Positions 1 to 64,000 of a stretch of 64,000 bases of DNA are shown here, piece after piece. Position 1 is the first letter of the stretch, and each line of letters starts with the position of its first letter. The notes beneath the pieces were generated by a model. That model was not told the origin of the DNA. It made no database searches and saw only the letters and a program-made list of their open reading frames with translations. Made by a program: the position numbers and the translations under genes. This DNA comes from an uncultured delta proteobacterium (lineage in GTDB: Bacteria > Desulfobacterota > Binatia > Binatales > Binataceae): positions 1,376,001 through 1,440,000 of the forward strand of contig CAVQEQ010000003.1 in NCBI GenBank assembly GCA_963711565.1, written 5' to 3'.

Positions 1-1
1 A

Positions 2-2857
2 GGCATCATCGTGACTCCGACCGTGTCGCCGACCTCTCTGTCGTACGGGAGGGTCGAGGTCGATACCATTTCGGCGGCACAAACGGTTATGCTCTCCAAT
101 TCCAACGCGGTGGCTGTGACCTTCACTTCGATTACCGCCAGTGCCCCGTATGTCATAAGTGCGAATGGCTGTGGCGCCTCAGTGCCGGCGAACTCGAGCT
201 GCCAGGTTTCAGTGACGTTCGATCCGACCTCTGCCAGCAAGCCGAATGGAACCACCGAAAATGGAAAGCTGACCTTCGTCGATAATGGGCATAAGTCCAC
301 CCAAGTAGTGGACCTCACCGGCATCGCGTTTGGAACGGCGCCGTCACCAACCGCTAGCGCAACGCCAACGGCAACGTCGGCGGCGACGGCGACTCCAACG
401 TCAACGGCAACGTCAACGTTGTCGGCGACAGCGACTCCAACTTCGACGGCAACATCAACTGCAACTTTAACAGCGACCGCAACGGCCACACGTACGGCCA
501 CGGCGACCGCAACGCCGACCGTCACTGCGACGGCGACGACGACTACAACTGCGACCGCGACTACCACTCTGACCGCGACGGCCACCGCGACCGCAACATC
601 AACCACAACTTCGACTCCGAGTGCGACGCCGACGAGCACGCCGGGACCTGAGGCTGGAGGCATCCTGATCGCCGGCGGCGATATCGGCGGCAAGCTGGAA
701 GGCCTGCTGGAACTGGCGACCTCGACGGTGTCGAGCGCCGCGGCACAGGTCTTCAACACCTCGACCAACACCTTCACGGCGGTGGGATCGCTCAACACCC
801 CGCGCGAGTCGGCTGCGGCTGTAGTGCTGCCCAACGGCAAGGTCCTGATCGTGGGCGGCGAAAACTGCCAGGCGGCGGCCTATGACGGCGCCACCAGCGG
901 CGCCTTCCTGTGCACCGCGCTGCAGACGGCAGAACTGTACGACGAGAACACCCAGACCTTCTCGTTTGCCGGCAGCGGCAGCGACGGCCTGATGACGATC
1001 GCCCGCAGCGGTCCGAGCGCAACCCTGATCGAGGGCAGCGGCACTGCATTGGACGGCCAGGTGCTGATAGTGGGCGGCTCGACCGGCATCTCATTCCTGT
1101 CGGCCACCGCGCAGCCCGGGGAGCCGAGCGAGACCGCTCTCAACACGGGTGAGTTGTACAACCCGGCGACCGATGCTTTCACGGCGCTGCCCACTGCTAT
1201 TCCGGGATGCCCGGCGGGCGAGTCGTCGACAACCACGCCGGCATGCTCAGACGCGCTGCCTTCGACGTGCGCGTCACCGACAATTGAGACTCCGATCACG
1301 GCAATCAGTGAAAGCGGAACAACTGTCACCGTCACCACTGCGGCGAACCCGCCCGGCCTGACGGTTGGCAGCAGCGTTGTAATCGCCGGCGTAGTTAACC
1401 CGACCACCGGGGTAAGTATTGCGGGCTACAACAATGTCTTCAGCGTGGCCACCATCCCGACCAGCAGCACGTTTACCTTCACCGCCGCCTCCTCAGGTTT
1501 GGCTGCGGCGAGCAGCGGCTTTACCTCGGCCGGCAACATCCTGTCGGCATCGGAAAGCGGCACGCTGGTAACTGTCAACACGACGGCGAATCCGCCGGGT
1601 CTATTGGTGGGCAGCAACGTCACGGTTTCGGCGGTGAAGATTGGAACATCGTTCACCAGCAACGGTTACGACGGCGAGTTCGCCGTGACCGCGATCCCGT
1701 CGAGCACCTCGTTCCAATACACTGCGGCCACTTCGGGCTTGGGGGCGGCGTCGGGCGGTGGAGCGGCGACGGCCGACACGTTCGAGTGCGGCATACTGGA
1801 CCAGGGCGCGGCGGTGATCCCGGGCGCCAGCGGCGATGTACTTCTGGCGGGCGGCGACTTCATCGAGTTCCTCGGCGAGTCGTCGAATTACTCGTTCATC
1901 TTCAACCCGTCGATGGAGACCTTCTCGAAGACCATGGGCAACCTGGTTACGCCGCGCGAGCTGGCGTCGCTGGTTGCAATCCCGTCGGAAGGCACCGTGG
2001 TATCGTTCGGCGGCGTCGAAGCCAACAGCGCGGCCTGCCCGGCCAACAGCGGCGAGATCGTCGTGTCCACGCTGACCACGGCGGAAGTGTACAATCCGGG
2101 ATCACAATCCTGGGGCACGACTGCCAACAACATGTCTGTGAAGCGGGCGGCCACCGCGACGCCGATTGTGACCGGCGCGTTGGCGGGCGACGTGATCCTG
2201 CCTGGCGGCGTCGATGTGGAAGCGGGCACGCTGCCCTCGACCTGCGTGGCGCTGACCTCGTTGGAGCAGTCGGCGCAGTCTCAGACCGATCTGTACGAAC
2301 CGGGCACGGGAGCGGGCGGGACCTTCGTCGGCTCGACCGGCTCGCTCATACAGCCGCGTGAAGGGACGTCGCAAGGCTTCATCGGCGCGGGCGCCGACGA
2401 GACCCTGATGCTGGCTGGCGGCGGTGCGTGCACGCAGAAGACGCCGACCCTCGAGTCCGCACCGATAGGCACCGCAACCGCGGCGAGCGTCTGCGGCGCC
2501 ACTAGCGCGGAGAACGATTTCTCTGAGCTCTACAACCAGTTGACCCAGACCTGGACGCCGGGCCCGCAATCCGCCGGCGGCATCACGACCGCTGCGATCG
2601 CGTCCGCCAGTGAAAGCGGCAACACGGTGACGATCACGATGTTAACGGCGAACCCGGTCGGGTTGGCTGTTAACGGCAACGTGACAATCGCAGGCGTAAG
2701 CGTGTCGGGATACGACGGAACCTTCCCGGTAACCGCGATTCCGAGCAGCACCACGTTCCAGTACATCGCGCCCACGTCGGGATTGGGAGCTGGGACAGGC
2801 GGAAACGCGCTGGCAGTCACTACAGCCAATGCAGCGGCGACGGCGGTGCTGCCATAG
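2..2857 (+). CDS. Large surface/secreted protein, 5'-truncated: Ig-like (ASPM/Hydin, choice-of-anchor D-like) domain, Thr/Ala linker, Kelch-like repeats and three inserted beta-rich modules
   Basis: Frame is open from base 2 (GGC ATC ATC GTG...). N-terminus has a 'C...V.A.SSCQVSVTFDPT' Ig-like motif. A long TATAT linker follows, then Kelch-type motifs 'GSLNTPRESAAAVVLPNGKVLIVGG' and 'AELYD/GELYNP/AEVYNP'. Confidence 0.8.
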   Translation, partial: GIIVTPTVSPTSLSYGRVEVDTISAAQTVMLSNSNAVAVTFTSITASAPYVISANGCGASVPANSSCQVSVTFDPTSASKPNGTTENGKLTFVDNGHKSTQVVDLTGIAFGTAPSPTASATPTATSAATATPTSTATSTLSATATPTSTATSTATLTATATATRTATATATPTVTATATTTTTATATTTLTATATATATSTTTSTPSATPTSTPGPEAGGILIAGGDIGGKLEGLLELATSTVSSAAAQVFNTSTNTFTAVGSLNTPRESAAAVVLPNGKVLIVGGENCQAAAYDGATSGAFLCTALQTAELYDENTQTFSFAGSGSDGLMTIARSGPSATLIEGSGTALDGQVLIVGGSTGISFLSATAQPGEPSETALNTGELYNPATDAFTALPTAIPGCPAGESSTTTPACSDALPSTCASPTIETPITAISESGTTVTVTTAANPPGLTVGSSVVIAGVVNPTTGVSIAGYNNVFSVATIPTSSTFTFTAASSGLAAASSGFTSAGNILSASESGTLVTVNTTANPPGLLVGSNVTVSAVKIGTSFTSNGYDGEFAVTAIPSSTSFQYTAATSGLGAASGGGAATADTFECGILDQGAAVIPGASGDVLLAGGDFIEFLGESSNYSFIFNPSMETFSKTMGNLVTPRELASLVAIPSEGTVVSFGGVEANSAACPANSGEIVVSTLTTAEVYNPGSQSWGTTANNMSVKRAATATPIVTGALAGDVILPGGVDVEAGTLPSTCVALTSLEQSAQSQTDLYEPGTGAGGTFVGSTGSLIQPREGTSQGFIGAGADETLMLAGGGACTQKTPTLESAPIGTATAASVCGATSAENDFSELYNQLTQTWTPGPQSAGGITTAAIASASESGNTVTITMLTANPVGLAVNGNVTIAGVSVSGYDGTFPVTAIPSSTTFQYIAPTSGLGAGTGGNALAVTTANAAATAVLP
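341..645 (+). repeat. Low-complexity Thr/Ala/Pro coding repeat (TATATPT linker)
   Basis: Degenerate GCN-ACN codon repeats encode about 100 aa of T/A/P/S. Confidence 0.85.
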
Positions 2858-2885
2858 CCGACACCTCCAACAGATTGAACTGACC

Positions 2886-2920
2886 GGCGATGCCGTCCCT
2901 CGAAAGGGGGCGGCATCGCC
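2886..2920 (+). terminator. GC-rich hairpin after the surface protein gene
   Basis: GGCGATGCCGTCCCT-CGAAA-GGGGGCGGCATCGCC inverted repeat about 30 nt after the stop; no strong U-tract. Confidence 0.5.
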
Positions 2921-3041
2921 GCATCAGCAGGTCTGCGCTTCGCCTGCAATCGATTGCGAGTTATGATGGCGAGCATGTTCGCGAAGGACGTGATGCCAGC
3001 AATCAGGCGCTGAGGCGCTGCTCGGCAACGAGGAGGAACCA

Positions 3042-3746
3042 ATGACACAGACGAAAGCGGGCGCGCCGAAATCGACTGCGCGACAGTACGCAGAATCGCT
3101 TGGTCTCGCGCTGATATTGGCGATCGTGATGCGTTCGTCTTTTGTGCAGGCGTACGTGATTCCGTCGGGGTCGATGGAGCCGACGATCCTGGTTGGCGAC
3201 CATATTTTCGTGAACAAGGTCGCGTACGGTTTGCGAATCCCCGAAACGATCGCGGGCGTCCACGTGCCCGGACTTTCCACCGGGAAGTACATCTTTCACC
3301 TCGCGCCGATACATCGCGGCGATATCATCGTGTTCACCGCTCCCTATGACCGCAGCATGGACTTGATCAAGCGGGTGATCGGCGTGCCGGGAGACCGAAT
3401 CCAGGTGGTCGATGGAGTCGTGTGGCGCAACGGCGAGCGGATAGCGGATCCTCATGCGTACCTTTCACACGACGCAACCTCTCGATCGCCGTTCCTCGCG
3501 AGCGACAATTTTCCGCCCCGGGATCCGCGCCATCCCGAGGCAGTTCCGGCGCCCGTGGTAGTGCCGCCCGGCAAGCTTTTCATGATGGGCGACAATCGCG
3601 ACGACAGCTACGACAGCCGCTTCTGGGGCTTCGCCGATCAGAACAACGTCGAAGGCCGCGCGTCAGTGATTTACTTTTCGTGGAATCACGACGGGCCGGG
3701 AGCGCTGCCGCTCCGATGGAATCGATTCGGCAAGGTCCTGGATTAA
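3042..3746 (+). CDS. lepB: Signal peptidase I
   Basis: Motifs 'IPSGSMEPTILVGD', 'IKRVIGVPGD' and 'MGDNRDDSYDSRFWGF'; RBS GAGGA. Confidence 0.95.
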   Translation: MTQTKAGAPKSTARQYAESLGLALILAIVMRSSFVQAYVIPSGSMEPTILVGDHIFVNKVAYGLRIPETIAGVHVPGLSTGKYIFHLAPIHRGDIIVFTAPYDRSMDLIKRVIGVPGDRIQVVDGVVWRNGERIADPHAYLSHDATSRSPFLASDNFPPRDPRHPEAVPAPVVVPPGKLFMMGDNRDDSYDSRFWGFADQNNVEGRASVIYFSWNHDGPGALPLRWNRFGKVLD

Positions 3747-3796
3747 GCGACTCCTGGCGGCTCTATTCGAGCCGGCCTTTCGTCAGGAGAAAAACA

Positions 3797-4974
3797 ATGG
3801 ACACCACTGCCGGCGAATACTATTTCACGCGACTCGAGACGGTCGCCTTCGGCATCGGCAAGGTTAACTCGCTCGGGCGCGAATTGTCGCGGCGCGGGGC
3901 GAAGCGCGCGCTTATCGTTACGGGCAAGACGCTCGGGCGGTCGAAACTGCTGGACAAAGTGAAGAGTGCGGCGGGTTCCGCGCTCGCGGGAGTTTTCACC
4001 GGCGCGGCGCAGCATGTGCCGTCGCATACGGTGACCGAGCTGGTTACCGAGGCGCGTCGCGTCGGCGCCGATGCGATGGTGAGTTTCGGCGGCGGCAGCC
4101 CGATCGACACGGTGAAGAACGCGGCGTGGCAGTTGATGGGCGGTCGCGCCGGCTCCGCACAATTGATTTCGCAAGCGGCGTCGCCGAGGGCGCTGGCGGC
4201 GGCGAGATCCTGCACATCGCAATACCGACCACGTTGTCGGCGGGCGAATTCACGCCGGCGGGCGGCGTCACCGACGAATCGACCAAAGTGAAAGGCGGCG
4301 TTGCCGATCCGCGCCTGCAGGCCAGGGTGGTGATTCTCGATCCCGCGCTGACCGTAGAGACGCCGTCATGGCTGTGGGCGTCGACCGGGATGCGCGCGCT
4401 CGATCACGCGGTCGAGGGTTCGTACTCGACGCGGCACCAGCTTGTGACCGATACGCTCGCGACGAAAGCGATCGCGCTGCTGAACGCGCATCTGCTGCCG
4501 TCGCTGCAAACGCATGGCGACGACGAGCTCGAGCATCGCGTGCAATGTCAGCTTGCCGCGTGGCTGTCGATTTTCGGCATGTCAAACACGCGCGGCGGAA
4601 TCTCGCACGCGCTGGGACATCAGATCGGGCCGATGTGGAACGTGCCGCACGGCATCACGTCATGCATCACGCTACCGCACGTGATGCGCTTCATGGCCGG
4701 CGTCGCCGCCGCTCGCTTCGCACCGATCGCGGACGGATTCGACGTCCGCTTCGACGCGCGCAGCCCACGCTCATCGGCGATGGAATGCGCCGATCGCACG
4801 GCCAGGTTCATCAGCAAGTTCGAGGTGCCGACGCGGCTGCGCGACGTAGGCGTGCCGCGCGAAGAAATATCGCGAATTGCGGGAACGGTGCTCGAAGAAG
4901 TGAAGCGCGCGAACACGGTGGGGGTCGAGGTGACCCTCGAGCAGTTGGTGGGAATTTTGGATGCTGCGTATTGA
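3797..4974 (+). pseudogene. Iron-containing alcohol dehydrogenase, frameshifted near 4157 as sequenced (probably intact in vivo)
   Basis: The N-half (MDTTAGEYY...GGGSPIDTVK) and C-half (IPTTLSAGE, DPALT, ALDHAVE, SHALGH..PHG) lie in different frames. Adding one base gives a 392-aa protein. RBS AGGAG. Confidence 0.85.
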
Positions 4975-5097
4975 GCGCGTGCAGTTACGGCCCGCGGCAA
5001 TTGCGAACAAAACTCTGGCGTGTCCTAATGACATCGCGATCGATTGTCGCACGCGCGGAAATGAAATGCATTGGGCTGCAATGAAACGGAGGAACGG

Positions 5098-5703
5098 ATG
5101 ATTAAGCTGTATGGAACGTCGATGTCGCGCGCGGCCCGTAGCCTGTGGGCGTTGGAAGAGGTCGGCGTCAAATACGAGCATGTGCCGGTGGGATTCACCG
5201 GCGAGCTGCGAAAGCCGGAGTACCTCAGAATAAATCCGAACGGGCACATGCCCGCACTCGACGACAGCGGGACGTTCCTGTGGGAATCGATGGCAATAAA
5301 TCTGTACATCGCGGAAAAATATGGGAAGGCGCCCCTGTGGCCGTCAACGGTCGAGGCTCATGGCGCGTGTTACCAGTGGAGCTTCTGGGGCATGACAGAG
5401 GTGGAATCGACGCTGCTGGAAATTTTTCTGAATCAGATGCAGCCAGCCGAACAGCGGGATGCAAAAGTGGCGCAGGCCGGAGTCGAGAAACTCAAGACGC
5501 CGCTCAAGGTGCTCGACGATCATTTGCAGAAATCCGATTACCTGCTTGGTAAGGAATTCACCATCGCAGACCTGAACGTAGCGTCCGTGATGAGTCTCGC
5601 GCCGCTCATTCAGCTTGATCTTTCGACGACTCCGACCGCACAGCAGTGGTTGCAGAAGTGTCTTGCACGGCCGGCGAATCAGAGAGCGGTCGCGATGAAA
5701 TAG
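5098..5703 (+). CDS. Glutathione S-transferase family protein
   Basis: Motifs 'EYLRINPNGHMPAL', 'LWESMAINLYIAEKY' and 'YLLGKEFTIADL'; RBS GGAGG before ATG 5098. Confidence 0.93.
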   Translation: MIKLYGTSMSRAARSLWALEEVGVKYEHVPVGFTGELRKPEYLRINPNGHMPALDDSGTFLWESMAINLYIAEKYGKAPLWPSTVEAHGACYQWSFWGMTEVESTLLEIFLNQMQPAEQRDAKVAQAGVEKLKTPLKVLDDHLQKSDYLLGKEFTIADLNVASVMSLAPLIQLDLSTTPTAQQWLQKCLARPANQRAVAMK

Positions 5704-5924
5704 CTTGGGAGCAACAAATCAGACGCGGAGTGAATTTTCGGCAGCCATATTGACTTTGCGCGCCCCGGCTGTAGCTTTCATGTCTGTAGAGTCGTCGGCT
5801 GTGACTTGTGCCTCGTCGCGCAAGGCAAATGGTTCGTGCGGGGGAGAGACTGGACTGGGGACAATTGCAAGTTATTTTCCCACTGCTTCCGCGAGACATT
5901 CGATGAAGGAGCCAAGGTGATCTA

Positions 5925-6650
5925 ATGCCTGCGTGCGGGCAGTGCGGCAAAGATAACCCGGAGGGTACAGCATTCTGCGGATACTGTGCGGCTCCGCTGC
6001 CGCAATCGTCGAAAGCGGGTCCCAAACTTTCTTCGCCACAAATACGCGGAGGATCGCCGCTGCCCAAGCCGTCCAACCCCGAAATTCGCACGCCAACATT
6101 CCATTCGACGGCGCCAAGCGGGGGCGGCAAGGCCAACGCCGGCTTCGAGCTGATCCCGTGGAGCGAACTTTCCTCGGGCCAGAGGGCGGGACGAGTAGCC
6201 GCGGCTTTGGTCGTCCTGCTCCTGATTTCCTTCTTCCTTCGCGGAATCTTGCGGAGCCTGGTTGGATCGCGCGCGAGTAGTGAACCCTCGCCGGTAGCAG
6301 ATGGCGCGAACGCTCCGATTACCGATGGTGACCGCAGAGACGGAATCGAATCGCTCTGCAAGGTATTTCAGATCTACGGTCTGCCCAAGAACGACAGCGG
6401 CGCGACCGAAGCAGTGCACAACGCGGCCGAATTGTTTAAACTCGCCGGTAATCAGTCGCCCGAGCGGAGCACATACATCCTGACCTCGATTGTCGGGGAG
6501 TTCCGCGCCGGCAAACTTGGCGACACCGACTGCGCGCAAGCGGGAGCGCCGATCCCCACCAACCCGGTAGAGACCCCCGACAATTCGAGCCCTGACAATT
6601 CGAGTCCCGACAATTCGAATCCCGCTAGCCAGCCGGGCAGCAATCAGTAA
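5925..6650 (+). CDS. Zinc-ribbon-domain single-pass membrane protein
   Basis: N-terminal CxxC-x10-CxxC, Pro-rich linker, one hydrophobic segment (AALVVLLLISFFL) and a Cys pair in the C-terminal domain. Confidence 0.75.
   Translation: MPACGQCGKDNPEGTAFCGYCAAPLPQSSKAGPKLSSPQIRGGSPLPKPSNPEIRTPTFHSTAPSGGGKANAGFELIPWSELSSGQRAGRVAAALVVLLLISFFLRGILRSLVGSRASSEPSPVADGANAPITDGDRRDGIESLCKVFQIYGLPKNDSGATEAVHNAAELFKLAGNQSPERSTYILTSIVGEFRAGKLGDTDCAQAGAPIPTNPVETPDNSSPDNSSPDNSNPASQPGSNQ
6575..6620 (+). repeat. Three 15-bp tandem repeats encoding (PDNSS)n
   Basis: CCCGACAATTCGAGC / CCTGACAATTCGAGT / CCCGACAATTCGAAT. Confidence 0.8.
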
Positions 6651-8090
6651 CTATCCGCGCCTGGAACGCGGGCGGGTCGTCCAGTAGTAAATCGGCACGC
6701 CGCTCAGCGCGATTAGCAATCCCGGCCAGGTGAAGCGCGGCTTCAGGATCAACAGATCGATCATCAGGGCCGACGCCGCGACTACGTAAAGTGCGGGGAC
6801 GATCGGATAGCCCCACGCGCGGTATGGACGCGGCGCGTCGGGGCGGCGGCGGCGCAGCACGAATACCGCTGACACCGTCAGCACGTAAAACATCAGCTGT
6901 GCGAAGATCACGTAGTCGAGCAACTCGGAGTAAGTGCCCGACAAGGTGAGGAGCGCGGCCCAGATTCCCTGCATCACGAGTGCGACGGCCGGCACGCTCG
7001 CGCGATTGAGGCGTCCTGCAGCGGCGAAGAACACACGGTCCTGCGACATCGCGTAGATGACGCGCGCACCCGTGAGGATCAGTCCGTTGGCGCATCCGAA
7101 GCCCGAGATCATCACGAGCACCGCGGTTATCTTCGCGCCCGCGCCGCCCCACACTACCTGCATCGCCGCCGCGGCGACGCGATCGCTCGACGCGTGCGCG
7201 ATTCCACGTCCCACCACAGTTGCGGCGTCCGCGGTTCCCGACGCGGGCAACTCGCAGAGGTAGGCAAGGTTGGTGAGAATGTAGAGCGCGATAACAACGC
7301 CGGTTCCGAACGCCAGCGCCAGTGGAAGATCGCGTTTGGGATTGCGCACCTCGGCGGCGGCGAAGGTCACGCTGGCCCATGCGTCGGCCGAGAACAGCGC
7401 ACCGACCATCGCGGCGCCGAAGACGCCCGCGCCTATCGACGTGGAGGAACTGCCGAAGAAAGCGGCCGAACTGCCGAAGTTTGCGTGAATCGCGGCGGGA
7501 TTCGGCATCAACACGCAACCGACGGCGACTATCAAACATAGCGAGAGAATTTTCGCGGTCGTGAAAGAGTTCTGCAGCCACTTGCCCATATTGAGGCCGC
7601 GCAGGTTGGCAGCGGTGAGAACCGCGATCACGATGATCGCGCCGGCGCGCTCGCCCGACAGTCCCGCGCCGCCGGCACCGAACCAGAGCGTCGAGCCGAG
7701 CACCGGCCACATGACGCCCGCAAAACGCGCGAACGCCACCGCGACCGCCGCGATCGTGCCGGTCTGGATGACGAGCAACAGTGTCCAGCCGAACATAAAC
7801 GCCCACATCCCGCCGTAAGCCTCGCGCAGATAGACATACTGGCCGCCGGCGGCGGGCATCATCGCGGCGAGTTCGCCGTACGCGAGAGCACCCGCGATAG
7901 TCATCACGCCCGCGACCAGCCAGACCATCAACAGGGCGAACGGAGTGCCGACCTGGCGCGTGATGTCGGCGGAGACGATGAAAATTCCCGAGCCGATCAT
8001 CGAGCCGGCAACGAGGGTGACCGAGTCGAAGAGCGAGAGACCCGGCTTCAGCTGGTTGGTGGAAGGGCCAAGTTTGGAGAGGCTCGCCAT
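6651..8090 (-). CDS. APC-family amino acid permease
   Basis: Motifs 'GSMIGSGIF', 'YGELAAMMPAAGGQYVYLREAYG' and 'AAEVRNPKRDLP'; about 12 TM segments; likely start MASLSK at 8090. Confidence 0.92.
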   Translation of the reverse strand: MASLSKLGPSTNQLKPGLSLFDSVTLVAGSMIGSGIFIVSADITRQVGTPFALLMVWLVAGVMTIAGALAYGELAAMMPAAGGQYVYLREAYGGMWAFMFGWTLLLVIQTGTIAAVAVAFARFAGVMWPVLGSTLWFGAGGAGLSGERAGAIIVIAVLTAANLRGLNMGKWLQNSFTTAKILSLCLIVAVGCVLMPNPAAIHANFGSSAAFFGSSSTSIGAGVFGAAMVGALFSADAWASVTFAAAEVRNPKRDLPLALAFGTGVVIALYILTNLAYLCELPASGTADAATVVGRGIAHASSDRVAAAAMQVVWGGAGAKITAVLVMISGFGCANGLILTGARVIYAMSQDRVFFAAAGRLNRASVPAVALVMQGIWAALLTLSGTYSELLDYVIFAQLMFYVLTVSAVFVLRRRRPDAPRPYRAWGYPIVPALYVVAASALMIDLLILKPRFTWPGLLIALSGVPIYYWTTRPRSRRG

Positions 8091-8257
8091 TGCGAACGCA
8101 TCGTAGCAGCACCGGCCGGCGGCTGCACGTGATTGGATTGAACGATGAGTCAAAGGGCGGGCGGAGTTGTGGTGCGGGGTGAGCGGCAACCACGACGCGG
8201 TAGAGTCCGAGTCAGTGATTCGGCGGATTCCTTCGCAGCAGCGACGGTCAGCGAGTC

Positions 8258-8291
8258 TCCCGCGCGCCGACGGCTCTAACGGCGCGCGGGA
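8258..8291 (-). terminator. Hairpin downstream of the small lipoprotein gene
   Basis: TCCCGCGCGCCG-N10-CGGCGCGCGGGA, a perfect 12-bp stem. Confidence 0.5.
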
Positions 8292-8314
8292 ACCCGCTCA
8301 GGAAACGAACTGAA

Positions 8315-8518
8315 TTACGGCGAGGCCGGGCTGGCCGCGGCAGCAGGACTGCTGGCGTCTGCGGCGCTGGGCGCGGCAGCAGCGCTCGAGGCGTCTGCCG
8401 GTGCGGCAGGCGCAGCCGCGGACGCGGCAGCGTCGGGCGCGGGAGCCGACTCGTCCGATTTATTGCAAGCCGTCACGAAGAACATCGAAACTAGTGCTAG
8501 AAGCAGAACCTTGCGCAT
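8315..8518 (-). CDS. Small Ala/Pro/Ser-rich lipoprotein
   Basis: Lipobox signal MRKVLLLALVSMFFVTA-C; RBS AAGGAG; low-complexity tail. Confidence 0.8.
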   Translation of the reverse strand: MRKVLLLALVSMFFVTACNKSDESAPAPDAAASAAAPAAPADASSAAAAPSAADASSPAAAASPASP

Positions 8519-8748
8519 CGCTTTCTCCTTGGTTGCTCGGTGCTCGGTTGAGCGCGGAAACTTGAAACGGGGCAAGAATACGATAGGCGCGGAATAACTT
8601 CAAGCGCGCGTTTTGCCCCGTATTCACAGTCCGCCGCCACTCTCGGCGTGCAGCCCGCGAAAGAAATTTTTTGACTATTTCGCCGGCATCTGTATCATTC
8701 GATCACGATTTCGCCGTTTTAGGGGCGGATGAGGTGGAGGGTAGTCGG

Positions 8749-8985
8749 GTGGAAGAGCGGCGCATTATTTTCGCGGGCCTCGGGCTCGCAAATCGGCGTA
8801 ATTCTCAAATCGTCGAGCATGAGCTCGACATGGTGCGAAGCGCGGAGCGTCCAATCGCGGGCGTGCCGACGCTCACGCGTATCCGCAACTGGCTGATGCC
8901 GTCGGGACGGCTGGTGGGTCCGCCGATGCGCTCGGTGGCGCGGGAGCTCGAAGAAGCCTTCCCGAGCCGCGACATCCAGGTGTAA
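8749..8985 (+). CDS. Small hypothetical protein (78 aa)
   Basis: GTG start with GGAGGG RBS 7 nt upstream; fills the gap before the RidA gene on the same strand. Confidence 0.55.
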   Translation: MEERRIIFAGLGLANRRNSQIVEHELDMVRSAERPIAGVPTLTRIRNWLMPSGRLVGPPMRSVARELEEAFPSRDIQV

Positions 8986-9030
8986 ACTCGCGCGCGCGTA
9001 CGGACTCCGTTCGCGGAGAGGGAGATTACG

Positions 9031-9519
9031 ATGAGCGCGATCTCGCGAATCTCGACCAATACGCCGTGGGAGCCGATCGTCGGCTATTCGCGGCTGGTGC
9101 GGGCCGGTGACATCGTCGCAGTCTCGGGCACCACCGCCACCGACGAGCGCGGGATGATCGTCGGCGGCGGACAGATGTACGTGCAGGCGCGCCAGGCGCT
9201 GGTCAATATTCGCACGGCGCTCGAGCGCGCCGGGCTCGCGATGCATCACGTCATTCGCACGCGGATGTTCGTCACTGACATGTCGCGCTTTGCGGAAGTG
9301 GCTCGCGCGCACATGGAATTCTTTGCCGACTCGCCGCCCGCATCGACGATCGTCGAAGTGCGCCGGCTCGCGAATCCCGACATGATGATCGAGATCGAAG
9401 CCGACGCATACGCGGGCGCTGCTACGAGCCAGGCGCCTGCGCCGAAACCGAAAGCCTCGGTCACGGTGAAAGCAAAGCCTGCGACGAAGTCCGCGAAGAA
9501 GCCCGCGCGCCGCAAGTAG
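9031..9519 (+). CDS. RidA/YjgF family protein with a Lys/Pro/Ala-rich tail
   Basis: Motifs 'WEPIVGYSR', 'VSGTT', 'VIRTRMFVTD', 'PASTIVEV' and 'IEIEA'. Confidence 0.9.
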   Translation: MSAISRISTNTPWEPIVGYSRLVRAGDIVAVSGTTATDERGMIVGGGQMYVQARQALVNIRTALERAGLAMHHVIRTRMFVTDMSRFAEVARAHMEFFADSPPASTIVEVRRLANPDMMIEIEADAYAGAATSQAPAPKPKASVTVKAKPATKSAKKPARRK

Positions 9520-9603
9520 CGCCCGAGTAGGACGGAATTTATTCCGTCATCCGAATCAGCGCGTGCGATTTCTCTTCTCTCTCCTGATGGGAGAGCGGTT
9601 CCT

Positions 9604-11103
9604 CTACGGGTCGAACGCAGTAGTAGTGTGGATTCCTTCCGCGCCGCCGGCGGAATGGAATGCGTTGGCGGCGGACGCCATGTACGGCTCGGGATAAACT
9701 CCAATCAAGATCGTGGCGAGCGCGGCCAGACCGATCGCCGCCACCAGCGCGGGCCGACTACTCAGTCGCTCGACTTCGATACCGCCCTCCTGCATATACA
9801 TCGCGACTAATACATAAAAGTAGTAATAGGCAGACACTACACTATTGAGTACTGCGATTATTACCAGTCCGACGTATCCCTGCCGCAGCGCCTCGCTGAA
9901 AATAAAGAACTTGCCGACAAAGCCGGCCATCGGTGGGACCCCGGCCAGAGACAACAGGAAGATTGCCATCGCGCCGGCGAGCAACGGCTGCCGCATCGCC
10001 AGGCCGCGAAAATCGCTGATTTGATTGCCGGTTTCGCCGCGCCGTTCGAGTGCGATTACTACTGCGAATGCGCCGAGATTCGTGAATGCGTAGCCGAGCA
10101 GGTAGTACAGAATCGCCGGGCCCGATCGCACTCCCGCCGCCAGCCCGAGCAACAAGTAACCGGCGTGCGCGATCGCGGAGTACGCAAGCATCCGCTTGAT
10201 ATTGGTCTGGACGACAGCGATTAGATTTCCGGCGGTCATCGTCAGCGCCGCGACTATCCATAAAACGATCTGCCAGTGCGCGCCGACCGCCGGAAAATCG
10301 ACGAGGAACACGCGGACGAAGGCGGCGAACGCGGCGAGCTTAACGCCCACCGCCATGAATGCGGTCACGGGCGTCGGCGCGCCCTCGTAAACGTCGGGCG
10401 TCCACATGTGAAACGGCACCGCCGCGACCTTGAAGCCGAAACCGATCACCAGCAAGCCGATGCCGAGCAGCAAGAGCGGATTTGATCCCAGCGCGCCTGA
10501 GGCGATCGCCTCGTGAATCGGGCCGAGCTTGATCGAGCCGGTCGCCGCATACACCAGCGCGATTCCGTAGAGCAGGAACCCGGTCGAGAACGCGCCCAGC
10601 AGGAAATATTTTATCGCCGCTTCATTTGATTTCGCGTTGCGGCGCATGATGCCCGCCAGCACGTAAACTGGTATCGACATCGTCTCGAGGCCGAGGAAGA
10701 TGACGATCAGGTCGCCGGCCGTCGCCATCAGCATCATGCCGACCGCGGAGAACAACAGCAGCGAATAGTATTCGGCGCCGGGAATGCCGTTCTCGGCGGC
10801 GTAGTCGAGCGACATCATCACGGTGAACATCGCGGCGATCAAAATCAGCAGCTCGAAAAATGCCGCAAAGCTGTCGATCGAGATCGCGCCGGCAAATGCG
10901 ACGCCGGACTGGCCCACGATTCCGAGCGTGAACACGAACGCCACGCCGATCGACGCGAGCGTCACCAGACCCAATCCTTCACTTTCGCCGTCGTCGATGC
11001 GCACTCCGGCTAGCAGCACCACGATCGCAGCCACGGCCACAATCACCATCGGCAGGATCGGCAGCCAGACGAAGTTGATAGCGGCAAGGTTGAAAGGACT
11101 CAT
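9604..11103 (-). CDS. nuoN: NADH-quinone oxidoreductase subunit N
   Basis: Motifs 'EAAIKYFLLGAFS', 'FKVAAVPFHMWTPDVYEGAPTPV' and 'KRMLAYSAIAHAGY'. Confidence 0.96.
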   Translation of the reverse strand: MSPFNLAAINFVWLPILPMVIVAVAAIVVLLAGVRIDDGESEGLGLVTLASIGVAFVFTLGIVGQSGVAFAGAISIDSFAAFFELLILIAAMFTVMMSLDYAAENGIPGAEYYSLLLFSAVGMMLMATAGDLIVIFLGLETMSIPVYVLAGIMRRNAKSNEAAIKYFLLGAFSTGFLLYGIALVYAATGSIKLGPIHEAIASGALGSNPLLLLGIGLLVIGFGFKVAAVPFHMWTPDVYEGAPTPVTAFMAVGVKLAAFAAFVRVFLVDFPAVGAHWQIVLWIVAALTMTAGNLIAVVQTNIKRMLAYSAIAHAGYLLLGLAAGVRSGPAILYYLLGYAFTNLGAFAVVIALERRGETGNQISDFRGLAMRQPLLAGAMAIFLLSLAGVPPMAGFVGKFFIFSEALRQGYVGLVIIAVLNSVVSAYYYFYVLVAMYMQEGGIEVERLSSRPALVAAIGLAALATILIGVYPEPYMASAANAFHSAGGAEGIHTTTAFDP

Positions 11104-12671
11104 CGTGCAACCGCCGCAATTTCGGGCTCGTGAGCCAATGCCGGCACAGCGGCTATTCGATTCGGCTGTCGTTCAAGCTCGAGCTGAGCCTCCGCGAAGT
11201 TTGCCCGCGCGAGCATCGCAGTCACTGAGGGTTCGATGCGGCTGATGAGTGGGCGGGGGAAAAGTCCCATGAACAACATCAGCGCGATCACCGGCACCAT
11301 CACCGCGATCTCGCGAGCGGTCAGATCGCTGATCGTCTCGTTCACCGCCTTGGTGATCGGCCCGAACATCACGCGTTCGTAGGTCCATAGCAGGTAGAGC
11401 GCACCCAGGATCACGCCCACGACCGCGAAAACAGTAGCCAGCCTGAGCCGGATGAACGCGCCGAGCATGATCAGAAACTCGCCGACGAAGCCGTTGAGCC
11501 CCGGCAGCCCCATCGACGAGAGCATCACGATCATGAAGATCGCGGCGTAAACCGGCACGCTCTTCCAGAGACCGCCGAACTCGGAAATCTCGCGCGTGTG
11601 CCGCCTCATGTAGAGCATTCCGATCAGCAAGAAGAGTCCGCCGGTCGAAATGCCATGACTGAGCATCTGATAAATCGCCCCGTCGATACCCTGGGGGTTG
11701 AGCGCGAAAATTCCGAGCATCACGAAACCCAGGTGACTAACCGACGAATAGGCAATCACGCGCTTGAGGTCCGGCTGCACCATCGCGACCAGCGCGCCAT
11801 AAATGATCCCGACTACCGCGAGCGCCATGAACAGCGGAATCGCCTCAACGGCGACAGTGGGGAACAGCGGAATCGCGAAACGCAGAAAACCGTAGGTGCC
11901 CATCTTGAGCATCACGCCGGCCAGGATCACCGAGCCCGCTGTCGGCGCGTTGGTGTGCGCATCGGGCAGCCAGGTATGCACCGGCCACATCGGGACCTTG
12001 ATCGCGAACGCGAGCGCGAACGCCGCGAACAGCCACCGCGCCTGAGTAGTAGTGAGCGGCACCTGGTAGAGCAGCGGCAAATCGAAGCTGGTGCGGTTGA
12101 AATGCACGTGCGCCTGGTACACCAGGTACAGGATCGCGACCAACATCAGAAACGAGCCGACCATCGTGAACAACACGAACTTGATCGCGGCGTAAATCTT
12201 GCGCCCGTGTCCCCAGATGCCGATCAGGAAGTACATCGGGATCAGCATCACTTCCCAGAACACGTAGAAAAGGAACAGGTCGACCGAAAGAAGCGTGCCG
12301 AGCAGTCCGGTCTCCAGCACGAGCATAAAGAAACAGAACTCGCGCGGACGCTCCTCGATATCGCCGCCGCCCGAATAGAGGAGCGACAGAGTAATCAGGA
12401 TAGTAGTCAGTAGAACCAGGAACAGGCTAATGCCGTCGATACCAATATGGTATGTAATGCCGAATGACGGAATCCAGTCGTATTGCTCAACGAATTGGTA
12501 ATCCGCCATCTGCGGATTGAATTCATACAAGACATAGAAGCTGAGCGCGAGCGGCAGCAGCGAGAAGACGAACGCGGAGTTCCAAATCGCCCGCTCCTCG
12601 CTCTGCATCAGGATAAAGAGCGCGCCGATCAGCGGCAGGAAAATCAATGCTGTGAGCACGCCGCCGTTCAT
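11100..12671 (-). CDS. nuoM: NADH-quinone oxidoreductase subunit M
   Basis: Motifs 'FWEVMLIPMYFLIG', 'AIKVPMWPVHTWLPDAH' and 'LKMGTYG'. Confidence 0.96.
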   Translation of the reverse strand: MNGGVLTALIFLPLIGALFILMQSEERAIWNSAFVFSLLPLALSFYVLYEFNPQMADYQFVEQYDWIPSFGITYHIGIDGISLFLVLLTTILITLSLLYSGGGDIEERPREFCFFMLVLETGLLGTLLSVDLFLFYVFWEVMLIPMYFLIGIWGHGRKIYAAIKFVLFTMVGSFLMLVAILYLVYQAHVHFNRTSFDLPLLYQVPLTTTQARWLFAAFALAFAIKVPMWPVHTWLPDAHTNAPTAGSVILAGVMLKMGTYGFLRFAIPLFPTVAVEAIPLFMALAVVGIIYGALVAMVQPDLKRVIAYSSVSHLGFVMLGIFALNPQGIDGAIYQMLSHGISTGGLFLLIGMLYMRRHTREISEFGGLWKSVPVYAAIFMIVMLSSMGLPGLNGFVGEFLIMLGAFIRLRLATVFAVVGVILGALYLLWTYERVMFGPITKAVNETISDLTAREIAVMVPVIALMLFMGLFPRPLISRIEPSVTAMLARANFAEAQLELERQPNRIAAVPALAHEPEIAAVAR

Positions 12672-14590
12672 CGGCCCGTCACCAGGAACACGTAGTAACC
12701 TACGATCCCCAACGCGCCCAGCAGGTAGATGAATGCGTAGTGCTGGACGTTGCCGGTTTCTGCCCGACGCGCGACCTGGCCTGAAGTCTGGACGGCGAGC
12801 CCGGCGCCATCGGCGGCGCCATCGATTACGAACCCATCAATCGCGCGGTTGAAGACATTGGCCGACACCCAAAAGAGCGGACGGGTGACGATGAAATTAT
12901 ATAGTTCGTCGATGTAATACTTGTTGAGTAGCAAGTCGTACGGAGCTTTCAGCCGCCACGCAAGCAGGAACGGTATCCCCGGCAACCGGATGTACAGCAC
13001 CCAGGCGAGCGCGATTCCGATGATCGAGGCGACCAGGGGGAGCGACATTGTAACTGAACTCGCCTCGACATGCGGTGTGAACGTACCAACCGCCGGCGCG
13101 AGAAATCGCACGAACGCGTTTCCCCAGAGTAACCCGTCTGGAAGATTCACCCATCCGCCGACCGTCGCGAGAATAGCCAGTACGATTAGCGGAATAGCCA
13201 TAACCGCCGGCGATTCGTGGATGTGAGCCACCTTGTCGGAATCGACGCGCGAATCGCCGAAGAACGTCATGAAGATCAGCCGGAACATGTAGAACGACGT
13301 GAGGCCCGCGGTGATCACGCCGAGGATCCAGAGCCACGAATGTCCCGAGTCGTACGCAGCTTCGAGAATCAGGTCCTTGGAGAAATAGCCGGAGAACGGA
13401 GGTAAAGCCGCGATGGCCAGCGTCGCGATGAACATCGTCCAGAACGTGATCGGCAGCTTCTTCCGCAACCCGCCCATCTTGTTCATGTCCTGCTCGCCGC
13501 CCAGCGCATGCATCACGGAGCCGGCGCACAGGAACAGCAGCCCTTTGAAGAACGCGTGCGTCATGACGTGGAAAATTCCCGACGCGTACGCACCCGATCC
13601 GACGCCGAGAAACATGTAGCCGAGCTGGCTGATGGTCGAGTACGCGAGCACTTTCTTGATGTCCGGCTGTACGATCGCGATGCTCGCGGCGAACAGCGCG
13701 GTGACCGCGCCGACAGTCGCAACCACGTCGAGCGTGCTGGGCGCCATCGTGTAGAGAAATCCGAGCCGCGCAATCATGTACACGCCGGCGGTGACCATCG
13801 TCGCCGCATGAATCAGCGCGCTGACGGGAGTCGGGCCGACCATTGCGTCGGGCAGCCAGACGTAAAGCGGAATCTGCGCCGACTTTCCGGTCGCGCCGAT
13901 GAAGAGCAGAAAGCCGGCCGCGGTCGCCGCAGTGACGCCGAGCAGGGCGGCATTGTTGCGGAGCTCGACGAAGTTGAGCGTCCAGACGCCGTGCGCGCCG
14001 AGCGTGGCGACGATGGTGAAAATCCCGAGCAGAAAGCCGGCGTCGCCAATTCGATTTACGACGAACGCTTTGCGCCCGTTATAGGCAAACTGAGGATTCG
14101 TGTACCAGAATGCGATTAGCAAGTAGCTACATAGCCCGACGCCTTCCCATCCTACGAACATCATTAGCAAGTTGTCCGCCAGAATGAGTATCAACATCGA
14201 TAGGGCGAACAGGTTCATGTAGGTAAAGAAGCGCGCGAAGTCCTCGTCGTGCGCCATGTAGCCGACTGAGTAAAGATGGATTAGTGCGCCGACGCCAGTG
14301 ACTATCATCACCATCACGCCCGATAGTGCGTCGATGCGCAATCCGAGGTCGGTGTGGAAGCTGCCGGCTTCGATCCATCCCCATAAAGGCATGGCGAGCG
14401 CGCCGCCCGGCGGCATCGCGAGCAGTTTCACAAATGCCCACGTCGCAACGCCGAACGCCGCGAACATCACGCCCGGTCCAACCACGTTGACCACGCCGCG
14501 TCCCCGTCTGGCGCCTAAGAACAAGTTGAACACGACGCCGAGCGCGGGGAACAGCAGGATTAGCGCGAGTGCTGGAAACTCAACTGTCAT
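12668..14590 (-). CDS. nuoL: NADH-quinone oxidoreductase subunit L
   Basis: Motifs 'GWEGVGLCSYLLI' and 'GKSAQIPLYVWLPDAMVGPTPVSALIHAATMVTAG'. Confidence 0.96.
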   Translation of the reverse strand: MTVEFPALALILLFPALGVVFNLFLGARRGRGVVNVVGPGVMFAAFGVATWAFVKLLAMPPGGALAMPLWGWIEAGSFHTDLGLRIDALSGVMVMIVTGVGALIHLYSVGYMAHDEDFARFFTYMNLFALSMLILILADNLLMMFVGWEGVGLCSYLLIAFWYTNPQFAYNGRKAFVVNRIGDAGFLLGIFTIVATLGAHGVWTLNFVELRNNAALLGVTAATAAGFLLFIGATGKSAQIPLYVWLPDAMVGPTPVSALIHAATMVTAGVYMIARLGFLYTMAPSTLDVVATVGAVTALFAASIAIVQPDIKKVLAYSTISQLGYMFLGVGSGAYASGIFHVMTHAFFKGLLFLCAGSVMHALGGEQDMNKMGGLRKKLPITFWTMFIATLAIAALPPFSGYFSKDLILEAAYDSGHSWLWILGVITAGLTSFYMFRLIFMTFFGDSRVDSDKVAHIHESPAVMAIPLIVLAILATVGGWVNLPDGLLWGNAFVRFLAPAVGTFTPHVEASSVTMSLPLVASIIGIALAWVLYIRLPGIPFLLAWRLKAPYDLLLNKYYIDELYNFIVTRPLFWVSANVFNRAIDGFVIDGAADGAGLAVQTSGQVARRAETGNVQHYAFIYLLGALGIVGYYVFLVTGR

Positions 14591-14600
14591 TGGGTGTTCG

Positions 14601-14903
14601 TCACCATCTCATCAGCGTTAAGTCGTCGGCGTGGACGGTCTCGCGATTGCGGAAGGTCGAGATGATGATGCCCAGGCCAACGGCCGATTCCGCCGCCGCC
14701 ACCGTCATCACGAAGAACACGATCACCTGGCCGTCCATCGAGCCGAGCCGGCTGCCGATTGCGATGAAGGCCAGGTTCACGGCGTTCAGCATCAGCTCGA
14801 TCGACATGAACATCACGAGAATGTTGCGGCGGATGATCACGCCGGCCACGCCGATGGCAAAGATTATCGCGCTCAGCGACATCATGTAGGGGAGTGGAAT
14901 CAT
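14601..14903 (-). CDS. nuoK: NADH-quinone oxidoreductase subunit K
   Basis: Motifs 'SIELMLNAVNL' and 'VAAAESAVGL'. Confidence 0.96.
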   Translation of the reverse strand: MIPLPYMMSLSAIIFAIGVAGVIIRRNILVMFMSIELMLNAVNLAFIAIGSRLGSMDGQVIVFFVMTVAAAESAVGLGIIISTFRNRETVHADDLTLMRW

Positions 14904-15436
14904 GATGCGGCCTTTCCCGCCGCGCGCGGATCGTTCGTGCCGGGCAGTTTGCGGGCGAGCGCGATCGAGCCGACCACCGCCGCCAGCAACAGCACCGACG
15001 TTACCTCGAACGCGATCAGGTAGTCGGTGAACAGCTTGCCGGCGAGGCTCGCCAGCGAACCATAACCTGAAGGCTCGTGAGTGAACTTCACCTGGAGATG
15101 CGGAGGCGAGAGGATCAAAAACAGCTCGGTCACCAGCAGCGCCGCCGCGAGCGAGCCGAAAAACTTGAGCACAAGATGACCCGTCGGCCCCGCTTCGACC
15201 TGAAGATTCAACAGCCAGATGACGAACAGGAACAGGACCATGATTGCGCCGGCATAGACGATGATTTGCAGAAAGCCGACCACCACCGCGTCCTCGGCGA
15301 TAAAAAGAATCGCGACGACCAGCAGCGTTCCGATCAACGCAAGCAGCGAATGGATCGGATTGCGCTGAACGATCACACCGAGCGCCGAGACCACCGCCAG
15401 CGCGCCGAGAAAGATGTAGAGGGCTGGCGGCATCAT
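14900..15436 (-). CDS. nuoJ: NADH-quinone oxidoreductase subunit J
   Basis: Motifs 'RNPIHSLL', 'LQIIVYAGAIMVLFLFV' and 'FEVTSVLLLAAVVG'; ATGA overlap with the nuoH stop. Confidence 0.94.
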   Translation of the reverse strand: MMPPALYIFLGALAVVSALGVIVQRNPIHSLLALIGTLLVVAILFIAEDAVVVGFLQIIVYAGAIMVLFLFVIWLLNLQVEAGPTGHLVLKFFGSLAAALLVTELFLILSPPHLQVKFTHEPSGYGSLASLAGKLFTDYLIAFEVTSVLLLAAVVGSIALARKLPGTNDPRAAGKAAS

Positions 15437-16557
15437 TGGACTCTCCCGGTTGCCACCACGACGAATGCCGTCAGCAGCACGTTGAACAGTCCGAGCGGCA
15501 CCAGTCCTTTCCATCCGAGCCGCATCAACTGATCGTAGCGAAAGCGCGGCAGCGTCCATCGCACCAGGCCGAGAAAGATGCACAGCGCGACGACCTTCAC
15601 CAGGAATGCGACGATGCCGAGGATCGATACTGCCAGCGCGGGGACGGCGAGAAATGCGCCGCCCGGCAGGTGAAAGCCGTCGTGCATCAGCCACGGAACC
15701 TGCCATCCGCCGAGAAAAAAAGTTGTCAGCAGCATCGCGACAAGTGCCTGCTCGGCGAAGTCGGTCAGCATGAAGACCGCCTGCTTGCCGCCCGAGTATT
15801 CGGTGAAATAACCCTGGATCAGTTCCGACTCGCTTTCGGGCAGGTCGAACGGGATGCGCTTGGACTCCGCCGCGCCGGCCACGAGCAGCAGAATGAACGC
15901 GAGCGGCTGCACGAAAATCCCCCAGCGCGGCAAAAATCCGAACCACACACCGCCCTGCCCGCGCACGATTTCCTGCAGGTTCAGCGTGCCAAACGTCATG
16001 ATCACCGACACGATCGCGAGTCCCATTGCCAGCTCGTACGAGATCATCTGCGCCGTCGCGCGAATCCCGCCGAGCAGCGCCCATCGATTGTTCGACGACC
16101 ATCCCGCGAGCGCGACGCCGTACACGCCGAGCCCGATCGTCGCGAGCAGGTAGAGCGCGCCGGCGTTGAGGTTGGCGGCTTCGAGCCCGATGCGATGGCC
16201 CGCGATCGAAATCGAGTCGCCGAACGGGATCACGACGAACGTGATCATCACCGGGAACAGCGCGAGGAACGGCGCCAGCGTGTGCAGAAATTTGTCCGCG
16301 CCGGCCGGAATGAAATCTTCCTTGGTGAACATTTTCACCGGGTCGGCGATGGTGGTGTTGATGATGCCGAGGTTCGGCATCCCCATGCGTTTGCCGAGGC
16401 CGGTGATCGTCACGCGATTCGAGCCGATGCGGTCCTGGATAAGCGCGCTGCCCTTGCGCTCGAAATAGAGCAGGAACAGCGACAGGTTCAATCCGAGCAC
16501 TATCATCAGGATCGCTTTGATCGCGCTGGCGACTAATTCAATTGTCACGGGCGGCAA
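15433..16557 (-). CDS. nuoH: NADH-quinone oxidoreductase subunit H
   Basis: Motifs 'ERK..A.IQDRIG', 'AQMISYE', 'PFDLPESESEL..GYFTEYSG' and 'PRFRYDQLMRLGWK'; start is TTG 16557 or GTG 16548. Confidence 0.95.
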   Translation of the reverse strand: MPPVTIELVASAIKAILMIVLGLNLSLFLLYFERKGSALIQDRIGSNRVTITGLGKRMGMPNLGIINTTIADPVKMFTKEDFIPAGADKFLHTLAPFLALFPVMITFVVIPFGDSISIAGHRIGLEAANLNAGALYLLATIGLGVYGVALAGWSSNNRWALLGGIRATAQMISYELAMGLAIVSVIMTFGTLNLQEIVRGQGGVWFGFLPRWGIFVQPLAFILLLVAGAAESKRIPFDLPESESELIQGYFTEYSGGKQAVFMLTDFAEQALVAMLLTTFFLGGWQVPWLMHDGFHLPGGAFLAVPALAVSILGIVAFLVKVVALCIFLGLVRWTLPRFRYDQLMRLGWKGLVPLGLFNVLLTAFVVVATGRVQ

Positions 16558-17038
16558 GCTCGTCGATAAGTTTGAGAATGCTTTCTTCGGTGAGATTTTC
16601 GAAGTAAGCGTCCTGATTGAGCTGGAGCATCGGCGCGGTGCCGCACGACGCCAGGCATTCGGCCGTGTCCAGCGTGAACTTGCCGTCGGGCGTCGTCTCG
16701 CCTATCTCGATTTTCAATTTCCGCCGGATGCAGTCCACGATTTTGTCCGCGCCGCGCAGCCGGCACGAGAGATTCGTGCAAACGTCGAGCAGGTAGCGCC
16801 CGACCGGTTTGCGATGGAACATCGTATAGAACGAAACCACGGCGCGCACGTGCGCGGGCGGCAATTCCATCAGGTGCGCGACGTAGTCCTGGGTCGCGTC
16901 GCTGAGCCAGCCGAACTCGCGCTGCGCGATCCACAGCGTCGGCAGCAGCGCGGCCTGCCGTGTCGGGTAGCGGCCGAGGATTTGGCGGTACTCGTCGAGC
17001 GCCGCGTCGGAAAACCTGGGTTGATCGTTCTCGGGCAT
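16538..17038 (-). CDS. nuoE: NADH-quinone oxidoreductase subunit E (2Fe-2S)
   Basis: Motifs 'VVSFYTMF', 'VCTNLSCRLRG' and 'ECLASCGTAP'. Confidence 0.93.
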   Translation of the reverse strand: MPENDQPRFSDAALDEYRQILGRYPTRQAALLPTLWIAQREFGWLSDATQDYVAHLMELPPAHVRAVVSFYTMFHRKPVGRYLLDVCTNLSCRLRGADKIVDCIRRKLKIEIGETTPDGKFTLDTAECLASCGTAPMLQLNQDAYFENLTEESILKLIDELAARDN

Positions 17039-17281
17039 GGCAGAAGTATTACAGGGCCTTCAACGTCGAGGTTCTTGAGTTCGGGAATCTAATGATTGCT
17101 ATCTAAAATTTCGCAAATCCGCCAGAGGCGCAAGCGTGACCCGATGAGGAGGTCGCGAACTTGCGGGGTTAGTCAGAACGGGTTATCTATCGTCCGCGAC
17201 TTCGAGGCAAGAGGCAGCAGTCGTTTCGACTAAACGGCCAACGCGATTTCGTTCCGGAAATGCCTCGAAAAAACTTGCGCG

Positions 17282-17863
17282 ATGCGAATAATTGCGGGAC
17301 ATGCTCACGGCCGACGGCTAAAGGCGCCGCGCGGCTTGCTCACCCGGCCGACGTCGGCGCGGGCGCGCGAGTCGATTTTCTCGCGCCTCGCGGTGCGGAT
17401 GGATCTCGACGGTGTTCGCGTGCTCGACATTTTCGCCGGCAGCGGCTCGCTCGGCATCGAGTCGCTCTCCCGCGGCGCCGCGCACGTGACGTTTGTCGAT
17501 TCGTCGCGCGATGCGGCGGCGGCGATTCGTGCCAATCTCGCGCAGCTCGAGCTTTCCGATCGCGCGCACGTGCTGGTGTCCGAGGTGCATCGCGCACTCG
17601 GCGAACTCGGACGCGCGCACGAATCGTTCGATTTGATATTTGTCGATGCGCCGTTCAAGGACGACATGAGCGCGGAAGTTTTAGCGATGCTCGGCGAATT
17701 CAACCTCGTCGCGCCCGCCGGATGGATAGTAGTGGAACAATCGAAACGCGCGCCGGCGGCGCCGTCCGCTCCCGAAGCCCACGAGCGCGCGTTCGTCGCA
17801 ACCATCGGCGATCACCGGATCGCCTTTTACCGGCGACCCGCTCCGGCGCCGAGTGCAGAGTGA
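17282..17863 (+). CDS. rsmD: 16S rRNA m2G966 methyltransferase
   Basis: Motifs 'MRIIAG..GRRL', 'TRPT', 'DIFAGSGSLGIESLSRGA' and 'FVDAPF'; lies upstream of coaD. Confidence 0.93.
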   Translation: MRIIAGHAHGRRLKAPRGLLTRPTSARARESIFSRLAVRMDLDGVRVLDIFAGSGSLGIESLSRGAAHVTFVDSSRDAAAAIRANLAQLELSDRAHVLVSEVHRALGELGRAHESFDLIFVDAPFKDDMSAEVLAMLGEFNLVAPAGWIVVEQSKRAPAAPSAPEAHERAFVATIGDHRIAFYRRPAPAPSAE

Positions 17864-17876
17864 CGGTCTGAAGAAA

Positions 17877-18389
17877 ATGACCAAAAGCAAAGAGCGCACT
17901 CCGTTGATCGCCGTTTACCCCGGCAGCTTCGACCCAATTCACAACGGTCACGTCGATGTCATCCGGCGCAGCGTCGCGATTTTCGACGAAGTGATCGTCG
18001 CCGTCACCTACAATCCGCACAAGGACGCGGCGCTGTTTTCCGGTGACGAGCGCGTCGAAATAATTCGCGAAGTCATCCACGACCTCGAGCCGCGCGCGCG
18101 GGTCGATAAGTTCAGCGGGCTGTCGGTCGATTACGCGGAACGCATCGGCGCCAAGGTGTTGATTCGCTCGCTGCGCGCCGTGACCGATTTCGATTACGAG
18201 CTCCAGATGGCGCAGATGAACAAGACGATGAGCCCGAACGTCGAGACGGTTTTCATGTTCTCGAACCCGCGGCTGTTCTTCAGCTCGTCGCACCTGATCA
18301 AGGAAGTCGCCGGCTACGGCAAGCGCCTGCCCGAGCTGGTCCCCGAACTCGTAATCGAACGCCTGCGCGCAAAGCTCAAAGTCGGTTAA
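17877..18389 (+). CDS. coaD: Pantetheine-phosphate adenylyltransferase
   Basis: Motifs 'YPGSFDPIHNGHVD' and 'LRAVTDFDYELQMA'. Confidence 0.96.
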   Translation: MTKSKERTPLIAVYPGSFDPIHNGHVDVIRRSVAIFDEVIVAVTYNPHKDAALFSGDERVEIIREVIHDLEPRARVDKFSGLSVDYAERIGAKVLIRSLRAVTDFDYELQMAQMNKTMSPNVETVFMFSNPRLFFSSSHLIKEVAGYGKRLPELVPELVIERLRAKLKVG

Positions 18390-18474
18390 GCGGTTTTTTC
18401 AAAACGCCGGGACAGATACAATCGGTGCTCGTTCATACCACCGCACGGGTGGTTAGAGATCTGGATTTAACCCA

Positions 18475-19674
18475 ATGTTGAAGCTCAATCGCAGAATCGC
18501 CGCAATCAAACCGTCCGCTACGCTGGCCGCCGACGCCCGCGCTACCGAGATGAAGCTCGCGGGAATCAACGTCATCTCGCTGGCTGCCGGCGAGCCCGAC
18601 TTCGACACGCCCGACCACATTAAGCGCGCCGCAATCAAAGCGCTCGACGCGGGCCAAACCAAGTACACGCCGGTGGGCGGGACCGCGGCGCTCAAGAAGG
18701 CGATCCAGCTGAAGCTCAAGCGCGACAACCACCTCGACTACGAGCCGAGCGAAATAATCGCGTCCGCCGGATGCAAGCAGGCCGAGGCCAACGTGATCGC
18801 CGCGCTGTTCGACGAAGGCGACGAGGTGATCATCCCAACGCCGGCGTGGGTCAGTTTCGCCGCGATGGTTTCGCTGTCGGGCGCTGAGCCGAAGTTCGTG
18901 CCGTGCTCGGAACAATCCGGTTTCATGCTCGAGCCCGAGGCTTTACGCCGCGCGATCACTCCTCGCACGCGCGGCATCATGCTCAATTCGCCGTCGAATC
19001 CAACCGGCGCCGTGTACGGTCCCGAGCAACTCACCGCGATCGCGCGCGTGCTGGTGGACACCGACATCTGGGTGATGTCGGACGACGTTTACGAGCATAT
19101 CGCTTACGGCGAGTTCGCGCCGCACTTGTTCCAGATCGAGCCGCGGCTCACGTCCCACGGCATCGTCTTCAACTCGCTGTCGAAGACCTACGCGATGACC
19201 GGATGGCGCATCGGATTTGCGGCCGGGCCGAAGGAGGCGATCGCGGCTGCCGGCCGCTTGCAGAGCCAGAACAGCGGCAATCCCAACTCCATCACGCAAG
19301 CCGCCGCCATCGAGGCGCTGACCGGCCCGCAGGACGCGCTCGCGCCGATGCTCGAGGCATTCCGCGAGCGCAACGCGCTGGTGGTCGAGCGCGTGCGGCG
19401 AATCCCGGGCTTCAGGCTGCCCAACGTTCCGCAGGGCGCGTTCTACGCGTTCCCGAACGTGTCGGAATTGATCGGCGGCCGCTTCGGCGACAAGAAAATC
19501 ACCGACGGCGACACGCTCGCGGCGTTTATCCTCGACGAGGCGCACGTCTCGCTCGTCGGCGGCAACGACTTCGGTGCGCCCAATCACGTCCGGCTTTCGT
19601 ACGCCACCTCGACGAAGAATCTGAACGAGGCATTCGATCGTATCGAGCGCGCCGTCGCGAAGCTCAAGCGCTAG
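18475..19674 (+). CDS. Class I/II PLP-dependent (aspartate) aminotransferase
   Basis: Motifs 'GEPDFDTP', 'NSPSNPTG', 'SDDVY' and 'SKTYAMTGWRIG'. Confidence 0.93.
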   Translation: MLKLNRRIAAIKPSATLAADARATEMKLAGINVISLAAGEPDFDTPDHIKRAAIKALDAGQTKYTPVGGTAALKKAIQLKLKRDNHLDYEPSEIIASAGCKQAEANVIAALFDEGDEVIIPTPAWVSFAAMVSLSGAEPKFVPCSEQSGFMLEPEALRRAITPRTRGIMLNSPSNPTGAVYGPEQLTAIARVLVDTDIWVMSDDVYEHIAYGEFAPHLFQIEPRLTSHGIVFNSLSKTYAMTGWRIGFAAGPKEAIAAAGRLQSQNSGNPNSITQAAAIEALTGPQDALAPMLEAFRERNALVVERVRRIPGFRLPNVPQGAFYAFPNVSELIGGRFGDKKITDGDTLAAFILDEAHVSLVGGNDFGAPNHVRLSYATSTKNLNEAFDRIERAVAKLKR

Positions 19675-19679
19675 CCGCG

Positions 19680-20894
19680 ATGGCCGAGCGGGCGGGTTCA
19701 CGCACCTATCTGCGACGGCTGCCGATTACCACGATTGCGGCCACGATCCTCGCGATCGCCGCGGCGCTCTCGGTCGCCCAACGCATGCGCGCCGTCGCGC
19801 ACCGTTACGACAACGTCGATTTCGTTTTCTACTACGGCTGGTGGACCGACTATTCGAGCGGCGGCGACCCGTGGGTGGTGCATAGCAAGTCCATCGAGAT
19901 GCGCCCCGGCGTCGTGCGTCCGCGTTATTGCAACAACACGCCGTTTTTCGTCGAGCTATTCTCACCGCTGGCCAGACTCGACCAGAAAGCCGCCTTCTGG
20001 ACCTGGCAGGCCGGGCAACTGCTATGCCTGGTGCTCGCCGTGCTGATGCTGGCGCGCGGGAACGATCCGCCGCTCGAGACCGCGGCGACGATTATCGTCC
20101 TTTCACTGCTGCTGCTATCGCGCCCGTTCGCCGGCACGCTCGTGGGCGCCGAAGTCACGCCGACGCTGCTGGTGCTGTTGGCGGCGTCATGGTTCTGCGC
20201 GAGGCGAGAGCGTCCGGCGCCCGCCGGTATGTGCCTCGCATTGGCGGCGCTGGTGAAGCTCTACCCCGTGACGGCCGGCGGCTATTTTTTATTTTCCCGC
20301 CGATGGCGTGCGCTCGGCTGGGCCATCGGATTCTTCGTGGCCGGCGTGCTGCTGACAAATCCCGCGCACTGGATCGAGCTCGCTACTCAAGAGATGCCAG
20401 TGTCCTATCGCAACGTCGCGCGCGCCGAACTCACCGTGCTCGCGTTTGTGCGGAAAATCGTCGCGCACTTCGCCGGCACGTTAACGATCGCGGCGCCGTT
20501 CTTCGCCGTCGTCGGATTCACCGCGCTCATCGACCTCGCGCTGATCGTGATTGCCGCGGCGTCGTCGCTCACCAGCCAACGGCGCGACGATCTCGACGGT
20601 CTCGTGTTCGGACTGTGGGTCGCGCTTGCGCTCCTGATGTCACCGCTCGCGTGGATTCCTGAAACGCTGCTGCTGCTGCCCGCGTACCTGTTCGGGACGC
20701 TCGCCGCGTGGAAAGGTTTCCAGCGACGCGAACCAGCCCGTCAGACCACGTTGATTGCGGGCAGCGTGATACTCGCCGGCTGCATGGTGACCGCATTGAT
20801 CAAAGCGGTGCCGCATCCGGGATTTCCGATGCTGCTGGCAGCGTACTTCGGCACCGCGCTGATCGTTCGGGCGCGGATGCAATCGGAGGCTTAG
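19680..20894 (+). CDS. GT-C membrane glycosyltransferase, GT87/DUF2029-like
   Basis: Multi-TM protein with 'DFVFYY', 'NNTPFF', 'AALVKLYP' and 'LLMSPLAW'; ATG 6 nt after the aminotransferase stop. Confidence 0.7.
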   Translation: MAERAGSRTYLRRLPITTIAATILAIAAALSVAQRMRAVAHRYDNVDFVFYYGWWTDYSSGGDPWVVHSKSIEMRPGVVRPRYCNNTPFFVELFSPLARLDQKAAFWTWQAGQLLCLVLAVLMLARGNDPPLETAATIIVLSLLLLSRPFAGTLVGAEVTPTLLVLLAASWFCARRERPAPAGMCLALAALVKLYPVTAGGYFLFSRRWRALGWAIGFFVAGVLLTNPAHWIELATQEMPVSYRNVARAELTVLAFVRKIVAHFAGTLTIAAPFFAVVGFTALIDLALIVIAAASSLTSQRRDDLDGLVFGLWVALALLMSPLAWIPETLLLLPAYLFGTLAAWKGFQRREPARQTTLIAGSVILAGCMVTALIKAVPHPGFPMLLAAYFGTALIVRARMQSEA

Positions 20895-21322
20895 GGCTTC
20901 CGCCACGGGGCGGGCAATTCTCCCGTGTCGAGCCATCGCACGTACTCGGCGAGAATCTCGGCGTGATCGAATGCGAGCGGAGTCGGCGGATTGCGCGGAT
21001 CGCACAGCGTGGCGTTCTTCGCGTCGTCGGCGCCGCGTGGCGCCCCGGATGCGCGCGCGACGTAAACCACTGTGATCGTCTGGCCGCGCGGATCGCGATC
21101 GGGCCGCGAATACACGCCGAGAATCGCGCGAAGCTCGACCTCGAGCGAGATTTCCTCGCGCGCCTCGCGCACCGCAGCCGCCTCGACGGTCTCGCCGAAA
21201 TCGACGAAGCCGCCGGGAATCGCCCATCCCAACGGAACATTGCGACGCTCGATCAAGACGACTTTATCGCCGACCTCGGCAATTACGTCGGCGGCTATCG
21301 GAGGGCATTTCGGCCGTGGCAT
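20891..21322 (-). CDS. NUDIX hydrolase
   Basis: Nudix box 'GGFVDFGETVEAAAVREAREE'; also 'RDPR' and 'AFDH'. Confidence 0.93.
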   Translation of the reverse strand: MPRPKCPPIAADVIAEVGDKVVLIERRNVPLGWAIPGGFVDFGETVEAAAVREAREEISLEVELRAILGVYSRPDRDPRGQTITVVYVARASGAPRGADDAKNATLCDPRNPPTPLAFDHAEILAEYVRWLDTGELPAPWRKP

Positions 21323-21350
21323 GATGCGATTCTAACATGGCGGTAACTTT

Positions 21351-22373
21351 ATGCAGGTAGCTCGGCTTTACGATTTCGGGGATATCCGCGTCGAGGAAAG
21401 CGCCCGACCCGCGGTCGGCGCCGGCGATATTCTGGTCCGCGCGAGCGCGTGCGGCATCTGCTCGGGCGACATCATGCCCTGGTATATCAAGCGCAAGGCG
21501 CCGCTCGTGCTGGGCCACGAGCCGGTCGGCATCGTCGAGCAGACCGGCCCCGCGGTGCGCGAATTCAAGCGCGGCGACCGCGTCTTCGTGCATCATCATG
21601 CGCCGTGCTTTCAATGCGCGGCATGCCGGCGCGGCGAGTATGTGCAGTGCGCGACCTGGCGCGCGACCAATATCGTGCCGGGCGGGATGGCGGAATTTTT
21701 TCTGGTGAGCGCGGCAAATCAGCGCGACACGCTGCGGCTGCCCGACTCGATCGCCGACGCCGACGGCGTGCTGATCGAGCCGGCGGCCTGCGTCGTCAAG
21801 TCGCTCAAGCGCTCGGGCCTGAAGGCCGGCGAGTCAATTCTGATTATCGGTCTTGGCATCATGGGCATGATGCACGTGAAGCTCGCGCGGCATCTCGGCG
21901 CCGGGACGATCATCGGCGCCGACCTGTTCCATTCACGCGCCCAACGCGCGATCGAGCTCGGCGCCGATCGCGGGATCGTCGTCGAAGGCGACAACCTGGT
22001 CGAGCAGGTGCGCGAAATCACCAATGGCGCGATGGCCGACGTTGTGATCGTCGGACCCGGCACGTCGAAGGCAATCGCCGCGGGAATCGCCGCCGCGGGC
22101 AAAGGCGCCACCGTCGTTCAGTTCACCGCGACGCCGCCCGACGACGAGTTGATCGTCAAGCCGCACGATCTCTATTTCAACGAGACCCGGCTCGTCCCCA
22201 GCTATTCATGCGGTCCCGACGAAACGCGCGAGGCGTTGTCGCTGGTCGAGCGCGGCGTAATCAATGCTCGTGAACTGGTGACGCATCGGTTTCCGCTGGC
22301 GCAAATAACCGAGGCATTCGCGACCGCGCAGAAGCCCGAATCGCTGAAAGTGATTGTCACGTTCGCGAGTTGA
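21351..22373 (+). CDS. Zinc-binding (MDR) alcohol/sugar dehydrogenase
   Basis: Motifs 'CGICSGD', 'GHE', CxxCxxC-x7-C and 'GLGIMG'. Confidence 0.92.
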   Translation: MQVARLYDFGDIRVEESARPAVGAGDILVRASACGICSGDIMPWYIKRKAPLVLGHEPVGIVEQTGPAVREFKRGDRVFVHHHAPCFQCAACRRGEYVQCATWRATNIVPGGMAEFFLVSAANQRDTLRLPDSIADADGVLIEPAACVVKSLKRSGLKAGESILIIGLGIMGMMHVKLARHLGAGTIIGADLFHSRAQRAIELGADRGIVVEGDNLVEQVREITNGAMADVVIVGPGTSKAIAAGIAAAGKGATVVQFTATPPDDELIVKPHDLYFNETRLVPSYSCGPDETREALSLVERGVINARELVTHRFPLAQITEAFATAQKPESLKVIVTFAS

Positions 22374-22485
22374 GGCCGGAAAACGCTGAAGCCGGAGCTG
22401 AATACTCAGACCGGCGGTGGACTGATAGACGAACGAGGGCGGCTGCCGATGCAACCGCCCTCGTTACTATCAAGCCTGAGCGAAA

Positions 22486-22890
22486 TTACGGAGTGGCAGG
22501 AGCCGGTGCCGGCGCCGCGCCGCTATCGGGTGCCGGCGCTGCGCCCGCGTCAGACGGTGCCGCTGCCGCCGCCGCATGGTGGTGATAATGATGATGCACC
22601 ATGTGAGGCGCGCCGGACATCGTCTTCGACGCGATCGCTTCCGCGCGATCCGCGGCCGCCTTCGCATCACTGGCCGCCTGCTCTACGCGGCTTGCCGCCG
22701 CCTGAGCCTCAGCCGCCGAAGCCGCCGATTTCTGCGCCGCCGCATCGGCACGCGCCGCAGCCTGGTCAGCTTGATTCGCCGCGTTAACGGCGCGCTGCGC
22801 TGGATCCGGCTCGTTCGACGAACATCCCGCGAGCAACGAAAGGGCCAACACAGCCCCGGCAAGACCGACCAGTTTTGAAGATTTTCTCAT
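22486..22890 (-). CDS. Alanine-zipper (Lpp/OprI-like) lipoprotein with a His-rich tail
   Basis: Lipobox LAG-C, Ala heptad coiled coil and 'HMVHHHYHHH'. Confidence 0.8.
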   Translation of the reverse strand: MRKSSKLVGLAGAVLALSLLAGCSSNEPDPAQRAVNAANQADQAAARADAAAQKSAASAAEAQAAASRVEQAASDAKAAADRAEAIASKTMSGAPHMVHHHYHHHAAAAAAPSDAGAAPAPDSGAAPAPAPATP

Positions 22891-23350
22891 TAACCCTTCC
22901 ATTTATTCCTCCTAAGGAATGCGCAAGAGCATTGCTAAGTGATTCACGGCCCCTGCATTAAGACTCTCAATTTGTCGCACAAACTCCCAGCCCTGTGCAA
23001 GCCTTTGTTGTGCGAGTTGCTACCGCAAATACTATTGACCCGAGTTGCTATTTGTATCTAGCGCGGCGCAATAGCATGTTCATGAAGACGCGATTAAAAC
23101 TCGCTAGTCAACCTGTTGCGCCGAATTCATTTACATCCACTCACAGTGGGGTATTCGGCCTCATTGCTAATCTTCTCGCGCTCGGCAGAGTCGTGTGTAG
23201 CTACTCATAACGGGTTACGATGTAACTATTGCGGGTGCGCGCGAACGACTATTCGATGCACTCGTCGTATGGTTCCCGATTGATCGCTCTTTTCGTCCCC
23301 GCCGGAACCATCTCGAACTGTTCCGTGATTGCCAATCTTGAGCTCTGCGA

Positions 23351-25041
23351 CTAGAAGTCGTCGCCGCCGAAGTCGTCCATTCCACCCATACCGCCCATGC
23401 CCCCCATTCCACCCATGCCGCCGCCCATTCCTCCGCCGCCAGGCATCGCCGGCATCGGCGCCGGCTTCTTCGGTGCTTCGGCCACGGCGGCCTCGGTCGT
23501 CAGCATCATCGACGCGGCGCTGGCTGCGTTCTCGAGTGCGGAACGCACGACCTTGGCAGGATCGAGTACGCCTGCTTTGACCAGATCCTCGTAAACTTCG
23601 GTGCCGGCATTGAAACCGAAATCGTTTTTGCCTTCGAGCACAGCGTTGAGAACGACCTCGGGCTCGTGACCGGCGTTGCGTGCGATCTGTCTGAGCGGTT
23701 CGGCCATCGCCGACGCTACGATTCCGGCGCGGCCTTCTGATTTTCGTTGAGTCTCATCGACTTCACGGCCGCGATTGCGCGCACCAGCGCGACGCCGCCA
23801 CCGGGTACGATTCCTTCCTCGACCGCGGCGCGGAGCGCATGCACGGCATCATCGACGCGCGCCTTTTTTTCTTTCAGCTCGACTTCGGTCGCCGCGCCAA
23901 CCTTGATCACGGCCACGCCGCCGGTGAGCTTCGCCAACCGCTCTTGTAACTTCTCGCGATCGTAGTCGGAGGTAGTCTCCTGAATCTGGCGGCGGATCAA
24001 TTCGATTCGCCCCTGGATCTCGGACTTCTTCCCCGCACCGCCGATAATCGTCGTATTGTCCTTGTCGATCAGAACTCGCTTGCACTTGCCGAGCGAGGTG
24101 ATCGCGATATTCTCGATCTTGGCGCCGAGTTCCTCGGCGATCAGAGTGCCGCCGGTCAGAACCGCCATGTCCTGCAGCATTTCCTTGCGTCGATCGCCGA
24201 AGCCGGGCGCTTTGACCGCCGCGACTTTGATCGTGCCGCGCAGCTTGTTCACGACCAGCGCGGCCAGCGCCTCGCTCTCGACGTCCTCTGCGATTATCAG
24301 CAACTGGCGGCCGGTCTGCACGACGCTTTCGAGCAGCGGCAGGATCTCGCGCAGGTTGGAGAGTTTCTTTTCGTGGAACAGGATCAGCGGCTCGTCGAGC
24401 ACGACCGTCAGCTTGTCCGCGTTAGTCACGAAGTACGGCGACAGGTAACCGCGATCGAAACGCATCCCTTCGACCAGGTCGAGCACCGTGTCGAGCCCGC
24501 GCGCCTCTTCGACGGTGATCACGCCTTCCTTGCCGACCTTGTCCATCGCGTCGGCAACAATTTTGCCAATCGACTTGTCGCCGTTGGCCGACACTGTCGC
24601 GACCTGCTCGAGGCGATCGCGCTCCTTAACCGGCCGCGACATCTCCTTGATAGTCGCCACCGCCTTGACCACCGCCGCTTCGATTCCGCGCCGCAGTTCC
24701 ATCGCGGGGAAGCCAGCCGCCAGCAGCTTGATCCCCTCGCGCACGATCGCTCCCGCCAGCACCGTCGCGGTGGTGGTGCCGTCGCCGGCGACGTCGGAGG
24801 TTTTCTGCGCGACCTCGCGAATCAGCTTCGCGCCCATGTTCTCGAAGCGGTTCTCGAGTTCGATTTCCTTGACTACGGTCACGCCGTCCTTGGTGACGGT
24901 CGGCGCGCCGAAACTCCGCTGGATCATGACGTTGCGGCCCCTGGGTCCCAAAGTTACGCGCGCGGCTTCCGCCACCAGCGTCGCGCCCTTTACGATTCCG
25001 ACTCGCGCCCTCTCGTGCAGCTCAACCGTTTTGGCCGGCAT
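23351..25041 (-). pseudogene. groEL: Chaperonin GroEL, frameshifted near 23730 as sequenced (probably intact)
   Basis: Motifs '[10 protein letters not shown]', '[11 protein letters not shown]' and 'EEGIVPGGG', plus a GGM tail. One missing G (GCC GGC GCC read as GCCGCGCC) joins the 441-aa and 118-aa ORFs into 563 aa. Confidence 0.92.
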
Positions 25042-25245
25042 GTGAATAAACTCCGTCTTGCTCTCTCGATTTGGATTCAGCCCGGCGCACCACCATATCG
25101 GCGGCTTGCAGGACCGCTATGAATTTAAACATCGCGCGGGGCGATGCAATAGGACAACGCTCCAACTGACGATCTTTATGAATTCCGCGGGGCGTGCAAG
25201 GATGTGCTTCGCAGCTGCCCGGATTTCCTGCGGAGGCTATTCAAC

Positions 25246-25674
25246 GTGAACCAAATTATCAAACGATTAGCGGGAATGCGCGCGGGCGCGACAACCGCAT
25301 TAATAGCGACAATCTGCGGCGCGTTCGCGATACTGCCGGCGTCGCAAGCGTCGGCGACGCTCCAACAGCATGCGCTTCAGTTCGCGGCCGATCCGGATTC
25401 AGAACCGCCGCCGGAACCCTCCGACGGGAGCGACGAGGACGACAAAGACGTTCCCACCAGCCAGGTTGACAAGTACATCAGCGTTTACGAAGCGATGCAG
25501 AAAGACCGCAACCTGACCGTTGACCAGGCCGCTCCTCAGCAAGGCCTCACGGTCGCGCAGTTTAGGGCACTCGAGAACAAAATCGAAGCCGACGACACCC
25601 TGCGCGAGCGCGTCCGCAAGGCGCTAAGGCACGCCGCGAACCCAAACCAGAAAGACGATTCGTCGGACGACTAG
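25246..25674 (+). CDS. Secreted helical protein (DUF4168-like)
   Basis: Signal-like N-terminus, acidic linker and 'QGLTVAQFRALENKIEADDTLRERV'; start is uncertain. Confidence 0.6.
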   Translation: MNQIIKRLAGMRAGATTALIATICGAFAILPASQASATLQQHALQFAADPDSEPPPEPSDGSDEDDKDVPTSQVDKYISVYEAMQKDRNLTVDQAAPQQGLTVAQFRALENKIEADDTLRERVRKALRHAANPNQKDDSSDD

Positions 25675-25714
25675 AGGGGCCGAGTCGGGGGAAGGGGAAA
25701 TCACTTGATTGAAT

Positions 25715-25772
25715 GTGAAACCCGCCGTGGGTTTCACTCTTCCCTGGGCAGGGGGTGACCCCTGCACCCGGG
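25715..25772. repeat. Structured intergenic element, copy A (similar copy at 54367-54411)
   Basis: Hairpins GTGAAACCC-GCCGT-GGGTTTCAC and GCAGGGG-GTGA-CCCCTGC; shares CCGCCGTGGG...TCCCTRGGCA...TGACCCCTRCACCCGG with copy B. Confidence 0.6.
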
Positions 25773-25903
25773 AATCTGAGAACTTCATTTCGGCGCACGC
25801 CGTCGGCTGTATCGCAAACGTGCTTTCGCGCGTACATCATGCAATGAATTCGAGTTGCGCGGTAAACATCTAGTTGCCTTCGGAGGTCGCCGCATCCTGA
25901 CCC

Positions 25904-28389
25904 GTGAAAACTCCATCAGTCATCCGTCGCGCAGTCCTTCTTTTCCTGATCGCTCTATTCGTCGCGTCGGCCGCCACCGTTTCCGCGCAAGTTGCGGAAT
26001 CCAGCCGCACTAGCGAACTCATTAACGGCCTGCAGAGCCCCGACCCGGTGCATCGCGAGAATGCTGCTAAAGCGGCGATGTGGACCAAGCCGCTGCCGCT
26101 CGCTCTCGTACCACATGTGCTCAACAGCTTCAGACTATGCGAAATCGACCCCAAGTCCCTTCAACCTGTCGGGCAACGAAGTAGGGAGACGCGCGCGTAC
26201 CTCGTCAGAGCGCTGGCGAATGCGGGAACGCCGGCGATCCCGCAACTCCAGCTTGCGCTGAATGATCCGGATGCTTCGGTTCGGTCCGGCGCGGTCGCTG
26301 CATTAGCCCAGATCGTGACAGCGCGTCCTCCTCCTCCGCCATCGTATCCGATTTTGATCAAGGCCCTGGCGAACACCCACGATGACGTCGTCGGATATGT
26401 CGAGAGTGCAATCACCAATCTGATGGGTGTTCAGGGAGTGCCGATGCTTCTGGATAGCCTCAACGACAGCAATCCACGGATTCGCAGCGGCAGCGCGGTG
26501 TCTCTGTCCTACATCCTGGGCCGGTATGGGGGCATCACCCATTTCGTGGGCGAAGTGGTTCAGGATAAGCCTGCTCAATTTGGCGGATGGTCGGCCCTTC
26601 TCCCACTGATGTTGTGCTTGTTGTCGCGAAGCGTTTGAACGATCTTGACCCGCGCTCTCGTCTTCGGATTATCGACAGCCTGACGGGGCTCGAGTCGTTC
26701 GCGGCTCCTGCAATCCCCTACGTCGTGCCCGCGCTTAAGGATAGCGACCCGAAAATCCGGATGTCCGCCGTAAATTTCTTCGGCAGGGTCGGGCCGGCCG
26801 CGAAGGTAGCCGTTCCCAATCTTGTCCAATCCCTCAACGATCCCGACGAATCTATACGCCTGAGGACGATGGATATCCTGGGGGCATTCGGACCTGCCAC
26901 CAAAGACGCGATACCTGCTTTGGATATCGCGATGAAGAGCGCCGACAGCGACACATCGGAACACGCCGCTATGGCGCTGGCGAGCATCGATCCCGGCGAT
27001 AAGGCCGCGCTGCCGATCGTGGTGCGTACTCTAAACGATGGGGGCGAGATGTACGACGCGACCGCAGCGCTAGGGAAGATGGGCAGCTACGCTCGGCCAG
27101 CAGTGCCGGCCATCGAGCATCTGCTCGCCACCGAGGACGTTTATGAGCGGCAAGCGGCGGTCATCGCACTCGCGCGAATCGAAGGCGGCGACGCGATACC
27201 CACTTTGGTGCGGACGATTAGCGGCGATACGGACGATTCCGTCCGGCTCAAGGCTGTCATCGCGCTGGGCGGGCTGGCCTCAACAGACAGTCATGCGATT
27301 GCAGCATTAGTCGGCGCCTTCAGCAACGACTCCGAGGATTTGAGAGAGGCTGCGAGCGATCAGCTCGGCAAACTCGGCGCGGCTGCGGTGCCTGCACTGA
27401 TCGCAGCCTTGAAGAGCCCGGATTTCTACCAGCGTGCGTGGTCCGTGCAGACACTCAGCCAAATCAAACCGCTACCCGGCGATGCCACGCACGCGCTGAC
27501 ACTCGCGCTCAGCGACAAGAGTGAGGTTGTCAGGACTGAAGCTGCCAACGCGCTCAAGGGCGACACGGTAAAGGCAAGTGGAGCCATCAGCGATCAGCAG
27601 CTCGAAGATGAAGAGTCTGAGCGGGATAATGGACCAGCGCAGGGGCTCGATGCGTTCATCGCCGGCACATCCACTTCAGATAGTCGGAGCTACACCAAGG
27701 CGGAAATTGTGGCCTCGATTCCGCCCGACGAAAATCACGAGAACCCGTACGAGTTGAAGTATTACCTGCCGATCACTCCCCTGGGCAGTCATACCGGGGC
27801 GGCAGAGTTCATCGTGACAATTCATTCTGCGCAGGATGCCGCGGATCGGTTGGCGGTTTGGAAGAAAACCGGCGACGAGAGGTATCAGCGGCTATTCGTC
27901 CAACAGGCTGACCGCGATGCAAGCTTCCTCGAACCCGACTTGTTCTCGTCGAGGGCGCTGGTGAAGGACCGGGAAAGGGATCGCTACGAGACTTATCTGT
28001 TTCTCGATCTGCCCATCGGACGCACCTGGGGAGACGGCGCGGGCGTCAACGACAACGTCTTCGTACTCGACCACGACCAGCTGCGGCCCGTCGCGATTGC
28101 AGATGCCGAGGAGGACTCGAAGCAGCTGCGAGACGGCGAGACCGTCTGGAATGGTGGGCTTGGCAATGCATTTTCGGACAATCGCCTGGAGTTCGGGTTT
28201 ACCATTTGGGAAGCCCGGGACTGTCACGCCTGCGCCTCCGGAGGGGAGGTCAACGGCACCTACAAAGTCGTCAAGGAAATGAGCTACGACGGCGGTAAAA
28301 AGGATTGGGTCGCGAGCTGGAAAATGTTGGTAGACACTTCCAAGCGAACAGGCGGGCCCAAGAGTAAAGGCTCGCGGGGACAAGAGTAA
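25904..28389 (+). pseudogene. Secreted HEAT/PBS-lyase-repeat protein, frameshifted near 26593 as sequenced
   Basis: Signal peptide and many 'L.D.D..VR..A..AL' repeats span both ORFs. Adding one base (TCG GGC CCT) fuses them into about 828 aa. Confidence 0.75.
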
Positions 28390-28427
28390 GCGGTGGCGAA
28401 TGGAGCTTGCTCCCTTCGCCACCGCTT
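28388..28427. terminator. Bidirectional terminator-like hairpin between convergent genes
   Basis: AAGCGGTGGCGAA-N14-TTCGCCACCGCTT, a perfect 13-bp outer stem. Confidence 0.65.
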
Positions 28428-28459
28428 TAACTAGCTTACTGCGTAACCGGTCTGGCCGA

Positions 28460-28741
28460 TTACTTCGTAACCGAGGTCGAGAACGCCGCTTCGAGGCGCG
28501 ACACTGCGTCGTTGGCGCGACGGACCGCATCCTCGGCGTCGGTAGCCGCAGCGTCAGACTGTGAAGCCGCTTGCGCAGCCTGGTTGGCCGAAGCTTCCGC
28601 CGCGTTCGCCGATGCATCCGCCTTGGTCGCATCCGCCTGTGCGCGATCGGTAGCGCTCTGAATCACCTGCATGTTGGGACCGCACGCGGTCACGAGCGCA
28701 GTCACGGCCACGACACCAAGTACCTTCAAGATTGTCTTCAT
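28460..28741 (-). CDS. Lpp/OprI-like alanine-zipper outer-membrane lipoprotein
   Basis: Lipobox VTA-C, Ala coiled coil and C-terminal Lys; strong RBS GGAGG. Confidence 0.82.
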   Translation of the reverse strand: MKTILKVLGVVAVTALVTACGPNMQVIQSATDRAQADATKADASANAAEASANQAAQAASQSDAAATDAEDAVRRANDAVSRLEAAFSTSVTK

Positions 28742-29043
28742 CCGAGCTTTCCTCCAGTGGTTCAAGTCAAAGAGACCAGTCCCCGTGTACTATTCAGTAG
28801 AGATACAACAGTCAGGGCTGGACGAGTAATCTCGCCAATAGTTGCAAAACCCGTTTGCGAACGCAAGGCGATAGAACCGCAATCGGGTTCTGTTCGGAAC
28901 ATCTCGCGCGCTACACTATTAGCTGACGTGAATCGAGCGTGATTGACAGACAAAACTTTCAGCAGTTATCGTTCGAGTCGGTCAAATCGAGAGACGCGGT
29001 GCGCTTTCCTGAAAAAATCATTTAACTGAGGTTCGGTTACGAG

Positions 29044-30480
29044 ATGGCGACGACGATCACGAGCGAATGTATCAACTGCGGAGCGTGCGAGCCGGAGTGT
29101 CCTAACACGGCGATCTACGCGGGCGGAGTGCCGTGGGAGCTTAACGGCACGCCGGGCGCCGCAATCGCGCAAGACATTTATTACATCGTGCCGTCGAAGT
29201 GCACCGAATGCGTCGGCTTCCACGACCATGAAGCGTGTGCGGCGGTATGCCCGGTAGATTGCTGTATTCCCGATCCCGCAAACTTGGAGACCGAAGGCGT
29301 GTTGCTCGCGCGTGCGCGCGAGTTGCATCCTGAGACGACTTTTCCCGACGATGCGCCGTCGCGCTTTCGCAAGGAAGGCGCCGCACCCGCGGCGAACGGC
29401 GCGGAAGCGGCGACCAACGGCGCCGCATTCGCAGCCAAGCCTGCACCGGCCGCAGCACCCAAGCCTGCGGCGGCTCCCGCGGCGGCAGCGTCGGCAACCC
29501 CTGCGCCCGCGGCGGCGGCTGGACTCGCAATGATGCATCTGCCGAAGGACATCGGAGCGCTGCCCGGCCCGGTCGGCGAGAAGCATTTCCCCGGCGAGCT
29601 CGACAGTGATTTCGATACTGTGCTCGCGTCGGTCGATGCGTCGCCGGTTCGCACCGCGCCCGCGCCGGTGCAAATCGCGTTTCGGCTGGCGGAGCCGGTT
29701 CTCGGCGCGATGCCCGACGGCGTGAAGGCAGACCTTGAGCATGCGGTGGGCACCACCGGAGGATTTTCGCGAATCCGCTCGACCGCACTCAACATGATCC
29801 TCAACCTGATTCTGTATCCAGCCATCCTGACCGCGTTCTCGGTTGAAGTCCTCGGCGACGGCCTGTTTTCTCAGCACACCGGCGGATGGATCATGCTCGG
29901 CCTACTGATTGCCGCGGGCGAGGCCGCGTGGCGCCTGCGCGAGGGCGTGATTCACGCCAAGCCCGCGCATGAGCTGACGTATCGTGGATGCTGGTACGGG
30001 CTCGCGCTCGCGCCGCTTGGATTGATTCTCGTGCGCGCTGGTGGAGCGGGCCGGAAAACCGAGCGCAAGGTGGCCTTCGACGGTTTCGAGGGCACGATGC
30101 ATGAGGACAAAACCGAGCGCGATCGCCGCTACGGCACCGTTTACACCGTTGCCGAATATGCGAACGCATACCTGGTGCGGCTCGAGATGCCGCGCAAGCT
30201 GCCGCCGTCGTCGCTCAAGCGCTTGTGGAATCTGCCGGACGAGATGCCGGACTACGACTACAACGTCATGCTTGGCGACAACGTTATTGCGATCAGCGCG
30301 AGCGTGCGCGGCGAGACGATCCGCCGGCTGTCCTACGTCTCGTCGTCGTTCCCGGCAGACTTCACTACGCGAATCGAGTTCGGCAAGCCGGTCAGTGGGT
30401 TCAAGCATCGGATGCGCGACAAAGTGCTCGAGGTGATCGTCCTCAAGGCGGAAGCGGGCCAGTTCCAGCACGCCGCCTGA
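29044..30480 (+). CDS. YfhL-family 2x[4Fe-4S] ferredoxin fused to a membrane domain and an Hsp20/alpha-crystallin-like C-terminal domain
   Basis: Ferredoxin motifs 'CINCGACEPECP' and 'CTECVGFHDHEACAAVCPVDCC', an Ala/Pro linker, three hydrophobic segments and a C-terminal beta pattern ending 'KVLEVIVLK'. Confidence 0.8.
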   Translation: MATTITSECINCGACEPECPNTAIYAGGVPWELNGTPGAAIAQDIYYIVPSKCTECVGFHDHEACAAVCPVDCCIPDPANLETEGVLLARARELHPETTFPDDAPSRFRKEGAAPAANGAEAATNGAAFAAKPAPAAAPKPAAAPAAAASATPAPAAAAGLAMMHLPKDIGALPGPVGEKHFPGELDSDFDTVLASVDASPVRTAPAPVQIAFRLAEPVLGAMPDGVKADLEHAVGTTGGFSRIRSTALNMILNLILYPAILTAFSVEVLGDGLFSQHTGGWIMLGLLIAAGEAAWRLREGVIHAKPAHELTYRGCWYGLALAPLGLILVRAGGAGRKTERKVAFDGFEGTMHEDKTERDRRYGTVYTVAEYANAYLVRLEMPRKLPPSSLKRLWNLPDEMPDYDYNVMLGDNVIAISASVRGETIRRLSYVSSSFPADFTTRIEFGKPVSGFKHRMRDKVLEVIVLKAEAGQFQHAA

Positions 30481-30547
30481 AGACTCTTCAAGAGCTTAAA
30501 CCGGCGAGAATCGCGACGCCGAGACAGTGCAGTTGAGTTTGGTTGAG

Positions 30548-30997
30548 ATGGCGATCCAGATTCAGGACGCCACAGCTCGCGACCTGCCTCGTATCATCGA
30601 GATCGAGCGGCTCGCCTTCCCTGCTCCGTGGACGCCGGCGTCCTTTCAGCGTGAACTGACCCTGCCATTCTCTCGCATCATGTTGGCGATCCCCGATGAC
30701 GGCGGCGTCTCGATTGCCGGCTTTCTGTGCAGGTGGCTGATTGCCGACGAATGCCACATCCTCAACATCGCGGTCCACCCCGACTCGCGCCGGCTCGGAA
30801 TCGGGACGGTGTTGATGACAGAAGCAATAAACGAGTCAAAAACGACCGGGGCTAACGTGATTACGCTGGAAGTTCGCCGCTCAAATCTGGCTGCCAGGCA
30901 GCTTTATCGGAAGTTTGAGTTTGAAGAACGACGTTTGAGACGGCATTACTACGGCCCGGGAGAAGACGCTATCATCATGGAGCTTCGGTTCGACTGA
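30548..30997 (+). CDS. rimI: Ribosomal-protein N-acetyltransferase RimI
   Basis: Motifs 'IERLAFPAPW', 'HILNIAVHP..RRLGIG', 'LEVRRSN..A..LY' and 'YYGPGEDA'. Confidence 0.9.
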   Translation: MAIQIQDATARDLPRIIEIERLAFPAPWTPASFQRELTLPFSRIMLAIPDDGGVSIAGFLCRWLIADECHILNIAVHPDSRRLGIGTVLMTEAINESKTTGANVITLEVRRSNLAARQLYRKFEFEERRLRRHYYGPGEDAIIMELRFD

Positions 30998-31202
30998 CCT
31001 CTTTCGGCCATTAATTTCTAACACTGTTCTATTCGCCCTAACTTTCAGTTTCTTTTCGAGAGCGGGGGTTACAAATCAAGTAATTTTGTGGCATAATGGC
31101 ATTCACATTCAAGGCTGATCGGATTGGTGATGAACCCATGAACTGCGCGGTCATCAACCCACGTCCGAAATCCATGGCCTGCCATCGAGTGCCATAACCG
31201 CG

Positions 31203-31697
31203 ATGAGTTTGCCGTTCAAGAAAGGTGAAAAGGTGGTTTACCCCGCCCATGGGGTTGCCGTAATCGAAGACATCCAGATGCGGGTCATTTCCGGGACCGA
31301 GCGACGCTTTTATATGCTGCGGATTCTCGGCACCGAAAAGATGACCATCATGATTCCGACGGAGAACGTCGAATCGGTCGGACTGCGGCGCGTAATCGGC
31401 AAAGATATGGTGGAGAAAATCTATCGTATCCTGCGTCAGCGCAAGGTCGAGGTCGATACGCAAACGTGGAACCGCCGCTACCGCGAATATACCGAAAAGA
31501 TCAAGACTGGCTCTCCGCTCGAGATTGCCAAGGTGCTGCGCGATTTGCTGGTGCTCAAGAGCGACAAGGAATTGTCGTTCGGCGAGCGCAAGATGCTCGA
31601 CACGGCGCGATCCTTGCTCGTCAAGGAACTGTCGATCGCCAAGGCTCATCCAGAAGAAAAAATCATGGAAGAGCTGAAGATGATCTTCGCGAACTAG
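31203..31697 (+). CDS. carD: CarD family transcription regulator
   Basis: Motifs 'FKKGEKVVYPAHGV', 'WNRRYRE..EKIKTG' and 'LSFGERKML'. Confidence 0.95.
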   Translation: MSLPFKKGEKVVYPAHGVAVIEDIQMRVISGTERRFYMLRILGTEKMTIMIPTENVESVGLRRVIGKDMVEKIYRILRQRKVEVDTQTWNRRYREYTEKIKTGSPLEIAKVLRDLLVLKSDKELSFGERKMLDTARSLLVKELSIAKAHPEEKIMEELKMIFAN

Positions 31698-31728
31698 CCG
31701 CCGCGACCTATCCACAGCTGTGAATTGA

Positions 31729-32574
31729 ATGTCGGACGTAAGTCTGGATCTCGATACCGCCGATCTTGCGGAGCGCTATGAACGGATCAGCGCGGATCGG
31801 CAATTCCGCGGCGGGCAGGAGCTGCTCCGGGAGTTGGCGCTCGTCCCGGGCGAGACGGTGCTCGACATTGGATGCGGGACCGGGATGCTGGCGGAGTATG
31901 CGGCGAGTCTGGTTGGTCCGGCGGGTTCGGTCATCGGGATCGATCCGCTGCCGCTTCGCATTGAGATCGCGAAAAAGCGCGGCACGGCCAATCTGAGCTT
32001 CAAGGTTGGCAATGCCTACGACCTGGGCGAAGTTGCCGCCGACAGTTTCAACGTCGTGTACATGAACGCGGTCTTTCACTGGCTGCCGGAAAAGTCTGCC
32101 CCGCTCCGCGCGGTCCTCCACGCGCTGAAACCGGGCGGCCGGTTCGGCCTCACCACCGTGTCCCCCGAGAGGGCCGCGAACTGGCTCCACGTGATCAGGC
32201 AACGAGTGCTCGCGCGCGAGCCCTACAGCAAATATCCCGAGGCACAGGGTAGCCAGAACTATCGCGTCAGCCGCGACGAGATAGAGAAGCTGCTGTTGGA
32301 GAACGGCTTCGCGGTCGCGAAGCTGGAAACGCGCGTGAGCGTCAGAAACGCGTCGGCGCGCGGCCAATGGACGATCGAGGGCGCAATCGATTTCGCCGAG
32401 GCAAGCTCGTTCGGCAATTTTCTCGGACATCTGCCGCAGGAGTTGCAGGCGCCGGCGCGCGAAGATATCAAGCGCGAGCTCGAGAGCATCCGGGCGCGGC
32501 GCAAGCCCGACGACGTTGCACGCGAAAATACCCCGAGCCGCGGCCGCATCATCGCGGTCGCAACCAAACCCTAG
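31729..32574 (+). CDS. Class I SAM-dependent methyltransferase
   Basis: Motifs 'VLDIGCGTG', 'NAVFHW' and 'LKPGG'. Confidence 0.9.
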   Translation: MSDVSLDLDTADLAERYERISADRQFRGGQELLRELALVPGETVLDIGCGTGMLAEYAASLVGPAGSVIGIDPLPLRIEIAKKRGTANLSFKVGNAYDLGEVAADSFNVVYMNAVFHWLPEKSAPLRAVLHALKPGGRFGLTTVSPERAANWLHVIRQRVLAREPYSKYPEAQGSQNYRVSRDEIEKLLLENGFAVAKLETRVSVRNASARGQWTIEGAIDFAEASSFGNFLGHLPQELQAPAREDIKRELESIRARRKPDDVARENTPSRGRIIAVATKP

Positions 32575-32651
32575 CTGCCTCTGCTCGCGACCGAGGCCGG
32601 AATCGTTCCCGGTCTTTTCTTTTGAAGATTCCTTGTGCGACTCTCGCTGCC

Positions 32652-33992
32652 ATGGCGAAACAGGGAATCCTCACGCTCGCGGCAATTTTCCTGCTGGAGG
32701 CGTTTATGCCCGGATTGCATCCGGCCAATGCAAGCACGGACAGCCGAGTGGACGAATTGTTCACCGCGCTTCGCGACCGCAGGTTCACCAAGGCGACGGA
32801 ACATTTCGATCCCACGATGAAGCAGGGGCTGTCCGCCGATCAGCTCCAGACGGTGTGGCTTCAGATCGTTGCCACCGAAGGCAACCTCGAGAAGTGGAAA
32901 ATCATCCAGCGCGGCGAAATGTCGGGCATCAACGTGGTCGGCGTCGAGCTGACTTTCGAGCACGGCAAGCTGCTGTCCACCGTGTCGGTCAGGCCGCAGA
33001 CCGACGAGATAGCGGGCCTCTACTTCAGACCGCTGCCAACCGAGCCAGGCGCATCGTTGTCGCCGGCGACCTTGCCGCCGTATGCTGACGCGGTGAAGTT
33101 TCATGCTGAAGCGGTGACCGTCGGCGAAAATCCGTGGAAGCTGCCGGGCATCCTGACTATTCCAAACGGTAGCGGGCCGTTCCCCGCGATCGTGCTGCTG
33201 GCTGGATCGGGACCGCAAGATCGCGACGAGACGATCGGCCCCAATCACATCTTCAAAGATCTCGCGGAAGGGTTGAGCACGCGCGGAATCGTTGTGCTCC
33301 GATACGACAAGCGCACTTATGCGTACCATACTCTCGATCCGCAGAAGGTCACGGTGGAGGAAGAAGTAATCGACGACGGCGTTGCGGCGGTGCGGCTACT
33401 GCGCGCGCGGCGCGAAGTGGAGCGGGACCGGATATTCGTCGTCGGACACAGCCTTGGCGCGATGCTAACTCCGGAAGTCGCCAAAAAAGCCTGGCCGGTT
33501 GCGGGAATCGTGCTGCTCGCGCCGGTCGGACGCAAACTGCCCGCCGTGGTCGTGCAGCAGATGCGGTATCTCGGCCAGGCGTCGCCAGATCAACTGGCGC
33601 TGATCGAGCGGCAGGCTGACGAAATCTCGGCCCACAAGATGCCGCCCGCGCAATATTGGCTCGGCGCGCCCGCGTCATACTACTACGACCTCGATGCGCG
33701 CGACGAGGTCGCGATAGCGCGTAGTCTCAACGTCCCGATCCTGATTCTGCACGGCGGGCGCGATTACCAGGTGATCGACGAGGATATACGCATCTGGCAG
33801 AAGGGCCTTAAGGGCGACGCGAAGGTACAGGTCGATACGTTTCCCTCGCTCAATCATCTGTTCATCGCGGGCGCCGGCAAGCCGGGGCCGGCCGAGTACG
33901 AAACGCCGGGTCATGTTGACGTCGCGGTGATCGGAACGGTCGCAAGCTTCATCGCAAACGCCGCCGGCACGACGACCGCGCGCGGTGAGTAG
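32652..33992 (+). CDS. Secreted alpha/beta hydrolase with a DUF3887-like N-terminal domain
   Basis: Signal peptide; motifs 'GSGPQDRDETIGPN', 'RYDKR', nucleophile 'GHSLG', 'GGRDYQV' and 'LNHLF'. Confidence 0.88.
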   Translation: MAKQGILTLAAIFLLEAFMPGLHPANASTDSRVDELFTALRDRRFTKATEHFDPTMKQGLSADQLQTVWLQIVATEGNLEKWKIIQRGEMSGINVVGVELTFEHGKLLSTVSVRPQTDEIAGLYFRPLPTEPGASLSPATLPPYADAVKFHAEAVTVGENPWKLPGILTIPNGSGPFPAIVLLAGSGPQDRDETIGPNHIFKDLAEGLSTRGIVVLRYDKRTYAYHTLDPQKVTVEEEVIDDGVAAVRLLRARREVERDRIFVVGHSLGAMLTPEVAKKAWPVAGIVLLAPVGRKLPAVVVQQMRYLGQASPDQLALIERQADEISAHKMPPAQYWLGAPASYYYDLDARDEVAIARSLNVPILILHGGRDYQVIDEDIRIWQKGLKGDAKVQVDTFPSLNHLFIAGAGKPGPAEYETPGHVDVAVIGTVASFIANAAGTTTARGE

Positions 33993-34012
33993 TCGCGTCA
34001 AGGGGCGTCGAA

Positions 34013-34702
34013 TTGAAAGCATCGGCAATAATAGTCGCGGCGGGCAGCGGCGTGCGGCTTGGGTCGAGTGTGCCCAAGGCGTTCGTGAAGATCGGCGGCC
34101 GCACGATGCTCTCCTATTCGCTCGTCACAGTTCGGCAGATCGATTCGATTAGCGAAGTTGTGATCGCGATTCCGAATGGATTCGAAAATGCTGCGCGCGC
34201 CGAAGTCGCCGCGGCCCGGCTTGGCGTGCCGGTCAAGATTACGCCGGGCGGAATCGAGCGCCAGGACTCGGTTCGAATCGCGCTGGAACTCACGAGCGCG
34301 GAAAGCGAGCTTGTGATCGTGCATGACGCCGCGCGCCCGCTGGCGACGCCGGCAATTTTCGAGGCGTGTCTAAGCGCGGCGGCCCGCGCCGGCGGCGCGA
34401 TCGCCGCGGTACCAGTGTCCGACACTCTGAAACGCATCGTGGACGGCGCGATCAGCGCGACCGTCGCGCGGGCGGGGTTATGGCAAGCGCAAACTCCGCA
34501 GGCATTTCGCCGCGACTTGCTGGTTGCGGCGCATCGGCGCGCCGTCAGGGAGGGAATCGTCGCGACCGATGACGCGGACCTGGTCGAACGAACGGGAGCG
34601 CGCGTCGAAGTGGTCGAAGCCTCGACCAACAACATCAAGATCACGACACCGTCCGACCTGGCGATAGTCGAAGCAATCATCGCCGCGCGAATGGTCAACT
34701 AA
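34013..34702 (+). CDS. ispD: 2-C-methyl-D-erythritol 4-phosphate cytidylyltransferase
   Basis: Motifs 'AAGSGVRLG..PK', 'GG.ERQDSV', 'VHDAARP', 'QTPQAF' and 'NIKITTPSDL'. Confidence 0.95.
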   Translation: MKASAIIVAAGSGVRLGSSVPKAFVKIGGRTMLSYSLVTVRQIDSISEVVIAIPNGFENAARAEVAAARLGVPVKITPGGIERQDSVRIALELTSAESELVIVHDAARPLATPAIFEACLSAAARAGGAIAAVPVSDTLKRIVDGAISATVARAGLWQAQTPQAFRRDLLVAAHRRAVREGIVATDDADLVERTGARVEVVEASTNNIKITTPSDLAIVEAIIAARMVN

Positions 34703-34705
34703 TAG

Positions 34706-36700
34706 CTAAGATGAGGTCCGGAGGCGGCGGGTGTCGCCTACTCGGGTCGTAACGCCGATGTGATCGAAGTGATCGAGCAGCGCGATTGCGAACTTGCGCG
34801 ATGCGCCCAGCAGGTCGCGGAATGTCGCAGCGGTGATTTCCGGGTGAGTCGCGAGATATTCGACCAGGCGATCCTTTGCGGTGTCGGCGGCGGCGCGGCT
34901 GAAATACAGATCGGTGGCTATTTTCATGACGCGACCCTCACGCTCCATCGCGAGCAGCACGGTTCTTAGATGAGGGAGCTGCCCGGAGGGAATTTTCAAA
35001 GCCTCGGCCAGCTGCTTGAGATCCGGGGGCTGGAATTCTGCGCGCGTCAGCGCGGCTTCGATTTTTCCACCGAGCGTTTCGGCGTCACCGCCTAGTTGCA
35101 CGCGATGACTTTTCAAGCGCAGCACACTTTCCTCGCGCACAATTTCTGACTCATGGCTGAGGCGATCGACGATCGGGCGGAACGCGCGCGCGCCGATTTC
35201 GTAGGGCAGCCGCGTGCGCAGCGCTTCCATCTCGAGGCCCGGCGATAGCGGCTCGGTTTTGTGGTGCACTGCGAGCTCGTCGAGCGCGAAGCGTTTGAGC
35301 GCATCCCGTCTGGTGCGCGTGGTGAAAGCTTCTTCGTCGCCGACTGACAGCTTAATGAAGCGCTGCGCTTCGCGAAGCGCTACTTCGGCCTCCGCGTCGG
35401 GGATGTTCATGAGGGTTGCGATGCTTGTCGTGCCGAGCGCGAAACTTTCCTGCAGATTGATCAATGCTTCGAGCGCATTGCCGCCGGACGAATCCTTGAG
35501 CGTGCGGAGATTGGCGCGATAGGACTCGATCGGCTTGCGGACGCGGCGCCCCAGCGGATTCAACACGATGCCGCCGCCGAGAGTGCGCGAATTGGTTTCG
35601 TCGCGGATGACGAAGCGGTCGCCCGCCAGCGCGACGACAGGGTCCTCGGTCACGAGTTGCACGAGACCAGCGGCTTTGGGCGCGATCGAATAGTGGAGCG
35701 GGCCGCCGTGCCCGCTCTCTTCAGCGGCGGGCACGGCGGCCCGCCCCACTACTCCTGCCTCCTCGAGCACGATCGCACGCGCGATGGTCTCGGCAGTACC
35801 GATGAACAGTCGCACACGGGTGTTGTTCTTGAGCGCGCGCTTGGCGGCGGGACGAATCTCGAGCCATGCGTCGAAGCGCGAGGTCGCGGCGTCGAGCCGC
35901 TCGTCGGCCAGCACGTCGCCGCGGGAGAGATCCAGCTTTTCGGCGCCGGTGAGATTGAGCGCGACGCGCTGGCATAGACCGGCGCTCTCGACCGGGTCCG
36001 AATGCACCTGGATCGAACGCACGCGCACCTCGCTTCCCGACGGGAGCACGCGGAGCTTGTCGCCGACGCGCACCTCGGCGCCCATCGCAGTGCCGGTCAC
36101 GACGATGCCGTGTCCTTTGATGACGAACGCGCGGTCGAGTGGCAGCCGGAAGATGCCGGTGGCGCGCCGCGCCTGGAAGCCGTCGAGCTGTCGGACGATC
36201 TCGGCGCGTAACTGGTCGAGCCCCATGCCGGTGATCGACGAGACCTCGATGACCGGCGCGCCGGCGAGCGTGGTGCCGTCTGCCAGCAGTTCGATTTCAT
36301 CGCGCACGTCGCGGATGCGCGCGGCGTCGGCAAGGTCAGCTTTGGTGATCACGAAGATGCCGCGGCGCGTGCCGAGCAGATGCAGGATGTCGAGATGCTC
36401 CTCGGTCTGCGGCATCACGCCGTCGTCGGCAGCGACGGTGAACAGCACGAGATCGATCCCGTGTGCGCCGGCGAGCATATTGCGGATGAAGCGCTCGTGG
36501 CCGGGGACGTCGACGACGCCGGCGCGAGTGCCGTCGGGCAGTGTGAAGTAGGCGAAGCCGAGGTCGATGGAAATCCCGCGCTCCTTTTCCTCCTTGAGGC
36601 GATCGGTGTCCTGTCCCGTGAGCGCCCTGATCAGCGCGGTCTTGCCGTGATCGATATGGCCGGCGGTGCCGATGATGGCGTGAGTGGTGGGAGAAGCCAT
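34706..36700 (-). CDS. selB: Selenocysteine-specific translation elongation factor
   Basis: Motifs '[12 protein letters not shown]', '[19 protein letters not shown]' and '[13 protein letters not shown]'; C-terminal winged-helix motif '[28 protein letters not shown]'. Confidence 0.96.
35690..35752. repeat. 63-bp REP/MITE-like palindrome inserted in frame within selB
   Basis: 25-bp arms with one mismatch and an 11-nt loop; GTAG end on the minus strand; encodes 21 extra aa. Confidence 0.8.
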
Positions 36701-36764
36701 CGTGGTGCGAATGTTATACTGCTCGGCGCGTGAGCCAAAGCGCGGATCGTGAAAGGGGAAGGGA

Positions 36765-37889
36765 GTGGGAAAGGCAACACGGGGACTTTGGATTTTCGGA
36801 CTAACTGCGATCGCGCTCGGTGGCTGCGGTGGCGCGCAGAATCGGCAGTCTATGCTTCCGACGGCGCAGATTGCGGCGCCGCTCAAGCTCTGTCCATCCG
36901 CGACCGCGCCGCCGAACGACCTTCTCGCCAACCCCGGCTTCATACAATTCGCGGTCTCGGTAACGGACTCGACGGGTAAGCCGGTCACCGGTCTGAAGCA
37001 ATCGGATTTCGCAGCTCACGAGGGCGGTCAAATTCTGCCGATTCAGTACTTTCATGAGGAGCCCGACGGCGCGCCAACGTCGATCGTCATCGTCATGGAC
37101 TTATCGGTATACATGGCCACCGGACTGGTCCCCCATCTGCGCAAAGTCGAAGCGGTTCAAAAAATGCTGCCTGGCGCGGTGAACAAGCTGAATGGGTGCG
37201 ACGAAATTGCGATATTGGTGTTTGGCGGCAACGAGTTTGCGGACGAGCATGCTAGCAGCCAAACGCTGAATCCTGGCGCTTACGAGGACCCTCATCCAAC
37301 ACCGATCAGGCTGATACAGCCCTTTACGACCGACCATCAACTGGCGCTGATGCGTCTGGAGTATCGGACAGCAACCGGGCTTGCGCCGCTATACGACGGG
37401 ATCCAACAAGGACTGAACGTACTGGAGTCGGCTCATTATCAGAATCGCGCGCTGATCGTTATTACCAATGGAGCGGACGACGCGAGCGAGGTCGAAAAGG
37501 AGGACCTGATCGCCAGCATCAACCAGAGCCGTGTGCCGCTTTACGCGATCGAACTTGGCAAACCCAACGCCCCCGCCTTCCGTAGTCCTCCTACCATGGT
37601 GATTCTCCCATATCCGATTCCCATCAAGATTGGAGACAGCCCACTCGTCGATACAGGAACGCTCGTGAAGCTGACGGCGCCGAACGGCGGCCAGTTGTTA
37701 ATCGTTCCGCACCCGACGTACGACCCCGCCGTGACGCTGAATGACGAGCTCAATTCGACGGTGACGGCTCTCAACCACGGGTACTCGATCGGAGTAGTCG
37801 CGCCCTCGGGAGCGGCGCGCCCCGAGATTGTCCTTGCGAACCGACCTCAGATCAGGGTGAGAGCGCACGCGGTTCCCCGCTTGCAATAG
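36765..37889 (+). CDS. VWA-domain lipoprotein
   Basis: Lipobox LGG-C; motifs 'VSVTD..GKPVTGL.Q.DF', degenerate MIDAS 'VMDLSVYM', 'LYDGI' and 'LIVITNGADD'. Confidence 0.8.
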   Translation: MGKATRGLWIFGLTAIALGGCGGAQNRQSMLPTAQIAAPLKLCPSATAPPNDLLANPGFIQFAVSVTDSTGKPVTGLKQSDFAAHEGGQILPIQYFHEEPDGAPTSIVIVMDLSVYMATGLVPHLRKVEAVQKMLPGAVNKLNGCDEIAILVFGGNEFADEHASSQTLNPGAYEDPHPTPIRLIQPFTTDHQLALMRLEYRTATGLAPLYDGIQQGLNVLESAHYQNRALIVITNGADDASEVEKEDLIASINQSRVPLYAIELGKPNAPAFRSPPTMVILPYPIPIKIGDSPLVDTGTLVKLTAPNGGQLLIVPHPTYDPAVTLNDELNSTVTALNHGYSIGVVAPSGAARPEIVLANRPQIRVRAHAVPRLQ

Positions 37890-37896
37890 TCGGCAG

Positions 37897-38271
37897 CTAC
37901 TGCATCTGCCTGGTGTACATCGCCATATCGAAGTAGTCGCGCCATGCGCTGATCTTCGATCCGGTGATTTCGAACACACCGGCCACTGGTAGCGAGATTG
38001 TTTTCCCGTTGCCAAGGTCGAAGACGTCGATGCGCTCGTTGAAAACCACGTTGCCAGCGCCGGCGGTCTTCAGCACTTTGAAATGCAGCGACTTGGCCAT
38101 CGGCAGGAAGGTGTTGATGACGGCTTTGATCGCTTCTTTGCCCTTGGCGGGTTCGAGCGGGATGTTGTGATAGACGGCGTCGTCGGTGAAGAAGCCGAGC
38201 AGCTCGTCGACGTTCTTGCGCGGCCGTGCGTTGCAGAATTCGGTCACGATTTTTTCAGCATCGGTTGCCAC
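37897..38271 (-). CDS. Limonene-1,2-epoxide hydrolase / SnoaL-like family protein
   Basis: Motifs 'DDAVYHNIP', 'VFNERID', 'LPVAGVFE' and 'WRDYFD'. Confidence 0.85.
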   Translation of the reverse strand: MATDAEKIVTEFCNARPRKNVDELLGFFTDDAVYHNIPLEPAKGKEAIKAVINTFLPMAKSLHFKVLKTAGAGNVVFNERIDVFDLGNGKTISLPVAGVFEITGSKISAWRDYFDMAMYTRQMQ

Positions 38272-38282
38272 TGCGAGTTCTC

Positions 38283-38771
38283 CTATTCGTGGTCGAGATA
38301 AAAGCGGTCCTCGTCCTTGTTATAGCCGAACAGCTCGGCGTAACGCCCCCAGTTCACCATCGTGATGAACTGGCGCTCGGGCTTTTCGCTCGGCAGCAGC
38401 ATCGCAAGGTGTTCGAGCGCGACTTCCTTTGTCAGAGACTTATCCTCCTGGCCGTGAAGGAGGCGGATGAAGTAGCTGAAGAGGCTGTGCTTCTTCAACT
38501 GCTCGCGCAGCATCAGCTTGCGCTCGTTCACGTCGGCCGCGAGAAATTGTTTGCCGAGCGGTTCGAGCACGACGTCGCCGGCCGGAGTTGAGACGAGGCC
38601 GAGGATTTCCGCCGCCTTCATCACCTTGAGCAAATCACCGAATTTGAAATTGAGATCGCGCGCGATTTTGTAGCCGTCTTCGCGCCCGCCGCGATCCTCG
38701 AGCAATTCGAGCAGTCCAAAGACCATCGTCAGGCCGATATCGGGCAGGGGATAGATCGACGCTGGAGACAT
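38283..38771 (-). CDS. Stand-alone AAA-associated C-terminal domain protein of a NitT/TauT-type ABC system
   Basis: Motifs 'GLLELL..GGRED...A..L' and 'NWGRYAELF.Y'; TGATG coupling to the ATPase. Confidence 0.8.
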   Translation of the reverse strand: MSPASIYPLPDIGLTMVFGLLELLEDRGGREDGYKIARDLNFKFGDLLKVMKAAEILGLVSTPAGDVVLEPLGKQFLAADVNERKLMLREQLKKHSLFSYFIRLLHGQEDKSLTKEVALEHLAMLLPSEKPERQFITMVNWGRYAELFGYNKDEDRFYLDHE

Positions 38772-39529
38772 CAGCCTCGCTCCTCGATTAGCGAGAAGAC
38801 CTTGTCGGTCAGCGCGTTGAAAGCTTCGGTGCGGCGGTCGCGCGGTCTCGGCAACTCGACCTTGAGATCCTTGACGATGCGCCCGGGACTTGCCGCCATC
38901 ACGATGATCCGATCGGCGAGCTCGATTGCCTCCTCAATGATGTGGGTTACGTGCACTATGTTCTTTACCGGCATGTCGGGCGACTGCCAGATGTCGAGCA
39001 ATTCCTCGCGCAGCGTGATTGCGGTCAGGGCGTCGAGTGCGGAGAACGGCTCGTCCATCAGGAGCACCTTGGGCTCGACGGCAAGCGCGCGGGCGAAACC
39101 GACGCGCTGCTTCATCCCGCCGGATAGCTCGCGCGGGTAGGCTTCCTCGAAACCATCGAGACCGACCTTGTCGATATAAATTCCGGCGCGTTTCTCGCGC
39201 TCGGCCGGCGGCAGTCCCTGCGCTTCGAGGCCGAGCTCGACATTGGCCTTGACCGACAGCCACGGCAGCAGCGCGAACGATTGGAACACCAGCGCGCATT
39301 CGAGATTGATCCCGTCAACCTGGCGGCCGCGGTACAGCACCTGTCCGGAAGTCATCGGCACGATGCCGTTGATGATGCGTAGCAGCGTTGACTTGCCGCA
39401 TCCCGAGGGGCCGACGATCGCGACGAACTCGCCTTCCTCGACGTTGAAGCTGATGTCGTTGAGCACCTGCAACATGCCCTTCGCGTGCGCGAAGCTTTTC
39501 GAGATGTTCTTGAGCTCGAGGAAGGCCAT
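38771..39529 (-). CDS. NitT/TauT-family ABC ATP-binding protein
   Basis: Walker A GPSGCGKS, signature 'LSGGMKQR' and 'LLMDEPFSALD'. Confidence 0.93.
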   Translation of the reverse strand: MAFLELKNISKSFAHAKGMLQVLNDISFNVEEGEFVAIVGPSGCGKSTLLRIINGIVPMTSGQVLYRGRQVDGINLECALVFQSFALLPWLSVKANVELGLEAQGLPPAEREKRAGIYIDKVGLDGFEEAYPRELSGGMKQRVGFARALAVEPKVLLMDEPFSALDALTAITLREELLDIWQSPDMPVKNIVHVTHIIEEAIELADRIIVMAASPGRIVKDLKVELPRPRDRRTEAFNALTDKVFSLIEERG

Positions 39530-39566
39530 GGGTCAGATGAGTCCGAATCGCACATTGTGGGACGCG

Positions 39567-41297
39567 TCAGTAGTCCAGCCTGTAGCGCTCCGTGGCGAGG
39601 TTGTACAAGGGCCGCCACATGAGGCGGTTCAACAGTAGCACTACCGCTATCATCGAAAGGAGGCTCAACAGGATCATCACGCCGTTGTTGCCCTTGCCGT
39701 AGGTGGCGGCGTCCAGCAGCGCGCCGATTCCGAGAACCTGGTGAGTCTGATCGTTGTAGACAAAATATTCGGACAGGATGAGCGCGTTCCATCCGCCGCC
39801 CCACGCGGTGATGCTGCCGGTGATCAGCGACGGCGCCACGGCCGGCAGGATCAACTTGCGCCATCGCGCGACGCGGGAGAGCCCGAACGCGCGCGCAGCT
39901 TCCTTCAAGTCCTCGGGCACCTGGTTGATTCCGGCGAGCAGGTTGAAGAGCAGGTACCATTGCATGCCGGTGAGGATGAGCACGATCGACGCGACGTTCA
40001 TCCCGCCGGTGAACTCGATGAAGGCGGCAACGATGATCGGGAACAGCGCCGTCGCCGGCATCGAGCCGACGATCTCGGCGATGGGCGACAGGATTCGGTT
40101 AAAGCGCGGATTCTCGCTGGCGGCCAGCGCGCACGGCACCGTCCACGCGAGCGAGATCGCGTAAGCGATCGTCATGCGAATAGTCGAGAGGAGGATAGCT
40201 TCGGGAATCTGCTTAGCGTCGTCGGGCCACGGCTGCGATAGCGTTCTGACCAGAGCCACGAAGCCCCGGGCCAACGCCCACAGGGTGAAGAACACTATCG
40301 TGCCGATAATCAGCGACCGCACGATATTGCCGACGCGCTTGCTTTGTTCGGGAGTCAGCTGCGGACCGCGCGGTAACGCGTCGATCGCGCGGCGCATAAA
40401 CCTGAAAGGAGGGACCAAGATCATCCGCAACCCGCGCGTGACCGCCGGGCCGACGCCGGAGAGCGCGTCGAACATCCCGAGCGATTGCACGGCGCCGGAT
40501 GACGCCGCGAATTCGTATTTGAACTTTTCGGCCCACGTGGACAGCGGCTGCCATACGATCATGTCCATCAGCACGATGATCGCGAGCAGGGTGAGAAGGC
40601 CAGCGGCGAGATCGAAATTGCGTCCTTTCTCGGAGGCTTGCCACAGGAAACTGCCCAGCCCCGGCAGCCGGTAGGTGGCGGGACCGGCCGTGATGATCTC
40701 GCACGCGATGAGGAAGTACCAGCCCGCGACCCACGACAGGATCGAGTTGTACACGAGCTTCGGCACGCTGGCGGGCAACAGCAATCGCTTGAACTTCAGC
40801 CATCCGCGGCCGCCGAACGTCTCGATGCACTCCCTGGAGTCGTCGGGAATGGTTTTGACGGCTTCGTAAACGCCGAGCGCCATGTTCCACGCCTGGCTGG
40901 TGAAGATGAGAAAGACGGCCGCCATCTCGACGCCGAGCCGGCTGCCATGCGTCAGCGCGACGAAGAAAAAGACCGCGGCGGGAAAAAACCCGACCACCGG
41001 CACCGACTGCGCGATGTCGATGGCGGGAATCAGGATGCGCTCGTAGAGGCCGCCGCGCGCCGCCGCCATGCCGTAGATGATCGAAAAAACCAGCGCGATG
41101 ATGTACGCCGCAAGCATCCGGTAAAATGAGCAGAACGCGTAGTATGGAAGATGGCGGATCGAGACGGGGACGTTGTGCGGAATGAAATGCTGAGCGTGGC
41201 TGCGATACGCGAAGAACAGCGCGATGATCGCGGCGAGCGCGAGAAACGACAGCGTGCCATTGATCAAACGGCGGGTATTTATTTCGATCCTGGGCAT
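39567..41297 (-). CDS. NitT/TauT-family ABC permease with two fused TM domains
   Basis: Motifs 'DIAQSVPVVGF', 'FTSQAWNM', 'GMQWYLLFN' and 'TAWGGGWNA..SE'; start MPRIEIN. Confidence 0.88.
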   Translation of the reverse strand: MPRIEINTRRLINGTLSFLALAAIIALFFAYRSHAQHFIPHNVPVSIRHLPYYAFCSFYRMLAAYIIALVFSIIYGMAAARGGLYERILIPAIDIAQSVPVVGFFPAAVFFFVALTHGSRLGVEMAAVFLIFTSQAWNMALGVYEAVKTIPDDSRECIETFGGRGWLKFKRLLLPASVPKLVYNSILSWVAGWYFLIACEIITAGPATYRLPGLGSFLWQASEKGRNFDLAAGLLTLLAIIVLMDMIVWQPLSTWAEKFKYEFAASSGAVQSLGMFDALSGVGPAVTRGLRMILVPPFRFMRRAIDALPRGPQLTPEQSKRVGNIVRSLIIGTIVFFTLWALARGFVALVRTLSQPWPDDAKQIPEAILLSTIRMTIAYAISLAWTVPCALAASENPRFNRILSPIAEIVGSMPATALFPIIVAAFIEFTGGMNVASIVLILTGMQWYLLFNLLAGINQVPEDLKEAARAFGLSRVARWRKLILPAVAPSLITGSITAWGGGWNALILSEYFVYNDQTHQVLGIGALLDAATYGKGNNGVMILLSLLSMIAVVLLLNRLMWRPLYNLATERYRLDY

Positions 41298-41442
41298 TGT
41301 CGCGTGACCCGAACCTTCCAGCATAGCCGCGCAAGCGGTTGGCTCAAGGGCCAAGCTCATTTCAGATACATTAATTTTTCCGCGCGCGGCGTTGACAACG
41401 TGCGGTCCCGCGATTACCGACAGCGCGAGAGCGAAGAAGAGA

Positions 41443-43110
41443 ATGGCGAGCGCGGAAAGAACTACAGATAACGAGTGGCGACTCGACGACGAATCGAGCG
41501 AGCGCCGCGAGGACCAGCCGCCACTCGCGCCGACGCCCGCCGAGAACGCCGCCAAGCTGAGCCACGAACGGCTCACCCGACCTATTTACGTCGTCACGGC
41601 GGAGCATTTTGCGTGGTACCTGGTTGTAGCGTACGCGCTCATCACGCGCGCGGTGGCTCTGGGAGCACGTCCTCTGGATCCGGCGCAGGCCACAGACGCG
41701 CTCACGGCGTTGCTCATCGCGCAGCATGGCCGCCTCGCTTTCGCGTTGTCGGATGCGTCGTGGGTGACGATCGTTCAGGGCTGGATCTTTGCGGCGATGG
41801 GCGCGACTGATGCCGCCTCGCGCATTGTCGTGACGCTATGCGGCCTGCTGCTCATCGCGACCGGCTTTGCGCTGCGTCCGGTCCTCGGGCGCGCGGGAGC
41901 GCTGGCCTTTGCCGCATTGATCGCGATTTCGCCGAGCACGACTTATTTTTCGCGCGGTGGCTCGACCGTGATCGCGTCGCTAACGTTGATGATGATCGCG
42001 ATCACAATCGCGGAGAGCATGCGCCGGCGTCCTACCGTGCTCCGCGCCGTCGGGCTGGGCCTTGCGATCGCGCTGTGGCTCACGGCGGATCCGATCGGCT
42101 ACGTAACCGGCGCCGCGATGATCGTGTCGCTGATTCTGGTCGGTGCGGCCGACGCTGTGCGCCTGGACCATCGGCGTTTGCGCTTGCGCGTATGGTGGGA
42201 CCGTCGCCGCGCGCTGGTCATCGTTTGCGGGATCGTGGCGATCGGCTTGTGGTTCATCCTGACGACGGCTTTTTTTCACCGGCCTCTCCTGGCGTCCGTC
42301 GAATACTGCCTGCATAGCGCATTCGCCCCGCCATCGATCGCCTTCTACCACGCAATTCGGGGATTGATTCCGATTTTGGTTTTTTACGAATTCATCGTCG
42401 TGGCTCTGGCAATCGTCGGCGCCATCGCGATCGTCTCGCGACGTATCGGCGATCGCTTTGCGGCCTGGTCAGTGGTGTGGAGAATCGTGAGCGTCGCGAC
42501 AATTGCGGCGGTGAGCGCGAATCGAACTGACGCGGTCGTCGCGATCGTTCTGCCGCTGGCGCTGGTCGGCGCTTACGCGGTGGATTGGATGCATCGGTTG
42601 GAGCAATGGAACTCGATTCGTTATGCGATTGCTGCGGCGGTCGCACTCACCATCTACGTTCAGCTCACCGTCAATTTCGTTCATCCGGCGCCGGACACGA
42701 GCGAAGCGTCGTGGCGCCGGCACGCGCTGTTGTTCTGGTCGGATCCGACCACTTCGATCCGGACGGTGGAGGAATGCGAGCGTGCGCGGAATGCGGTATC
42801 GACGGCCGGAGCGAGCGCGATGATTCCCGACGATGCGCCGCAGGTGCAATGGTATCTGCGCGATTTCACACAGACAGATTCGCCGGCGGACGCGAACATC
42901 GTAGTGACACTCGGCAAGACGGAAAGCGGCGCGGTCGCGGGCAACCCGGACGTCCCGCAGTTTGGATTCGAAGAATGGTGGACGCCCGATTTCCACAAGC
43001 TGACGATAGCCGACGCCGTCACATATTTTTTCACCCAACGCGCGTGGAGCGATGTCGAGATTCGGAATCTCGAAATCGAAGTGACGAAATCCGGCAACCC
43101 TAACCCCTGA
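41443..43110 (+). CDS. GT-C/PMT-like (Agl23/TIGR03663-like) membrane protein
   Basis: About 11 TM segments; 'AISPS..YFSR' and C-terminal 'QWYLRDF'. Confidence 0.6.
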   Translation: MASAERTTDNEWRLDDESSERREDQPPLAPTPAENAAKLSHERLTRPIYVVTAEHFAWYLVVAYALITRAVALGARPLDPAQATDALTALLIAQHGRLAFALSDASWVTIVQGWIFAAMGATDAASRIVVTLCGLLLIATGFALRPVLGRAGALAFAALIAISPSTTYFSRGGSTVIASLTLMMIAITIAESMRRRPTVLRAVGLGLAIALWLTADPIGYVTGAAMIVSLILVGAADAVRLDHRRLRLRVWWDRRRALVIVCGIVAIGLWFILTTAFFHRPLLASVEYCLHSAFAPPSIAFYHAIRGLIPILVFYEFIVVALAIVGAIAIVSRRIGDRFAAWSVVWRIVSVATIAAVSANRTDAVVAIVLPLALVGAYAVDWMHRLEQWNSIRYAIAAAVALTIYVQLTVNFVHPAPDTSEASWRRHALLFWSDPTTSIRTVEECERARNAVSTAGASAMIPDDAPQVQWYLRDFTQTDSPADANIVVTLGKTESGAVAGNPDVPQFGFEEWWTPDFHKLTIADAVTYFFTQRAWSDVEIRNLEIEVTKSGNPNP

Positions 43111-43238
43111 CCCATGCGAAGGGCTAGGTTGCCTGCCGAGGGTGGCTTTGCGATAAACTGCACAGACCGCGCATCGCGCCTACGTGTTGTCCCGCGCCCG
43201 CGCGTACTCTGACCCTGTTTCCATTCTAAGGAGCATCG

Positions 43239-43928
43239 ATGGACGCTGCCCTGAAATTCCTGGAACCCTACCAACTGCATCCTGTCGTAGATCATTTCTC
43301 GATGGCGCTGCTGATTGTCGCCGTGCTGATCGATCTCGTCGCCAGCGCGGCACCGAATCGTACCTGGCTTCGCTACACCGCCTTGTTGCTGATGATCCTC
43401 GGTGCGATCGCTGCAGGAGCTTCGTATTTCACGGGCGATATGGAAGCCGACCGCATCTGGGACGCGCTGGGGCAACCGGCCAAAGATGTGCTCAGCAGGC
43501 ACGCGAAATTGGGCGAGTATCTCGCGATTATCTTCGGTGTACTCGCAGTGTGGCGAATTCTGATCCAGGCGTTCGGCTTCATGGCAGGATCGCGCGGGAT
43601 CTATCTCATCTTCGCTCTCGTGGCGATCGTGCTGCTCGGTTACCAGGGGCATCTCGGCGGCATACTCGTGTTCGATTACGGCGCCGGCACCGCGCTGATG
43701 GCGGCTGCTCCCGTTCCGTCGGAGGCCGCAAGCCCTCAAGCGGCGTCCACCGCGGCGGGACCGATCCCGACAGTGTCCGTGCCGACTCCCCAGCCCACGG
43801 CAAGCGCGCCGCCGCCTGTTCCCGCAGCGTCAGCTTCAACATCGATGGGGTCGCCAAAGCCCGTCAGCGCGCCGACGCCAGTCCCGAGTGTTCAGCCCTC
43901 GGCCGCGCCGAGTGGAGCGAGCATGTAA
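43239..43928 (+). CDS. DUF2231-like membrane protein with a Pro/Ala tail
   Basis: Motifs 'LHPVVDHF', 'H...G' and 'GHLGG.LVF.YG.G'; four TM segments. Confidence 0.75.
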   Translation: MDAALKFLEPYQLHPVVDHFSMALLIVAVLIDLVASAAPNRTWLRYTALLLMILGAIAAGASYFTGDMEADRIWDALGQPAKDVLSRHAKLGEYLAIIFGVLAVWRILIQAFGFMAGSRGIYLIFALVAIVLLGYQGHLGGILVFDYGAGTALMAAAPVPSEAASPQAASTAAGPIPTVSVPTPQPTASAPPPVPAASASTSMGSPKPVSAPTPVPSVQPSAAPSGASM

Positions 43929-43995
43929 TCGCGGACCGGTTGAGGTATCCGCGTATCCCTCGCGGCTCAGTCTGAAGAGAGAGCAAGGAGTAGTT

Positions 43996-45162
43996 ATGAC
44001 CCAGCGTCTCGGTTTTGGCGTGTTCCTCGCGCCGCATCATCCTATCGGTGAGCATCCCACGCTCCAGCTTCAGCGCGATCTCGAACTGGCCAAGTGGCTC
44101 GACGAGCTGCAATACGACGAGTTCTGGGTGGGTGAGCATCACTCGGCGGGATGGGAAACGATTGCGTCGCCGGAAATGTTCCTGGTCGCCGCGGCGGAGC
44201 GCACCAAGCGAATCAGGCTCGGCACGGGCGTCGTGTCGATTCCGTACCATCACCCGTTCAACGTCGCCCAGCGCATCGTTATGCTCGATCATCTGAGCCA
44301 CGGCCGCGCGATGCTCGGGGTCGGCCCGGGCGCGCTGCCGTCGGACGCCGTGATGCTCGGGATCGATCCGATGACGCAGCGCGACCGAATGGACGAGGGC
44401 CTCGGCGTCATCCTGCGCCTGCTAAATACAGACGAGCCGTTCAGTTACACCGGCTCGTGGTTCGAGCTGCACAACGCCGCGCTGCAGATTCGTCCGCTGC
44501 AAGAAAAAATTCCGATCGCGGTCGCTTCGACGATTTCGCCGTCGGGGATGAAGACCGCGGGCAAATACGGCGCGGGCGTGCTGTCGGTCGCCTCATACTC
44601 CGAAGAAGGGCTGATGGCGCTGCCGACGCAGTGGAATTTCGGCGAGACGTTGGCGAAGGAATACGGCAACACGATCGATCGCGCGAACTGGCGAATCGTG
44701 ATGCCGTTTCATCTCGCGGAATCCAAAGAACAGGCGATGCGCGAAGTCGCGGCTGGACTCCAGAGATGGCAGAACGAGTACGTCGTCGGCATTCTCGGCA
44801 CGCCGAATCGCCCGACGTTTCCCGACGGCTACGAGGCCGCCAAGCGAATGAGCGAATATGGCGGCGCGATCTTCGGCACGCCGGAGGACGCGCTCGAACG
44901 CATCGCGCGCCTGCAGAAACTCTCGGGCGGCTTCGGCACAATCCTGAGCTTCGCCCATGACTGGGCGACGCGCCCGCAAATGATGCGCAGCTACGAACTC
45001 CTCGCGCGCTACGTGATGCCGCGATGCCAGGGGCTGATCAAGCCGATCGAAGCATCGGCCGCTCGCGTCAGCGCCAACAAAGCGGAGCTGATGGAAAAAG
45101 CGGGCGGCGCAATCCTGAAGGCAATCCGCGACTACAACGCGGTACACCCGAGACAGAAATAA
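43996..45162 (+). CDS. LLM-class flavin-dependent monooxygenase (limonene 1,2-monooxygenase-like)
   Basis: Motifs 'FGVFLAP.H', 'WVGEHHS.GWE.IASPE', 'IRLGTGVVS.PYHHP' and 'GVGPGALPSDA'. Confidence 0.88.
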   Translation: MTQRLGFGVFLAPHHPIGEHPTLQLQRDLELAKWLDELQYDEFWVGEHHSAGWETIASPEMFLVAAAERTKRIRLGTGVVSIPYHHPFNVAQRIVMLDHLSHGRAMLGVGPGALPSDAVMLGIDPMTQRDRMDEGLGVILRLLNTDEPFSYTGSWFELHNAALQIRPLQEKIPIAVASTISPSGMKTAGKYGAGVLSVASYSEEGLMALPTQWNFGETLAKEYGNTIDRANWRIVMPFHLAESKEQAMREVAAGLQRWQNEYVVGILGTPNRPTFPDGYEAAKRMSEYGGAIFGTPEDALERIARLQKLSGGFGTILSFAHDWATRPQMMRSYELLARYVMPRCQGLIKPIEASAARVSANKAELMEKAGGAILKAIRDYNAVHPRQK

Positions 45163-45182
45163 AAGGCCGGCCTGGCTTTGTC

Positions 45183-46184
45183 TTAGCGCGACGGCGCCGC
45201 GGAATGCTGGAGCACGGGATCGCCCGACATCAACTGCTGCGCCTTGCGCAGCGCCGCTTCAGTCTCGCGCAACAAGTCGGCAAACACTTCGGCGGCGGGT
45301 TTGATCGCGTGAATCAGTCCCGCGCCCTGCCCGGTCGGCATGAACGTACGATTGGGATCTACGTCGTGGCCGCCGCGTCCGGTGTAGTTCATGACTCCGT
45401 TGCGGGACGAGACCTGCGCCTGCATCGGGAATGCCTGAATCTTCGACGGGTCCTTCTCCCACTCGAGCGCATACTCGGTGCGGATTACGCGACAGGTCTT
45501 GCCGGTGTAGGCGCGCGTGCGCAGGGTCGAATCCTCGTGCGCCTTTACGATCGCCTCGCGATAGCCTTGCGCCGCCTGCGCCTCGGGCGTTGCGATAAAG
45601 CGCGTGCCGATCACGACGCCCTGCGCGCCGACCGTCAGCGCCGCCGCTATCTGCCGTCCATCGGCAATTCCGCCCGCGGCGAGCACCGGCAACTTCACCG
45701 CGTCGATCATCTGCGGCACCAACGACAGCATTCCGATTTCGCCGGTGTGACCGCCCGCCTCGGTGCCTTGCGCGACGACCACGTCGGCGCCCGCATCCTG
45801 CGACTTGACGCCGTGATGCACCTTGCCGCACATCACGACGATCTTCATTCCGTTGTCGTGCATCACCTTGACGAATTCCTGCGGCACCGAGAGCCCGGCG
45901 ACGAAGACCTTGACCTTTTCTTCGATCATCACGGGCACGTGCGGGCGCATCATGTCGGGAATCGGCGCGAGCAGATCGACGGCGAACGGCTTGTCAGTCA
46001 GTTCGCGAGTCTTGCGGATTTCCGCGCGCAGATCGTCGGGGCTCAGCGACGCGGCGCCGATAACGCCAAGGCCGCCGGCGTTGGAAACCGCGGCGACCAG
46101 CTTGTGCATCGCGACGCCACCCATCCCGGCGAGCAGGATCGGATACTTGATTCCAAAGTAATCGCAAATCGGCGTATGCAGCAT
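45183..46184 (-). CDS. Nitronate monooxygenase / FabK-like flavoprotein
   Basis: Motifs 'YPILLAGMGG', 'AVSNAGGLG', 'QGTEAGGHTG', 'AAGGIADG' and 'GTRF'. Confidence 0.9.
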   Translation of the reverse strand: MLHTPICDYFGIKYPILLAGMGGVAMHKLVAAVSNAGGLGVIGAASLSPDDLRAEIRKTRELTDKPFAVDLLAPIPDMMRPHVPVMIEEKVKVFVAGLSVPQEFVKVMHDNGMKIVVMCGKVHHGVKSQDAGADVVVAQGTEAGGHTGEIGMLSLVPQMIDAVKLPVLAAGGIADGRQIAAALTVGAQGVVIGTRFIATPEAQAAQGYREAIVKAHEDSTLRTRAYTGKTCRVIRTEYALEWEKDPSKIQAFPMQAQVSSRNGVMNYTGRGGHDVDPNRTFMPTGQGAGLIHAIKPAAEVFADLLRETEAALRKAQQLMSGDPVLQHSAAPSR

Positions 46185-46317
46185 CGAGACGTTCTCCAAT
46201 AGTGAGCCGTCTGTGCGACTGGCTCCTCATGACTTCTTAGTTGGCGGGTGCGGAGCAATCAAGCGTGTCCGCGGCGCGATGCTGACCTGTCCCCTGAAAC
46301 TCGCCAGCGGTAGAGAC

Positions 46318-47415
46318 CTAAATATCCTCGGGGCCCGGGTAGTACTTCCCATCGCCGAGCGAATCGACCGCGGCCCAGAACTCAGGACCGCCCGGCTTCA
46401 TCGGATCCTCGAGCGCCCAGGCCTGCCGCTTGTAGTTCCAGCTCTCCGGCCTCAGCCGCTTGGCTTCCTCGAAATATTTCTGCGCCGCCTCCGCGTGTCC
46501 ATGCTCGAACAGAAACTCACCGAGCCTGAAATTCGCCGCCGCGCTGACCTGTGTGTCGTCCGGCGTATGCATTCGCCTGAGCACTTCCGCCTCGCCGAGC
46601 GCGTAACGGCTTTCCGATCCCTTCGCGACCCAATCGCGAAGCGCGTCGAGGTAAGCCTTACGCTTTGCCTGCAGCTCGTTCATCGCGTCGATCGGAATCG
46701 AGAAGTTGGTGCGATTCATCTTGCGGAATGCGTCAGTGACGCCGGCGGGTTCGCTCGGCCGTACGATCTTGCCGCGCTCATCGATCCAGACGGCGGTCGG
46801 CACGTTGACCATGTCGTAAAGCTCGGCGACGAGATGCCGCCGATCGATCAGGCACGGATAGGTGGGCTTGGCAGCCTTGATCCACGGCTCGGTCGCCGCA
46901 TTGCCGCCACTGTCGAATGCGATCGCGATCGGCACGAATCCTTTTGGCCCGAGTTCTTCGTAGAGGGCCTGCCAGACTGGCAGGTCAAAGCGGCATCCTC
47001 ACCACGACGCCCATGAAACGACGAAAACTTTCTTGCCGCGATAGTCGGACAGCGAATGCATCTTGCCGTCGAGATCGGGCAGGCTGAAATCCGGCGCGTC
47101 GAGCGAGGTCAGCATCCGCTTTCTCTCGGCCGCGGCCTCGCCGAAGCACCATGCGCCAAACTCCGCGTCCGTCACGACAGGTTGTCCGAGCAGACTAGCC
47201 AGCGCCGCGAGATTGTAACGCCCGCCCGCAACGAACTCGCTGATCCGCGCGTCAGGCACCGGCACGCACACGTCGCCCCTGCAGAATCCCTGCGGCTTGA
47301 ACTCCCACCCGCTGACCCGCTTCAGATCGTCGCCGTCAAACCACAACCCGCCGCCGGTCGATTCGGCATCGACGCCGCTCGTAACGCGCTCGCCGTATAT
47401 AATGTCGACTGCCAT
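46318..47415 (-). CDS. Predicted selenoprotein: ResA/TlpA-like redoxin with WASW-U-GC motif and C-terminal TPR-like helices (365 aa, Sec139)
   Basis: ORFs 46999-47415 and 46318-46935 are in one frame, separated by a single TGA at the redoxin active site (APDFSLPDLDGK...VFVVSWASW*GCRFDLPVWQALYEEL). A hairpin follows the TGA, and selB is in the window. Confidence 0.85.
46968..46984 (-). promoter_or_regulatory. Putative bacterial SECIS element
   Basis: mRNA hairpin CCUGCCA-GUC-UGGCAGG begins 14 nt after the UGA and has GU in the apical loop. Confidence 0.7.
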
Positions 47416-47485
47416 CGCTATTCGCCTCGCGCAGAGATTTCACCACAAACCCACGACCTTCACCAAGCGGCTCTTTACCCTTCCC

Positions 47486-50400
47486 TTATATCCACAATAT
47501 CGCGCCGCTCGCGGGACGCCCCGTGCTCTCTCGGACCGCTCGCACATAGAACCTGATCTGCGCGCGATATTCGTCGAGTCGCGGCGCGACTTCTACATCG
47601 GTCTTGAAATCGACCACCGTCCAGACCACGCCATCGACGGTATTCTCCGCGAACGCGAGATCCGCGATTCCTTCGACCGCGGTGCCGTCTTCGAGCCGGA
47701 TCATCAGCGGACACTCACGCATCACGGTTTGCGCAGCCGTCGCGCGAAGCATCAGCGGAGATTTGAGCGCAGCTTTCACCGCGGTCACGGCGGCTGCGAT
47801 CTCGTCGTCGGGCGCGCCGATCATCTTGGCCGCGCTCGCCGCGATCTTGCCGAGCTCGCGCGCGTCCGCGTCGAACGGCGCTCGCAGCATCGTCAGATGC
47901 ACGAGCGTGCCGAAGCGTTTGCCATGCGGGCGGCCGCGATCGCGACGCGTCTCTTCAATCGCGATAGTCTCGGCGGATGCCGGTCCGTCCGCCGGCGCGG
48001 CGAGCGCGAGCTCGGTTGCAGTCGCGACGTTGATACGCGGAGTCGTTCCCGCCGCGAGCATCGCCGTCCGGCTCGCGCTCCACGCTGCGTGCATTTTTTC
48101 GCCGCGGTCCGACACGAGTTTGTTCTCGTCGGCTTGCAGCAGCTTGTCCTGCCGCAGCCCCATCTTCTCCTCGACGTTGAGAATCAGCAGCCGCGGATCC
48201 CACCAGACCACTTGATGCGCCCCCTGTTGCACGCGATGTAGTCCCGGCGCCACCGATTTCACTTTGCCCGGCGCTTTTGGTGGACGCGTCAGCACGCTAT
48301 CGTCGCCGAATTCGGGGCATCCGGCAGGATGCGCCGACAACGGGGCGCGCCGTTCCGTATTCGCCGGATAGACGACGGGATTCAGCCGCGCGAGCCAGCC
48401 GTCGCTCTCCTCGTCGCCAACCGCCGGCACCACGAGCAGATCGCGCGCGCGGGTGGCAGCCACGTAGAGCAGGCGAATCGATTCTTCAACGTCGCGGTCA
48501 TGCTCTTTCGCCGCATGCTCCTGCAGTTCGCGCGGCGCGCATCCGGCAAGTTCCATCGCGGCCAGCTTCGACGACGGCTCGATATACCGCGACGCGTCGG
48601 CGCGAGTCTCGTTGCAGGTGATATCGGCGAGAATCACGACGGGAAACTCGAGACCCTTCGCGCGATGCACCGTCATTATCCGCACGCCCTCGGTCCCTTC
48701 CTCGACGATCGGCGTCTCGCTCGCCTCGTCGCGTTCAGCGCGCGCTTCGAGCTCATCGACGAACGCCCGAAACGACGTCGTGCCGCCGCGCGCTTCGTAA
48801 CGCCGCGCCTGGTCCATGATTCGCATGATATTCGCGAGCGCCTGTTCGCCGGTCGGCCAGATCGCGAACCCGGCATGCGCACGCGTCGTCGCCAGCAGCA
48901 TCGCGATCGTCTCCGCGATCGGCCGTCGATTCCGTCCGCGATGCAGATTCTTGATCACGTCGAGCGCGCCCTTCACTTCCTTCAGGCTGTCGGGAAGATC
49001 GTCGGGCAGCTTGCGAAACGGATGCAGGCTGCCGATGGTCATTCGGAATTCGAGCAGCGCCGCATCCGACAGCGCGAACACGGGACCGCGCAGCGCTGCG
49101 AACACCATCAACTCGTCGTCGGGCCGCTCGATCGCTCCCAGCAGATTGCGGATCGCGATCACCTCTTCGCGCTCGTTGAACGATCCGCCCTTGACCAGCA
49201 CGTGCGGCAGATGCCGCGCCTCGAGCGCGCGCAGATACGGCCGCGTCACGTCGCGCCCGAACGAATTCATGCGGCGAAACAGGATGCAGATATGGCGCGG
49301 GCGAATCGGCACCCGCACATCGGGCGCCTCGCGATCGGTCACCGTCCATCCGCTCTCATGCACCAGCCATCGCGCGTACGCGGCGATCGCCTCCGGAATC
49401 GACTCGTCGATTTTCCAGTTCACGACGCGGCCGAAATCGCCGTACGGCTCCGGCACCGGCAGCACGACGATCGACGGCTGGGTGGCGGGCTCGGCGCGAT
49501 ACCGCATCAAAGGCGCGTAGGCCGGCTGCGTGCCCGACTCCTCGCTCATCAACGGCGCGAACGCAGCGTTGACCATCGTTTGAATCGCGGGCGTCGCGCG
49601 AAAGCTGACTGTCAGATGCTCGAGTTGCGCACCATGCATCAGCAGCAGTTGTTTGACGCCCTGATAGAGCGAAACGTCGGCGCGGCGAAAACGGTAAATC
49701 GATTGTTTCGGATCGCCGACGATAAATAATTTCCCGGCGATCGGCTTGACCTTCAGCCAGTTGGTCTCGGCGGGATCGGCCGACGACAACAGCAGAATGA
49801 TTTCCGCCTGTAGCGGGTCGGTATCCTGGAATTCATCGACGAAAATATACGTGAAGCGATTCTGCAGCTCGGCGCGTACCGCGGCGTTGTCGCGAACGAG
49901 ATTGCGCGCGACGAGCAGCAAGTCGAGGAAATCGAGGCGTCCAGCGCGCCGCTTCAGGTCTTCGTAGATACCGACGATCGGCCACAATTCGTCGCGCAGC
50001 AGAGGCGCGAGATTCGCGCCCGCGTCGTCGCGAAACTTTTCCAACCGCGCGCGCAGCTCGGCGCGACGCCGAAACACTTCTTCGCGCTCGACCGCGCCGA
50101 AGCCGCCGCCGTATCCCTTCCAATCCCAGCGGCGCCCCGTGCAGAGAGCGATCAGCACAGATTCGAGCGCGTCGTAATCGCGCCCGCGCACCGCCTCGAG
50201 CCGGGTCGCCTCCGCCACGGGCCGCGCGATCGCGTCGAGGCCCTTCGCCAGCCAGTCGTCGTCCTCGCCAAGTTCGGAAAGTTTGCCGAGCGCTTCGACC
50301 TCCGCGATTATCGCGTCGATCTCGGCGTCGCGCGCGAAGGGCGAATGTACCCACGGCGAATCGAAGTCGCGCCAGTTCATCAGCTCGAGCGCCGCGCGGC

Positions 50401-50947
50401 GCGCGATCGCACGCGGCCCCGTTCGCGCCGACAGATCGCGCCGGCGCAGCAGCCGCCGCATCCCCTCGCCCGGATTGTCCAGGATTTTTTCAAACCATCG
50501 CTCGAAGGCGGCGTCGAACATCTCACCCGCAACGTCCTCGGGCGCGACTTCGAACATCGGATCGACCTGCGCTTCCACCGGCCGCTCGCGCAGCAGGTCG
50601 GCGCAGAACGAATGAATCGTGCCGATGCGCGCTTCTTCCAGTTGCTTGAGCGCGAGGTCGAAGCGCGCGCGCGCTTCGCTCGCAGGCTCAGTGCCTTGCC
50701 GCGCGCGTTCGATTTCCGCGCGCAGCCGCAGTTTCAGCTCGCCGGCAGCCTTTTCGGTGAACGTCACCGCGACGATCCGCGCCAGTTCGCCCCGACCCGA
50801 CCCGATAACTGATACGATTCGATTCACCAGCGCCGTGGTCTTGCCGGTGCCGGCCGCCGCCTCGATCACGAGCGTGACATCGAGGTCGTCGCGAATACGA
50901 TCGCGCACCGCCTGATCGGAGATGATTGCCGGGTTCGCGAGCGTCAT
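47486..50947 (-). CDS. addA: UvrD-like helicase/nuclease, AddA-type subunit
   Basis: Motifs 'AAAGTGKT', 'VTFTEKAA.EL', 'VDEFQDT', 'VGDPKQSIYRFR', 'MTVHRAKGLEF' and 'YVAATRA'; C-terminal 'GIAD...VDFKT' nuclease. Confidence 0.85.
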   Translation of the reverse strand: MTLANPAIISDQAVRDRIRDDLDVTLVIEAAAGTGKTTALVNRIVSVIGSGRGELARIVAVTFTEKAAGELKLRLRAEIERARQGTEPASEARARFDLALKQLEEARIGTIHSFCADLLRERPVEAQVDPMFEVAPEDVAGEMFDAAFERWFEKILDNPGEGMRRLLRRRDLSARTGPRAIARRAALELMNWRDFDSPWVHSPFARDAEIDAIIAEVEALGKLSELGEDDDWLAKGLDAIARPVAEATRLEAVRGRDYDALESVLIALCTGRRWDWKGYGGGFGAVEREEVFRRRAELRARLEKFRDDAGANLAPLLRDELWPIVGIYEDLKRRAGRLDFLDLLLVARNLVRDNAAVRAELQNRFTYIFVDEFQDTDPLQAEIILLLSSADPAETNWLKVKPIAGKLFIVGDPKQSIYRFRRADVSLYQGVKQLLLMHGAQLEHLTVSFRATPAIQTMVNAAFAPLMSEESGTQPAYAPLMRYRAEPATQPSIVVLPVPEPYGDFGRVVNWKIDESIPEAIAAYARWLVHESGWTVTDREAPDVRVPIRPRHICILFRRMNSFGRDVTRPYLRALEARHLPHVLVKGGSFNEREEVIAIRNLLGAIERPDDELMVFAALRGPVFALSDAALLEFRMTIGSLHPFRKLPDDLPDSLKEVKGALDVIKNLHRGRNRRPIAETIAMLLATTRAHAGFAIWPTGEQALANIMRIMDQARRYEARGGTTSFRAFVDELEARAERDEASETPIVEEGTEGVRIMTVHRAKGLEFPVVILADITCNETRADASRYIEPSSKLAAMELAGCAPRELQEHAAKEHDRDVEESIRLLYVAATRARDLLVVPAVGDEESDGWLARLNPVVYPANTERRAPLSAHPAGCPEFGDDSVLTRPPKAPGKVKSVAPGLHRVQQGAHQVVWWDPRLLILNVEEKMGLRQDKLLQADENKLVSDRGEKMHAAWSASRTAMLAAGTTPRINVATATELALAAPADGPASAETIAIEETRRDRGRPHGKRFGTLVHLTMLRAPFDADARELGKIAASAAKMIGAPDDEIAAAVTAVKAALKSPLMLRATAAQTVMRECPLMIRLEDGTAVEGIADLAFAENTVDGVVWTVVDFKTDVEVAPRLDEYRAQIRFYVRAVRESTGRPASGAILWI

Positions 50948-53900
50948 GGCATCTCGCGCAGCCGCGTCAGCGACTTGAGCCGCACTTTCGGTTTGATTTT
51001 CGAGCGCCGCTCCTCGTACGGGCCGCACACGCGCTTGTAGTCGCACCAGTCGCATTCGCGATCGTCCGGCGCGGCGGGCAGAAAGCCGGCTTCGAGCGAC
51101 TCCTTGACGATCTCGACGAAATCGCGCGACGCGCGGCGGGCCTCGTCGTTGATCTCGACGACACGCTCCTCGTAGCCGCCCGCGGCGGTGCAGTAGTAGA
51201 GCCGTCCGGCGTAAATTTTCTCGCGCAGAACTTGTTCGGCGGCGAGCGCGTACAGCACCGGCTGCAGCGTCTTGCCGCCGCCGATGATGAAGTTCTTCTC
51301 GGCGCGCACTTTCCCGGTCTTGTGATCGGTCACGCGAATTCGCCCGGCCGCATCGCGCTCGAGCAAATCGATCGACCCGCGCAAACTCAAGCCGCCTTCG
51401 ATCGCGACCGGGTCCGCCGAGCTGTGCGGGTCCGCCTGCGCGCGATCGCGCAGCCCAAAGCCGAGCTCGAACCACTCGGGACGCCAATGTTCCGGGTCGT
51501 CGGCCGCCCGGCGCATCCACTCGCGCAGGTCGGCGCGGATACCTTCGATGCCGTCGAGCCACACGCGCTCGATCGCCGGCGCGAGATCCTCATGCCATCG
51601 CGCCGCAACTTCGTCGAGCTTCTCGTCGAGCAACCCCGACGCGTCATCCAGGTCGTCAGGCGTCACCGGCAGCACGTCGAGCTCCCGCAGCGCCGACAGG
51701 ATCTCGTACTGCACCTCGGCGAACAGGCCGCCGCGCGTGAGCGGATCGAGCGTGTCAATCGCCTCGGGCTCCTCGCGCGGTTCAAGCCGATGAACCGCTT
51801 GCAGAAAAAAACGATACGGGCACGCCGCGAAATTTTGCAGCGCGGTCGGCGAGTACGAACGCGCGCTCAACTGATGCTTGCCCAGCGCCGCCAGCGCGGC
51901 CGGATCAGGATCGACAAGGCCGTCGGCCGAGGTCCATCGCCGCAGCCACCGGCGCGCCCGCGCGCGCAACGCCCGCCCGAGATGAACGTTCGCGCCCAGC
52001 AAATAGTTCGCCGCGCCTGTGGTGGTATCCGGATCGGCGTCCACCAGTTTGTCGAGCACCGCCAGATCGAATTCCGCGTCGTCGATCGCGTCGGCAGGAT
52101 TCGCCGGCGCCGGCCATGAAAGGCGCGTCACCGGCTGCGATGCGGCGCGCGTCGCCAGCTCGTCGAAGCCGGGCAGGCGGCCTTCCGCAGCGCGCAGAAT
52201 TTCGAGCGCGTAGAAGGACGGCACGCGCGGCCGGCCCTGGTCGAGATCGACTCGCGGATATGAGAACATCACGCGCTCGCGCGCCGCGCCAGCCGCGATT
52301 CTCAATGCGAGTCGCTCCGCACCGACGCGTTGCTCGTTGCGAGCGAGATACGGACTCAGCCGCGCGCGCGACGCATCGGAAAGAATTGGATCCTCGGTCA
52401 GCTTGCGCGGAAACATCCGCTCGGCAAGGCCGGGGACGATGACAACGTCGAACTCCATGCAGCGAGCGCGATTCGGCGGCGCGACGAACACCGCGCCGTA
52501 ACGACGCACGCGCCGCGGAGTTTCGAGACGCCCGAGCCGATCGTTCAGCACGATGCGCACCTCGTCGAGTCCAACCGGACCGACCGGCGCCATCGGCTCG
52601 AGCTCGGCGAGCGCGGCGAGCACCGGCTCGCGATCGCGAATCGCGAGATCGATCAGCGCGCGAAGAAACTTGAGCCAGTCGCCCCAAGTCGCATCGCGCG
52701 GCGCCGCTTCGAGCATCGTGAGGATCGGCATCGCCACTTCGCCGAGATGCGCGAGGTCGAGAATTCGCCGCTCAAGGCCGGCCGCGTGCGCGTCGTCGTC
52801 GGCAAGTTCCTTGCGCCGCGCCGCGAGATCGTTACCGAGACCAGCCAGCCGCTTGCGCCATCGTTCGGCGCTGCCGATCACGGCCGCCTCGACGAGCAGC
52901 CGTTCCCATCGCCACGGCGCGCGCGCGGTTCCGTCGATGACCGGAACGGGATCTGAGGCGAAATTGGAGAGATCAGCATTGCTTGCACTTTCGTCCGCGG
53001 CAACGTCACTCTCGACTTCAAGATCCGACTCAAGCGGCGCCGGCGCGAGTTCCGCGTCCGGACTGACGGTCGGCTCGTCGTCACGCGCGCGATCGGGGTC
53101 GGGCACTTGAGCGAGCGAGAGATATTCGGCAAAGCGCCGCGCCGAAAGATTTTCCGCGGCGCAGCAAAGCAGCGCGAGCATCGCGCGACCGCCCGGCTCG
53201 GGGCGCCGCGCGCCGCGCGCAAAGTAAGCCGGGATCTCGGCGCGGGCGAGCACCTCCTGCAGGTACGGCGCGTAGCGAATCGGATCGTGCAGCAGCACGG
53301 CGATTCGATCGAACGGCACGCCGCGGCGCGCCTCGGCGGCGATTCGGCGCGCGATCTCCACGCACTCGTGCATCTCGCCGGGCGCCGAAATCACCGTCAC
53401 GGATTCGTCAACGTCGCGCTCGGGCGGGGCTGTATTCGCGAACAAATGGGTCTGGAGACGCTCGAGCGACGGCGCGATGCTTTCGTTGACGGTCGGCGAT
53501 AGCGGAGTTGCACGCACGCCGAGAGCGTCTTCGAGGATCGATTGGACGGGCGAGTCGCCGGCGGGAATCGTCGCGAGAATCGACGGCGAACATGCGGCGA
53601 GGGCCGCGATAAAGTCGCGATCGAGCGCGCTGTCCACGGATGGATCGAGCAACAAAATCGGCAGACCGACGAAGCGCGGCGGATCGGGCGCGAGTACCGC
53701 GCGCGTCGCGACTTTAAGCATCCCGGCACGATCGATCAGCTTCGCTTCGGCCAGCTCGGCGTCGAACTGCGCGAGTGTCGCGGCAATCGCGTCGCCCGCG
53801 CCGCCCAGCGCGCGCAGGTCGTCGGCGGCGATGTTGTTCCATCGAAGCTCGATCAGCGTGCGCGCCAGTGCGCGCGAGAAGCCGGGAAGATTCAGCACCG

Positions 53901-54234
53901 GCGCAAAGTGCTCAAGCGCTCCCGACGGGGCGAGGCGGAAGACCGCGCGCGCGGCGACCGCTTCGGCGGCGAGTCCGTCGGCGGGCGCGAGGCCGGTATC
54001 GGCGAGTTCCTCGGCGGCGAGCAATCCGATCAGGCGGTTGAGAGTCAGGCGATGCACCCCGAGCATCGCGCCGCGCGATATTGCAAACGCGCGCACGAGG
54101 TCGTCGGCAGCTTCCTTGACCGACGCGATCACCAGGACTTCGGTGGCGGATGGCTGCGAGTCGAGCCACGCGCGGGCGGCGGCGATGCGCTTATCGGCGC
54201 GTTCGGAGATTATGATTTCATGAGAGGCTGGCAT
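50944..54234 (-). CDS. addB: AddB-type subunit: degenerate helicase plus PD-(D/E)XK nuclease with Fe-S cysteines
   Basis: Motifs 'SPTALQNFAACPYRFF', 'GSID...DHKTG', 'LQ..LY' and 'CDWCDYKRVC'; overlaps the addA start (ATGA). Confidence 0.82.
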   Translation of the reverse strand: MPASHEIIISERADKRIAAARAWLDSQPSATEVLVIASVKEAADDLVRAFAISRGAMLGVHRLTLNRLIGLLAAEELADTGLAPADGLAAEAVAARAVFRLAPSGALEHFAPVLNLPGFSRALARTLIELRWNNIAADDLRALGGAGDAIAATLAQFDAELAEAKLIDRAGMLKVATRAVLAPDPPRFVGLPILLLDPSVDSALDRDFIAALAACSPSILATIPAGDSPVQSILEDALGVRATPLSPTVNESIAPSLERLQTHLFANTAPPERDVDESVTVISAPGEMHECVEIARRIAAEARRGVPFDRIAVLLHDPIRYAPYLQEVLARAEIPAYFARGARRPEPGGRAMLALLCCAAENLSARRFAEYLSLAQVPDPDRARDDEPTVSPDAELAPAPLESDLEVESDVAADESASNADLSNFASDPVPVIDGTARAPWRWERLLVEAAVIGSAERWRKRLAGLGNDLAARRKELADDDAHAAGLERRILDLAHLGEVAMPILTMLEAAPRDATWGDWLKFLRALIDLAIRDREPVLAALAELEPMAPVGPVGLDEVRIVLNDRLGRLETPRRVRRYGAVFVAPPNRARCMEFDVVIVPGLAERMFPRKLTEDPILSDASRARLSPYLARNEQRVGAERLALRIAAGAARERVMFSYPRVDLDQGRPRVPSFYALEILRAAEGRLPGFDELATRAASQPVTRLSWPAPANPADAIDDAEFDLAVLDKLVDADPDTTTGAANYLLGANVHLGRALRARARRWLRRWTSADGLVDPDPAALAALGKHQLSARSYSPTALQNFAACPYRFFLQAVHRLEPREEPEAIDTLDPLTRGGLFAEVQYEILSALRELDVLPVTPDDLDDASGLLDEKLDEVAARWHEDLAPAIERVWLDGIEGIRADLREWMRRAADDPEHWRPEWFELGFGLRDRAQADPHSSADPVAIEGGLSLRGSIDLLERDAAGRIRVTDHKTGKVRAEKNFIIGGGKTLQPVLYALAAEQVLREKIYAGRLYYCTAAGGYEERVVEINDEARRASRDFVEIVKESLEAGFLPAAPDDRECDWCDYKRVCGPYEERRSKIKPKVRLKSLTRLREMP

Positions 54235-54366
54235 CCGGCGCGGCGCGAAGCTTGATACGCGACATATCTATCGTGTGCTCCGGGTATCGGAGCTTCAAGA
54301 GCCGCGCCGGGTTTGTTTCCACAGCGTGGACAACGGTTGTCATCGGTCGAGTTGTAGCAGATGCAG

Positions 54367-54411
54367 AATCCGCCGTGGGTCTCCCTAGGCACGGTTGACC
54401 CCTACACCCGG
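54367..54411. repeat. Structured intergenic element, copy B (similar to 25715-25772)
   Basis: AATCCGCCGTGGGTCTCCCTAGGCACGGTTGACCCCTACACCCGG aligns by eye to copy A. Confidence 0.55.
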
Positions 54412-54577
54412 TCGTTCTGCCATTCAGAGCGAAGCGAAGAATCCCGGTTTTTTCGCGTCGTGCCAGCCGCTGCGGCCTCTGATACCTCGCCCGTTATTTT
54501 GCGGGAGAGGCGGCCGGCGGGTGCAAGCCGCCGGTAGGTGAGGGTGCTGCGGTGCAAGATCCGAGCGCGCAACGTCG

Positions 54578-54952
54578 CTAATGCGAGCCGCCTTTTCCCC
54601 GCATCGAGATTTCGTCCCATAGAAGTAGCTGGTAGCCGTCGGGATCGCGGAGTTCGGCGCCGTAGCCCCAGAAATATTTTCCTGGAGGATTGGTGAACGC
54701 GACGCCCTTCGATTGGAGTTCTTTGTACTTCGAATCTACGTCGTCAACTTGCAGGGTGAGAGAGCATTTGGCGCCGGAGAGTTGGGCGGGTTGCTCGTAG
54801 AGGAAGATCGTGAAGCCGGCGTCGTCCTGGATTGCGGAGGTTTTGCGATCGGGGACTTCGAATTCAACTTTGAAGCCGAAGTTGCGCACGTACCAATCGC
54901 GCGAGGTTTGGTAGTTCGTGACCGGGAGATTCATGTGATCAAATTTGACCAT
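54578..54952 (-). CDS. VOC/glyoxalase family protein
   Basis: Motifs 'DHMNLPV', 'WY..NFGF', 'VDDVD' and 'WG..AELRDPDG'. Confidence 0.9.
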   Translation of the reverse strand: MVKFDHMNLPVTNYQTSRDWYVRNFGFKVEFEVPDRKTSAIQDDAGFTIFLYEQPAQLSGAKCSLTLQVDDVDSKYKELQSKGVAFTNPPGKYFWGYGAELRDPDGYQLLLWDEISMRGKGGSH

Positions 54953-54974
54953 GTCGCCGCTCCTTGTTCCGTCT

Positions 54975-55739
54975 CTAAAACTTTCCGTGTCTGCCTACGC
55001 CCAACGCGAAGCGCTCGGCGCCGGCGCGAGTCTCACCTGATTCGATCGTCGCGATGCCGTAGCGGTACTCGTTCTTGAGCGCGTCCTCGAGCGGCATCGT
55101 CCACGCTTCGTAGGCGGACATCCGATCACCGCGCATACATCGCTGCGGAAAGCTTGCGATTTGTTTGGCCAGCTCGCGCGCGTGGGACAATGCGGTGCCC
55201 GGCTCGACGACGCGATTCGCCAAGCCTATCGCGAATGCCTCTTCGCCCAAGACGCCGCGGCCCGTCAGGATCATGTCCATCGCACGACTCATCCCGATCA
55301 AACGCGGCAATCGAATTGTGCCGCCGTCACAGAGCGGCACGCCGAAGCGCCGGCAATACACGCCGAAGATCGCGTCGCGCGCGGCCACTCGCAGATCGCA
55401 CCATAGCGCGAGCTCGATTCCACCGGCGACGGCGAAGCCCTCGACCGCCGCGATAACCGGCTTGCCGAGCAGCATTCGCGTGCATCCGAGCGGCCCGTCG
55501 CCGTCCTCGGTCACTCGATTGCCGCGAGATGTCGCGACCGCTTTCAAATCCGCACCGGCGCAAAACATGTTACCGGCGCCGGTCAGGATCGCGACCGAGA
55601 GCGCGTCGTCGGCATCGAAGCGGCGGAACGCCTCGGCGAGCGCCGCGGCGGTTGGCTGATCGACTGCGTTGCGCGCCTCGGGGCGGTTGATCGTCACGAT
55701 TGCGATTTCGTTCTCGATTGCGAACTCGACCAGGCTCAT
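54975..55739 (-). CDS. Enoyl-CoA hydratase/isomerase (crotonase) family protein
   Basis: Motifs 'INRPEARNA', 'FCAGADLK' and 'KPVIAAVEG.AVAGG.ELAL.CD'. Confidence 0.92.
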   Translation of the reverse strand: MSLVEFAIENEIAIVTINRPEARNAVDQPTAAALAEAFRRFDADDALSVAILTGAGNMFCAGADLKAVATSRGNRVTEDGDGPLGCTRMLLGKPVIAAVEGFAVAGGIELALWCDLRVAARDAIFGVYCRRFGVPLCDGGTIRLPRLIGMSRAMDMILTGRGVLGEEAFAIGLANRVVEPGTALSHARELAKQIASFPQRCMRGDRMSAYEAWTMPLEDALKNEYRYGIATIESGETRAGAERFALGVGRHGKF

Positions 55740-55776
55740 CGAATTACCTCCGGCGCTAAATTGCGATCGCCGAAAA

Positions 55777-56334
55777 TTACTCTTTCAAAATCTTGCGTGT
55801 CGAGGAACGGAGGCGTACGACGCCGGAATCCAGCGAGTTGTGGCTCTCGAAGCCGTTGTGCGCGAATACCTCGAGCATCGCGCGGTTCTCGCCGAGCACG
55901 TCGGCCTCGAATTCCGCCACCCCGTTCGCATCGGCGATAAGGCTCAGGTGCTGCAGCAGTATCGTGCCGATGCCGTGTCCCTGGAACTGGTCGCGAACAG
56001 CGAACGCGACTTCCGCGCGATGCGGATCGGCGCCGCAAATGTAACGGCCGACACCAATGATGCGCTCGCGTCCATTTTCGCTCACGGTTGCAACCAGGCC
56101 GACATGACTTATGAAATCGAGCTCAGTTAGACGCTTGAGATCGTCCGGATAAAGATCGCGCTTCAGCCCCATGAAACGAAAATAGACGGACTGTTCGCTC
56201 ATGCTCTTGAAATGATCGTGGAGGCGTTCTTGATCGTCGGGACGAATCGCGCGAATCCGAATCGCGACGCCGTCGAGCATCGTCGCATCGATGCAATATT
56301 TGCGCGGGTCGGTGAGCATGTCGCGATCTGCCAT
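55777..56334 (-). CDS. GNAT acetyltransferase (Pat-like GNAT domain)
   Basis: Motifs 'IRAIRPDD', 'S.Y.RF', 'AEVAF.V.D..QG.GIG' and 'VL.EN..ML.VF'. Confidence 0.85.
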   Translation of the reverse strand: MADRDMLTDPRKYCIDATMLDGVAIRIRAIRPDDQERLHDHFKSMSEQSVYFRFMGLKRDLYPDDLKRLTELDFISHVGLVATVSENGRERIIGVGRYICGADPHRAEVAFAVRDQFQGHGIGTILLQHLSLIADANGVAEFEADVLGENRAMLEVFAHNGFESHNSLDSGVVRLRSSTRKILKE

Positions 56335-56413
56335 CGAACTGGAGGTTGAGTATAGCGGCGATTCCGCTTGGAATCTTGCGCGCATTTCGCTATGGCGATC
56401 GGAGCGGCGCACG

Positions 56414-57583
56414 ATGAGCGAATTTACGATCAAGGACAAGACTGCGATCGCCGGAGTCGGCGAGACGAAGTACTACAAGCGCGGGGCAGCGCCGGTCAGC
56501 GAATTTCGGCTCGCGCTCGAAGCGATTCAGCGCGCGGCCGACGATGCGGAGCTGCCAGTGAGCGCGATCGACGGGATCGCGTCGTACAGCAACGACCGCA
56601 ACGACTCGGTCCGCGTCGCGACCGCGCTCGGATTGCCGGAATTGCGCTTCACCAATATGTTCTGGGGTGGCGGCGGCGGTGGCGGCTCGGGTGCGATCGG
56701 CAACGCGGCGGCCGCGATCGTCGCGGGCTTCGCGACCTGCGTAGTTGTGTATCGCGCGCTGGCGCAGGGGCAGTTCGGCCGCTTCGGCGCGACGCCGGCG
56801 ACGCGCGCTATATCGGGGCCGATCGCGTACACGTGGCCGTACGGAATGTTGACGCCGGCGCAATGGATCGCGCTGCGCACGCGCCGCTTCATGCACGATC
56901 ACCACATCACGCAGGACCCGCTCGCGGCGATCGCGATGGCCTGCTATCACCACGCACAGTTCAATCCGCGCGCGATAATGTACGGCCGCCCGTTGACACG
57001 CGAGGCATACGACGAGTCGCGATGGATCGTCGAGCCGTTTCATCTCTACGACTGCTGCCTCGAGAACGACGGCGCAGCCGCGGTGATTGTCACGAGTGCC
57101 GAGCGCGCGCGCGATCTCAAGCAGAAGCCGGCGTACGTGATGGCGTCGGCGCAGGGCTCCGACTTCCGCCAGGGCGCCGCGGCCGAGAATGGTCCCGATT
57201 ACGCGACCTCGAACTTCAAGACGCTGGCGCCGCGCCTCTACGCGATGGCGGGGATCGAGCCCAAGGACGTCGACGTCGCGCAGGTGTACGAAAATTTCAC
57301 CGGCGCGGTGATGACCAGTATAGTCGAGCACGGCTTCTGCCATTCCGACGAAGTGATGGATTTCTGCACTTTCGAAAATCTGACCGCGCCCAACGGCAAG
57401 CTGCCAATCAACACCAGCGGCGGAAATCTCGCCGAGTGCTACATGCACGGACTGGAATTGATCATCGAGGCGGCGCGACAGGTGCGCGGGACTTCAACTT
57501 GCCAGGTGAACGACGCCGAGATTTCGATGGTCGTATCGGGACCTATGGTCGCGCCGGTGAGCGATCTGATCCTGCGCAGGTAA
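56414..57583 (+). CDS. Thiolase-like (SCP2/Ltp2-type) protein lacking the catalytic Cys
   Basis: Motifs 'AIAGVGET', 'NPRA', 'DCCLENDGAAA', 'VAQVYENFT' and 'PINTSGG.L.E'; Gly run at the usual Cys site. Confidence 0.85.
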   Translation: MSEFTIKDKTAIAGVGETKYYKRGAAPVSEFRLALEAIQRAADDAELPVSAIDGIASYSNDRNDSVRVATALGLPELRFTNMFWGGGGGGGSGAIGNAAAAIVAGFATCVVVYRALAQGQFGRFGATPATRAISGPIAYTWPYGMLTPAQWIALRTRRFMHDHHITQDPLAAIAMACYHHAQFNPRAIMYGRPLTREAYDESRWIVEPFHLYDCCLENDGAAAVIVTSAERARDLKQKPAYVMASAQGSDFRQGAAAENGPDYATSNFKTLAPRLYAMAGIEPKDVDVAQVYENFTGAVMTSIVEHGFCHSDEVMDFCTFENLTAPNGKLPINTSGGNLAECYMHGLELIIEAARQVRGTSTCQVNDAEISMVVSGPMVAPVSDLILRR

Positions 57584-57588
57584 GCGCG

Positions 57589-58029
57589 ATGGCGAACGAA
57601 TCGAAAACGTACTTGCCCGCGGGGATGCCGGCGCCGGAAGCGACGCGCGACGGGTTGGATCGCGAATTCTGGGACGCGGCGAAGCGTCACGAGCTCGTCG
57701 TGCAGAAGTGCAATTCATGCGGCACGTTCCAATTCGGCCCCGAATGGATTTGTCACAAGTGCCACACGCTCGAACTCGGATGGCATCGCGTGTCAGGCCG
57801 CGGCCGCGTCTATAGCTGGGAGCGCGTCTGGCACCCAGCGCATCCCGCGCTGAAGTCCGCGTGTCCTTATATTGTAATGGTAGTGGAACTCCCCGACGCC
57901 GGCAACGTGAGAATGGTCGGCAACCTGCTAGGCGACCCGGCGCGCGAAGTGCCCTTCGACGCGCCAGTCGAAGCCGTCTTCGAGGATCACCCCGAAGGCT
58001 TCACGCTGATTCAGTGGCAACTCGCTTAG
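57589..58029 (+). CDS. Zn-ribbon/OB-fold (DUF35) protein
   Basis: Motifs 'FWDAA..HEL.VQKC..CG...C.KC', 'SGRG.VYSW' and 'PY...VVEL'. Confidence 0.9.
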   Translation: MANESKTYLPAGMPAPEATRDGLDREFWDAAKRHELVVQKCNSCGTFQFGPEWICHKCHTLELGWHRVSGRGRVYSWERVWHPAHPALKSACPYIVMVVELPDAGNVRMVGNLLGDPAREVPFDAPVEAVFEDHPEGFTLIQWQLA

Positions 58030-58032
58030 GGC

Positions 58033-58696
<664 letters not shown>

Positions 58697-58750
58697 TGCA
58701 TATTAGACAACACGGTCGAAGTCCACGCGGTTCCCCACCCTTAAATTAGA

Positions 58751-59125
58751 TTATTCGAGGGTCAGACCTGCGTGAGCCGCAAAGTTGCGAAAATCGCGGT
58801 CGCGCGTGACCAGCGCGACTTCGTGGTCAATACACGACTGGGCGATAAGGCTGTCGGCTAAGCGCGCCTTGAGACCTCGGCGCAGAAGACGCGCACGGAG
58901 TTCACCCGCACGTTCCCAGTAGCCGTCAACAATTTCAAGCCGCGGCACAGCGCGAATCAGAGTTCCAACCTCGGAACGAAGCGCGGGATCGCTCAGGAGT
59001 TCAGTCACCACCACCGGCGGAAAAATGCCCTGGCGGAACCGCAGCGCTTCCTCGACTGCGGCCACGTCCCTCCCGCGCTCGCCCGACAGGAAGGCGATGG
59101 TGGAACTGGTATCGAGAGCAATCAT
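58751..59125 (-). CDS. vapC: PIN-domain toxin (VapC-like)
   Basis: Acidic residues in 'LDTS', 'TEL', 'ADSLIA' and 'TRDRDF'. Confidence 0.88.
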   Translation of the reverse strand: MIALDTSSTIAFLSGERGRDVAAVEEALRFRQGIFPPVVVTELLSDPALRSEVGTLIRAVPRLEIVDGYWERAGELRARLLRRGLKARLADSLIAQSCIDHEVALVTRDRDFRNFAAHAGLTLE

Positions 59126-59340
59126 CTTCGGTCTTGCCGCAGTTCGCGCAAATCCACCGAGAATTTCACCTTGCCGCGCATTTTCAGCAGACCGTCGTAA
59201 GCTTCGCCGGCCGCCAGCAATTCGAGTCCTTTGCGCACCGTTTCGCTGACCCCGGCGCGAGCAGCTCTTTGCGCCTTGTTCAACAATTCACTGCGAACGT
59301 GCACGGTAATTTTTCGCTCGGCTTTCATTGCCATAAGCAT
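59122..59340 (-). CDS. Putative antitoxin (VapB/RHH-like)
   Basis: Small basic ORF overlapping the PIN start (ATGA); 'KITVHV..ELL..A......SETVRKGL'. Confidence 0.75.
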   Translation of the reverse strand: MLMAMKAERKITVHVRSELLNKAQRAARAGVSETVRKGLELLAAGEAYDGLLKMRGKVKFSVDLRELRQDRR

Positions 59341-59417
59341 ACCAGAATTCGATGCCGTAACTATATATGGCTATTGGAGGGAGACTTACGTCGCATCGTC
59401 GAGCGATGCGCGCAACG

Positions 59418-60491
59418 CTAGATCTGATACACGAACAGCTGCTGTTCTTTGGGTCTCAGGAACACGTGGGCACCCGTTTCCAGGTGCAGCGTCTGGTAGT
59501 GCTCGTGGCTGATTTCGACTTGCACCATGTCGCCCCATTCGGCGACCAGCTCGACTTTGACCTGCGGGCCGGCGGGGTTGATCGTCTTCACGGTGGCCGG
59601 GAACGTCTGCTTGCCGTTGGGCTGCATCACGATTTCCAGCAGATGCGGCCGCACGTACAGCACCGCCTTGCCGTTCTCCGCCGGATGCGCGTGGGCGTGG
59701 GTATTGTCGAGCTCGACGGCGGTGTCGCCTAGGAACACGCGCCCGTTCTCGATTCGGCCGTGGAAGAGGTTCACGTTGCCCAGGAAGTTGTACACGAAGG
59801 CGTTGGCAGGATGGTGATAGACTTCCTCGGCCGTGCCGATCTGCTCGATACGTCCCTGGTTCATCACGACGATACGATTGGCGAGTTCGAGCGCCTCTTC
59901 CTGGTCGTGCGTGACGAAGACGCTGGTGATTTTGATCTCGTCGTGCAGCCGCCGGAGCCATCGGCGGAGTTCCTGACGGACCTTGGCGTCGAGCGCGCCG
60001 AACGGCTCGTCCAGCAGCAGGACTTTCGGCTCGACGGCGAGCGTGCGCGCGAGCGCGACGCGCTGGCGCTGGCCGCCGGAGAGCTGCGAGGGATAGCGGT
60101 CCGCGAGAAAGTCGAGCTGCACGAGTTTCAGCAGCTCATGCACGCGCCGCGCGACTTCGGTCTCGGCGGGACGCTCACGCCGCGGCAGCACGCGCATTCC
60201 GAAGGCGACGTTTTCGAATACCGTCATGTGGCGAAACAGCGCGTAATGCTGAAAGACGAAGCCGACCTTGCGCTTGCGGACGCTGACCGCGCTCGCGTCC
60301 TCGCCATGGAACAGCACCTCGCCGGTGTCCGGCGTTTCCAGTCCCGCGATTATTCTCAGCAGCGTGGTCTTGCCCGAGCCTGACAGCCCCAGCAACGCGA
60401 CGAGCTCGCCGGTTTCGATGTGCAGGTTGATATTGTCAACCGCAACGAAGTCGCCGAACCTCTTGCTGATGTTTTTGAGCTCGATACTCAT
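59418..60491 (-). CDS. cysA: Sulfate ABC transporter ATP-binding protein
   Basis: Walker A 'GLSGSGKT', '[15 protein letters not shown]' and '[15 protein letters not shown]'; TOBE tail. Confidence 0.95.
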
Positions 60492-61372
60492 GCCGCAACT
60501 TTGACCGCCAGGTCGTCCTGCTCCTGCTTCACGGGAACTACGCGGCGCTCGAGGTAATACTTGGCGATGAGCGTCGCGATCGCGAGCAGGGTGAGCAGCG
60601 ACGAAACCGCAAACGCAGCCGCGAACTGGAAGTCATTGTACAGAATCTCGACGTACAGCGGCATCGTGTTGGTATGCCCGCGGATATGCCCCGAAACGAC
60701 CGAGACTGCTCCGAACTCGCCCATCGCGCGCGCGTTGCATAACACCAGCCCATAAAGCAGCCCCCACTTGACGTTGGGGATCGTCACGCGAAAGAACATT
60801 TGCCAGCCGCCTGCGCCCAGCACGATCGCGGCTTCTTCTTCCTCGCTGCCGACCGCCTGCATGATCGGAATCAGCTCGCGCGCGGCGAGTGGAAACGTCA
60901 CGAAGATTGTCGCGAGCACGATGCCCGGCTCGGCAAAGATGATCCTGATGCCGTGATCGGCGAGCCATCCGCCGAGCGGCGCGCGCACGCCGAGCAGCAG
61001 CACGAACAGCATCCCCGCGATTACCGGCGAGACCGAGAACGGGATGTCGATCAACGTCAGCAGGGTTTGCTTGCCGGGGAAATCGAAGCGCGCGATTGCC
61101 CATGACGCGGCGATGCCAAAAGTAACGTTGAGCGGCACCGCGATCGCGGCGGTCATCAGGGTCAGGCGAATCGCGGCGCGAGCCTCGGGATCGACGATCG
61201 CCGCGAGGTAAGCGCCGAGTCCATTCTGCAGCGCTTCGGTAAAGACCGCGATGACCGGGATGAAAATAAACAGCGCGACGAACGTCAGTGCGGTCGCGAT
61301 CAACGCGATTCTGACCGCGGGCGGATCCGCGGTCCCGGGCCTCTTCGGCGTAAATTCGGACTGGGTGGCCAT
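60488..61372 (-). CDS. cysW: Sulfate ABC transporter permease CysW
   Basis: Motifs 'DIPFSVSPV', '[10 protein letters not shown]' and '[15 protein letters not shown]'. Confidence 0.93.
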
Positions 61373-61380
61373 CGCGAAGG

Positions 61381-62208
61381 TCAGGCCGCCAGCCGGCGGC
61401 TGCTCCACCTTTGCAGGACGTTGATGCCGAGCAGAATCGCGAATGACGCCGTCAGCATCACGACCGCGATTGCCGTGGCGCCGGCGTAGTCGAACTGCTC
61501 GAGCTTGCTCATGATCAGCAACGGCACCACCTCGGTATGCATCGGCATGTTGCCCGAGATGAACACCACCGAGCCGTATTCGCCGAGTGCGCGCGCGAAT
61601 GCGAGCGCGAATCCGGTGAGCGACGCCGGAATCAGCGCGGGCGCGATCACCAACATAAAGGTCTGCATCCGGCTCGCGCCGAGCGTCGCCGCCGCTTCCT
61701 CGTATTCCTGATCGAGATCCTCGAGGACAGGCTGGATCGTGCGGACGACGAACGGCAGTCCGACGAAGGTGAGCGCGACCACCACACCGAGCGGCGCATA
61801 CGCGACTTTTATTCCAAGCGGCGCGAGGTACCGCCCAATCCATCCGTTGGTCGCGTAAATCGCGGTGAGCGTGATGCCCGCGACCGAAGTCGGCAGCGCG
61901 AACGGCAAATCGACCATCACGTCAATCAGTGTCTTGCCGGGAAATTCGTAGCGGACGAGGCTCCACGCGACGACGAATCCGAAGATCGAGTTGATCAGCG
62001 CGCCGGCAATCGAGGCGCCGAAGCTCAGCTCGTACGCCGCGATTGTGCGCGGACTCGCGACGGCAGCCCAGAACTGAGGCCAGGTCAGGGTGAAAGTCTT
62101 GAAGAAGATCGTCGAGATCGGAATCAGCACGACGATGCCGAGGTAGGCGAGCGTGAAGCCGAGCGTCAGGCCGAATCCCGGCAGCACGTTGTTCCGTCTC
62201 GTTGCCAT
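61381..62208 (-). CDS. cysT: Sulfate ABC transporter permease CysT
   Basis: Motifs 'VLPGFGLTLG', 'DLPFALPT' and 'ARALGEYGSVVFISGN'. Confidence 0.94.
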   Translation of the reverse strand: MATRRNNVLPGFGLTLGFTLAYLGIVVLIPISTIFFKTFTLTWPQFWAAVASPRTIAAYELSFGASIAGALINSIFGFVVAWSLVRYEFPGKTLIDVMVDLPFALPTSVAGITLTAIYATNGWIGRYLAPLGIKVAYAPLGVVVALTFVGLPFVVRTIQPVLEDLDQEYEEAAATLGASRMQTFMLVIAPALIPASLTGFALAFARALGEYGSVVFISGNMPMHTEVVPLLIMSKLEQFDYAGATAIAVVMLTASFAILLGINVLQRWSSRRLAA

Positions 62209-62232
62209 CGCGCTATCTTCTCTCCGACTCCG

Positions 62233-63270
62233 CTAACTTCCCGGCTGATATATCTTGTCGAATACGCCGCCGTCGCCGAAGAACTTCGGCTGCGCCTTTT
62301 TCCATCCGCCGAAATCCGCGTCGATCGTGAGCATCGGCAGGCTCGGGAATTTGCTTGCATACTTCGCGGCGACGGCCTTGTCTTGCGGACGGAAGAAATT
62401 CTGCGCGACTATTTCCTGTCCCGCCGGCGTGTAGAGAAATTCCAGGTACGCCTTCGAGATCGCCTCGGTACCGTGCTGCTTATCCACCTTGTCCACCCAT
62501 GCGACGGGCGGCTCGGCCTTGATGCTCAGCGACGGATACACGACCTCGAACTTGTTGGCGCCAAAATCCTTGATCGCCATCCCCGCCTCGTTCTCCCACG
62601 CGATCAGCACGTCGCCGATTCCGCGCTCGACAAAGGTAGTCGTTGAGCCGCGCGCACCGGAATCGAGCACGGGCACGTTTTTGTAAAGCGCACTGACGAA
62701 CGCCGCGGCCTTGGCCTCGTCGCCGCCGTTCTTCTTCAGGGCGTAGCCCCACGCCGCGAGGAAATTCCATCGCGCGCCGCCAGAGGTCTTCGGATTCGGC
62801 GTGATCACCGAGATGCCCGGCTTCACCAGGTCATCCCAATCCTTGATGTTTTTGGGATTGCCCTTGCGCACCAACAGCACGATGGTCGAGGTATAGGGGC
62901 AACTGTTATCGGGGAGCCGCGATTGCCAGTCCGCGGGCAGCAAGCCCGCCTTGTCGACGATCGCATCGATGTCGCCCGCGAGTCCCAGCGTCACGACGTC
63001 GGCCTCGAGGCCGTCGATGACCGCGCGCGCCTGTTTGCCCGAGCCGCCGTGCGATTGGTTGATCGTAACGTCGTCACCGGTCTTTGCTTTCCAATCCTTG
63101 ACGAACTGTGCGTTGACGGCCTCGTAGAGTTCGCGGGTCGGATCGTACGAGACGTTGAGGAGCGTGATTTGAGCGGCGCGCGCGGCGCCGATGCCAAGAG
63201 CAACGCTCGCCGCCAAGGTGATGGCGGCGAGCGTATGTGTGAATTTCAATTTGCGACCGAACATTCTCAC
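62233..63270 (-). CDS. sbp: Sulfate-binding periplasmic protein
   Basis: Motifs '[13 protein letters not shown]', '[11 protein letters not shown]', '[11 protein letters not shown]' and 'AWENEA'. Confidence 0.95.
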
Positions 63271-63271
63271 C

Positions 63272-64000
63272 TCAGAAGCAGATCTGGAGTTGCGACTCGA
63301 TGACGCTTTCGTTGGGCCGGTCCTTTACGTCGGCGGTCGTGCCAGCGCCGCCATTGAAGTAGGTATTCGCGTAGTCGGTCTGCCACTTGATGTTGGCAGT
63401 CAGGTACCAGTTGACGCCCAACGCAAATTCGGTGGCAGTTTTCGCGGACGCACTGGGACTGGCGAAATCGAGTTGAAACTGCCGGCTGTCCGCAGCGACG
63501 TTGCTGATCCTCGCCGCAAGCTCCCATGCGCCGAACCATCCGTTGCGCGGGTCGAACGGATGAAGCGGCTTGACCCAACCATAAGACGCGTTTTCGCCGG
63601 TCAACAGGTAGGAAGCCTGCGCGAAATAGCCAGTGTCGGTGAAGGTGTCGGTCCGGTTGATGAGCCGTTTGGTCGGACCGCTCCCCAAAGTGGTGAACAG
63701 GTTGAGCGAATGCTGGTCTTGCGCGTATTCGGCCATCAAGCCGAAGGGACCCACGTAATAGTAGGCCTGAGGCTCGAGACGCGCGCGCAATCCGGACGCG
63801 GTCACGCCCTTGCCGGGTGTGAACCAGGTGCTCGCGCCGTAGGTCTTGTAGCTCGAAATCGTGCTGCCGCGCTCATCGCCGTAGGAACCGGCGAAGCCGA
63901 AGCCCAATCCCTTGAGCCACTGGTTCTCGGTGAGTTCGAACGGCGTAGCGAAGATGCGTCCGACGAAATCTTTGCCGTCGTTGTTGTCGATGTCGGTAGT
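63272..64000 (-). CDS. OprO/OprP-family anion porin, N-terminus outside the window
   Basis: Beta-barrel motifs '[11 protein letters not shown]', 'ASYLLTGE', 'GAWELAAR' and 'GVNWY'; terminal Phe; lies upstream of sbp. Confidence 0.85.

Follow-up and report, generated by a model that had tools for sequence, protein, structure and literature searches.

Thiol-disulfide oxidoreductases of the ResA and TlpA type have an N-terminal membrane anchor or signal and an extracytoplasmic location rather than a cytoplasmic one. Bacilliredoxins, which work without selenocysteine (Sec), are smaller single-domain proteins. Two of these, BrxA and BrxB (YphP/YqiW), combine a thioredoxin fold with a CGC motif and reduce S-bacillithiolated proteins, according to the available part of PMC5444506. 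A selenoprotein family named "Prx-like (UGC-containing)" was published in 2008, with counts of 46 for the Sec forms and 855 for the Cys homologues, and was reported to be commoner in non-marine samples, as stated in the accessible portion of PMC2398784; that portion contained no experimental function, codon-level contrast of the Sec insertion sequence (SECIS), or selA co-occurrence. The family also is listed in PMC9312934, the accessible sections of which call the functions of most such predicted selenoproteins unclear, and it is included in a 2026 selenoprotein catalogue (PMC13188914). Our literature search, from which subscription papers were mostly missing, revealed no experimental study of the family, and the term "WAxxUGC" did not occur in the papers searched.

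The gene analyzed here is a further member of this family, in print since 2008 and curated at NCBI as NF041054 ("ResA-like WAxxUGC motif-containing protein", an equivalog). Compared with ResA, TlpA, and DsbE (structures 2f9s, 1st9, 3gl3, and 1jfu), its product shares the fold over residues ∼100 to 265, the tryptophan before the nucleophile, the acidic residue three positions past the second cysteine, and the cis-Pro-type loop. It differs from ResA and TlpA in having a UxC rather than a CxxC motif, no membrane anchor, an additional N-terminal Cx4C domain, and a TPR-like C terminus. The bacilliredoxins likewise possess a three-residue X-G-C active site in a thioredoxin fold. The features of the locus are collected in the table.

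Features of the selenoprotein gene and of selB in the 64,000-nucleotide stretch of DNA that was analyzed (the window)
Feature	Position	Strand	Remarks
Whole gene, 365 aa, predicted Sec at codon 139	46318..47415	-	NCBIfam NF041054 WAxxUGC_long
In-frame TGA, predicted selenocysteine U139	46999..47001	-	C141 follows at 46995-46993
Predicted SECIS hairpin	46968..46984	-	Stem 46984-46979 / 46973-46968, loop 46978-46974
N-terminal beta-rich domain, ∼residues 1-100	47116..47415	-	AlphaFold2; no family assigned
C45-x4-C50 codons	47283-47281 and 47268-47266	-	Adjacent strands E43-46, E49-51
Thioredoxin-fold domain, TlpA/ResA type, ∼residues 101-222	46750..47115	-	AhpC-TSA E 5e-19
NVP cis-Pro-type loop	46806-46795	-	In thioredoxin-fold domain
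C-terminal helical region, residues 223-365	46321..46749	-	Helix 242-268, then TPR-like pairs
selB, Sec-specific elongation factor	34706..36988	-	TIGR00475 366 bits, cut-off 242; SelB winged-helix domains

Reading frame, family assignment, and domain organization

Read on the minus strand, positions 47415 to 46318 comprise 365 codons with a single in-frame TGA at codon 139, here translated as U, and the joined translation around this site reads W135-A-S-W-U-G-C141 followed by R-F-D. A sequence-only reading of the window had proposed that a 138-aa ORF (47415-46999) and a 205-aa ORF (46935-46318) are pieces of one read-through gene. Retranslation confirmed that the first ORF ends at the TGA, and the second ORF lies in the same frame. 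The joined protein scored 355.1 bits against NF041054 (cut-off 300), with a match spanning profile positions 9 to 350 of 354; the separate halves (96.5 and 197.1 bits) failed this cut-off. When the profile was run on the genome, the gene gave 348.5 bits and was the sole copy above the cut-off. The protein also contains the WAxx(U/C)GC motif within a ResA-like fold, as members of the family do. The "WAxxUGC" ResA-like name given in the sequence-only reading proved to be correct. In motif and length the protein resembles the curated WAxxUGC_long family and we found no difference, this copy being split by gene callers. Supplement sequences in the part of PMC2398784 that was available share the N-terminal cysteine pair, the SW-U-GC motif, the NVP loop, and the C-terminal helical region. 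The closest named relatives, at 84 to 90% identity, include several Candidatus Binatus genomes, and the host probably belongs with them.

An alignment of 70 rows, with U replaced by C, was the input for an AlphaFold2 model (pLDDT of 95.6, pTM of 0.91). The model begins with an N-terminal domain rich in beta strands, continues with a thioredoxin fold, and ends with a long helix followed by TPR-like helices. The best matches to the middle of the protein are ResA, DsbE, and TlpA, with fold match Z scores of 15.3 for 3gl3 and 14.3 for 2f9s; ResA 2f9s superposes on the middle domain with an rmsd of 1.4 over 115 columns. The family-specific cut-offs for ResA, StoA, and TlpA were not reached (75.8 of 170, 47.2 of 210, and 44.6 of 230 bits, respectively). 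In the ResA-type alignment, U139 falls on the first catalytic Cys, as had been read from the sequence, the second Cys is preceded by a gap of a single residue, and D144 aligns with the Glu of the CxxCxxE motif in ResA-type proteins. The C45-x4-C50 pair, the N204-V-P-T207 loop, and the TPR-like stretch noted in the same reading also are present in the joined protein. Invariant positions among the 70 rows are C45, C50, residue 139, G140, C141, N204, V205, P323, W326, and R330, with D144 and P206 nearly so; C45 and C50 also are invariant in a 51-row alignment. The conserved P323, W326, and R330 reside in the TPR-like helix pairs of the C-terminal region, where Pfam TPR_2 matched residues 292 to 324 with an E of 0.002; a further TPR_2 match had an E of 1.5e-4, and both were below the cut-off. 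In a hydropathy scan for a hydrophobic anchor or signal, the highest 19-residue value was 1.01, and 0 of 70 rows exceeded 1.6. The absence of an anchor or signal from every row makes a cytoplasmic location likely for the protein, in contrast to ResA and TlpA.

Several searches were directed at the N-terminal domain. Pfam yielded nothing of note in 51 members, a sequence search of the PDB gave no match below an E of 1.4, and the two halves of the domain do not align with each other. A possible resemblance of residues 1 to 100 to the N-terminal (stalk) domain of copper amine oxidases, PF07833, was considered; none of the 51 members matched this profile (Pfam, E of 1), and it was carried by 0 of 61 genomes of the phylum. 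The single-sequence model of the domain was poor (pLDDT of 55.7) and had no Foldseek match at an E of 0.001, with a best Z of 2.4; with such a model, the search says nothing for a new fold or for a known one. A profile of the domain run against 1.84 billion proteins provided 1,204 matches. Among the best 150 of these, 36 end at the WxxW/UGA site, five read through, 93 stop before the start of the thioredoxin domain (fragments or stand-alone forms), and eight end otherwise; eight long multi-repeat matches were set aside. Fusions to other domains were sought among 806 longer candidates, and the one weak match obtained was not a fusion of the WAxxUGC family; long open frames that were seen consisted only of upstream GC-rich frame.

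Decoding of the in-frame TGA

Codon 139 was compared across homologous loci. It is TGA in all 80 genome loci compared, the best 80 among 371 matches, which share 49 to 90% identity. The metagenome loci were gathered with a Cys homologue as the query, and 78 of the 80 cover the codon, with 56 TGA, 20 TGC, and two TGT. Neither TAA nor TAG occurred at this position in 158 loci (genome plus metagenome). Full-length homologues in the protein databases have Cys at the Sec site in nine of 11 records and Trp in two. The two W-W-G-C records (P0021 and P0035) possibly are gene calls with TGA taken as Trp. The alternation of Cys and TGA at position 139, with conservation on both flanks, thus came out as the sequence-only reading had predicted, and the Cys-form homologues are each encoded by one uninterrupted ORF.

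The form of the codon was further compared with the presence of selA in 121 genomes of the class, 44 of which have family matches; these genomes are related and the counts are hence not independent. All 37 genomes with the TGA form contain a selA match (one partial and below the cut-off), as do 90 of the 121 overall, whereas none of the seven genomes with the Cys form (TGC) does. These seven derive from three genera and so represent few independent events; the location of the TGA at the motif was confirmed for 10 of the TGA-bearing class matches. A tree of 62 rows constructed by a quick method requires eight Sec/Cys changes, at least seven of which are forced by well-supported branches.

The complete set of Sec genes sought was present in the genome: selA (570 bits), selD (363 bits), and tRNA-Sec (72.4 bits), as the earlier reading had expected, along with selB in the window. 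That reading also had drawn on the nearness of selB. The distance is indeed short, ∼9.3 kb, but the proximity is not conserved, with selB found within 6 kb of the gene in 0 of 80 genome loci; this lack of conservation indicates no operon link, and we regard selB as supporting machinery that is not co-transcribed.

Downstream of the TGA, a hairpin is predicted in which nucleotides 18 to 23 (numbering the U of UGA as 1) pair with 29 to 34 and the loop contains G25-U26. The published rule for a bacterial SECIS requires a loop of 3 to 9 nucleotides with G in its opening two positions, located 16 to 37 nucleotides past the UGA (PMC13188914), and an energy of at most -7.5 kcal/mol (section 5 of the same source). 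The loop of the present gene is ∼21 nucleotides after the UGA, and the folding energy is -11.5 kcal/mol for nucleotides 15 to 37, values consistent with this rule. The 102 nucleotides after the TGA fold no better than shuffled sequences (z of -0.40), and a loose form of the rule fits 11,370 of the 135,037 TGA triplets in the genome (8.4%). Given these two results, the hairpin counts as evidence only through its conservation.

We compared 91 distinct Sec contexts (from 136 loci) with 17 distinct Cys contexts (from 22 loci). Pairs 19-33, 20-32, 21-31, 22-30, and 23-29 are kept in 91 of 91 Sec contexts, versus 14, 17, 10, 14, and 16, respectively, of the 17 Cys contexts, and the mean folding energy is -9.6 in the former versus -5.6 in the latter. 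Positions 24 and 27 covary in the Sec genes (C-G in 68, G-C in six, A-U in two, and A-C in 15); the present gene has the A-C mismatch, a form thus seen in 15 of the 91. Codon usage within the hairpin follows the same division, with a G-ending codon for Leu145 in 136 of 136 Sec loci versus 12 of 22 with Cys (control Leu122, 71 of 132 Sec loci) and Gln149 encoded by CAG in 135 of 136 Sec loci versus 13 of 20 Cys loci (94 of 124 at the control Gln331). The pairing is partly forced by the encoded amino acids, and a sliding synonymous test found codons 243 to 245 to be conserved as strongly as the hairpin. As judged from these alignments, the predicted GU-loop hairpin is conserved in Sec genes and decays in Cys genes.

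Sec read-through in cells is usually partial, and a truncated 138-aa product may also arise. A genuine stop, with two separate proteins or a pseudogene as its outcome, nevertheless is highly improbable. The databases do mostly hold halves, 109 of the best 120 matches being C-terminal pieces shorter than 240 aa, as anticipated from the way in which ordinary gene callers would split the gene; these pieces begin at many different codons, however, as is typical of gene-calling artefacts. A real stop would break the thioredoxin fold at its active site, and it is at odds with the single ORF of the Cys forms, the way in which TGA tracks selA, and the lack of TAA or TAG among the 158 loci.

An even smaller chance, which we consider negligible, attaches to the possibility that sequencing or assembly turned a TGC, TGT, or TGG into the TGA. 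The assembly has a frameshift, if not more, at another place in the window, near 23720 in groEL, but each of 80 further genomes at species level has TGA here (the best 80 among the 371 matches), and a contig from another run spans 46138-47700 without gaps and with 45 differences, none of the 40 that were listed lying at the TGA. That other species have the same TGA makes an assembly error very unlikely despite the groEL frameshift. The groEL gene itself (23351-25041, minus strand) is divided by this frameshift into 441-aa and 118-aa ORFs, reflecting either an assembly indel or a pseudogene. The two reading frames at the present locus very likely form one gene with the TGA encoding selenocysteine, and Sec almost certainly would be inserted by SelB at the hairpin, a strong inference from the comparative data.

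Genomic setting and other candidate selenoproteins

Upstream of the gene, 57 of 80 genome loci carry an addA-like gene; these 57 all belong to the matches with at least 63% identity. Among the 80 metagenome loci, many of them on short contigs, the count is 0. In most close relatives, a conserved 301-aa ORF with no Pfam match is directly downstream (46 loci; e.g., L024:7115-8017, plus strand), followed by a PTPS/QueD-like gene (42 loci). The downstream gene in the window is instead nitronate monooxygenase-like, a neighbor that recurs in one of the 80 genome loci. Beyond the addA synteny in close relatives, no conserved partner gene was found that would indicate a substrate. A search of positions 40000-56000 against Rfam gave no match, and no credible promoter or terminator was found. 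The sequence TTTGTG-TGAAAT, located ∼25 to 35 nucleotides before the start (47420-47445, minus strand), is kept in the closest relatives while its flanks vary and is a possible promoter or operator. Contigs from RNA libraries of relatives cross the TGA site in at least three of four runs, which is not proof of transcription. Elsewhere in the window, a 478-aa ORF (29044-30480, plus strand) starts with a YfhL-like 4Fe-4S dicluster (85 bits versus a cut-off of 86) followed by ∼380 residues with no family match.

A rough, non-exhaustive scan of the genome for further TGA-containing selenoprotein genes identified a second redox gene with an AhpC/TSA fold, the motif H-W-U-P-F-C, and a GU-loop hairpin (G000:C3 542623, plus strand; L191:986-1570). 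A PrdB/GrdB-like gene with the motif P-A-U-P-V-C and a GU-loop hairpin (G000:C2 146948, minus strand; L192:569-1423) scored 173 bits against TIGR04483, below the cut-off of 300, and likely encodes a third selenoprotein. The presence of these two additional TGA genes is in keeping with Sec decoding at codon 139. In-frame TGA codons also were seen in ordinary-looking enzyme genes at G000:C4 1357202 (plus strand) and G000:C1 96054 (minus strand); these lack a strong hairpin and probably are errors or nonsense changes. The genes for formate dehydrogenase alpha (G000:C4 1386455-1388482) and selD (G000:C3 1271890-1272804) have no in-frame stop, so the Sec machinery seems to serve small redox proteins.

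Proposed function and its alternatives

We moderately favor a role for the Sec-decoded 365-aa protein as a cytoplasmic protein-disulfide oxidoreductase. In the predicted pathway, SelB would bind the GU-loop hairpin ∼21 nucleotides after the UGA and deliver Sec-tRNA. Positioned where helix 140-158 begins, the U139 selenolate would attack a disulfide or mixed disulfide of a partner protein, and C141, aided by the conserved acid D144, would resolve the adduct to form a strained Se-S ring. The N-terminal C45/C50 pair most likely would re-reduce the U-G-C center as a built-in relay, and the TPR-like C terminus most likely would dock the partner protein. Because the fold is ResA/TlpA-like, we find it reasonably probable that the protein is a disulfide reductase or isomerase of the cytoplasm in which U139 serves as nucleophile and C141 as resolving thiol; the assignments of C45/C50 as an internal relay and of the TPR-like end to partner binding are more weakly suggested. 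For comparison, the accessible part of PMC3173608 gives potentials of -130 to -200 mV for CxC centers, more oxidizing than typical CxxC reductases and near those of isomerases.

The U-G-C motif is the Sec counterpart of the CGC motif in the thioredoxin-fold proteins BrxA and BrxB, which raises the alternative of a Sec-decoded monothiol de-thiolase. U139 would then strip a low-molecular-weight thiol from S-thiolated proteins and be recycled by the same thiol, leaving C45/C50 a structural or metal-binding role. We judge this alternative unlikely: the protein resembles ResA/TlpA in both fold and sequence, bacilliredoxin families are absent from the matches (the UPF0403 (BrxA/B) profile was not hit in Pfam at an E of 0.01 or in NCBIfam at an E of 0.001), and the invariance of C141, together with the near-invariance of D144, would be expected of a resolving cysteine.

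The family was filed as "Prx-like" in 2008, as seen in the available portion of PMC2398784, and a selenoperoxidase acting on hydroperoxides, with its selenenic acid resolved by C141 or C45/C50, is a further alternative. AhpC-TSA is the best Pfam match, GSHPx matches weakly (E of 2.4e-5, below the cut-off), and peroxiredoxins are among the fold matches with Z of 10 to 12. The thiol-disulfide oxidoreductases nevertheless outrank peroxiredoxins by both sequence and fold. Moreover, the peroxidatic motif of peroxiredoxins, PxxxT/SxxC(U) (PMC13188914), is absent, with V132 at -7 and A136 at -3 from U139. A peroxidase function consequently appears quite improbable to us.

A more elaborate version of the protein-disulfide oxidoreductase proposal, which we put forward tentatively and consider doubtful, is a self-contained Se-S relay in which the Cx4C domain would recharge the strained U-G-C center and the TPR-like arm would target a single cytoplasmic protein. 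Were this relay to operate, the family would act as a dedicated switch of redox state in soil bacteria of wide distribution (Binatota, Rokubacteria, and Chloroflexota), in which selenium would be exchanged for sulfur repeatedly upon loss of selA.

The present gene adds one member to the family described in 2008. Most database records hold the gene in pieces, so that it is overlooked in an abundant lineage of soil bacteria. With the naturally occurring Cys forms, a UxC/CxC thioredoxin center would be easy to test.
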